A stretch of 37,519 bases of DNA, taken from Desulfurococcales archaeon. Lineage in GTDB: Archaea > Thermoproteota > Thermoprotei_A > Sulfolobales > NBVN01. The translations under genes and the position numbers were made by a program. Below, one piece after another: positions 1-37,519 of this stretch. Under the pieces are notes generated by a model. That model worked only from the letters and a program-made list of their open reading frames with translations. It searched no databases and was not told where the DNA came from. Positions within the stretch are counted from its first letter, which is position 1, and the number at the start of each line of letters is the position of its first letter. The stretch is from assembly GCA_027083115.1 (NCBI GenBank), contig JALWQN010000144.1, positions 1 through 37,519 on the forward strand, read 5' to 3'.

Positions 1-1331
1 CGTGCATCATAGGCGGGGAGCTCCATACCTTTAACATGTATGGCGAACTTCTCTGTGCCCTTCCCAACTAATTCACTAGCTCTTCTCGATCCGTCGGCTA
101 GTAACTCACCTAACCTACCTTTTCGCTCGCCCATCCTTCTCATTGCCTCAACGGCTGCGTCCCCATTACCGAAGGTTAACTCAAGCCCGTCGGTATCCTC
201 CTTATTCAGAATTCCTCTCTCGTACGCCTCCATAGCCCAAGCTATGGTTACGCCCGCAGAGATCGTGTCAAGTCCGTAATCATCAGCTAACTTATTTAAG
301 TAGGCAACGGTCTCTATGTCTTCTATCTCTAGAACCCCTCCTAAAGAGTATAGGGTCTCGTATTCGGGGCCATCGATTTCGAATGTACCCCACTTGCTGC
401 TCTCTACCCTAATGTATTGGGAGCATGGTTTATTGCATGCTGGGCAAGGCTTTCTCCCCACCCTATATTTAGGTACCCAGCTGTATGGGTCAACACCTAT
501 TCTCTCCCTACCCTCTTTCTTAGCTCTCTCGTAAGCCTTCTTGAAGTAACCCATCTGCCAGTTCCTTGTTGGGAAGGTTCCTCTATCTCTATTCATCCAA
601 TCAAGAAATTCTCCGCTACCGTAATCCATGTCTGCCTTAGTTGCTGGGTGATCTTTAAAGATCCTTGCCCAATAACCTATTAACTCCCTTAATTTATCCG
701 GGTTAGCTACAGGCACTTTCTTGCTTCCCTTAATTAGGATGCCCTTAACTTTCTTGCTTCCTAAGACGGCTCCGGGACCTCCTCGAGCCGCCTGCCTACC
801 GTCCGCATCAATTATTGAGATCTTGCTTAGCTTCTCTCCAGCTGGCCCTATGAGGGCAGTAGCGTATCCGGGGTACTCCTTACGTGCCTTAGACCTGGCT
901 TCACTGATTGTTAGGCCCCAGTATTCGCTTGCAGAAGCTATTTCAGCACCATCATCGCTAATGACTATGAGGGATGGCTTCTCACTAGTGCCCTCAATTA
1001 TTAAGGAATCGTATCCGGCCCTCCTTAACTGAACGCCGAGTTCAGCACCAGCTATAGACCTACCGTAACCCCCGGTTAAGGGGCTTTTGAAGTTGAATGC
1101 GGTCTTTGATGCCGTAGGTATTCCTGTATCAACAAGCACACCAGGAGATATTATCATCTTGTTTTCAGGGCCTAAAGGATCAGTTCTTGCTGGCACCTCC
1201 TTATATAGTAATCTTGTTCCGAAACCAGCTCCACCCAAGTACTTCCTGATGAAATCTTCTGACAGGGTTTCAGTCCTAACTGAGTTATTGCTTAAATCAA
1301 TTCTTAGAATCCTCCCCCATAAACCCTTCAT
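1..1331 (-). CDS. aor: Aldehyde:ferredoxin oxidoreductase (tungsten AOR family), C-terminally truncated by the window edge
   Basis: It is absent from the ORF track because it runs off the window. My minus-strand translation from the ATG at 1331 reads MKGLWGRILRIDLSNNSVRTETLSEDFIRKYLGGAGFGTRLLYKEVPARTDPLGPENKMIISPGVLVDTGIPTASKTAFNFKSPLTGGYGRSIAGAELGVQLRR. Spot checks in the same frame give FKDHPATKADMDYGSGEFLD (about 600-660), ETLYSLGGVLEIEDIETVAY (about 300-360) and GTEKFAIHVKGMELPAYDAR at the edge. These are typical AOR-family motifs. The + strand ORFs at 40-1377 are S/L/P-rich antisense artefacts. Confidence 0.88.
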   Translation of the reverse strand, partial: MKGLWGRILRIDLSNNSVRTETLSEDFIRKYLGGAGFGTRLLYKEVPARTDPLGPENKMIISPGVLVDTGIPTASKTAFNFKSPLTGGYGRSIAGAELGVQLRRAGYDSLIIEGTSEKPSLIVISDDGAEIASASEYWGLTISEARSKARKEYPGYATALIGPAGEKLSKISIIDADGRQAARGGPGAVLGSKKVKGILIKGSKKVPVANPDKLRELIGYWARIFKDHPATKADMDYGSGEFLDWMNRDRGTFPTRNWQMGYFKKAYERAKKEGRERIGVDPYSWVPKYRVGRKPCPACNKPCSQYIRVESSKWGTFEIDGPEYETLYSLGGVLEIEDIETVAYLNKLADDYGLDTISAGVTIAWAMEAYERGILNKEDTDGLELTFGNGDAAVEAMRRMGERKGRLGELLADGSRRASELVGKGTEKFAIHVKGMELPAYDA

Positions 1332-1516
1332 TAGGTCATCACACCTTAATATTATGTATAAAGTTTTAATGCTTTGACTATGGCGTATAGGATTTTATTT
1401 ACATCAACCAATCAATTATTTAATGAATGAGGTTAAGCAACATAAATTATTGTGTTGCTCCCCTAATGCATTAAATAGGTTTTAAGCGTCCTAACATATT
1501 GTAGGCGGTAAATGTA

Positions 1517-2467
1517 ATGAATAGTGCCTTAGTCACTGGAGGGGCCGGATTCATCGGTAGCCATTTAGTTGATGAATTAATCTCTAGGGGATATAGGGTC
1601 AGGGTTATAGATAATTTAAGTAGTGGTGACTACGCCTTCCTATCAAGGCATGAAGGCAGGAAGGACTTCGAGTTTGTCAGGGCTGACTTAAAGAATAAGG
1701 AATCTGTTGAGCGAGTAGTTAAGGGTATAGACACCGTATTTCATTATGCAGCGAACCCAGAAGTCAGGTTAAGCGTTCAGGAGCCCGAGGTTCACTTCAA
1801 AGAGAACTTGCTTGCGACCTTCAATCTACTGGAAGCTATTAGGAAGGCTGGAAGCATTGAGAAAGTGGTTTTCGCTAGCTCAAGCACTGTTTATGGTGAC
1901 GCGAAAATATTACCTACTCCAGAAACCCATGTGATTAAGCCCATAAGCGTTTATGGGGCTTCTAAGGCCGGCTGTGAAGCGCTAATATGTTCTTACGCTT
2001 ACCTCTACGGCTTTAAGGCGGTTGCCCTCCGTTACGCAAACATTGTTGGTCCTAGATTAAGGCATGGCGTAATTTATGACTTCATAAAGAAGCTCCGTAA
2101 GAACCCCAGTAAACTCGAGATATTGGGTGACGGGACCCAACGCAAGAGCTACTTATTCGTTACTGACGCTGTTGAAGCCACGCTCTTCCTTACTGAGAGA
2201 CTCGGTGATTTCTTTGATGCTTTCAATGTAGGTAATGATGACTGGATAACTGTGAAAGAGATAGGTGAGATAGTCTCTAAGGTGTTAGGCCTTAAGCCAG
2301 AGTTTGTCTTCACTGGAGGAACTGAGGACGGTCGTGGGTGGTTAGGTGATGTCAAGTTCATGAGGTTAAGTATTGATAAAGTTAAGTCGCTTGGTTGGAG
2401 CCCTAAGTACAGCAGTAAGGAAGCTGTTGAATTAACTGCTAAGGCGCTGGCTTTAGAACTTAGGTGA
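1517..2467 (+). CDS. galE: NAD-dependent epimerase/dehydratase (UDP-glucose 4-epimerase-like, short-chain dehydrogenase/reductase (SDR) family)
   Basis: The protein is 316 aa. It has an N-terminal Rossmann motif (GGAGFIGSHL) and the catalytic YGASK (YxxxK). It lies convergent with and next to galK-galT. The exact sugar specificity is inferred from this context. Confidence 0.8.
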   Translation: MNSALVTGGAGFIGSHLVDELISRGYRVRVIDNLSSGDYAFLSRHEGRKDFEFVRADLKNKESVERVVKGIDTVFHYAANPEVRLSVQEPEVHFKENLLATFNLLEAIRKAGSIEKVVFASSSTVYGDAKILPTPETHVIKPISVYGASKAGCEALICSYAYLYGFKAVALRYANIVGPRLRHGVIYDFIKKLRKNPSKLEILGDGTQRKSYLFVTDAVEATLFLTERLGDFFDAFNVGNDDWITVKEIGEIVSKVLGLKPEFVFTGGTEDGRGWLGDVKFMRLSIDKVKSLGWSPKYSSKEAVELTAKALALELR

Positions 2468-3758
2468 GCTTCTCCTCCCTCAAGCCATCATCTATTAAGA
2501 CCTTCATGGAGTTTCTTGCCCCAGCAGAAATTGCTTCCTGACATACCCTATCAGCCACTGATGTTGAGGGCGCTAAAGAAATCAGTGTTCCTCCCAGACC
2601 CGCACCAGAAAGCTTACATCCGTAAGCTCCAGCACTGATTGAGGCCTGGCAAATCACTTCTAGCTCCGGCATTGAGAGGTCATAAAGGTCGCGAAGCAAA
2701 TGATGTTGGTAATTCATTATTAACCCTATTAGGGCTAATTTATTGTCTGCAGCTCCTAAGGCTTTATTAATAGATTCCCTCCACTCTTCACCCAAGAAAC
2801 TCAGTAACTCGGTGTAAGCGGGTTCATATCCCTTAATTATTTTGAGGGCTAGCTTGGTCGAGATGTTATTCAGGATTGTGAAGAGTATTCTTCTCCTGTA
2901 AATTTCCTGAATTCTGTTGAGGTAAGGAGTTATCTCTTCCAGACCTATTTCCTCCCACTTTACTTCATCAATACGTTCAGATAACTTTGTTTTAAGGGAT
3001 TCAGGCAAGTCATTCATTGCTAGGAGGCTCCTTAAGCCTGAAGAAAGCTCCTTCTGCCTTACTGGATGTATGTCTGCAGTGCTGTGCTTTATTCCCGAAT
3101 CTATGGCTAGGAAAACCCCATTAATCCAAGGAAGTTCCTCAACCCTGTAGGGAGGCTTTGTCTCTATCTTTATGATTCCACCGAAGGCAGAACCGTATTG
3201 GTCAAGCCTACCGCAAGGTATCCCCATTATGTCATGTTCAGCCCTATACGCTAGCTCAGCAACGTCTTTCTTACTTAATCCTGCATTAAGTAATGCGTTT
3301 AGGCCTCCAATAAAGGAAACTGTTAATGCTGCGCTGCTTGCTAAGCCGCCGGCTATGGGTACTTCACTACATATTAGTGCTTCGAAAGCAGGAACTTCAA
3401 AGCCAGCATTCTTGAGGGCAATGATGGAGGCCCTTAAGTAATTACCGAACCATCTCCCCTTAAGTAAGGAAGGCTCCTTCAGCCTAAATTCATCACGGTA
3501 TTCTTCTCCAAGGAGCTTAAGGTTTAATGACTGGATGACGGCCTTATCCCCTAAGGATTTTCTGAAGGCCGCGTAAGTCCTTAGGTTAATCCCTACCGAA
3601 ACTACTGGAAGTCCCTTATAGTCCTGGTGAGTGTTCAGGAAATCAAGCCTTCCAGGAGAACTCACAATTAATTCAGGCTCTGACCCGTATAGATTGATGA
3701 ACTCATTAATTAGATCATCAACCACCTTAGCTTTCCCCTCACTTCCCAATGCACCCAC
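2460..3758 (-). CDS. galK: Galactokinase (GHMP kinase family)
   Basis: The protein is 432 aa. GRLDFLNTHQDY resembles the galactokinase signature GR(V)NLIGEHTDY. The GHMP ATP-binding motif is PIAGGLASSAAL. Its start overlaps the galT stop by 20 nt. Confidence 0.85.
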   Translation of the reverse strand: MGALGSEGKAKVVDDLINEFINLYGSEPELIVSSPGRLDFLNTHQDYKGLPVVSVGINLRTYAAFRKSLGDKAVIQSLNLKLLGEEYRDEFRLKEPSLLKGRWFGNYLRASIIALKNAGFEVPAFEALICSEVPIAGGLASSAALTVSFIGGLNALLNAGLSKKDVAELAYRAEHDIMGIPCGRLDQYGSAFGGIIKIETKPPYRVEELPWINGVFLAIDSGIKHSTADIHPVRQKELSSGLRSLLAMNDLPESLKTKLSERIDEVKWEEIGLEEITPYLNRIQEIYRRRILFTILNNISTKLALKIIKGYEPAYTELLSFLGEEWRESINKALGAADNKLALIGLIMNYQHHLLRDLYDLSMPELEVICQASISAGAYGCKLSGAGLGGTLISLAPSTSVADRVCQEAISAGARNSMKVLIDDGLREEKLT

Positions 3759-4761
3759 CTAATGCGTTAATTCTTGAGACTCCTTTACTGCAGGCATTCC
3801 TTAATTCATCCCTCTTAGTTTCAGGGTTCCCATCGTAAGTGAAGACCCAGAAACCCGTTTCTGCACCAGCTCTATACTTCAGTTTATCGGGTTCCCTGTA
3901 GGGCTGATAGAACTCTATATGGAAGTGGTAGTAGCTGTATTCTCCTCCATCACTGGGTTTGTTATGCATAACCATAATGTAAGGCATTTCCCTATTAAAT
4001 AGGTTCTCGTATGTTACTGTCGCGACCCTTAACGCGTCAGCTAAGTCAGTGACTTCATCCCTATTGAGGAAGTCAATGCTTGTTATGTGCCTTCTCGGAT
4101 AAACATGCAGTTCGTAGGGCCACATAGCATAGTAGGGATGGATAATGATGAATGAGTTATTAACGTAAATTATTCTTTTATTTAAGCTTAATTCCTTATC
4201 CATGATGTCGCAAAGGAGGCATTTGCCGGCCTTCTCATAATATTCTCTGAAGTTCCTTAGTTCGACCTGAATTCTTGGAGGAATGAAGGGAAGGGCATAT
4301 ATTTGGCTGTGTGGATGAGTTAATGATACACCTATTTCCTTACCCTTATTTCTGAATATGGCTACGTACTTCACGAAATCTATTGATGAGAGCCTGACGT
4401 ACTCTTTAATGAAGGTTCTCACAACCTTAGCCAGGTGCTCTAACTCAATATTATGGAGGTCTCCCTGATGCTTAGGTGTCTCAACAACGACCTCACAATA
4501 ACCTCTTGCAGCCATATTTCTATATATGGGTGGTTCTGGAGGCTCGGGTTCCTCAGGATTAGGGATTAACGCAGGGTATTTGTTAGGTAATGTAAGAACA
4601 TCCCAATCGCCGTAAGGGGCTGTCTCAGGGGATCCGGGGCAGAAAGGACATCCTTCTCCAGCGGTGGAGGGCCTCCATGGCCGCTTAGCTCTTTGGCCCG
4701 CAACAATTATCCAGTGGCCTAAAAGAGGGTTCCAGCGGAGCTCATTTATCAAATCACCCAA
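3739..4761 (-). CDS. galT: Galactose-1-phosphate uridylyltransferase (class I GalT, HIT superfamily)
   Basis: The protein is 340 aa. It has the N-terminal ELRWNPLLGHW motif, the CPFCPG zinc motif and the HPHSQ (HxHxQ) active site. The start in the ORF track is a TTG. Confidence 0.88.
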   Translation of the reverse strand: MGDLINELRWNPLLGHWIIVAGQRAKRPWRPSTAGEGCPFCPGSPETAPYGDWDVLTLPNKYPALIPNPEEPEPPEPPIYRNMAARGYCEVVVETPKHQGDLHNIELEHLAKVVRTFIKEYVRLSSIDFVKYVAIFRNKGKEIGVSLTHPHSQIYALPFIPPRIQVELRNFREYYEKAGKCLLCDIMDKELSLNKRIIYVNNSFIIIHPYYAMWPYELHVYPRRHITSIDFLNRDEVTDLADALRVATVTYENLFNREMPYIMVMHNKPSDGGEYSYYHFHIEFYQPYREPDKLKYRAGAETGFWVFTYDGNPETKRDELRNACSKGVSRINALGGCIGK

Positions 4762-4935
4762 ACACCAACACCCTCTATAAACCTTCTTTTAAAGTTTTAA
4801 GCAGTGTTAGGAATTCTTATTCATTTGCCTTAAAACCATAGTAAATATTTATTTCAAAAACCACGGTGGAGATACCACTAACTAAGCTTAGCCATTGATT
4901 CCATGTTTATTTGTTGCAGGATTTTAATTAGGATA

Positions 4936-5628
4936 TTAAGGCTTAGTCGGCCACCATACGTGGCCGTGACAATGTCCTACGGTATTTCCCCACGCCTTAT
5001 ATACTGTTGCTTGCTTAGGTAGTAAAACATTTATTTCAGTGCTTACGTTGTTTAGGGTGCCTACCCAGTATAGGCCATGATTGGTCTCATTAAAGTGGTT
5101 CTCAATAAAATCAAGCCCTAAGGGAGTGAGTAACCAAAGGAAATCAGCGTATTTTTCGTTACCACTTAACCATACTTTACCAGATACCGCAAACACTATT
5201 TTTATCGTGTTGTTGGGGTAGACGCTTATGCTTAGGTTAGTTATATTAATGCCGCTATAAGTTCTCATGATTTCATTAGTTATTTTTTCTTTAAGTGCCT
5301 TGATTGTTTGTGTGGTTAGGGAAGGTTTGGAATAATACCTCCATTCCGTGTACGTTATTATTGAATCCTTTATTGATGTAGTGATTACTCTCTTCATAAG
5401 AGAGAAAGACACTGCAGTTACTACGGTAGTTGTTGTGTTAGGTGAGGGAGTCATTAATGTTGTTGTCGTTGGGGACAATGTTGTTGCGGATGCTGTAGAG
5501 GGTTTCGGGAGTATAGTGCTTGTTTTGCTTTCAGATTCTTTAGGGGTATGGAAGTAAGTTAGGGTACCTCCAGCGACTGCTAACACAATTAAGATAATCA
5601 ATAACGTAATTAGTAGGGACTGCTTCAC
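4936..5628 (-). CDS. Membrane-anchored extracellular protein with a Thr/Ser/Pro-rich stalk (hypothetical)
   Basis: The protein is 230 aa. It has an N-terminal TM helix (LLITLLIILIVLAVAGG) and a T/S/P-rich stretch (KTSTILPKPSTASATTLSPTTTTLMTPSPNTTTTV, about 5407-5529). It has many N-x-S/T sequons (NIT, NLS, NNT, NET, NVS). The C-terminus is GHCHGHVWWP. I recognise no family. Confidence 0.6.
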   Translation of the reverse strand: MKQSLLITLLIILIVLAVAGGTLTYFHTPKESESKTSTILPKPSTASATTLSPTTTTLMTPSPNTTTTVVTAVSFSLMKRVITTSIKDSIITYTEWRYYSKPSLTTQTIKALKEKITNEIMRTYSGINITNLSISVYPNNTIKIVFAVSGKVWLSGNEKYADFLWLLTPLGLDFIENHFNETNHGLYWVGTLNNVSTEINVLLPKQATVYKAWGNTVGHCHGHVWWPTKP

Positions 5629-5724
5629 TAATTGCTTCCCTCAGGATACTTGGGTTACGGGAAGAATAAAGTTTCAGAAGGTAATCACTAGGTAATGAGT
5701 TGTTAGCTTGTTTGACTTATGACG

Positions 5725-6468
5725 TCATATATTGGTGTTCGCGAGTGCTGCAGTTATCGCTAACGAAGTTACAATGAGTATAGAGCCAACGATTTTCTTC
5801 AAGGTTAATTTCTCATGAAGTATTTTCACGGTCATTACTTGCGTTAGCATGGGTGAGAGGGAGGTTGCTAGGGAAGGAATCATTACTCCTAAATACTGTA
5901 GTGATTCAGTGAACATTATGAATCCAAGGAAGTACGAAATAACTCCAGAGGTAGCGATAACGACTATGGCTTTCCTAGTAACGCTTAACCTCCCAAATCC
6001 TTTAGATAAGGGAAGGAGTATTGCTGCCAGCATAAGTACTCTGATGCCAGCCACCTGAGTGGGCGTTAGTGGGTAGTTATTAACTAGGTCGGAAACAAGG
6101 AGTGTGCTTATTGCCCAACTGAATGCAGCCAAATAAGATAGGGCGATACCTCCTACATTTTTCCTGAAGCCCTCCTCACTCACCATTAAGTACATGCCAA
6201 GCAAGGCAAGCGGAGTCAACCATATTGCTATGGCTCCCCTTAAGTCATGAAGGAATATGACGTTAAGGACTTGAGCTATCAGTATATACTGGTAGGTTAG
6301 CACTGTGGCAGGCCCTGCACCTAATTTATCTATTGCGAGTATGAAGGTAACATCGCCTAAGCCAGGCCCAATAACGGCTGAAGCAAGGAGCAGGAGGAAG
6401 CTCTCTAAACTTAATTCGCCAGCACCCCATAAGGAAAGAACAGGCGCATAAATGAGGGAAGCAAACAA
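5725..6468 (-). CDS. DMT/EamA-family transporter (N-terminus uncertain; the frame stays open up to 6606)
   Basis: The protein is very hydrophobic, with multiple TM helices and a two-EamA-like organisation. The track start is a TTG. The frame is open for 46 further codons upstream (RGSNLDQVLGLSYAVGAAVAFSTASVFIKVSLRDVRNPLLINGLRAL), which look like EamA TM1 but contain no ATG, GTG or TTG. Confidence 0.72.
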   Translation of the reverse strand: MFASLIYAPVLSLWGAGELSLESFLLLLASAVIGPGLGDVTFILAIDKLGAGPATVLTYQYILIAQVLNVIFLHDLRGAIAIWLTPLALLGMYLMVSEEGFRKNVGGIALSYLAAFSWAISTLLVSDLVNNYPLTPTQVAGIRVLMLAAILLPLSKGFGRLSVTRKAIVVIATSGVISYFLGFIMFTESLQYLGVMIPSLATSLSPMLTQVMTVKILHEKLTLKKIVGSILIVTSLAITAALANTNI

Positions 6469-6706
6469 AGCCCTTAAACCGTTAATGAGTAGAGGGTTTC
6501 TTACATCCCTTAATGATACCTTAATAAATACTGAGGCGGTTGAGAAAGCAACTGCTGCACCAACAGCGTAACTCAGACCGAGAACCTGATCCAGATTTGA
6601 GCCCCTCTAGCTAAGGCTTTAAAGATGCTCTTAAATTATTGCAGCAGTCAGTAAGTGATCACCTAATTTAACCTGATTTTCTAAGGATATTATTTGAGGG
6701 GACTTA

Positions 6707-7414
6707 ATGGTTAACATAAAAGAGTGGATCTCAGGTGAGAATCCAACGGAGAAAATGTATCTTCTGGAACCCTATGTTAGGGTGCTTCGTTCTAAACTAA
6801 TGGATTATGTGCGTGAAAGAAGCACTAAGTACTATATTATTCTTGATAAGTCGGTGTTTCACCCTAAGGGTGGGGGCCAGCCAAGTGATGTTGGTTGGTT
6901 AGTTGCTGATAGCTTAAGGTTTGAGGTCAGGAAAGTTATTGATGTGAATGGTGTTTTAGTTCATTACGGAAGGGTTATGGAGGGAAACATTCCGGAAATA
7001 GGTTCTGAGGTTAAGTCCCTCTTGGATTGGGACCGCCGGTATAGGGTCATGAGGATACATACTGCTGGGCATATAATAGATTATGCTATTTCTGAAGTTT
7101 ATGGGCACGTACTTAATACTTTAGGGGCTTTCCACGGTCCTCCTAACCCTTACGTGATTTACGAGGATTATCCACCATCAGTGAAGGAACTGAATCGGGT
7201 GGAGGAAATAGCTAACAAAGTAGTTAAGGAATCCTTACCTGTTAAAGCATTTTTCGTTGGTAGTGATGAGCTCAGGAATGGAGTAGTGGGGGCACCTAAC
7301 CTCAGTAGGTTACCTCAGGCCCGAGAATACAGGATCGTAAGCATTGAAGGAGTTAATGCGGTGCCTTGCACGGGCACACACGTAAGAAACACTGAGGAGG
7401 TAGGGAAGATCTAA
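6707..7414 (+). CDS. alaX: Alanyl-tRNA editing protein AlaX (AlaX-M type), apparently C-terminally truncated by a frameshift
   Basis: The zinc motifs HTAGHIID (HxxxH) and CTGTHV (CxxxH) of the tRNA_SAD editing domain are present. The N-terminal domain contains FHPKGGGQPSDVG. The more likely start is M17 (MYLLEPY, 6755). See the finding on the -1 frame continuation to 7473. Confidence 0.85.
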   Translation: MVNIKEWISGENPTEKMYLLEPYVRVLRSKLMDYVRERSTKYYIILDKSVFHPKGGGQPSDVGWLVADSLRFEVRKVIDVNGVLVHYGRVMEGNIPEIGSEVKSLLDWDRRYRVMRIHTAGHIIDYAISEVYGHVLNTLGAFHGPPNPYVIYEDYPPSVKELNRVEEIANKVVKESLPVKAFFVGSDELRNGVVGAPNLSRLPQAREYRIVSIEGVNAVPCTGTHVRNTEEVGKI

Positions 7415-7557
7415 TTAAAGGTGCTGATTCCTTAGGTAGCAATAGTTTCAGGCTTCATTATGACGTGAGTTAAAGCGTTTGCTTAGTAGGGAGTTATTAC
7501 TTAATGAAAGCGATTTAAGGAAAATTAAGTTGTGCGATAGGGCTATTAAGTAACTAA

Positions 7558-8718
7558 TTACAAAAGCCTAAGAAGTATTTCCTCAAGTTCCTCGGGCGTT
7601 AACTTTACTGGCGAGATATTGATCCAGTCACGATAGTATTTCTGCTTGAAGGTTAGGTCGACAATGCTTCTCACATCGTCCTTACCGAAACCGTATGTGC
7701 TTAGGGCCTCGTCATAACCTATTTTCTCCAGGAAATTAATATAGGCTTCACGAGCTCTCTCAGCATCCTCCCTCCTTGGTCTCAGACCAGGATCCAGGCC
7801 CTTCAGAGCTTCCGAAGCTCCTTCAGGTTCTGCAGAATACATTAGTGGGAGCATCTCCCTATAAAGTATCGCTAGTCCTGCACCATGCGGTAATTTGGGG
7901 TTGTATCCGCTGAGGACATGCTCTACAGCATGCCCTATGTGGCACTCTGAATTATCCTCGACTATTCCGCCAAGCATCGACGCATAAAGTAGCCAGTACC
8001 TTACCTCAATATTATTAGGTTCGTTAAGTGCCTCAGGTAAATAATTAATTATTTTGCTTATGGCTTCACCAGCCAATAACGTGATGTATGGTCCAGTGAT
8101 TCTTGCTGTTGCACCCTCATAATTGTGGGCGAAGGCATCAAGGGCAGTGAATATCGTTTGTTCATTCGGTAATGTAACCAAGTATTTGGCGTTATCTAAG
8201 GCTGTTGTTGGGTAACCAGCACTAACACCATACTTAATTGTGGTGGAAGGATCTGTGGCTACAGCAAAACGATCTATTTCTGTTCCTGTACCATGGGTTA
8301 AGTTAACTGCATGTAAAGGTATTTTATGTAGTTGTGTGCAAACTCGCTCGCCAGTTAGGTATTCCTTGACCTCACCACCACAAGCCAAAACCAACCTAGC
8401 TATCTTGGTGGTATCTATTACGCTACCGCCGCCAATAGCCAGTAACCCGTCGTGGTTGTCATAGGCCTCGACAATTTTTTCAACATCACTTATTTCTGGG
8501 TTGGGCTTAATGCCCGAAACCACATCTAACTCAACGTCCCGTTCCTTAAGTAGCTTTTCTATGTCTGGTAATGCACCGCTAATGAGGGCCGATTTCCGGC
8601 CAGTAACCACCAATATTTTCTTTCCGCTAATGCTCTTAGAGAACTCCTCAGTATTGCCTAACCCGAAGAACAGGTTAGTACCTCCATGGTATACCTTAAA
8701 GGATCTTAGTGTGTGCAT
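7558..8718 (-). CDS. Iron-containing (group III) alcohol dehydrogenase
   Basis: The protein is 386 aa. It has the GGGSVIDTTK NAD(P)-binding motif. Metal-ligand histidines lie in DAFAHNYEG and HIGHAVEHVL. Confidence 0.85.
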   Translation of the reverse strand: MHTLRSFKVYHGGTNLFFGLGNTEEFSKSISGKKILVVTGRKSALISGALPDIEKLLKERDVELDVVSGIKPNPEISDVEKIVEAYDNHDGLLAIGGGSVIDTTKIARLVLACGGEVKEYLTGERVCTQLHKIPLHAVNLTHGTGTEIDRFAVATDPSTTIKYGVSAGYPTTALDNAKYLVTLPNEQTIFTALDAFAHNYEGATARITGPYITLLAGEAISKIINYLPEALNEPNNIEVRYWLLYASMLGGIVEDNSECHIGHAVEHVLSGYNPKLPHGAGLAILYREMLPLMYSAEPEGASEALKGLDPGLRPRREDAERAREAYINFLEKIGYDEALSTYGFGKDDVRSIVDLTFKQKYYRDWINISPVKLTPEELEEILLRLL

Positions 8719-8776
8719 GATAGTAATTCACCCTATACTTCTTTATGGATTTGCTAAATAAGTTCGTGCCTTATTT

Positions 8777-8855
8777 TGGTGCGGCGGCCGGGATTTGAAC
8801 CCGGGATCGCCGGCTTGGGGGGCCGGCGTCCTAGACCAGGCTAGACGACCGCCGC
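8777..8855 (-). tRNA. tRNA-Gly (anticodon CCC), intronless, CCA encoded
   Basis: I folded the cloverleaf by hand. The acceptor is GCGGCGG/CCGCCGC and the D stem is GTCT/GGAC. The anticodon stem is CCGGC/GCCGG with loop CCCCCAA. The variable loop is CGATC and the T arm is CCGGG-TTCAAAT-CCCGG. The discriminator is A, followed by CCA. Position 33 is C rather than U. Confidence 0.88.
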
Positions 8856-8964
8856 TCTCCTTAGAATTATTTCTTAGGGTTTTTAATTTTCTTCTCGAGC
8901 GTTAGGGCAGACATAGAGTAGGAATAATTATTAACTCCTTTTATGTTACGGTTTTGGATGGTTT

Positions 8965-10068
8965 TTGATGGCGTCAGAACCCAGCTATTACTCCGTTATT
9001 GAGGGATTTAATGAAGCCTTAAGGCTTAGGAAACCTGAAACTAACGATATTGTTGTGAGGGCTGGTGTTGTAAGTCCTGACAGAATGATGCTTCATAATT
9101 ACCCGATAGCTAACCCAGTAACTGCCTTCAATCCGGGACTGCATTACTCTAGGTCGCTAGACGTTCTTGAGCTTTATCCAAGGATAATCATAGGTTATTA
9201 TAGGTACGTTAGCTATATTGCTCGCTTGACATTATCTCTTGATGATGTGTTCAGCGGTTACGTCAACACCAATCACTACCCGAGCGAGATAGTTGTGTAT
9301 CCCTCAACAAAGTATGATGTGTGGGGTGTTGAGGACCCAAGAGTGTATGAATTAAGGGGGAAGTTATTTATGACGTACACGGGAAGAACCGTTGATTACT
9401 TTAATCCGAGGGCTGTTAGGGACCGCACATTGCCGGTTACGGCAATGTATGATGAAGGCCGTAAGGCATGGGTTAAGAAGTTTGTTTTCCTTCTTGACAG
9501 AAGCAAGTTCCCGGAAGCCGTAAGTAATAAGGACGCATTCCTTCATGAGACAGGGAATAGCGATTTATTTGTTTTCCATAGACCCCACTTTGTTGAAAAT
9601 GTTTTCCACTTGTTCGTTAGTTTGCTTAGGGAGGAGGAATTAAGGAATGATGGTAGCGGTATTAAGGAAGTCTCAATAAATAATGCCTTCAAGGTTCTTG
9701 AGCCAGCAGGCTTCGAAAGTAAGTTGGGCTGGGCTTCCAACCCAATAGATGTGGGTAAGGACCGAGTGATCGTTTTGGTGCATGCCGTAGATAAGGATGA
9801 GGTTGTGTATAGGGTTTTTGCTTTATTGCTTAAGTTATCTAAGCATGATTTAGCGATTGAAGCAATAACTCCGCACTACATTATGGAGCCCAGACGCCAC
9901 TATGAGTTAGCAGGTGATAGGCCCTTAACAATATTTCCTTGTGGTTCGGTCAAGATAGGTAAGGACACAGTGATATTATCTTATGGGGCTAGTGACTCCA
10001 TGGTCGGTTTGGCTATGATATCGCTTGAGGAATTAATGGGTGAGCTAGATAGAGGAAGGATTTATTGA
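8965..10068 (+). CDS. GH130/DUF377-like glycosidase or beta-mannoside phosphorylase-related protein
   Basis: The protein is 367 aa. Its pattern resembles the GH130 five-bladed propeller family: AFNPG, WGVEDPRVYELRGKLFMTYTG, NKDAFL, FHRPH and YGASDSMVGLAMISLEEL. This comes from motif memory, not a search. The ATG at 8968 is more likely than the TTG at 8965. Confidence 0.58.
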   Translation: MMASEPSYYSVIEGFNEALRLRKPETNDIVVRAGVVSPDRMMLHNYPIANPVTAFNPGLHYSRSLDVLELYPRIIIGYYRYVSYIARLTLSLDDVFSGYVNTNHYPSEIVVYPSTKYDVWGVEDPRVYELRGKLFMTYTGRTVDYFNPRAVRDRTLPVTAMYDEGRKAWVKKFVFLLDRSKFPEAVSNKDAFLHETGNSDLFVFHRPHFVENVFHLFVSLLREEELRNDGSGIKEVSINNAFKVLEPAGFESKLGWASNPIDVGKDRVIVLVHAVDKDEVVYRVFALLLKLSKHDLAIEAITPHYIMEPRRHYELAGDRPLTIFPCGSVKIGKDTVILSYGASDSMVGLAMISLEELMGELDRGRIY

Positions 10069-10078
10069 GGAAGGTTCA

Positions 10079-11149
10079 TTAAGCGAGGAGCTTAGTGAAA
10101 AGCTCCAGGTATTTCTTAGCTATGATCTCATCACTGTTTTTTAATGCTAGAGCCCTGGCCTCCCTGGATACTTCATCCCTTAATTCTTTTCTCTCAATTA
10201 ACGCAATTAATTTTTTGTTGAGGTCTATGGTGTCTCCTTGACGGTACTTAACTACGGCACCGAAGCCCAACTCATTAACAGGTATGTATTCAAAGTAACG
10301 CGTGTCCGGCACCACAGTAGGTATGCCGGCATAAAGAATTTGGTTTAGGGTTGATGAGACAACAACACCTCCCGTTTCTCCCTTAGGAAGTAAGTGAATA
10401 TCGGCACCCTTAACATATTTATGAAGATGCATTATGTCGGGCCTCATTAGTGATTGATGGATCCACTCATCCTTGAAAGGTAGTTCACCATCACTCCTAA
10501 TAATCCAGTACACGATATCGTACTTGCTCTGAAGCTTTCTTAAAGCCCTAACGTAATCTATGTATTCCTCCGGCGGTTGCCTACCGTAAGTTATGAAGAG
10601 TAATTTGCCTTCAGCGAAAGGAGGTCTCTCAGCAATCACCCCCTCAATCACTGCGTAAGGGTACGGTATGATTGTTGCCTTACTCACTACGGCTTCGCCG
10701 AAGGGCTTGAGCACCTCATTAATGAATCTCTCGTCAAACACTGTTATTGCATCCCACCTTAAGTCAGCAAGGGGTTCGAAATCTCTAATGAATCCTAAAT
10801 GAAGCACCATCACTATAGGTGCTTTCTTCCTGACTTCAGCACTTATTTTGCGGAATTCGTTAATGGGGAACCTATTGTACGCCTCAACAACGAAGATATC
10901 GTAATCTTCATTCAGGATTGCTTCAGTATCTACCACACCACCGAAAGGGTATGTGTACTCATCCGTTTCTTCATATACCCTATGAACCCATGCTTCATCA
11001 TCTATGTCTACGTGCCTATGATGCCAGTCCTTATTTGCTGAGGTTAGTGTGGGTGAGAAAAGAATTATTTTATGGCCAAGCTTAACCAATTCCCTGCCAA
11101 GAATTTCTGCGTGAAGACTAACTCCGCAAGTGGCGTTCCACCTACCCAT
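10079..11149 (-). CDS. Glycosyltransferase-like protein (GT-B fold, group-1-like)
   Basis: The protein is 356 aa. The N-terminal MGRWNATCGVSLHAEILGRELVKLGHKIILFSP resembles the GT4 N-terminal Rossmann domain, and the C-terminal half has an alpha/beta pattern. It is adjacent to the GH130-like gene. The assignment is weak. Confidence 0.45.
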   Translation of the reverse strand: MGRWNATCGVSLHAEILGRELVKLGHKIILFSPTLTSANKDWHHRHVDIDDEAWVHRVYEETDEYTYPFGGVVDTEAILNEDYDIFVVEAYNRFPINEFRKISAEVRKKAPIVMVLHLGFIRDFEPLADLRWDAITVFDERFINEVLKPFGEAVVSKATIIPYPYAVIEGVIAERPPFAEGKLLFITYGRQPPEEYIDYVRALRKLQSKYDIVYWIIRSDGELPFKDEWIHQSLMRPDIMHLHKYVKGADIHLLPKGETGGVVVSSTLNQILYAGIPTVVPDTRYFEYIPVNELGFGAVVKYRQGDTIDLNKKLIALIERKELRDEVSREARALALKNSDEIIAKKYLELFTKLLA

Positions 11150-11341
11150 TATAGCGACCTTCGTAATCCATCACCAGATAATTAGTGTAATGTGGCGATT
11201 AAGTGAGTTAATGAAGTTTCCTTCCTTACGGTTCAGTCCCAACAAAATCAGCGCGAATCTAAGTTAGTATTGTATGTAAGCGGGTGAGGTTTAGTTGTGT
11301 TGGTGATGGAGTTGGTGATCCTCCCGTATTACATGAATAAA

Positions 11342-12148
11342 TCATTTGGGTTCTGATTTAAGGTTCTTTACTGCCTTAACTATACTTACTGCCCTCTCAG
11401 GGCTTTCCTCAACTATGGTGCCAGTAACTATGGCGTCCGCCCCAGCTTTCAGTATCTCCACAGCTTTTTCAGGAGTTCTTATGCCTCCCCCCACTATCAG
11501 TACTGTATCTCCTTTAACCATTGATGCTTTACTCACGAACTCGGAAGGGATAGGTTCTGGGGCCCCAGAACCTGCCTCAAGATATATGTATTTCTTACCC
11601 AGATATCTTGCTGCAAGAACGTACGCCACACCTATGTCTGGTTTAGTGTAGGGTATGGGTCTCGCCTTACCTACGAAGCCTGCTGCACCACCATAACCAA
11701 CTATGATGTAGGCTGTCGGAAGGGGCTCCAACCCATATCTGTAGACTAGTGGTGCACCTAGCACAGGAGCCTCAATTATGTAGTAAGGGCTGTCGGAGTT
11801 TAGGAGACTCATGAAAAGTATTGCGTCAGCGAGTCTTGAGATCCCTGTTACGTTACCTGGGAAGAGAATTATCGGCAGGCCGTATGTTCTTAATGCTTTT
11901 ATGACGCCATCAATTTCGTGCTCTGAAATACCTACGGACCCACCAATAAGGAATGCGTCAGTTCCTGCCTCAGCGAGAGGTGATGCGAGCTCATGGAGTT
12001 CTTTAGTGGAAATGATTTTATCTGGATCTATTAGTGTAAGATGGAGTTTCTCACCCATCATTAATTTCTTCTTGACATATTCATGCACACTAATTCTTTC
12101 TTCAGGCTTCACCCTCTTCTTCACCCTCTCTTTCGAAAGATACTTCAA
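11342..12148 (-). CDS. Geranylgeranylglyceryl phosphate synthase (GGGPS/PcrB family)
   Basis: It contains KLHLTLIDPDK, FLIGGS and the GGGIRTPEKA phosphate-binding motif, consistent with a TIM-barrel protein. The track start overlaps the Elf1 gene by 47 nt. A GTG at 12088 (VHEYVKKK) would remove the overlap. Confidence 0.85.
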   Translation of the reverse strand: MKYLSKERVKKRVKPEERISVHEYVKKKLMMGEKLHLTLIDPDKIISTKELHELASPLAEAGTDAFLIGGSVGISEHEIDGVIKALRTYGLPIILFPGNVTGISRLADAILFMSLLNSDSPYYIIEAPVLGAPLVYRYGLEPLPTAYIIVGYGGAAGFVGKARPIPYTKPDIGVAYVLAARYLGKKYIYLEAGSGAPEPIPSEFVSKASMVKGDTVLIVGGGIRTPEKAVEILKAGADAIVTGTIVEESPERAVSIVKAVKNLKSEPK

Positions 12149-12419
12149 CCTCTCCCTTATCTAAGGCATCTAGGAACTTAGAGTACACGTCGACCTCAGA
12201 GTATATTGTCGGTAAGTCTGTCATTTCAGCCCTTAACCCGCATTTTGGGTTCATACATTTAATTGATGCTTTCTTCCTTTCCGAACCGCCTGGCGCCATG
12301 TAGGTGTCAAGATCTATGATTAACGTAGGTAACCCGCATACGGGACACTGAAAGACCTTGGGTAAGCGTTTCTGGGGCCTCACAATCTTTTTATATCTTT
12401 TTCTACTTCTTCTCCCCAT
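12102..12419 (-). CDS. elf1: Transcription elongation factor Elf1 homologue (zinc ribbon)
   Basis: The protein is 105 aa. It has a basic N-terminus (MGRRSRKRYKKIVRPQKR) and a CPVC...CMNPKC zinc ribbon. VDVYSKFLDAL matches eukaryotic Elf1 VDVYSDWFDAV. The tail is acidic. Confidence 0.8.
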   Translation of the reverse strand: MGRRSRKRYKKIVRPQKRLPKVFQCPVCGLPTLIIDLDTYMAPGGSERKKASIKCMNPKCGLRAEMTDLPTIYSEVDVYSKFLDALDKGEVEVSFEREGEEEGEA

Positions 12420-12488
12420 GTCAGCACCTAGTGTATTAGGTTGGTGTGTGGCATTTAAACACTTGTTTTAAGGTAGGGGACCTCATAA

Positions 12489-14024
12489 CTAAATTATCCT
12501 TACGTTTATGTTGATTCCGTATTCGCTCTCTAGCTTCCTTAATTTCCTCCTTACTTTCTTTATGGCTCTCCTATCTTCCCTAGGCACTAAGATAGTTACG
12601 TTACTTCCCTCAATTCTTATTTCTGCTGCAGGAATTAGGTTAGAGAGTATTCTCTTTAGTCTGGATTCAAGGCCTGAGATCCCCACACCCTTGACAGGGA
12701 CAACTATTGTTTGCTCACCGAAGGTATATATCTCGTACTCTAGTTGGCCTGTTAGGAAGTCCCTAACCTCAATAACTGGTCTAGCCAGTTCTGCTTCCCT
12801 TAAGCCGGTAGGGAGTTTTACGGTCATGCTTAACTCGTAGACTTTACTGACTTGCCCCTCATCAATAAATATTACTGTGTCAATGACTGAAGGGATCATT
12901 CCGATGTCGATCCTGCCAATAAATCTTTGGATCGCATCAATAGGGGATGTTGCGTGTGTGACGCCAATCATCCCTATACCCGCTAGCCTGAGGTCGACAT
13001 ACAGCTTGAAGTCAAGGTCTGTCCGCATCTCGTCAAAGACCGTGTAGTCAGGTCTTGAGAGAAGCAGTATGTCATGGAGCTCATCCTCCGAAGCATACAC
13101 TTTAGAGTACTGGGTTATTTCTGGAGGTAGTCTTAAGTCCCTCGGTGACTCTACAGTCTTAATTATTTTGTTTTTGCTTAGGTAATATTGGGCTAGTGCT
13201 TGAGCGAATGTGGTCTTGCCGGCTCCGGGCGCGCCGGCTATCACTATTCCTTCAGCCCTTTCTTCCAGTCTCTTGATGAGTTTTTCTGGGAGCCCGTAGT
13301 CCTCAAGCCTTAGCTTAGCGATAGGTCTTACAGCAGTTATTTCCCATCCGTCGCTCATGGGTGGTCGAGTAATTATTATTCTGTAATCACCTAACTGAAC
13401 GATTGTTGACCCTAACCTATCCACCTCTATCATTCCGTCTGGTGATGTCCTCGCTGCCTCCATTACTTCATCAGTTATAGACTCTATTTCGTCCTTAGAT
13501 AGTGGGGTTTCACCTAAGTCCTCAAGAACCCAGTGACCCGGATATCCTTTCTTAGCTACTGGTTTAGCGCCTTCCTTCAGGTGGACAGACATTGTTGATT
13601 TATCGAAAAACCTCTCGAGCATAGATATGCCTGTCCTTGAAGGAGGTATGTATATTACGCTAATACCCATTGATTCAGCAGCTAATGCCTGAATCCTTGA
13701 TGAAGTAATTAATTTCCCAGAAACTTCTTGAGCATACCTAAGAACTAAGGTATCAGGATTGTCTCGGCCACCTCCCCTAACCACATCCACAGGTATTTCT
13801 CTGGTCTCGCAGGCAGCACGAATTAGTCGGAGCTCTTCTAAACCAAGCATGCCTGAGCTTCTTCCTTCCCTAGCTAATTCCGTGAACCTATCAATTATTT
13901 CACGCAGAAAAACTATCTTACCCCTTAACTTACCATCAACAACTAACCTCCTTAAAGTACCGTCCACGATCACACTGGTGTCAGGCACATACAGTTCCTC
14001 AAACCCGTAACTCTCTGTGCACAC
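12489..14024 (-). CDS. PIN-domain / PilT-like AAA ATPase / KH-domain protein (COG1855-type)
   Basis: The protein is 511 aa. It has an N-terminal PIN-like segment (YVPDTSVIVDG), Walker A (GAPGAGKTT), Walker B (YTVFDEMR) and a basic KH-like C-terminus. Confidence 0.8.
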   Translation of the reverse strand: MCTESYGFEELYVPDTSVIVDGTLRRLVVDGKLRGKIVFLREIIDRFTELAREGRSSGMLGLEELRLIRAACETREIPVDVVRGGGRDNPDTLVLRYAQEVSGKLITSSRIQALAAESMGISVIYIPPSRTGISMLERFFDKSTMSVHLKEGAKPVAKKGYPGHWVLEDLGETPLSKDEIESITDEVMEAARTSPDGMIEVDRLGSTIVQLGDYRIIITRPPMSDGWEITAVRPIAKLRLEDYGLPEKLIKRLEERAEGIVIAGAPGAGKTTFAQALAQYYLSKNKIIKTVESPRDLRLPPEITQYSKVYASEDELHDILLLSRPDYTVFDEMRTDLDFKLYVDLRLAGIGMIGVTHATSPIDAIQRFIGRIDIGMIPSVIDTVIFIDEGQVSKVYELSMTVKLPTGLREAELARPVIEVRDFLTGQLEYEIYTFGEQTIVVPVKGVGISGLESRLKRILSNLIPAAEIRIEGSNVTILVPREDRRAIKKVRRKLRKLESEYGININVRII

Positions 14025-14095
14025 TCCCTATACCCTGAGTTATAGATTAAGGAACTAATATATTATACATGAATTAAGTAAAAATTATGTCTCCG

Positions 14096-15241
14096 TCAAT
14101 AAATACGTTCCCTAATCAGCGCGTTAAGTAGAAGTATGGGTGCTGCTATAACCCCGGCAATCAGGAAGGCTTGAGAGTAAGGTAACGAGGTCAGAATGGC
14201 TCCAGTAACTATGGGACCTAATGCCTGACCGATATCCTTAATGGTTTCCATAGTGCCTAAAGCAGTACCGTAGGCTCCCTTCATGATTAAGTTAGAAATT
14301 AGTGGAGGTACTGAAGCAGTAATTAAAGTAACGCCTACTGCAAAAACAATGAGTGAGGCAAGCGCTGCTAAGTAATTCCCTGTAAGCCCTATGGTTGATA
14401 TGCCTAAAATAAGCATTATTCCTCCTAATGGAATTATCTTCCCTGCACCAACCCTATCGTATAAGCGACCCCCATACGGCTTTAACAAAGCAATAACGCC
14501 TAACTCTATAGAGAGCGTTACTCCTGTGAGCCATGCCTCAACCCCTATACCCCCCAAATAAAGAGGTATGAAGGTCTCGACGGATTGCATGGTGAAGTAA
14601 GTTAAAGCCATTATGGAGCTAGCTAAAATTAAGTTAGTATTGCGTAGCACTTTACCAACATATATGCTTTTGCCTTTACGTTCAGGTTTCCTTAGGGTCT
14701 CGGGGAATTTAGTGAGTAAAGCAAAAGCTATTAAGCCAAACACTCCGCAGACCAAGTAGGTCCAGAAGAACGAGTATAGAGTGATTAATGTTCCAGCCAT
14801 TGCGGGAGCAATTAACCTACCTACGAGTGTTGCTGAGGAAAAGTAACCCATCATCTCCCCTCTCCTACGGACATAGAGGTCAGCAATAGCTGCCGTGGCA
14901 ACAGAAGTGAATATTGCTGTTGCAACGCCATGGTAAACCCTTACTGCGACTAACTCCAAGGGTTTGGCCACTAATAAATAAAGGAAGGGTGATGTAGCAA
15001 AAAAGAAGCCTGAAGCAAGCAAGAGTTTTCTACGGCCGTAGATGTCCGACAGTGAGCCGGCGGTAAAGTTAACTATTATTCCCGTTATTGTTGAGGCAGC
15101 AGCAATAAGCCCAACTAACGCGCTATTAGCACCTAAGTATGCAGCAAAGAGCGGGAGTGTAGGGGATTTAGATGCCGTTGAGCTCAGTATAGCGGTAAGT
15201 CCAGCAGCAGACAATACAGTTAACGGTTTTTCCCTCTCCAT
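14096..15241 (-). CDS. MFS transporter
   Basis: The protein is 381 aa with about 12 hydrophobic helices. The MFS loop signature GSLSDIYGRRK (GxxxDxxGRR) lies after TM2. Confidence 0.82.
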   Translation of the reverse strand: MEREKPLTVLSAAGLTAILSSTASKSPTLPLFAAYLGANSALVGLIAAASTITGIIVNFTAGSLSDIYGRRKLLLASGFFFATSPFLYLLVAKPLELVAVRVYHGVATAIFTSVATAAIADLYVRRRGEMMGYFSSATLVGRLIAPAMAGTLITLYSFFWTYLVCGVFGLIAFALLTKFPETLRKPERKGKSIYVGKVLRNTNLILASSIMALTYFTMQSVETFIPLYLGGIGVEAWLTGVTLSIELGVIALLKPYGGRLYDRVGAGKIIPLGGIMLILGISTIGLTGNYLAALASLIVFAVGVTLITASVPPLISNLIMKGAYGTALGTMETIKDIGQALGPIVTGAILTSLPYSQAFLIAGVIAAPILLLNALIRERIY

Positions 15242-15252
15242 TCCATGAAGCC

Positions 15253-15753
15253 TTACTCCCTTAACTTCTCTTTCAGGAACTCTAATCTTTGTGTTCGGCC
15301 CATGGATGCTATATTGTCCCTATATTTTTCCTCAATATCCTTAAGTTTATAGCTAGTGTAGATGGCTTCCCAGATCTTCATACCGATATCTAGGGTTTCT
15401 GCATCGTTTCCAGTAATGAACCTCAGCCCACTGAATACTGCTTTGATGCCTGCGGCCTCAGGAGCCCTACTTAATTCCCCCTTAATGTCGGCAGCATGAA
15501 CTATCTCAGCAACCTTAAGTAAGTAAGGATCCCTTAATGAGTATTTCTCAATAATTGTTTCGAACGTGCATTTATTTCCTTTATGACCTAACTCAACACC
15601 CTCTATGTCGAAGGGGGTACCTTCCACATCAGTAGGTTTTTCCTCAGGCCACTTAATGAAGATGAATTCTGCTTCAGGATCAACGAATTTCTTTATTAAC
15701 CATGCTGAAGCTGTCCTATCAACACCTGGGTAGTTGCGAGTAACCCACTTCAT
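15253..15753 (-). CDS. ChrB C-terminal (Chrome_Resist) domain-like protein
   Basis: The protein is 166 aa. MKWVTRNYPGVDRTASAWLIKKFVDPEAEFIF matches my recollection of the ChrB C-terminal domain signature (W.TR..P.VDR.A..WLI.RF.DP.A.F). This was not verified by search. Confidence 0.55.
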   Translation of the reverse strand: MKWVTRNYPGVDRTASAWLIKKFVDPEAEFIFIKWPEEKPTDVEGTPFDIEGVELGHKGNKCTFETIIEKYSLRDPYLLKVAEIVHAADIKGELSRAPEAAGIKAVFSGLRFITGNDAETLDIGMKIWEAIYTSYKLKDIEEKYRDNIASMGRTQRLEFLKEKLRE

Positions 15754-15900
15754 GAGTTATGGCCATATATTTAAATTAATTAAGGCTAAAATCCTTTGCT
15801 AAGGCCCTCGAAGTAAGGGATATTTATTTCGGTTATGTTAATAAAGTAATTCATCAGGCAATACATTAATACAGCAATAGGTGATGATGGAATGGGTCGG

Positions 15901-15978
15901 TGGGGCTCCGGCCGGGACTCGAACCCGGGACCTCGGGGTCCACAGCCCCGCGCGCTACCAAACTGCGCTACCGGAGCC
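15901..15978 (-). tRNA. tRNA-His (anticodon GUG) with encoded G-1 and CCA
   Basis: I folded the cloverleaf by hand. G-1 precedes the acceptor GCTCCGG/CCGGAGC. The D arm is GCGC-AGTTTGGTA-GCGC. The anticodon arm is CGGGG-CTGTGGA-CCCCG and the variable loop is AGGTC. The T arm is CCGGG-TTCGAGT-CCCGG. The discriminator is C (pairing with G-1), followed by CCA. Track ORF 15786..15980 is this tRNA read as protein. Confidence 0.95.
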
Positions 15979-16006
15979 ACAACCGTTAATTCATGTGGTA
16001 AGGGGG

Positions 16007-16014
16007 ATATTAAG
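16007..16014 (-). promoter_or_regulatory. TATA-like box (CTTAATAT) upstream of tRNA-His
   Basis: This A/T-rich octamer lies 29-36 nt upstream of the tRNA 5' end, which is the usual archaeal TATA distance. It overlaps the stop region of the upstream CDS. Confidence 0.35.
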
Positions 16015-16432
16015 TTTCGGTTAGGGCTTTGGGACTTATTAGGTAAATGAATAGGGTTCTTACCTTACTACGGAGTTCGGAAAGATGGGGCGGATATAGG
16101 TAAAGCGGTTTTTCCTCAGGTATTTTCAGCAGCTTAGAGATTAGCTTGATTGCGAGAGGGTCCTTAACTACTGCTGTTGTCTGCGTTAGTTGGGGTTGGA
16201 GCTCCAGATATATTGGTAGCTTTAGTTTGTCTCCCGACTCCTTAAGCACTTCCTTAGCTAGTTCGAGCTCCGACTTCCTGAACATGTGGATTCCACCATC
16301 TCTTGTCTGTACGTGAGGGTATTTCTCAGTGAGGAGGTCCTTAAGTTCCTTCCTCTCTCTAGGAATGTACTTGTTGACAACCCTTAATTCATCCTTAAGG
16401 AAATAATCTATTAATTCGTTTTCCTTACTCAT
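16010..16432 (-). CDS. UPF0216/DUF61-like protein, translationally coupled to atpD
   Basis: The protein is 140 aa. The pattern VNKYIPRERKELKDLL...PHVQTRDGGIHMFRKSELELAKEVL...LKLPIYLE resembles the archaeal UPF0216 family as I remember it. Its ATG overlaps the atpD stop (TAATG). Confidence 0.5.
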   Translation of the reverse strand: MSKENELIDYFLKDELRVVNKYIPRERKELKDLLTEKYPHVQTRDGGIHMFRKSELELAKEVLKESGDKLKLPIYLELQPQLTQTTAVVKDPLAIKLISKLLKIPEEKPLYLYPPHLSELRSKVRTLFIYLISPKALTET

Positions 16433-17067
16433 TAACTTACCTGCCTCCTTCTCTCAAGCATTTGCTTAACTTTCTTCATCCTTGTCTTATCCTCTCTTTC
16501 CCTTTCCTCAAACTTCATTGACAGGTACTTGATCGTTGCTTCAATCCTAGGTATCAATATGTTTTCGAGAGCATTAACTCTTCTCTTAACCCTGGAGACC
16601 TCACGACCTATTAACAGTATTGATGTCTCTATCTCAGCCAACTTAATTACGTTATCAATAACCTTATCATAGCACTTTCCTGCATCAATAAGGATTAGTG
16701 GGTACACGCTGGGGTCGTACTCACCTACTTTCCTGGAGACCTCAATGACTGGGGCCTTAACTCCAGCCACAACCCTAGTCCCCACAACGATCTTTGATTT
16801 CTCGAGTCTTGATGATGCGAAGGCATCAATCATTAAGGGGGTTGTCAGGAGTGAGGACTTATGTAGGGTTCTAGAGCACTTCTCTAGTTGGTCGTAGGTC
16901 TGCATACGTAAGGACATCCCTTCCCTAATTAAGGCAATTAGTTCTTGAGACAGAATAATGAGCCTGTCTTTAAGGACTTTATGAAGTCTCTTAGCTACCT
17001 TAATTCTTCTCTTAAGCCTTATGAGCTCTATCTTTGTTGGCCTTACCTTAAGAATTTGCTGAGACAC
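16432..17067 (-). CDS. atpD: A-type ATP synthase subunit D (central stalk)
   Basis: The protein is 211 aa. The N-terminus [28 protein letters not shown] is typical of subunit D. It is coiled-coil rich and sits after atpB. Confidence 0.9.
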
Positions 17068-18472
17068 TTACCGCACCCTTACCCCTGTATTTTGGGTGGT
17101 ACTTCCTTATTAGGTCGAGGCTTATTAACTTCAGTTCCTCCTCAGGCAATGTCGAAAGCAGTTCCCAACCTATATCGAGTGTTTCTTCTATCGTTCTTCT
17201 CTCATACTCTCCTTGATTAACGAATCTGCGCTCAAAGATATCAGCAAAATTAAGGAATTTCTTGTCTCTGTCAGTCAGGGATTCAGTACCTATTATGGCT
17301 GATAGCTCCCTAAGGTATTGGCCTTCAGTGTATGCAGCAATCAACTGCATGAAGACCGGATAATGATCTTCCCTTGTTTTCCCAGGTCCTACACCATCCT
17401 TCATGAGTCTAGATAGTGAAAGCAAAATATCTATTGGAGGGTAAACGCCTTTCCTATTCATGTCCCTAGAAAGAACAATCTGTCCTTCAGTAATGTATCC
17501 CGTTAAGTCAGGTATTGGGTGAGTGATGTCGTCATTAGGCATCGTTAAGATAGGCATCTGGGTGACCGACCCTTCCTTACCTTTGATCCTTCCTGCCCTC
17601 TCATATATTGTTGCTAGGTCAGTATACATGTAGCCCGGATAACCTCTTCTTCCCGGAACCTCCTCCCTGGCTGCTGAGAGTTCCCTAAGAGCTTCACAGT
17701 AGTTAGTCATGTCGGTCATCACGACAAGCACGTGCATGCCGTACTTCCAAGCAAGGAACTCAGCCGTAGTTAAAGCAACCCTAGGTATAGCTATCCTCTC
17801 AATAACTGGTGATGCTGCCGTATTTATGAATGAAACGACATTCTCAATGCTTCCAGCCTTCCTTAAGGACTCCATGAAGAAGTCGGCTTCCTCATAAGTA
17901 ACACCGATCGCTGCGAAAACCACAGCAAATTTCTCTTCCTTACCCTTAACTCTTGCTTGCCTAACTATCTGAGCAGCTATTCTGTTGTGGGGTAACCCAG
18001 CACCACTAAATATAGGTAGCTTCTGCCCCCTAACAATGGAGTAGAGCGCATCAATAGCTGAGATTCCTGTCTCTATGAATTCCGAGGGAGGCATTCTCTC
18101 TGCGGGATTTATGGGCGCACCATTAATATCCAGCCAGTCTTCAGGAACTATTTCTGGACCTCCATCAATAGGTCTCCCTAAACCATCGAAGACCCTCCCA
18201 AGCATATCCAGCGAGACTGGGAGCTTCAGCGTTTCACCCTTAAACCTCACGCCGACATTCCTGACGTTAACCTCACCCACACCGCCGAAGACCTGAATTA
18301 CCGCAACATCTTTAGAGACATCTATTACTTGACCGAGCCTTGATTCTCCTGAGCTGAGCGTGACCTCAACGACCTCATTATACTGTATACCGGGGATAGC
18401 CTCAACAAAAAGTAGTGAACCCTTAGCGCTTAATGCTCTCCTAACCTCCTTAACGCTCAGGGACTGAGTCAT
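17048..18472 (-). CDS. atpB: A-type ATP synthase subunit B (non-catalytic)
   Basis: The protein is 474 aa. Conserved blocks include [37 protein letters not shown] and [31 protein letters not shown]. Confidence 0.95.
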
Positions 18473-20748
18473 TCCTTACCACCCTTAACTAAGTTATTGA
18501 AGAAAGTGGAGGTTTCCTCCATGAGTGACTCGTAGCTCTCCCTGAACTTATTGGCCGGTATCTCCTTCATCCTAGCTATCTTGGCCCTCAGTGGTGATTG
18601 CCTTATTTTCTGTAGGGGCACTCCAGAAGATAGTGCTTTCGAGGCGTTATGGTAGAACTCCAGAATGACCTTAAGCATCATCACTGTTTTCTCGGGTGGG
18701 GAGTAGGCATCGATAGGGTGGAAGGCGTTCTGCTGGAGGAAGTCCTCCCTAATCATTCTGGCTGCATCCAGCAGAAGCTTGTCATCGTCAGGCAGAGCAT
18801 CAGGACCTACGAGCCTCACGATCTCCATCAACTCATTCTCTCTCTGGAGTATCTTCAGGGCTTCATTCCTTACTGACAGCCAGTCAGGGAATTGCTTCTT
18901 CCACCATTTCTCAACACTCTCAACATATAGGGAGTAGCTGAGTAACCAACTTACTGCAGGAAAGTGCCTCCTGTTAGCTAAGGATATATCTAAAGCAACT
19001 AAAGTACCTATATACCTTAGGGTGTTTTGAGTTACTGGCTCACTGAAGTCAGCTCCCGGCGGTGATACTGCACCCACAATAGTTAATGAGCCCTCCCTAG
19101 GAGGTTCACCCACACAATTAACTCTACCAGATCTCTCGTAGAACTCAGCTAGTCTGGAACCTAAGTAAGCAGGAAATCCTTCCTCTCCAGGCATTTCCTC
19201 AAGCCTAGCACTTATTTCCCTCATTGCTTCAGCCCACCTTGATGTTGAGTCAGCAACCATGAGGACGTCATAACCCATGTCCCTGAAGTACTCGCCTATT
19301 GTGACACCTAAGAAAACGCTAGTTTCCCTAGCTGCTACGGGCATGTTTGATGTGTTAGCTATAAAGACCGCCTTCTCAGCTAGTGGGCGACCAGACTTCG
19401 GGTCTTTAAGCTTAAGGAAGCTATGTAAGGCATCAGCCATTTCATTCCCTCTCTCCCCACAGCCAACGTAAATATTCAACTGGGTTCTTGCCCACTTAGT
19501 TAAGGTCTGTAATAGAACAGTATTATGGAAGATTACAGGGTCTACACCACCAACAAAGTTGTGTGTTTCAGGAACCACCAAGTCATAAACCATTGTGTCC
19601 TTATCTATAAGCTCAACGGACTCGATTTCGTCAGTAATCACTCCTTTAGGTATGCCTATGGCTGAGTCAAGGTCTCTAGGAACAATTAACGGCATTCCCG
19701 GCATTAGATCCATAGCCCTAATTTCATGTACTGCGTTATCTTTTCCGAGGACAGGGAGTTTATGGATTGGTGTGACCTCAATCAGTCTGCCTAAGGCTGT
19801 CTTAATTCTGGATACCTTGCTCGTGAACCCCCTGTAGATGTGGGTGGCTTCAACAGTCTTCAGTCTCTTACCGTCAAAACCTATGAGTGATAGGGGTTCC
19901 CTTAATTCATAGATTTCTTCAGGGATTTCGTGGACATGTCCTTCACCCTTAACTTCCTCAAATATTTCATCTATTTTCTTTTGTGAACCATCGCTCAGCA
20001 GCACTGGTGTGCCAGGCATTAAGCACTTGCCGCTTCCGAAACCTCCAGGAACAGCAGCCTTACCGCCCCTAGCTATGGGGAACATCATGTCCAGAACCCT
20101 AGTTCCAGTAATCAGCGGGTGAACCGGTTCAAGCCTATTGATGTATGGCCTGGGCTTCCTCACAGGCCATTTATGCATCATTCTTAGCTCCTTAAGCTTT
20201 CCTCCACCTAAATCAACAACAGCTATGGTGTCCTCTATGGTGTACTCTCCATCTGGAGCTAGCTCCTTTAAAGTCCCATGAATGCCTGGAGGAACCATTA
20301 TTTTGTGCTCCATAATCTGGGTCTCTTTAACGCTACCTAATAAAGTTCCAGGCTCAACTTTATCGCCAGGCCTAATACTGCTTGACTTAATGAAGCCCCA
20401 CTTAATGTCTCTAGGTAATGCCTCTACCTTCACGCCCTTCTCTATGAATGGGCCAATCAGCCCTCCAAGGACAGATAAAGGTCTCTGGAGGCCGTCGAAG
20501 ACCTTACCAACTATGCCTGGCCCTAACTCCGCGGAAAGAAGATTCCCTGTTCCTTCAACCGGCTCACCGACCCTAAGGCCTGAAGTGTCTTCATAAACCT
20601 GAATGAATGCCTTATCTTCCTGGAGACCGATGATTTCTCCAATGAGTCTTTCCTCACCAACGTGAACTACTTCGTACACCATAGATCCTTTCATATTTTC
20701 TGCAACTACCAGAGGGCCTGACACCCTCATTATTCTGCCCACCACCAT
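18469..20748 (-). CDS. atpA: A-type ATP synthase catalytic subunit A, intein-containing precursor
   Basis: The precursor is 759 aa, and the extein is 591 aa after removing residues 242-409. Walker A (GGFGSGK|T) is split by the insert. Downstream blocks are [33 protein letters not shown] and [22 protein letters not shown]. There is a 4-nt ATGA overlap with atpB. Confidence 0.95.
19522..20025 (-). mobile_element. Mini-intein (168 aa) inserted in the atpA P-loop
   Basis: Cys1 (TGC at 20025-20023) follows GSGK. Block A is [14 protein letters not shown] and block B is EVTPIHKLP (TxxH). Blocks F/G are [15 protein letters not shown]...VIFHN, with Asn at 19524-19522. The +1 residue is Thr (19521-19519). 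No LAGLIDADG or HNH block is visible. Confidence 0.9.
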
Positions 20749-20752
20749 CTGC

Positions 20753-21106
20753 CTACACCTCTATACTTAACCCGAGGTAAGCCCTAATTAAGGAGTTATA
20801 GTATTCCTTAATTTTAGATTTATCCAACCTTAATCCACCCGGTAAATAAATTATTAATGGTTGAGAGGAGGTTTTACGGAAGCCCTCAACATATTTCTTA
20901 AGGTTCTCCTCAATTATGACGATCCCTACCTTGTAATTCTCGAAGACTTTACCCACAACCTCCCTTACTTTAGCTTTAATCGTTTCATCAGTTTGTTCTT
21001 TTGTGTTGATTGTGAATGCTATGGTAGCCCCTCCTAACTTAAAGCCCTTAACGAAGTTCTCATCACCTATGACTGCTATGTCCTTCTCACTTAGTGAGTA
21101 AGTCAT
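20753..21106 (-). CDS. atpF: A-type ATP synthase subunit F
   Basis: The protein is 117 aa. IAVIGDENFVKGFKLGG is the typical subunit F N-terminus. It lies immediately upstream of atpA. Confidence 0.85.
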   Translation of the reverse strand: MTYSLSEKDIAVIGDENFVKGFKLGGATIAFTINTKEQTDETIKAKVREVVGKVFENYKVGIVIIEENLKKYVEGFRKTSSQPLIIYLPGGLRLDKSKIKEYYNSLIRAYLGLSIEV

Positions 21107-22058
21107 ACGTCCTCACCAACGTATCTATTACTTCCCTCAAGTAAGAACCTCCGTAACCGAGGTTTAAACTACCTAGTAAAAAAGCAATTAACTGTGTTTC
21201 CCAATCCTTCCAAATCAAGTACCTAAGGAGAGTTCCTTTAGAGAAGACCTGAGCTGAGAGAACGCTGTCACAGTAATTCACAACCGAAGACCTAAGCAAC
21301 ACCTCCAGCCTGAAATGTTTCTCTAAGTTATTCCTTACGGCATTCCTTTCTTTAGAAGTTAATTTACTCAATATTTTGTTGAGTGTTTCTGGGGAAGCTC
21401 CTCTCCTCACCAACTTCGATAACTCATCAATTATTTCCATATGGCTCAAGCAATCAGATAATCTCGTGTCTTCCGAACCAACCACACCCTTAAGGAGCTT
21501 GTAGTACTCGCGGATTGCCTCATCATATATCTTATATGGATTTAATTCGCTTATGGGCATTCCTGAGTATCTCCTCATCAGTTCCTTAAGCACTTCAGTA
21601 TCTTCTCTCCCAAGAGCGGATAAGTTGCTCAGCAAGTCATTAGTGCTTTTGGCATTCTTAACAGCTTCACTTATTGAACTCATTACTGGGTATTTAGTTA
21701 ATTCTGTCTTTTCATTAATTAAGGAATAAAAGAAAGCGTTAATCGTGTACTTATTCGTGAAGGCGTTAAATATCCTCACCAAGCTTTCGGAAGGCTGTAT
21801 TATTTCTATGTCTCTCCTTAGGTTATTCATCCAGCAGAGAAGAAGTCTCTCGTAAATTATGTCTTGTTTAGGCAGATTATCTAATCGTAAGTGACCTTGA
21901 ATACATTCTAACACGTTATAATTCGTTAGTGTTGAAGTGAGTTCTGAGGGCTTACTTAATTTTTGTCCTGCGAGCGTAGCTAATGACTTAAGGTTTAATG
22001 TCTTATCAATATATAACTTAATCTTTGATAAAAACTTTAGGTCATTTATTGAGCTCAT
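21087..22058 (-). CDS. atpC: A-type ATP synthase subunit C (V-type d homologue), divergent
   Basis: The protein is 323 aa and appears all-helical. The assignment rests mainly on its position between atpE and atpF in the canonical H-I-K-E-C-F-A-B-D order. It overlaps atpF by 20 nt. Confidence 0.62.
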   Translation of the reverse strand: MSSINDLKFLSKIKLYIDKTLNLKSLATLAGQKLSKPSELTSTLTNYNVLECIQGHLRLDNLPKQDIIYERLLLCWMNNLRRDIEIIQPSESLVRIFNAFTNKYTINAFFYSLINEKTELTKYPVMSSISEAVKNAKSTNDLLSNLSALGREDTEVLKELMRRYSGMPISELNPYKIYDEAIREYYKLLKGVVGSEDTRLSDCLSHMEIIDELSKLVRRGASPETLNKILSKLTSKERNAVRNNLEKHFRLEVLLRSSVVNYCDSVLSAQVFSKGTLLRYLIWKDWETQLIAFLLGSLNLGYGGSYLREVIDTLVRTYDLLTK

Positions 22059-22063
22059 TTGTC

Positions 22064-22660
22064 CTATCCCTTAAACACTTCTTTATCTACCTTACTGTAG
22101 AGTATGCTCAATGCTCTCTCAAGCCTTGTTGAGTAAGTGTTATCAACAACGAAGAAACCTTCAGGATCCATTATTAACACACCCCCTAGTCTGCTCTCAT
22201 CCAACGGCTCGATCTTGATGAGGCGGCTTGAGAGGCCTAAATCATCAACGACCTCCTTAAAAATTTCTTTGTCATTATCTAGGACTTCAGCAATGAAGGA
22301 TTCCTTTATGACCCCAGTGCTTAAAGCCTCATTCAGCAATTTCTTCAGTGACTCTTTCCTTACTTCCGGGGGTAGGTGAGTAAGCCCTTCCTTAGCTTCA
22401 TCGATAATTTCCTTAATGAGCTTCTGTTTTGTCTCAAGTAACTCCTTATTTAGTTCCATAACCCTTGATGCATACTTCCTGAATTCCTGAGCTCTTAATT
22501 CAGACAGTGCGGCTTCCTTCACGCGCTTGTATCTTCTCAGGTACTCTTCCTTAGCGCTCTCAACAATTTCTTTGGCCTTCCTTTCAGCATCCTCCCTAAT
22601 TTTCTTAGCCTTCTCCTCAGCTTTCCCTATTACCTTACTTCTTAGGTCGTTGATGCTCAC
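22064..22660 (-). CDS. atpE: A-type ATP synthase subunit E (peripheral stalk)
   Basis: The protein is 198 aa. It has a long charged N-terminal coiled coil (KAEEKAKKIREDAERKAKEIVESAKEEY) and a globular C-terminal domain (GGVLIMDPEG...VDNTYSTRLE). Confidence 0.82.
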   Translation of the reverse strand: MSINDLRSKVIGKAEEKAKKIREDAERKAKEIVESAKEEYLRRYKRVKEAALSELRAQEFRKYASRVMELNKELLETKQKLIKEIIDEAKEGLTHLPPEVRKESLKKLLNEALSTGVIKESFIAEVLDNDKEIFKEVVDDLGLSSRLIKIEPLDESRLGGVLIMDPEGFFVVDNTYSTRLERALSILYSKVDKEVFKG

Positions 22661-22678
22661 TTCAATAACCTCTTACCC

Positions 22679-23185
22679 TCAGATAGGGAGACCAACGACA
22701 GTCACTAACAGTAAGTACCCGAAAACCATTCCTAGAATGCCGAAGAGCTCAATATAGGACGCTAATATCATTGTTGGTGTCGCGACCCTACCCTTAGTTT
22801 TAGGTAATTCCACAATGCCTGACATACACACAGCTCCCTGATATATTGCTGAGTAAAGCTCCGCAAACATTACTCCGAAACCAATAACGAAGATCCCTGC
22901 CGCCTTACCCCAAGTCATTGCTGCAGCTATATTGGATGCCCCAACAATTGATGTGAAACCAAGTAACGTAAATATGAATCCGTAGAAAGTCTGAGTCATC
23001 GGCAGTGAGGAAAGAAGCAGAACCCACTTAAATGATGAGGGATCCTCGGCAAGAACTGAGAGTCCAGCACCAGCAGCCTTAGCGATCCCTATTGATGAAC
23101 CAACTAACCCACCAATTATGCCTAAGGCAACACCAGCAGATGCCAGCCATAACGGAGTTATTTGAAGAGCTGCGACCCCACTCAT
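22679..23185 (-). CDS. atpK: A-type ATP synthase proteolipid subunit K/c, duplicated 4-TM (16 kDa) form
   Basis: The protein is 168 aa with four hydrophobic helices. Hairpin 1 has SLPMTQTFYGF with no carboxylate. Hairpin 2 has YSAIYQGAV and ASYIELFGILG with a single Glu146. Confidence 0.9.
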   Translation of the reverse strand: MSGVAALQITPLWLASAGVALGIIGGLVGSSIGIAKAAGAGLSVLAEDPSSFKWVLLLSSLPMTQTFYGFIFTLLGFTSIVGASNIAAAMTWGKAAGIFVIGFGVMFAELYSAIYQGAVCMSGIVELPKTKGRVATPTMILASYIELFGILGMVFGYLLLVTVVGLPI

Positions 23186-23216
23186 TTTCTCTTACCTTTC
23201 TTATTGAAATGGTGGG

Positions 23217-23224
23217 ATTTTTAA
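23217..23224 (-). promoter_or_regulatory. Possible internal TATA box (TTAAAAAT) upstream of atpK
   Basis: The 127-nt atpI-atpK gap is the only sizeable gap in the operon. This A/T octamer sits 32-39 nt upstream of the atpK ATG. Confidence 0.3.
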
Positions 23225-23312
23225 GCTATACGATATAATTAGACGAGTCAAACTTTTAATTTAGTTATAGTAAAATTGTCTGCCACGAGTCTTGACAAAA
23301 GTGTTTGAGTTC

Positions 23313-25334
23313 TTAAACCCGTTTACCAATTATGATGTGCTTAGGTATTAATGCCTTAAAGGGCTTAAACTCTCTTCCTTCACCTTCATACCATTTTGGC
23401 AGAAACTCAACGAAGCAAAGCCTTAATGAGTGAACGAAAGCACCAATGACACCGAATATTATCGTTATTAAATTCATTGCAAGCATCACGAAACCTGCAC
23501 CGATTACGCCAACAACTATGCCGACTAGGGGAACCATCGCTGAAACTGATTGCGCTAAGCCTAAAGCAAGGGAATTAAAGCTTTTTGCCATCATGTAGGT
23601 CGCTAGCCCTAACCCAGCTAACCTAGAATACGATAAGGTATCACCTAAGAGGCCTGTGACACTAAAGATCCATAGAATTGCTCCTGCACCACCCCAGTTC
23701 TTGAATGTACCTAAAATTATTAGGGCTAGGCCTGCTAAAGAACTATACAGCAGTATCTCCCCTAAGAAGGGATTTATCGGGAATAGATCGTAGTGCATGG
23801 TTGCGTGAAGTATGTAAGGTATTCCGAAGGCTTCGCCGATGAAGATCCCTAACTCAACAAATAAGGTGCCTAAATTATGTTCCTTAATAGCTCTTGCGGC
23901 GGATATAGCGTGCCCTAAGTTTATATGTATTAGACCCACTATCAGTGCGTACTTTAAAAACCATATGGGGTCAGAAAACACTAGTAATGAGGGCACGACT
24001 TCACTGTTTCCAGGCATAGTGAAGGTCCAGCCAGTAGGTGTCTTAACTATTGAGAAACCTGCGAAGGAGTTGGAGAGAGCACCGAAAGTTATTGACGAAA
24101 TAGATAGGACAAGAAGTAATCTCTTAAGAGTTATGTAACCTTCGGAGTAGGGGTCATCTACTAAGCCTGAACGCTCTAGTACGTACTTTATTAACACAAA
24201 CATTAAGATACCGTAAATTACGTCGCCAAACATTGACCCGAAGAAAACCATGAATGAATACATAATGATGGGTGTCGGGTCCCATTCATTGTAGGAAGGC
24301 ACACCATAAAGCTTGGTTATTAGTTCGAAAAGCTTAATCGTTCCAGAATTCTTGAGTTTGGAAGGAGGTTCTTTATCAGTACTTACTTCACTCACGAAGT
24401 AGGTTGATGCAGACTTTGAGAGAACCTCACCCAGCTTGAACACATCGCTGTTAGGAATCCAACCCTCAATGCCTGTTAAGTAATCCCCCATTGCGGCATT
24501 AAGTAAAGCATTAACTCTTTCCTCATAGACATCAGCCAGTACTTTAGCTACTGCAATTTCCGGCGCTGACTTCTGTAGCGATCGAGTAATGTGTTCCTTA
24601 AGCTTTATTGTTTGCTGCTCTAGTTCAGCAATTTCTTCCTTCAGCTTATTAATGAAGTCAGATACCTTAAGATCAACCTTAGGTAAGGATATTATTTCTG
24701 CCTTACGTGCTGACAGAATTTTCATAACTTCTTCTTTTGTAGGTAACATACCAGCTATGACTGCCACTACACCTTCATCTAACTCAGCACTAACTATGAT
24801 GAAGGCATCCTTAGGTAAGGAAGTTTCTAAGTTCAAGAAGGATGCCTTCCTAATGTACACAATGAGTGAATAAAGTAACTTACCTGTGAAAGTTAGGTTC
24901 TTCACCGCATAATTACCTACTTTCGGAAGCAAAGCAGTTAAGTAGTTAAGTATTCCTCTCTTAGCCATTAATTCCTCATTCAGTTTCTCTAGGTTTGCTG
25001 TGAGGTTCTTTAGCTCTCCATAAAGTTCCTTAATCTTAATTAATGATTTAGTTGTTTGCTCGTCTAAAGTCATTAGGTCAATTCCTTCCTTTAACTCTAT
25101 ATGGACAGGCTGCTGAAAGAATTTCTCCATGACGTCAACGGTGCTCTTAATTTCCTTAATAAGATTGAGTTTCTGAAGTAAGGCCTCCTTATCTTCCTCC
25201 TTAACCTTACCTAGTGGTTCTACATGGATTAGTCCTTCCTTCTGAAGTAACGACAGTATCTTATCTCTCTCATCCCTAAGGACCAAAACCCTAACGTAAG
25301 TTAGCCTCTCAGGAAGTGAGAGAAAGTAACCCAT
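23313..25334 (-). CDS. atpI: A-type ATP synthase subunit I (a-subunit, stator/ion channel)
   Basis: The protein is 673 aa. It has a soluble N-terminal half with coiled coils and a C-terminal polytopic domain. The conserved LSYSRLAGLGLA arginine motif is present. Confidence 0.9.
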   Translation of the reverse strand: MGYFLSLPERLTYVRVLVLRDERDKILSLLQKEGLIHVEPLGKVKEEDKEALLQKLNLIKEIKSTVDVMEKFFQQPVHIELKEGIDLMTLDEQTTKSLIKIKELYGELKNLTANLEKLNEELMAKRGILNYLTALLPKVGNYAVKNLTFTGKLLYSLIVYIRKASFLNLETSLPKDAFIIVSAELDEGVVAVIAGMLPTKEEVMKILSARKAEIISLPKVDLKVSDFINKLKEEIAELEQQTIKLKEHITRSLQKSAPEIAVAKVLADVYEERVNALLNAAMGDYLTGIEGWIPNSDVFKLGEVLSKSASTYFVSEVSTDKEPPSKLKNSGTIKLFELITKLYGVPSYNEWDPTPIIMYSFMVFFGSMFGDVIYGILMFVLIKYVLERSGLVDDPYSEGYITLKRLLLVLSISSITFGALSNSFAGFSIVKTPTGWTFTMPGNSEVVPSLLVFSDPIWFLKYALIVGLIHINLGHAISAARAIKEHNLGTLFVELGIFIGEAFGIPYILHATMHYDLFPINPFLGEILLYSSLAGLALIILGTFKNWGGAGAILWIFSVTGLLGDTLSYSRLAGLGLATYMMAKSFNSLALGLAQSVSAMVPLVGIVVGVIGAGFVMLAMNLITIIFGVIGAFVHSLRLCFVEFLPKWYEGEGREFKPFKALIPKHIIIGKRV

Positions 25335-25335
25335 G

Positions 25336-25632
25336 TTAGGATCCCACGCCAGTCACTAAATTCACTAGCTCACTAACTAAGGCTTCCTTCCTCTTCTTAA
25401 ATAAATCCATAATTCTATTGAGCCTTTCCCTCTGTCTCTCCTCTGCTTTAGCTATTAACTCAGAAAACTCCTTCTTAATTCGCTCAATTTCTTCCTCACT
25501 TAATGGGTTCTGAATCTTCATGTTTCTCCATTTCTCGGCCTCCTCTTCAGCTCTCCTAACTATTTCGTCAGCTTCTTCTTCAGCCTTCCTAATTATTTCC
25601 TCAGCTTCTTTCTCAATCTCCTCTATCGACAC
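25336..25632 (-). CDS. atpH: A-type ATP synthase subunit H (peripheral stalk, G-like)
   Basis: The protein is 98 aa and is a highly charged coiled coil (EEIIRKAEEEADEIVRRAEEEAEKW). It is the first gene of the operon and starts with GTG. Confidence 0.65.
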   Translation of the reverse strand: MSIEEIEKEAEEIIRKAEEEADEIVRRAEEEAEKWRNMKIQNPLSEEEIERIKKEFSELIAKAEERQRERLNRIMDLFKKRKEALVSELVNLVTGVGS

Positions 25633-25732
25633 GCCCCATAACCCTTAAAGAAAATAAGGCGGGGTTAAAAAGCATTTGAAACTGAAGGTATCAGAACCCA
25701 ATAAATGATGAAGAACACAAAAATATTGGTTA

Positions 25733-25781
25733 TCAGCCCTCACACGGTTCTTCATTTTTCAGGTCCGGAGTTTGTCATCAC
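25733..25781 (-). ncRNA. C/D box sRNA (2'-O-methylation guide)
   Basis: The minus strand reads G-UGAUGA (C, 25781-25775). This is followed by CAAACUCCGGAC (12 nt) and CUGA (D', 25762-25759). Then come AAAA, UGAAGA (C', 25754-25749) and ACCGUGUGAGGG (12 nt). It ends with CUGA (D, 25736-25733). Both guides are exactly 12 nt, which is the archaeal hallmark. The element is intergenic between atpH and PCNA. Confidence 0.75.
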
Positions 25782-25834
25782 TCAAGTAATCAATCTTTTT
25801 TAGATGCTAATGAAGATTATCTTAGGGCTTTCTC

Positions 25835-26581
25835 ATGGGTGAGGAATGGTTAGTAAGTTTTGAGCATCCGAGCGCAAAGACATTCCTGACTGTTGTTCAG
25901 GCCTTAGGTAATATCGTTGATGAGTCATTAATGAATTTTTCAGCAGCAGGATTGAGTGTGAAGGCACTGGATCCTGCCCAAATAGCGTTAATAAGTATCG
26001 AAATACCTAGCGACACCTTCATAACTTATCATGCCTCTAAGGAATTAAGTGTTGGTGTTAACTTAGCTAATTTACTGAAGACATTACCTAAACCTAAGAA
26101 AGGGGATAAACTGGTTTTTAGGGCTAACGAAGAATTCTATGAATTCCTTATTGAGGGAATAACTACTAAGAGATATAAGTTCAGGTCTGTTGAAGTTTCT
26201 GCTTCTCAAATACCCGAAATTGATCTCGACTTTAAAGTTAAGGCTTTAGCGATTGCAAAGGCATTAAGGGACGCTATTAAGGATCTTAAGGGGGCTGAAG
26301 TCATAACTTTTGAGGCTCAAGACGATAAGTACCTCTATCTGAGAGCTCCTGAGTTAGGCGCTGAGGCCAAGCTATCTAAGATAGGTGGTTCATTACTGGA
26401 TATGGAGGTTAAGGAGCCCTCAAGAAATAATTATGATGAGGACTACATAAACAAAGTTCTTAATCTCGCCACCATATCTGACACGATTGAAATTAGATTT
26501 GGTTCTGGAATACCTCTAAACCTATCTTTTACTTTTGTCGAAGGAGGATCTGTTAAATATCTACTTGCTCCTAAGGCGTAA
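25835..26581 (+). CDS. pcn: DNA polymerase sliding clamp (PCNA)
   Basis: The protein is 248 aa, typical PCNA length. It shows the typical N-terminal pattern (FLTVVQALGNIVDESLMNFSAAGLSVKALDPAQIALISIEIPSDTF). Confidence 0.9.
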   Translation: MGEEWLVSFEHPSAKTFLTVVQALGNIVDESLMNFSAAGLSVKALDPAQIALISIEIPSDTFITYHASKELSVGVNLANLLKTLPKPKKGDKLVFRANEEFYEFLIEGITTKRYKFRSVEVSASQIPEIDLDFKVKALAIAKALRDAIKDLKGAEVITFEAQDDKYLYLRAPELGAEAKLSKIGGSLLDMEVKEPSRNNYDEDYINKVLNLATISDTIEIRFGSGIPLNLSFTFVEGGSVKYLLAPKA

Positions 26582-26618
26582 ATAGTAAAATTTTTATTCA
26601 ATAATCGAACAATAATTA

Positions 26619-27089
26619 ATGGTGGCCGCCTTGCCTATTTTAGACCTGGATGATGTTGATAAGAAATTATTGGATATTCTTCAGGAGAATGCAGACCTTA
26701 CTTATGCGGAATTAGGTAAGATTTTAGGTATAAGCCCCTCAACAGTCTATACGCGCGTCAAAAGATTGAGGGAGAGAGGCTACATTAAGAGAATAGTTGC
26801 GGAAGTCTCACCCGAGATGATGGGGTATAACTTAAGGTCGCTTGTTTTTCTTTCTGTTGACGTTAAGAAATATAATGAGATAGTCAATCAGCTTCTAAAG
26901 TACCCCCAAATAAAAACAATTTACGATATAACAGGGGAATGGACCTTCGCCATTGAAGCGTTAGTGAAGGACCATAAGGAATTAACTGATTTGTTGGATA
27001 ATATAGGGAGTATTGAGGGGATCCAGCAGACATCAACGGCAGTTGTTCTTAGAGTTATTAAGGAGGACAGAAAGGTAAGCCCGGTTTGA
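26619..27089 (+). CDS. Lrp/AsnC family transcriptional regulator
   Basis: The protein is 156 aa. It has an HTH region (LDDVDKKLLDILQENADLTYAELGKILGISPSTVYTRVKRLRERGYI) and a C-terminal RAM/ACT-like domain. Confidence 0.9.
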   Translation: MVAALPILDLDDVDKKLLDILQENADLTYAELGKILGISPSTVYTRVKRLRERGYIKRIVAEVSPEMMGYNLRSLVFLSVDVKKYNEIVNQLLKYPQIKTIYDITGEWTFAIEALVKDHKELTDLLDNIGSIEGIQQTSTAVVLRVIKEDRKVSPV

Positions 27090-27598
27090 AACCCATTAAC
27101 GGGTACGGTTTTTTTGTTGTATCTGAATCAGGGGTTTTTACTCACGTAATTATTTTCGAGTACTTAGATAAGGAGCTCCAGTACTATAACTTAATTAAGG
27201 ATGAAGACAGGAGAGCTGAAGAACTCGCAATACTGAGGGAGAACATGCAGGAGTTCCTTAATGAGGAGGAAGTTCTAATCAATGGCGAAAGATCATACAT
27301 GCGTGTTGAGGACGTTGAAGTAGGGTTTGCTGGAAACAAGCACTTACCTTACATTCAGTATATAGTTAGATTCTTAGGAAGCTTGAAGAAAGGGGTCAAT
27401 ATCTATGAGGATAGGTATTCTCCTGAAAGAACTACCTATCGATATAGTGTTGCCTGGTTATTTCCGCCCGGAACAGAAGTTCTTGAGGTCAAGTTAGGTA
27501 CTAAATCAGTAATTAAGAAAGGGCATATTCTATATGTTGAGGTTCCTAAAGGGACTTACTTGAATGGATACGAGAAAATTGTTTTTTGTTTAGCCTGA
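27086..27598 (+). CDS. Hypothetical protein, translationally coupled to the Lrp gene
   Basis: The protein is 170 aa. Its TTG start overlaps the Lrp TGA (TTGA). It has no TM helix and no motif I recognise. Its 3' end overlaps the convergent priL by 53 nt. Confidence 0.45.
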   Translation: MKPINGYGFFVVSESGVFTHVIIFEYLDKELQYYNLIKDEDRRAEELAILRENMQEFLNEEEVLINGERSYMRVEDVEVGFAGNKHLPYIQYIVRFLGSLKKGVNIYEDRYSPERTTYRYSVAWLFPPGTEVLEVKLGTKSVIKKGHILYVEVPKGTYLNGYEKIVFCLA

Positions 27599-28679
27599 AT
27601 TTCTTAAGGCCAGCTACATAGTACTGTACTGGATTAAGGGTCCCGCACTCAGCCACACAAAGACCTAAGGTCTTCATCTTCTCGCAACTATATACAAAGT
27701 ACTTCTTTCGGCTCCCCCTCATGCCGGCTAGATGCTCGATCTGATACCTAGCTATCCTTTCATTATAGTCTGGAGAGTGCTTAAAGAGCCCCAAAACATA
27801 ATCTACGGATGCACCGATGTTAAGGAGGAAAGTGGCTAAAGCAAACCTTTGATGATGTGATAGATGTTCACCCCTCAATAATGTTTCTTCAATGCTTCTT
27901 ATGCAGGGCGGGAATAGTGACTCGATAATCTTTCCTTTAACTTCTGCGGGTATTTCCTTCTCCTCGTCACTCGTGAATCCCCTAACTTCCCTAACGACGC
28001 TCCTGACCTTATTTATGCATTCGGGCAGGTACTTGCTTTCAATGTACTCTCTCCCAACTCTCTCTCCATAACTAATGATTGTTTGCTTGATTACTTCCTC
28101 CAGCAATCTAGCAGCATCTTTCTTACTTATGAAGACCTGACCCGACTTCACTACCCTATTAACAAGCTTCCATTTAGGGTCGCCACTGAGTTTGCCAGTA
28201 AGTCTTAAGTAAGTGGGTACTGAAACACTGAAGGGGTAGCACTCAACCAGTTCCACGCCTGACCTGACTTCCTTCCCTAGCACTACTCTATATCCACATC
28301 TATTGCTTTCGGTTATTAGGGGGTTGAGCTTCAGCTTCAGCTTCCTGGCTACTGAAGCAATAACGTCTTCAGTCTCAGCAATTAGTTGGGAGAACCCCCT
28401 CTTAGACTCGTAATCTGCGAACTTCCTTAGAGCCCAAGGGTCAGCTAACCTGGTGAAGAATATTGCTAAATGAAACGCAATAACTTCCTTTAGCTCATCC
28501 TTCCCAGCAACATATCCTTCGTTCCTTAAGGCCTTAATGGCTCTCTTAATGCCAAGCTCGCGGTACTCCCTTATCTCAATCAATTGCTGTAGGGATGGCG
28601 GTGTACTGAAGAGGTTCTTCAAGTAATCATCTAAAGTAATTAAGAAAGGATATCTTGAGAAGAAAGGAATCTTCCTCAA
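27546..28679 (-). CDS. priL: DNA primase large subunit PriL
   Basis: The protein is 377 aa. The C-terminal Fe-S domain has PPCIRSI, HLSHHQRFALATFLLNIG, YQIEHLAG and YSCEKMKTLGLCVAEC, which provide the four cluster cysteines. Confidence 0.9.
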   Translation of the reverse strand: MRKIPFFSRYPFLITLDDYLKNLFSTPPSLQQLIEIREYRELGIKRAIKALRNEGYVAGKDELKEVIAFHLAIFFTRLADPWALRKFADYESKRGFSQLIAETEDVIASVARKLKLKLNPLITESNRCGYRVVLGKEVRSGVELVECYPFSVSVPTYLRLTGKLSGDPKWKLVNRVVKSGQVFISKKDAARLLEEVIKQTIISYGERVGREYIESKYLPECINKVRSVVREVRGFTSDEEKEIPAEVKGKIIESLFPPCIRSIEETLLRGEHLSHHQRFALATFLLNIGASVDYVLGLFKHSPDYNERIARYQIEHLAGMRGSRKKYFVYSCEKMKTLGLCVAECGTLNPVQYYVAGLKKFRLNKKQFSRIHSSKSL

Positions 28680-28684
28680 GAAAA

Positions 28685-29137
28685 CTACCTCCCGAACTCA
28701 ACCCCCTGAATCAATCCCCTACTGGCTAGGTTCTCCGCTATCTTAACTAAGGCCTCAAAGGTTCTCTCATCCACAAGGATGTCTTCCCCCTCAGCAACTA
28801 CGGCTAGGCCCTCTAAGGGATTGATTGGAGGTTCAGGTAAGTGAGGATCTGGCTTATCTCTACCTACATAAATCCACCTCAGCTTCGTTCGTTCCTTCCC
28901 CCTAGTTTTATAAACCCTGTACCAGTACCTACCGAAGTACACGTACTTCAGCTTCCTTCCTTCAAGCAACCGGTAAACCACATGAATAGGCTTAAGGTAG
29001 TAACCACTATCCCTTATTTCTTCATTATATTTGTAGATTCTCTTCCTGTAGGGCGAGAAAATGCTCATAAGTAAATTGTATCCTCCCTTAATCCTTAACG
29101 ACTTCCTAGTTCGTCCAGGCAACCTAATCACCACCAT
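28685..29137 (-). CDS. Hypothetical basic protein upstream of priL
   Basis: The protein is 150 aa. It is Arg/Lys/Tyr-rich (KYVYFGRYWYRVYKTRGKERTKLRWIYVGR) with a Pro-rich hinge (PDPHLPEPPINP) and a short acidic/helical C-terminus. It ends 5 nt from the priL start. I recognise no family. Confidence 0.5.
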   Translation of the reverse strand: MVVIRLPGRTRKSLRIKGGYNLLMSIFSPYRKRIYKYNEEIRDSGYYLKPIHVVYRLLEGRKLKYVYFGRYWYRVYKTRGKERTKLRWIYVGRDKPDPHLPEPPINPLEGLAVVAEGEDILVDERTFEALVKIAENLASRGLIQGVEFGR

Positions 29138-29161
29138 GATTCCGTAATTGGAGATATAGCA

Positions 29162-29626
29162 CTAGATATTGTCTTTAAAGCAATTATTTGCGAACCTGAT
29201 TTTGAGGGATTTAAGGCGCGCGTAAACCTCCTTTTTGAATTCCTCTATAATATCCTCTGGCACCCCTCTCTCTGAAGCAATCCTCTTAACTTCTTCCTCA
29301 ACTATCGCGTACTTCTTGAATTTTTCGTTAAGGGCTTTCCAATCAATACCTGCTAGGGCCTTAGCCACGTCTTCCCTATATGGCAACATACCTTTAATCA
29401 TGAGTACGGATATTATTGGGTACCCAACATACCCTCTGTACTTAGTGCCATTATCTGTGCTGCAGGCTTCATTAGAATCTAAATTAACGTAGACACTATA
29501 AACTCTATCTCCCTCCGAAGATCTAACCTTAAACCACTCCTCACTAACTTGCTGGATTCTTCCATCAGCTATTGCCCCAGCAGCCTCCAAAACCTTGATT
29601 TTAGGAGGTCGTCTCAAGTAGGCCAA
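29162..29626 (-). CDS. Hypothetical protein, first gene of the priL cluster
   Basis: The protein is 154 aa. The segment YSVYVNLDSNEACSTDNGTKYRGYVGYPIISVLMIKG loosely resembles a SWIM-type fold that lacks the zinc ligands; this is speculative. The C-terminal half is helical and charged. It ends 24 nt from the next gene. Confidence 0.5.
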   Translation of the reverse strand: MAYLRRPPKIKVLEAAGAIADGRIQQVSEEWFKVRSSEGDRVYSVYVNLDSNEACSTDNGTKYRGYVGYPIISVLMIKGMLPYREDVAKALAGIDWKALNEKFKKYAIVEEEVKRIASERGVPEDIIEEFKKEVYARLKSLKIRFANNCFKDNI

Positions 29627-29720
29627 TACTTCCCATCCAGCATAATATATGCATGAAAGTTAAAAACGATTGATTAATGAATAAATTTCCTTATTAAAAA
29701 CTAGGAGAGCGGTTATTCAC

Positions 29721-30146
29721 TTACGTTTCTTTCTCTCTTATCTTATCTGCATAAGCCTGCGGGGTTAAGTAGTCTCCCTCCTTAAATCCTCCTTTAATCC
29801 TGACTTTAGCTATCCATCCTTTCCCGTATGGATCCTTATTTACTAGGTCTGGGGAATCAAGTAATTCCTCATTTGTTACCAGGACCTCGCAATCAACGGG
29901 TGAATACACATCAGCAACCGACTTAACTGATTCGAGAGTAGCTAGAGTTTCTCCCTTCTTTACTTCACTCCCTGTTTCAGGGAGCTCTACATTAACTATA
30001 TACTTAAGTTTCTTTTGGGCGTAGTCAGTTACACCAATGAACAGGGTTTCCCCTTCCTTCCTTAACCATTCATCCGTCTCGGTATAGAGAAGGCCGGCCT
30101 TAACAAGGTATTCGCCGAGTTTTGTCTTGACAATTATGTCCTCCAT
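29721..30146 (-). CDS. gcvH: Glycine cleavage system H protein
   Basis: The protein is 141 aa. The lipoyl-lysine motif ESVKSVADVYSPV is present, along with the C-terminal DPYGKGW. Confidence 0.95.
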   Translation of the reverse strand: MEDIIVKTKLGEYLVKAGLLYTETDEWLRKEGETLFIGVTDYAQKKLKYIVNVELPETGSEVKKGETLATLESVKSVADVYSPVDCEVLVTNEELLDSPDLVNKDPYGKGWIAKVRIKGGFKEGDYLTPQAYADKIREKET

Positions 30147-30159
30147 TTTCGGTCACGCA

Positions 30160-31284
30160 TTATATCATTGGGAAGTCGAGTATTTTAGCTTCATGTAATT
30201 TATTCCTGATCTCTATCTGTAGCTTGAACCCTATGTATGCATGGGTGGATTTAACGTAACCCATACCAACAGATCTCTTAAGGATGGGTGAGTAAGTGCC
30301 GCTAGTTACGTAACCTACTTCAGTACCGCCCGCAAATATTTTATTTCGATGTCTTGGTATTGTTCTGTCTCCTTTCTTCAGTTTAAAACCAACTCTAACC
30401 TTATTTACGCCTTTCTCGTAAGCCTCCATAACCTTATCGCACCCCACACAGTCCGTCTTCCCTAGAGTTAAGGGCAACCAGTATCGGGCCTCAATAGGGT
30501 TTGTGGATTCGTCCATGTCCTCACCCACAAGAAGATAACCTACCTCAAGCCTTAAGCTATCCCTAGCTATTAGGCCAGCCGGCTTAGCTCCTGCCTCAAT
30601 AGCTTTCTTAAAGATTCTTGCTCCGTGCTCCACGCTAGTCCATACTTCAAAACCATAGGACCTTACTTCCTCGCCTGTCCAACCAGACCTGCTGACTAGG
30701 GTTGCTTCCTCACCCAATACTTCAGCTTTAGGAATGAACTGAAGAATTCTTAGGTCCTTTATGTCTGAAGGGGCTCCCAATTCCTCAAGCACATCAAGAG
30801 CCTTCGGTCCCTGAATAGCTATTAATGTTGTTGTGGCGGTTACGTCATTAATCGTTACGTCATCGCTGCTGAAACCAAACCTATCCCTCAAACTCTCTAA
30901 CCATTCTCTATCGCTCACTACGTTAGGAGCATTAACTACAGCAAGCCACTCACCATCCCTTAAATAATATAGCATCACATCATCCTTAATCCCACCGTTG
31001 TCATTTAGGAGAAGTATAGGACCACTCATGAATCCCTCTCTAAACTTCCTCAGGTCCTTACTCCCAACCCTCTGAAAGAACTCATACAGCTTCTTCCCTC
31101 TAATCACGTACCTACCCATATGTGAAACATCAAACACACTGACGGATGTCCTAGTTGCCAAATGCTCCTCCATAGGATTACCGTAATCCATTGAGGTGAG
31201 CCAACCACCAAACTCTCCCAAATTACCACCAAACTGACGCTGAAGATCAATAAGCGGAACTTCCTTAGCCGTTTTTATCACCAT
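30160..31284 (-). CDS. gcvT: Glycine cleavage system aminomethyltransferase T
   Basis: The protein is 374 aa. It contains VSVFDVSHMGRYVIRG and ARDSLRLEVGY. It is adjacent to gcvH. Confidence 0.9.
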   Translation of the reverse strand: MVIKTAKEVPLIDLQRQFGGNLGEFGGWLTSMDYGNPMEEHLATRTSVSVFDVSHMGRYVIRGKKLYEFFQRVGSKDLRKFREGFMSGPILLLNDNGGIKDDVMLYYLRDGEWLAVVNAPNVVSDREWLESLRDRFGFSSDDVTINDVTATTTLIAIQGPKALDVLEELGAPSDIKDLRILQFIPKAEVLGEEATLVSRSGWTGEEVRSYGFEVWTSVEHGARIFKKAIEAGAKPAGLIARDSLRLEVGYLLVGEDMDESTNPIEARYWLPLTLGKTDCVGCDKVMEAYEKGVNKVRVGFKLKKGDRTIPRHRNKIFAGGTEVGYVTSGTYSPILKRSVGMGYVKSTHAYIGFKLQIEIRNKLHEAKILDFPMI

Positions 31285-31467
31285 ATCATTAGGTGAGGAA
31301 GGTAAATTAAATCATAGTTGATGAGTCGTCGTAACTGACTTAGGGTTTGGGTCTGAACGATACTTTTAATCACTTCTGAGCATCTTCTTTAAGAAATTAA
31401 GTAGTGGTTAAGGTGTCTTAATATAAGTGTGTAATGAAATAATTATTTTATCTTCTTCCCTAAAAAT

Positions 31468-32874
31468 GTGGTTAAGATCAAAATGCCGCATCACTGGATA
31501 CCTAATTCGTCACCTGAAATAAAGGAATCTATGATGAAGGAGTTAGGGATTAGTGACTTGATGGAGCTCTTCAGTGATATCCCTAGGGACCTAATTCTTA
31601 AGGAGGACCTGAACATCGGTTTCGGTAGGTTAAGCGAGTATGAGGTTAGGAGGCTAGTTAAGTCAATCCTTAATAAAAACAGGGTTTTTGAGGATCCTCC
31701 GCCATTCTTGGGCGGGGGTTTGTGCGCACATTATGTGCCATCGGCAGTTAAGGCTATCGTGTCGAGAACCGAGTTCTACACTGCTTACACCCCCTACCAG
31801 CCCGAGATAGCTCAAGGCATTCTTCAGGCTTTCTTTGAATACCAAAGTCTGCTGGCAGAACTGTATGGCGTAGATATTGTGAATGCTTCAATGTATAACG
31901 GAAGTACTGCAGCAGCAGAAGCCGTGAGGATGGCTGCTAGAGTTAAGAAAGGTAGAAAAACCGTTTTGATGGCTGGCTCAGCACATCCTGAAGTGAAGAA
32001 AGTGATTGCTACGTGGGTCTCTGGAATAGGTTTAAGATTGGTTGAGGTACCCTACAAGAAATCTGACGGTACTTTAGATACTGACAAATTAAGTGGGCTC
32101 CTTAGTAAGGACGTAGCAGCCCTATATGTTGAGAGCCCTAATTTCTATGGCGCCATAGAAAAGGATTTGAAGGACATTATAGAGAGGGTTCATGAGGTCG
32201 AGGGCTTAGCAATAGTTAGCTCTAATCCTCTCTCGCTCTCTTTATTTAGGCCTCCAGGAGATTTAGGGGCAGACATTGTTGTTGGGGATGCCCAGCCCTT
32301 AGGCCTTGGCTTAAACTATGGCGGCCCATCGGCAGGCATATTCGGCATTAAGGACGCTAAGGAATTTCTGAGGCAGCTTCCAGGCAGACTGATAGGTATG
32401 ACTAAAGACGTGAGGTCAGAGGATGAGGGGTTCATGATGGTTTTGCAGACCAGAGAGCAACATATTAGGAGAGAGCGAGCGACCTCAAACATAACGACAA
32501 ATTCAGGGCTGGAGGCAGTGGCTGCCGCAGTATTTGTCTCTCTCCTGGGTTCCGACGGCTTAAGGAAGTTGGGTGGAGCCATCTTAGGGAGAACTCATTA
32601 CTTGCTGGAAGGACTGAAGAAAATTGAAGGGGTTAAGGCCCCCCTCTATCCTGAAGGCATATACTTCGGTGATGTGCCAGTAGGTTTCGAGAGAATGGCA
32701 GCTAAGGAAATAATTAAGGAACTCATTAAGAAAGGAATACATATTGGGCCTCCCTTGAGCAGGTTTTATGAGGAAAGAATTCGTGAGTGTTTAATGTGTG
32801 TCTCAGAACTCCATACGAGGAAAGACATTGATCAATTACTAACTTCCTTAAGTGAGGTGATCGGTTATGCCTAG
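31468..32874 (+). CDS. gcvPA: Glycine dehydrogenase (decarboxylating) subunit 1
   Basis: The protein is 468 aa. It contains YTPYQPEIAQG and RREKATSNI-like (RRERATSNITTN) motifs. The ATG at 31483 (MPHHWIPNS) is more plausible than the GTG at 31468. Confidence 0.9.
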   Translation: MVKIKMPHHWIPNSSPEIKESMMKELGISDLMELFSDIPRDLILKEDLNIGFGRLSEYEVRRLVKSILNKNRVFEDPPPFLGGGLCAHYVPSAVKAIVSRTEFYTAYTPYQPEIAQGILQAFFEYQSLLAELYGVDIVNASMYNGSTAAAEAVRMAARVKKGRKTVLMAGSAHPEVKKVIATWVSGIGLRLVEVPYKKSDGTLDTDKLSGLLSKDVAALYVESPNFYGAIEKDLKDIIERVHEVEGLAIVSSNPLSLSLFRPPGDLGADIVVGDAQPLGLGLNYGGPSAGIFGIKDAKEFLRQLPGRLIGMTKDVRSEDEGFMMVLQTREQHIRRERATSNITTNSGLEAVAAAVFVSLLGSDGLRKLGGAILGRTHYLLEGLKKIEGVKAPLYPEGIYFGDVPVGFERMAAKEIIKELIKKGIHIGPPLSRFYEERIRECLMCVSELHTRKDIDQLLTSLSEVIGYA

Positions 32875-34393
32875 AGAATTCAGGCAAGCTAAGTGGCCAG
32901 AGCCCCTAATTTTTGAGCTCCCTAAGGGAAGGAAAGAGACCTTCAGGATTGATGACGAATTCAGGAGTGAAGCTAGGGAAGCATTAGAGAGGATTCCAGC
33001 AGAACTAGTTAGGGAATCAGGTCCAGGCATACCGAACTTAAGTGAGGTCGAGGTCATAAGGCACTACACAAGGCTTTCTCAAATGGCTTACGGTGTTGAT
33101 CAGGGGCCCGTGCCTTTAGGCTCATGTACAATGAAGTATAATCCTAAGATTGATGAGGAACTTGCTTCACTGCCTCAAGTAACCAACATACATCCTTACC
33201 AGGATGAAGACACAGTTCAAGGTATTCTAGAGATACTTTACCTGATGCAGAAGTGGCTGGCTAAAATTACCGGGGCAGATCTTTGCTCATTGCAGCCGCC
33301 TGCTGGTGCAGCCGGCGAACTTACGGGAGCCTTAATCATAAGGAAGTACCTCCATGACAAGGGGTTATTAAGTAAGGACGAAATGATTGTCCCCGAAAGC
33401 GCTCACGGCACTAACCCAGCTAGTGCCGTAATGGCAGGCTTCAAGGTCGTTAAGGTTCCTGCAGACGCTGATGGAAACACTGACTTAGATGCTCTAAAGG
33501 CTGTGGTAGGGGAGAAAACAGCAGGAATAATGCTAACTAACCCCAGCACTTTAGGCCTGTTTGAGTCAAGGATTCTCGAGATCTCTGACCTAATTCATGG
33601 TGCTGGAGGCATCCTGTATTATGATGGGGCTAACCTAAATGGGATTCTCGGTGTCTCAAGGCCAGGGGATATGGGTTTCGATATTATTCACTTAAACCTG
33701 CATAAAACGTTTGCAGCACCTCATGGTGGGGGAGGACCTGGGGCTGGAGCGGTGTGTGTAAAGAAGGAGTTAACCAATTACCTTCCAGTACCAGTAGTTG
33801 ATTATGATGGAAGTAAATACTTCCTTAATTACGATTTGTCGAGAACTATAGGCATGACCTCATGGTTTTACGGTAATGCAGTACCTATAGTGAAGTCCTT
33901 CATCTACTTAGCGATGTTAGGGCCTTCCTTAAGGGAGGTGGCCGAGATATCGGTTCTTAACACTAACTACTTAATGAGTAAGTTGGTTAAGCTACCGGGT
34001 GTCTCACTGATTTACGGTGAGGGTAGGTGGCGCAAACACGAAGTAGTGATTAGCTTTGACAGACTTCATAAGGACACAGGAGTTAGTGCTGAGGATATTG
34101 CTAAGGCCTTACTGGATAGGGGCTTTCACGCACCAACAATTTACTTCCCGCTAATAGTTCCTGAAGCACACATGATTGAACTCACTGAAACCGAAACGAA
34201 GGAAAAGATAGATGAGTTAGCTAGGGCATATGAAGAAATAGTTAATATTGCATACAGGAACCCGCAAGAGCTTAAGGAGGCACCGCGAAATACAGCCATA
34301 GGGAGGCTGGACGCTCTTTTAGGGAATCATCCCAAGACAGTCACTCCAACATATAAGTATGTGGGTAGGATAAGAAAGACAGGCAGTTCTTAA
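32867..34393 (+). CDS. gcvPB: Glycine dehydrogenase (decarboxylating) subunit 2
   Basis: The protein is 508 aa. It has the PLP-lysine motif HLNLHKTFAAPHGGGGPG and LGSCTMKYNP. It overlaps gcvPA by 8 nt. Confidence 0.95.
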   Translation: MPREFRQAKWPEPLIFELPKGRKETFRIDDEFRSEAREALERIPAELVRESGPGIPNLSEVEVIRHYTRLSQMAYGVDQGPVPLGSCTMKYNPKIDEELASLPQVTNIHPYQDEDTVQGILEILYLMQKWLAKITGADLCSLQPPAGAAGELTGALIIRKYLHDKGLLSKDEMIVPESAHGTNPASAVMAGFKVVKVPADADGNTDLDALKAVVGEKTAGIMLTNPSTLGLFESRILEISDLIHGAGGILYYDGANLNGILGVSRPGDMGFDIIHLNLHKTFAAPHGGGGPGAGAVCVKKELTNYLPVPVVDYDGSKYFLNYDLSRTIGMTSWFYGNAVPIVKSFIYLAMLGPSLREVAEISVLNTNYLMSKLVKLPGVSLIYGEGRWRKHEVVISFDRLHKDTGVSAEDIAKALLDRGFHAPTIYFPLIVPEAHMIELTETETKEKIDELARAYEEIVNIAYRNPQELKEAPRNTAIGRLDALLGNHPKTVTPTYKYVGRIRKTGSS

Positions 34394-34396
34394 TAC

Positions 34397-35551
34397 CTAG
34401 TTAACTAATTTCTTTCTCTTCATTAAGATTTCGTCAATGCAGCAGGCCGGATATGCTGGAAGCACAGTTTCTTCCCTATAGCCGGTTATTATCCTGTAAT
34501 AACCTGATAGCTCAATATCGAGTTCATAATCACCCGTATCTATAAGTAGGTACTTAATTTTAGCTAGTTTTGAGGGGGTTGCCAGAATATGTATTTTCCC
34601 CTTACCGACAGCCCTTATCACTTTAGGGCTGAGTTGCTGGTTCCCTCTACCGAAAATGTATCCTTGGGCGCCGATGATCGTTATAACTATGTGTGGGTTC
34701 CTGTATTTGCTGAATAAATCAAGAATGCCTTCCTCATCAAGGTCTTTCCCTACTAACGAGTTATTCCATAATGCGTCGACCCCGAGTAAGGTTTTCTCAA
34801 CCCCTAAGGCGTCCGCTAAGGCCTTAATTGTTGTTCCTGGGCCCAACAGATAAAGGTTGTCTGGCTTAATGTATTCGTCCCTAAAGTATTCTGCTATGGC
34901 CTTCTTAGCCTCAGAATCTGAGTAATTGCCGAAGTCTTTGGTTGGGGTAATTAATTGCTCTACTGCAGGAGCTTTAGCTAACCCATAAACCTTAACTTTC
35001 AGGAATCCCTTATTGATGGCTTCCTCATCAGCGTCCGCGACATTCGTGACTATGACCTCAGCCTTACCTTCTGCGTAAGCCCTAACCACCTCGGCAGCTG
35101 CTTCGGGGGATACGGCAAAAACACCTGAATACATTTTTACTCCTGAAGGAACACCCAAGATCGGCGTCTTGCCATCAATAACGTCAAGTATGTCTCGAGC
35201 TGTCCCGTCACCACCCACGAACACTATGAGGTCTACACCCTCCTTCATCATCTCCTTAACTACTCCGACAGTATCTTTTTTGGTGGTTCTTGGGTGTGTG
35301 GGGATTTCCAAGCACTTATGCCTAAGGTAAGTTTTAGGCATGTATTCACAGCCCATAACTCCATTAGCTACAATAAGGAATCCCTTGAAGTTCTCCTGAA
35401 GTAATCTATTAAGGAATCTTTCAGCCCTTTTAGGTGCTACTGGCTTAGCTCCCTTCCTTAAAGCAAGGAAATAAAGTTGGTCGTCAGTGCCCTTAAGTCC
35501 AACGGCCCCACCCATTCCTGCTATCGGGTTAATTAGGAAGCCTATCTTCAT
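34397..35551 (-). CDS. ATP-NAD kinase-like protein (COG3199-type)
   Basis: The protein is 384 aa. The GGDGT motif (IVFVGGDGTARDI) of the NAD kinase/DAG kinase fold is present. The N-terminus is NPIAGMGG. Confidence 0.68.
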   Translation of the reverse strand: MKIGFLINPIAGMGGAVGLKGTDDQLYFLALRKGAKPVAPKRAERFLNRLLQENFKGFLIVANGVMGCEYMPKTYLRHKCLEIPTHPRTTKKDTVGVVKEMMKEGVDLIVFVGGDGTARDILDVIDGKTPILGVPSGVKMYSGVFAVSPEAAAEVVRAYAEGKAEVIVTNVADADEEAINKGFLKVKVYGLAKAPAVEQLITPTKDFGNYSDSEAKKAIAEYFRDEYIKPDNLYLLGPGTTIKALADALGVEKTLLGVDALWNNSLVGKDLDEEGILDLFSKYRNPHIVITIIGAQGYIFGRGNQQLSPKVIRAVGKGKIHILATPSKLAKIKYLLIDTGDYELDIELSGYYRIITGYREETVLPAYPACCIDEILMKRKKLVN

Positions 35552-35733
35552 CTTTTAAGGCCTATAGGGATTAATTGTGAGTTGAAATAAGCTTCACTAC
35601 GTAATGAATGAGAATTGTTTTGGTGCGATTGCCCCCATCTCACTTTCAATAAACCCTCTCACCCTCACCCTAAGGAATAAGTGTCTAGGAATTCAAATAG
35701 AGTATTACTTGTGCTTGATGCTTAGGTGATTTA

Positions 35734-36339
35734 ATGAGGTGCCCCTACTGTGGCTCGACAAACGTTATTTGGGATGAGGAAAGGGGTGAGGTGGTTTGTA
35801 TGGATTGCGGATCAGTTATTGACCGGATTTATGTTTTGAGGGAGGATTTCAGGGTTGAGGATTCTAGGCCCTCTCGCTCTAGGGGCTCAGTAAGGCTCTC
35901 TAAGACAACGAAGGAGTTCCTTAAGTTATTGGATAGAGTTAAATCAAGTAAGAAACTTAAGGATAAGGCAGTAATCGACACAACGAATTTTTTCGATTAC
36001 GTTAATGGCAGGAGAGGAAGGGTTAAGATCATTAAGTTAAGTACTCCCTACCTCAGGAATTTAGAGAAGGATAAGGATATTTCGGTTGTTTTAGAATTAA
36101 TCAGTAAGTTCCCTAGATTAAAGTCAAGGACAGATAGGGCTAAGGTAGCATTAGCGATGCTAACTATTTCCTTAGTTAAGGGAGGAAGCATTAATGTTTC
36201 GGAAGTATCTAGAGTTACTGGGTTAAGCAGAATGCATGTCAGAAGATTGGTTAAGGAATTAAGTTCACAGAAAACCTTCATGACTGAAGTACGTAAAAAC
36301 TTAATTAGGTTCCAGCAAGCGCCTCTTCCGGCACGCTGA
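35734..36339 (+). CDS. TFIIB-type zinc-ribbon protein, truncated TFB paralogue
   Basis: The protein is 201 aa. It has an N-terminal CPYCGS-x15-CMDCGS ribbon, as in TFB. The C-terminal RTDRAKVALAMLTISLVKGGSINVSEVSRVTGLSRMHVRRLVKEL resembles the last helices and HTH of one TFB cyclin repeat. There is no second repeat. Confidence 0.65.
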   Translation: MRCPYCGSTNVIWDEERGEVVCMDCGSVIDRIYVLREDFRVEDSRPSRSRGSVRLSKTTKEFLKLLDRVKSSKKLKDKAVIDTTNFFDYVNGRRGRVKIIKLSTPYLRNLEKDKDISVVLELISKFPRLKSRTDRAKVALAMLTISLVKGGSINVSEVSRVTGLSRMHVRRLVKELSSQKTFMTEVRKNLIRFQQAPLPAR

Positions 36340-37264
36340 ACACATAAGTTCTACCAGAAAATCCCTTGGCGTCCTTTAGGTGGGCCAAGGCTTTATCCCC
36401 ATTAAGCGTTTTGCCGTTCGGTAGGTCAACACGAACACCAATAACTTTTCCTTCCTTAATTAGTAACTTAATGTCGGTTTCATCCGTCTTGAACCTAATA
36501 TATAGTGGTTTCTTCTCCCCCACTTCCTTCAGTACTGACTTAGCGAAGTCAATAACTTTTTTCCAGTCGCCACTGAATTTCTCAACCTTAATTAGTTCGG
36601 CCTTTAACACAATCATGCCTACAGTTATTTCGTCGGAGAGGGCATCGGGGTTCTTAGCTATGAGTTCCTTCTGTTTAGGAGCCGGCTTCTGCACGGGTTT
36701 AGGACGGGGGGAGGGTTTAGGTTGTTTGAGTTTTACCTTAGCCTGTTGTTTAGCGGGGGAGGGAGGGACCTTAGGTGCAGTAGCCTTAGGTGCAGAAGTA
36801 GTAGCGGCTGCCTCGGCTTTCAGCCCCTTCTTTCTTCTCCTAATAACCTCAGCTATTGCAGGCAACTGAAACATTATCTTGTTTTTTAGGTCGTCAAGAA
36901 ACTCAGTAATTCCTGGAGAAAGTATTCTCTCCCTGAAGAACCCCGCTTTAACGTAAATCCTTCCAGTAACTATGCTCCCTATACCTCTAGGCTCTATATT
37001 TAGCCTCATATGGAAGTATATGGAGCCCTTACCATCTACGAACACTGTTCTGCTGGCTCGTCTGGTTTGAGAAGTTAGCTTCATGCGTAACTTATATATC
37101 GATCCTGAAATCCTTAAAGTAACTTCAGCCTCATTCGGGGACTCGAGCCTCATCGACTCATAAATAGACCATAAGGGTATATGGGTCTGTATATCTGAGA
37201 AAACCTCGAATACTTCCTCTGGCGGTACAGGTGTCAATGCCTCAAAACTCCTTTCTATCGGCAT
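36305..37264 (-). CDS. SRPBCC-like domain protein with a Pro/Ala/Lys-rich linker and an unknown C-terminal domain
   Basis: The protein is 319 aa. The N-terminal roughly 140 aa look like the Bet v1/CoxG/polyketide-cyclase fold. The linker spans residues 143-200 (APKATAPKVPPSPAKQQAKVKLKQPKPSPRPKPVQKPAPKQ, 36665-36838). The C-terminal roughly 115 aa form a beta-rich domain ending NGDKALAHLKDAKGFSGRTYVFSV. Confidence 0.5.
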   Translation of the reverse strand: MPIERSFEALTPVPPEEVFEVFSDIQTHIPLWSIYESMRLESPNEAEVTLRISGSIYKLRMKLTSQTRRASRTVFVDGKGSIYFHMRLNIEPRGIGSIVTGRIYVKAGFFRERILSPGITEFLDDLKNKIMFQLPAIAEVIRRRKKGLKAEAAATTSAPKATAPKVPPSPAKQQAKVKLKQPKPSPRPKPVQKPAPKQKELIAKNPDALSDEITVGMIVLKAELIKVEKFSGDWKKVIDFAKSVLKEVGEKKPLYIRFKTDETDIKLLIKEGKVIGVRVDLPNGKTLNGDKALAHLKDAKGFSGRTYVFSVPEEALAGT

Positions 37265-37383
37265 CGATATCCCTGCCTAATATATTTTATGCACATAATT
37301 TAAAAAGCATAGATTAACAGAATTTTCTTCAGGAAGTGCACTCTGCCAACATTTTTACATTTGTTTTCACTGAAGGCGAAAAA

Positions 37384-37519
37384 TCAATAGAGCCAGCAGG
37401 CTACGTAGTGGTTGTGGGTTATTTCCTTGGTTTTTGGTTCTTTCTCTCTGCAGATGTCCTTGACGTAAGGGCATCTTGGGTGGAACCTACATCCACTAGG
37501 AGGATTGATGGCGCTAGGT
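37384..37519 (-). CDS. Oligopeptide/dipeptide-type ABC transporter ATP-binding protein, C-terminal fragment (5' part outside the window)
   Basis: It is absent from the track because it is cut by the edge. The minus-strand translation is PSAINPPSGCRFHPRCPYVKDICREKEPKTKEITHNHYVACWLY*, with the stop TGA at 37386-37384. This is the classic OppD/F C-terminal (oligo_HPY) motif. Confidence 0.75.
   Translation of the reverse strand, partial: PSAINPPSGCRFHPRCPYVKDICREKEPKTKEITHNHYVACWLY

Follow-up and report, generated by a model that had tools for sequence, protein, structure and literature searches.

Why does the catalytic A subunit (AtpA) of an archaeal A-type ATP synthase run to 759 residues when its intein-free relatives are 583–596 residues long? 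The locus that raises this question lies on a 37,519-nt stretch of DNA (hereafter the window) from an uncultured Desulfurococcales-like crenarchaeon. A first-pass annotation, whose figure of ∼590 residues for intein-free A subunits agrees with these relatives, attributed the excess to a mini-intein within the Walker A loop. The reading that we favor, with a probability of roughly 0.9, is that the insert is a splicing-competent class 1 mini-intein at the VMA-b site, that it descends from a nuclease-bearing intein by deletion of the nuclease, and that it has been inherited vertically.

A 168-residue insert in the Walker A loop

The atpA gene lies within an ATP synthase operon (Table 1) whose gene order recurs in L081, L082 and L001. 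Its 2280-nt frame is open and continuous. The encoded precursor matches the Pfam families ATP-synt_ab_N, ATP-synt_ab_Xtn, ATP-synt_ab and ATP-synt_VA_C together with Intein_splicing, and scores 825.7 bits against NCBIfam PRK04192 (cut-off 470). A scan for RNA families and tRNAs over the whole window matched only tRNA-Gly(CCC) and tRNA-His(GTG), which are unrelated to the intein.

The insert had been placed at positions 19522–20025, residues 242–409 of AtpA, and it maps there exactly. It splits the Walker A loop between Lys241 and Thr410 (GGFGSGK↓C...N↓TVLLQ, with arrows at the splice junctions). Excision in silico restores GGFGSGKT, a GxxGxGKT loop as had been claimed, and leaves a product of 591 residues. 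When this product was aligned with AtpA of the closest genome found (L001, Desulfurococcales MAG S013_73), which is intein-free and also 591 residues long, the two were 86% identical with zero gaps, and the 40 residues around the splice junction were 100% identical. Both junctions, K↓C and N↓T, fall exactly at the canonical positions.

This P-loop site is named VMA-b and was described for Pyrococcus and Thermococcus (PMC8966425), in agreement with the naming in the first-pass annotation. The insertion position is common to all 60 inteins that we extracted at the site, and every one is followed by Thr. The insert is a VMA-b (vma-1b) allele by its GxxGxGK↓T position and its homology to established VMA-b inteins; NCBIfam PRK14698, which describes intein-containing A subunits, matches it at 4e-20. 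The translation also bears out the statement that the VMA-a site is intact.

Table 1. Coordinates of the ATP synthase operon, atpA and the elements of its intein in the window.
Feature	Position	Strand	Basis or remark
A-type ATP synthase operon, complete and compact	16432..25334	minus	Pfam assignments
atpI	23313..25334	minus	Pfam
c/K subunit gene	22679..23185	minus	Pfam
E subunit gene	22064..22660	minus	Pfam
C-like ORF, 323 aa	21087..22058	minus	Pfam
F subunit gene	20753..21106	minus	Pfam; A (atpA) is next in order
atpA, A-type ATP synthase catalytic subunit A precursor, with intein	18469..20748	minus	759 aa, 84.1 kDa; ORF list
N-extein, aa 1–241	20026..20748	minus	Translation; gapless against intein-free homologue L001
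N-extein tail GGFGSGK, Walker A residues 1–7	20026..20046	minus	Translation
168-aa mini-intein, HINT domain only, precursor aa 242–409, 18.6 kDa	19522..20025	minus	Pfam, NCBIfam and PDB matches; AlphaFold model
Block A, Cys1 codon tgc	20023..20025	minus	First-step nucleophile; only Cys of the intein; invariant in 54-sequence alignment
Block B, T-P-I-H, intein Thr85..His88	19762..19773	minus	Thr85 and His88 invariant in family alignment
Short linker, intein residues ∼119–128	19642..19671	minus	Position of ∼370-aa linker plus LAGLIDADG nuclease in full-length relatives; putative deletion scar
Block F, intein residues 146–160, with Asp148 and His155	19546..19590	minus	Family alignment
Block G, His167-Asn168, codons cat aat	19522..19527	minus	Invariant in family alignment; cyclization of the terminal Asn would release the intein
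Thr+1 codon act, first of C-extein	19519..19521	minus	Last P-loop residue; predicted nucleophile of second splicing step
VMA-a (yeast PI-SceI type) site IYVG↓CGERGNEM, unoccupied	19438..19473	minus	Translation; 20 residues downstream of Thr+1; site naming from PMC8966425
C-extein, aa 410–759 and stop	18469..19521	minus	Translation
B subunit gene	17048..18472	minus	Pfam; after A in operon order
D subunit gene	16432..17067	minus	Pfam; last in operon order

Splicing motifs, predicted fold and pathway

The check by Hint-domain profiles that the first-pass annotation had proposed was clearly positive. The insert exceeded the cut-offs of Pfam Intein_splicing (PF14890; E=1.4e-16, 61.1 bits against 35.8), of the N-terminal splicing region TIGR01445 (47.8 bits against 24.5) and of the C-terminal splicing region TIGR01443 (17.3 bits against 15.6). 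Its closest solved structures by sequence are the VMA-b inteins of Thermococcus litoralis and Pyrococcus horikoshii (7qss, 7qsu and 7qst; E 1.6e-21 to 8e-20), and the Thermoplasma volcanium intein TvoVMA (4o1s) matches at E 4e-16. An AlphaFold2 model of the intein is confident (pLDDT 94, pTM 0.88), comprises a single domain, and falls to a pLDDT of 76–88 only at the linker (residues ∼119–128) and at residues 21–40. In a fold search TvoVMA was the best match to this model (TM 0.85), other archaeal mini-inteins came next, and the best 50 of 67 PDB matches at E≤0.001 were all intein, Hedgehog-autoprocessing or intein-like HINT structures. The insert is thus predicted to adopt the HINT horseshoe fold. 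An insertion other than an intein was considered and rejected.

The splicing elements named earlier (Cys1, TPIH, a terminal His-Asn and Thr+1) are all present and are invariant in the family. The window intein keeps all 14 columns that are invariant across 54 family sequences, among them C1, T85, H88, D148, H167 and N168. Within block F, the family alignment shows no variation at Val146, Asp148, Phe157, Gly159 or Gly160 and almost none at His155 and Asn156. Cys1 with a block B TxxH, and blocks F and G with a closing His-Asn before Thr+1, mark the insert as a class 1 intein.

The insert is a mini-intein and not a homing-endonuclease intein. As had been claimed, a Pfam search of the window protein at E≤1 found no LAGLIDADG or HNH family, with PF14890 the sole match on the insert, and the nuclease families PF14528 and PF14527 are absent from it, unlike in the related proteins P0003–P0011. 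Lacking a nuclease domain, the element is presumably not mobile by homing.

The conserved residues suggest that the intein is active, and the canonical intein pathway indicates how splicing would proceed. The 84-kDa precursor would be unable to form the Walker A loop. An N-to-S acyl shift at Cys1, aided by Thr85 and His88, would yield a thioester that the Thr+1 hydroxyl could attack to give a branched ester. Cyclization of Asn168, aided by His167 and by Asp148 and His155 of block F, would then free the 18.6-kDa intein, and an O-to-N shift would link Lys241 to Thr410, producing GGFGSGKT and an active subunit. The computed masses of precursor and spliced product, 84.1 and 65.5 kDa, match the ∼84 and ∼66 kDa estimated beforehand.

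Relatives, origin and inheritance

When the 168-residue intein was the sole query, a word-indexed homologue search returned one match, a 174-residue fragment; relatives were drawn from a search with the full-length protein and from an exhaustive search of representatives. In BLASTP, residues 1–121 of the mini-intein align with residues 1–121 of the intein of P0003 (JBPKTM010000018.1), and residues 119–168 with residues 491–540 of its 540 residues. Identity to the inteins of P0003 and P0054 (MCD6323508.1) in the aligned parts is 58–72%. About 10 residues join the two HINT halves in the window intein, compared with ∼370 in these relatives. Because its two parts align with residues 1–121 and 491–540 of 540-residue LAGLIDADG inteins, the mini-intein is most likely a deletion derivative of such an element.

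The opposite polarity, in which the mini-intein is ancestral and the 500–540-residue inteins arose by later LAGLIDADG invasion of the small form, is very unlikely in our judgment. In a neighbor-joining tree of the HINT domain the window intein and its one sister, L081, nest among nuclease-bearing inteins with a bootstrap of 61/100 (39/100 at the inner node), so their position is weakly resolved, and the family must at some stage have gained a nuclease, once or more often. However, nuclease-bearing inteins occur at the P-loop site in Thermoprotei, Thermococcales, Hadarchaeales, MSBL1, Odinarchaeia and Promethearchaeota. The nuclease region of these inteins is homologous across the family alignment, where the LAGLIDADG blocks contain near-invariant columns, and it is inserted at one point of the HINT domain. 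The mini form, by contrast, is confined to one small terminal clade of the tree, and its closest HINT relatives (58–62% identity) all bear a nuclease. Given the modest bootstrap values, the main grounds for the direction that we infer, loss rather than gain, are parsimony and the wide distribution of nuclease-bearing forms.

Intein-free, full-length and mini alleles occur side by side in close relatives among uncultured Desulfurococcales and Thermoprotei, as the homing cycle predicts. Nuclease deletion would have begun with a ∼540-residue LAGLIDADG homing-endonuclease intein, of the type that persists at this site in sister lineages, from which a deletion of ∼370 residues probably took out linker and nuclease before the lineages of the window and L081 split. 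The element would then have passed vertically as a non-mobile passenger, to be lost only through precise deletion or through recombination with an empty allele. A compositional anomaly was sought and none was found, in that GC content is 0.438 for the intein (0.423 at third positions) and 0.435 for the whole window; composition therefore gives no hint of a recent arrival.

In the databases searched, JGI metagenome contigs included, the mini-intein has just one other copy, on L081, an unannotated ENA hydrothermal-vent metagenome contig. Scans of the JGI contigs with the intein and with a two-sequence alignment (A1) found no relative of it. The L081 gene has the same 168-residue intein in a gapless frame of 2280 nt and is 76% identical in nucleotides to the window gene. 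The proposed comparison of intein and host phylogenies is congruent, with window and L081 as sisters in both the HINT tree (100/100) and the extein tree (99/100). For this one pair, at saturated silent sites, pN is 0.22 and pS 0.77 in the intein (ratio ∼0.28), and pN/pS is 0.08–0.13 in the exteins, a pattern that points to purifying selection on the intein.

Selection of this kind could also reflect a regulatory intein, in which temperature, pH or another signal tunes splicing and so gates maturation of the ATP synthase; such a role would be compatible with vertical descent from a nuclease-bearing intein, as an added function. The P-loop position makes activity of the subunit strictly dependent on splicing, a nuclease-less element appears to have been kept vertically across deep divergence under purifying selection, and the way inteins cluster in P-loops has been read as a possible clue to function (PMC4760082). 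Against this, the intein has no specific sensor feature, and no disulfide trap internal to it is possible because Cys1 is its sole Cys. The host gene is essential and would in any case impose purifying selection for splicing competence, and close relatives thrive without an intein. We therefore give this role little credence. Slightly broader, and still improbable, is the idea that the nuclease-less intein has been retained either as a conditional switch responsive to temperature, pH or energy state or as a shield of atpA from homing nucleases of sister lineages; because its site is occupied, the window allele should not be cut by the nucleases that related full-length inteins carry.

Less probable again is that the insert is a decayed, non-splicing relic, with this atpA either a pseudogene or backed up by another copy in the genome. 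The L081 intein has an in-frame TAA at codon 46, and if that codon is real the L081 copy is a pseudogene; in addition, artificial removal of the nuclease domain harms splicing in some inteins (PMC8966425). In the window, however, all family-invariant catalytic residues are intact within an open frame, the gene sits in a complete and compact operon, the HINT model is highly confident, and the pN/pS ratios of the single pair stay low between sequences so diverged that silent sites have reached saturation. An artefact of assembly or annotation, whether a chimeric contig or a wrongly joined gene, is effectively refuted: although the source appears to be uncultured and the protein occurs on a single contig in the collection, L081 independently shows this architecture, free of indels, and the window frame runs without a break through canonical junctions.

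Novelty and comparison with known VMA inteins

The first-pass annotation had suggested, with a hedge, that VMA inteins were undescribed in Crenarchaeota. Among the papers covered by our literature search, none describes them, and a 2015 survey enters V-ATPase A inteins under 'Euryarchaeota, Other Archaea' alone (PMC4760082). In public databases, on the other hand, dozens of A subunits from Thermoprotei, Desulfurococcales and Sulfolobales MAGs carry an intein at exactly the P-loop site (for example RLG78365.1 and MCD6323508.1). Because these sequences are already public, the claim to novelty is weak and largely falls by the test that the annotation had set itself, the existence of catalogued close relatives. 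The window intein is a clear example of an already known type, though a fairly ordinary one. With it the VMA-b family gains a natural Thr+1 mini-intein of 168 residues that is probably hyperthermophilic. Moreover, empty, nuclease-bearing and nuclease-less stages of the homing cycle all occur in a group of A subunits with 82% identity or more. This group offers a compact natural setting in which to study how inteins decay in Crenarchaeota, for which the 2015 survey lists no V-ATPase inteins (PMC4760082).

The full-length MAG inteins of 500–540 residues (P0003, P0054 and RLG78365.1 of the P0004 cluster) share with the window intein the insertion point, exteins that are 82–88% identical, HINT parts that are 58–62% identical and the flanking motifs CV/LxPGTPVLL...THNFxGGxxPxIxHN↓T, but differ in having a ∼370-residue linker plus nuclease (Pfam LAGLIDADG_3; motif LLGLIISDG). 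The Saccharomyces cerevisiae VMA1 intein (PI-SceI) is likewise a class 1 intein with Cys1 in the homologous A subunit. It occupies a different site, however (G↓CGERGNEM, 20 residues downstream and vacant in the window), and is absent from the significant matches of the window intein in a PDB sequence search. PI-SceI has 454 residues, an active nuclease and Cys at +1, where the window has Thr.

The P. horikoshii and T. litoralis VMA inteins (7qst, 7qss and 7qsu) are at the VMA-b site, as in the window (PMC8966425). They are euryarchaeal, ∼40% identical to the window intein in the HINT part and, unlike it, 376–429 residues long, because they contain an accessory DNA-binding domain and a LAGLIDADG nuclease that is either active or degenerate. 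Engineered deletion of residues 123–335 of PhoVMA gave a 165-residue cis-splicing intein (PMC8966425), close in boundary and size to the natural ∼121 and 168 residues of the window intein. That natural deletion boundary matches a structure-guided design choice, and the window intein may be of use to protein engineers as a thermostable splicing module.

The nearest parallel is TvoVMA (4o1s), a natural nuclease-free mini-intein with a chain of 170 residues in an archaeal ATP synthase A subunit, at what we take to be the VMA-b site. Beyond being the best fold match (rmsd 2.8 Å), it aligns with the window intein over its full length. TvoVMA is, however, only 30–34% identical to the window intein, as against 58–62% for nuclease-bearing crenarchaeal inteins. 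Because the window intein is far closer to those inteins than to TvoVMA, its nuclease was probably lost independently, in a different phylum.

The intein in the P-loop of AtpA

The catalytic A subunit of the window's complete A-type ATP synthase operon is interrupted within its Walker A P-loop, and the junctions read GGFGSGK|[10 protein letters not shown]...PVIFHN|[10 protein letters not shown]. Once the 168 residues are excised in silico, the loop again reads GGFGSGKT and 591 aa remain, compared with 583–596 aa for the A subunits of intein-free relatives. This product is equal in length to the intein-free AtpA of L001, a Desulfurococcales MAG (S013_73) that was the nearest species-representative genome identified; the two proteins give a gapless alignment with 86% identity and agree at all 40 residues flanking the excision junction. 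By calculation, the precursor has a mass of 84.1 kDa, of which the intein accounts for 18.6 kDa, and the spliced product would have a mass of 65.5 kDa. At 20 residues downstream, the yeast-type site (IYVG|CGERGNEM) is uninterrupted. Thus, the first-pass annotation was correct in all its descriptive statements, namely the coordinates, the 759-aa length, the split and restored loop, the intact yeast-type site and the masses.

Profile searches and structure prediction agree with its identification of the insert as a mini-intein. The insert alone matched Pfam Intein_splicing (E = 1.4e-16; 61.1 bits, cut-off 35.8), passed both the N-terminal and C-terminal NCBIfam intein models, and matched PRK14698, the NCBIfam model for intein-containing V-type subunit A; a family profile search found no nuclease family in it even at E ≤ 1. 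The best sequence matches among solved structures were the VMA inteins of Thermococcus litoralis and Pyrococcus horikoshii (7qss, 7qsu, 7qst; E 1.6e-21 to 8e-20), followed by the Thermoplasma volcanium VMA (TvoVMA) mini-intein (4o1s; 4e-16). An AlphaFold2 model built from a 54-sequence alignment had a mean pLDDT of 94 and a pTM of 0.88, and its top Foldseek matches in the PDB were HINT domains only, with TvoVMA the best (TM 0.85, rmsd 2.8 Å). The window intein retains every one of the 14 invariant columns of this 54-sequence alignment, among them Cys1, the block B residues Thr85 and His88 (TPIH), Asp148 of block F and the block G pair His167-Asn168, and the residue after the intein is Thr in all 60 inteins that could be delimited at the P-loop site. 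On these grounds, we conclude that the insert is an intein.

All of these residues fit the canonical class-1 splicing pathway. An N-to-S acyl shift at Cys1, aided by Thr85 and His88, would be followed by attack of Thr+1 to give a branched ester; Asn168 would then cyclise with help from His167 and block F, and an O-to-N shift would join Lys241 to Thr410. With its Walker A loop interrupted, the unspliced precursor should be unable to act as an ATPase, and splicing would therefore be obligatory for function.

Features of the window and of related loci
Feature	Coordinates	Strand	Remark
A-type ATP synthase operon	16432..25334	minus	I, c/K, E, 323-aa C-like ORF, F, A, B, D
atpA ORF	18469..20748	minus	759 aa; mini allele
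Intein	19522..20025	minus	atpA residues 242-409
Cys1 codon	20023..20025	minus	tgc
His-Asn codons	19522..19527	minus	cat-aat
c/K (proteolipid) subunit	22679..23185	minus	168 aa
Subunit C-like ORF	21087..22058	minus	323 aa
P-loop ATPase ORF	12489..14024	minus	511 aa
L081 atpA (ERZ940688, k127_1188039)	5038..7317		2280 nt; mini allele
L001 atpA (WAKQ01000005.1)	3278..5053		empty site
L082 atpA (JBPKTM010000018.1)	6001..9399		540-aa LAGLIDADG intein

Elsewhere in the operon, the c/K subunit has two Pfam ATP-synt_C stretches and looks like a four-helix c subunit that arose by duplication, with an obvious carboxylate motif (SYIELFG) confined to the last hairpin; homologues of 161–168 aa occupy the equivalent position in L081, L082 and L001. 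The 323-aa ORF had no Pfam match at E ≤ 0.001. It lies between atpE and atpF, the expected place of subunit C, its position and size (315–327 aa) are kept in the same three loci, and the ORF probably encodes a subunit C of divergent sequence. Downstream of the operon, the 511-aa P-loop ATPase (weak T2SSE and nSTAND3 matches) is PINA-like, judging by the syntenic L082 gene, which is annotated with Pfam PINA_C.

Origin and inheritance of the mini form

A full-length protein search showed that inteins at exactly this position are common in uncultured Thermoprotei, Desulfurococcales and Sulfolobales and also occur in Hadarchaeales, MSBL1, Odinarchaeia, Promethearchaeota and Thermococcales. These inteins are usually 400–550 aa long with LAGLIDADG domains. 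The window intein aligns to residues 1–121 and 491–540 of its nearest nuclease-bearing relatives, the 540-aa inteins P0003 and P0054 (58–72% identity), with about 10 residues ([10 protein letters not shown]) standing where these have roughly 370 aa. In an NJ tree it nests within nuclease-bearing inteins with modest bootstrap support. In base composition the intein does not differ from the window.

The mini-intein is present in just two sequences, the second being L081, an ENA hydrothermal-vent contig whose atpA aligns to that of the window with zero gaps (76% nucleotide identity) and includes the same 168-aa intein. The first-pass annotation had proposed comparing intein and host-gene phylogenies; NJ trees pair the two sequences as sisters, whether built from the HINT domain (100/100) or from the exteins (99/100), which argues that the inferred deletion predates their split and that inheritance has been vertical since. 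For this one pair, with silent sites saturated, pN and pS were 0.22 and 0.77 in the intein (ratio ∼0.28), 0.086 and 0.65 in the N-extein (∼0.13), and 0.053 and 0.70 in the C-extein (∼0.08). These ratios indicate purifying selection on the intein, weaker than on the enzyme; obligatory splicing would explain such selection on the HINT domain. Intein codon 46 of L081 (atpA codon 287) is TAA, versus TCA (Ser) in the window, so that gene callers split atpA into ORFs of 286 and 438 aa, and the remainder is gapless and conserved. The TAA may stem from misassembly, reflect variation within the population or mark a genuine pseudogene.

Allele states at the P-loop site

In the set of A subunits whose exteins share at least 82% identity, empty (L001/P0012, P0013, P0014), 540-aa nuclease-bearing (P0003 on L082, P0004, P0054) and mini alleles (window, L081) coexist, the pattern expected from the intein homing cycle (PMC8966425). 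The set offers a compact natural snapshot of that cycle in uncultured Desulfurococcales-like archaea. Lacking a nuclease, the mini-intein should be unable to home, and it would persist because it could be removed only by an exact deletion or through recombination with an allele whose site is empty. Nor would nucleases encoded by related inteins be expected to cut the occupied site. Separately, A subunits 56–66% identical to the window C-extein lie on contigs binned as Dehalococcoidia/Chloroflexota, Chlamydiae, Bacillota and Deltaproteobacteria (L003-L009, L012, L024 and L026, among others), and could represent bacterial A/V-type ATPase operons or binning contamination.

Comparison with known inteins

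In archaeal A subunits the P-loop position is documented as VMA-b, and the yeast site as VMA-a (PMC8966425); the first-pass annotation was right on this point. Its further, tentative remark that VMA inteins seemed undescribed in crenarchaeal/TACK lineages is only weakly supported. We found no published description of V-ATPase A inteins in Crenarchaeota in the literature searched, and a 2015 survey gives them for 'Euryarchaeota, Other Archaea' only (PMC4760082); however, dozens of A subunits from Thermoprotei, Desulfurococcales and Sulfolobales MAGs with an intein at exactly this site are already in public databases, among them RLG78365.1 (Thermoprotei MAG) and MCD6323508.1 (Desulfurococcales MAG). 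A natural mini-intein in an archaeal A subunit was already known from Thermoplasma (4o1s), and a representative search gave at least one other mini-intein at the P-loop site, in the unrelated 753-aa A subunit P0128. The window intein is only 30–34% identical to TvoVMA but 58–62% identical to crenarchaeal nuclease-bearing inteins, and therefore its nuclease was most likely lost independently. It is thus a tidy and unsurprising example of a known intein type, and its deletion boundary and size are almost equal to those of a structure-guided deletion in the P. horikoshii VMA intein, in which residues 123–335 were removed and 165 residues left (PMC8966425).
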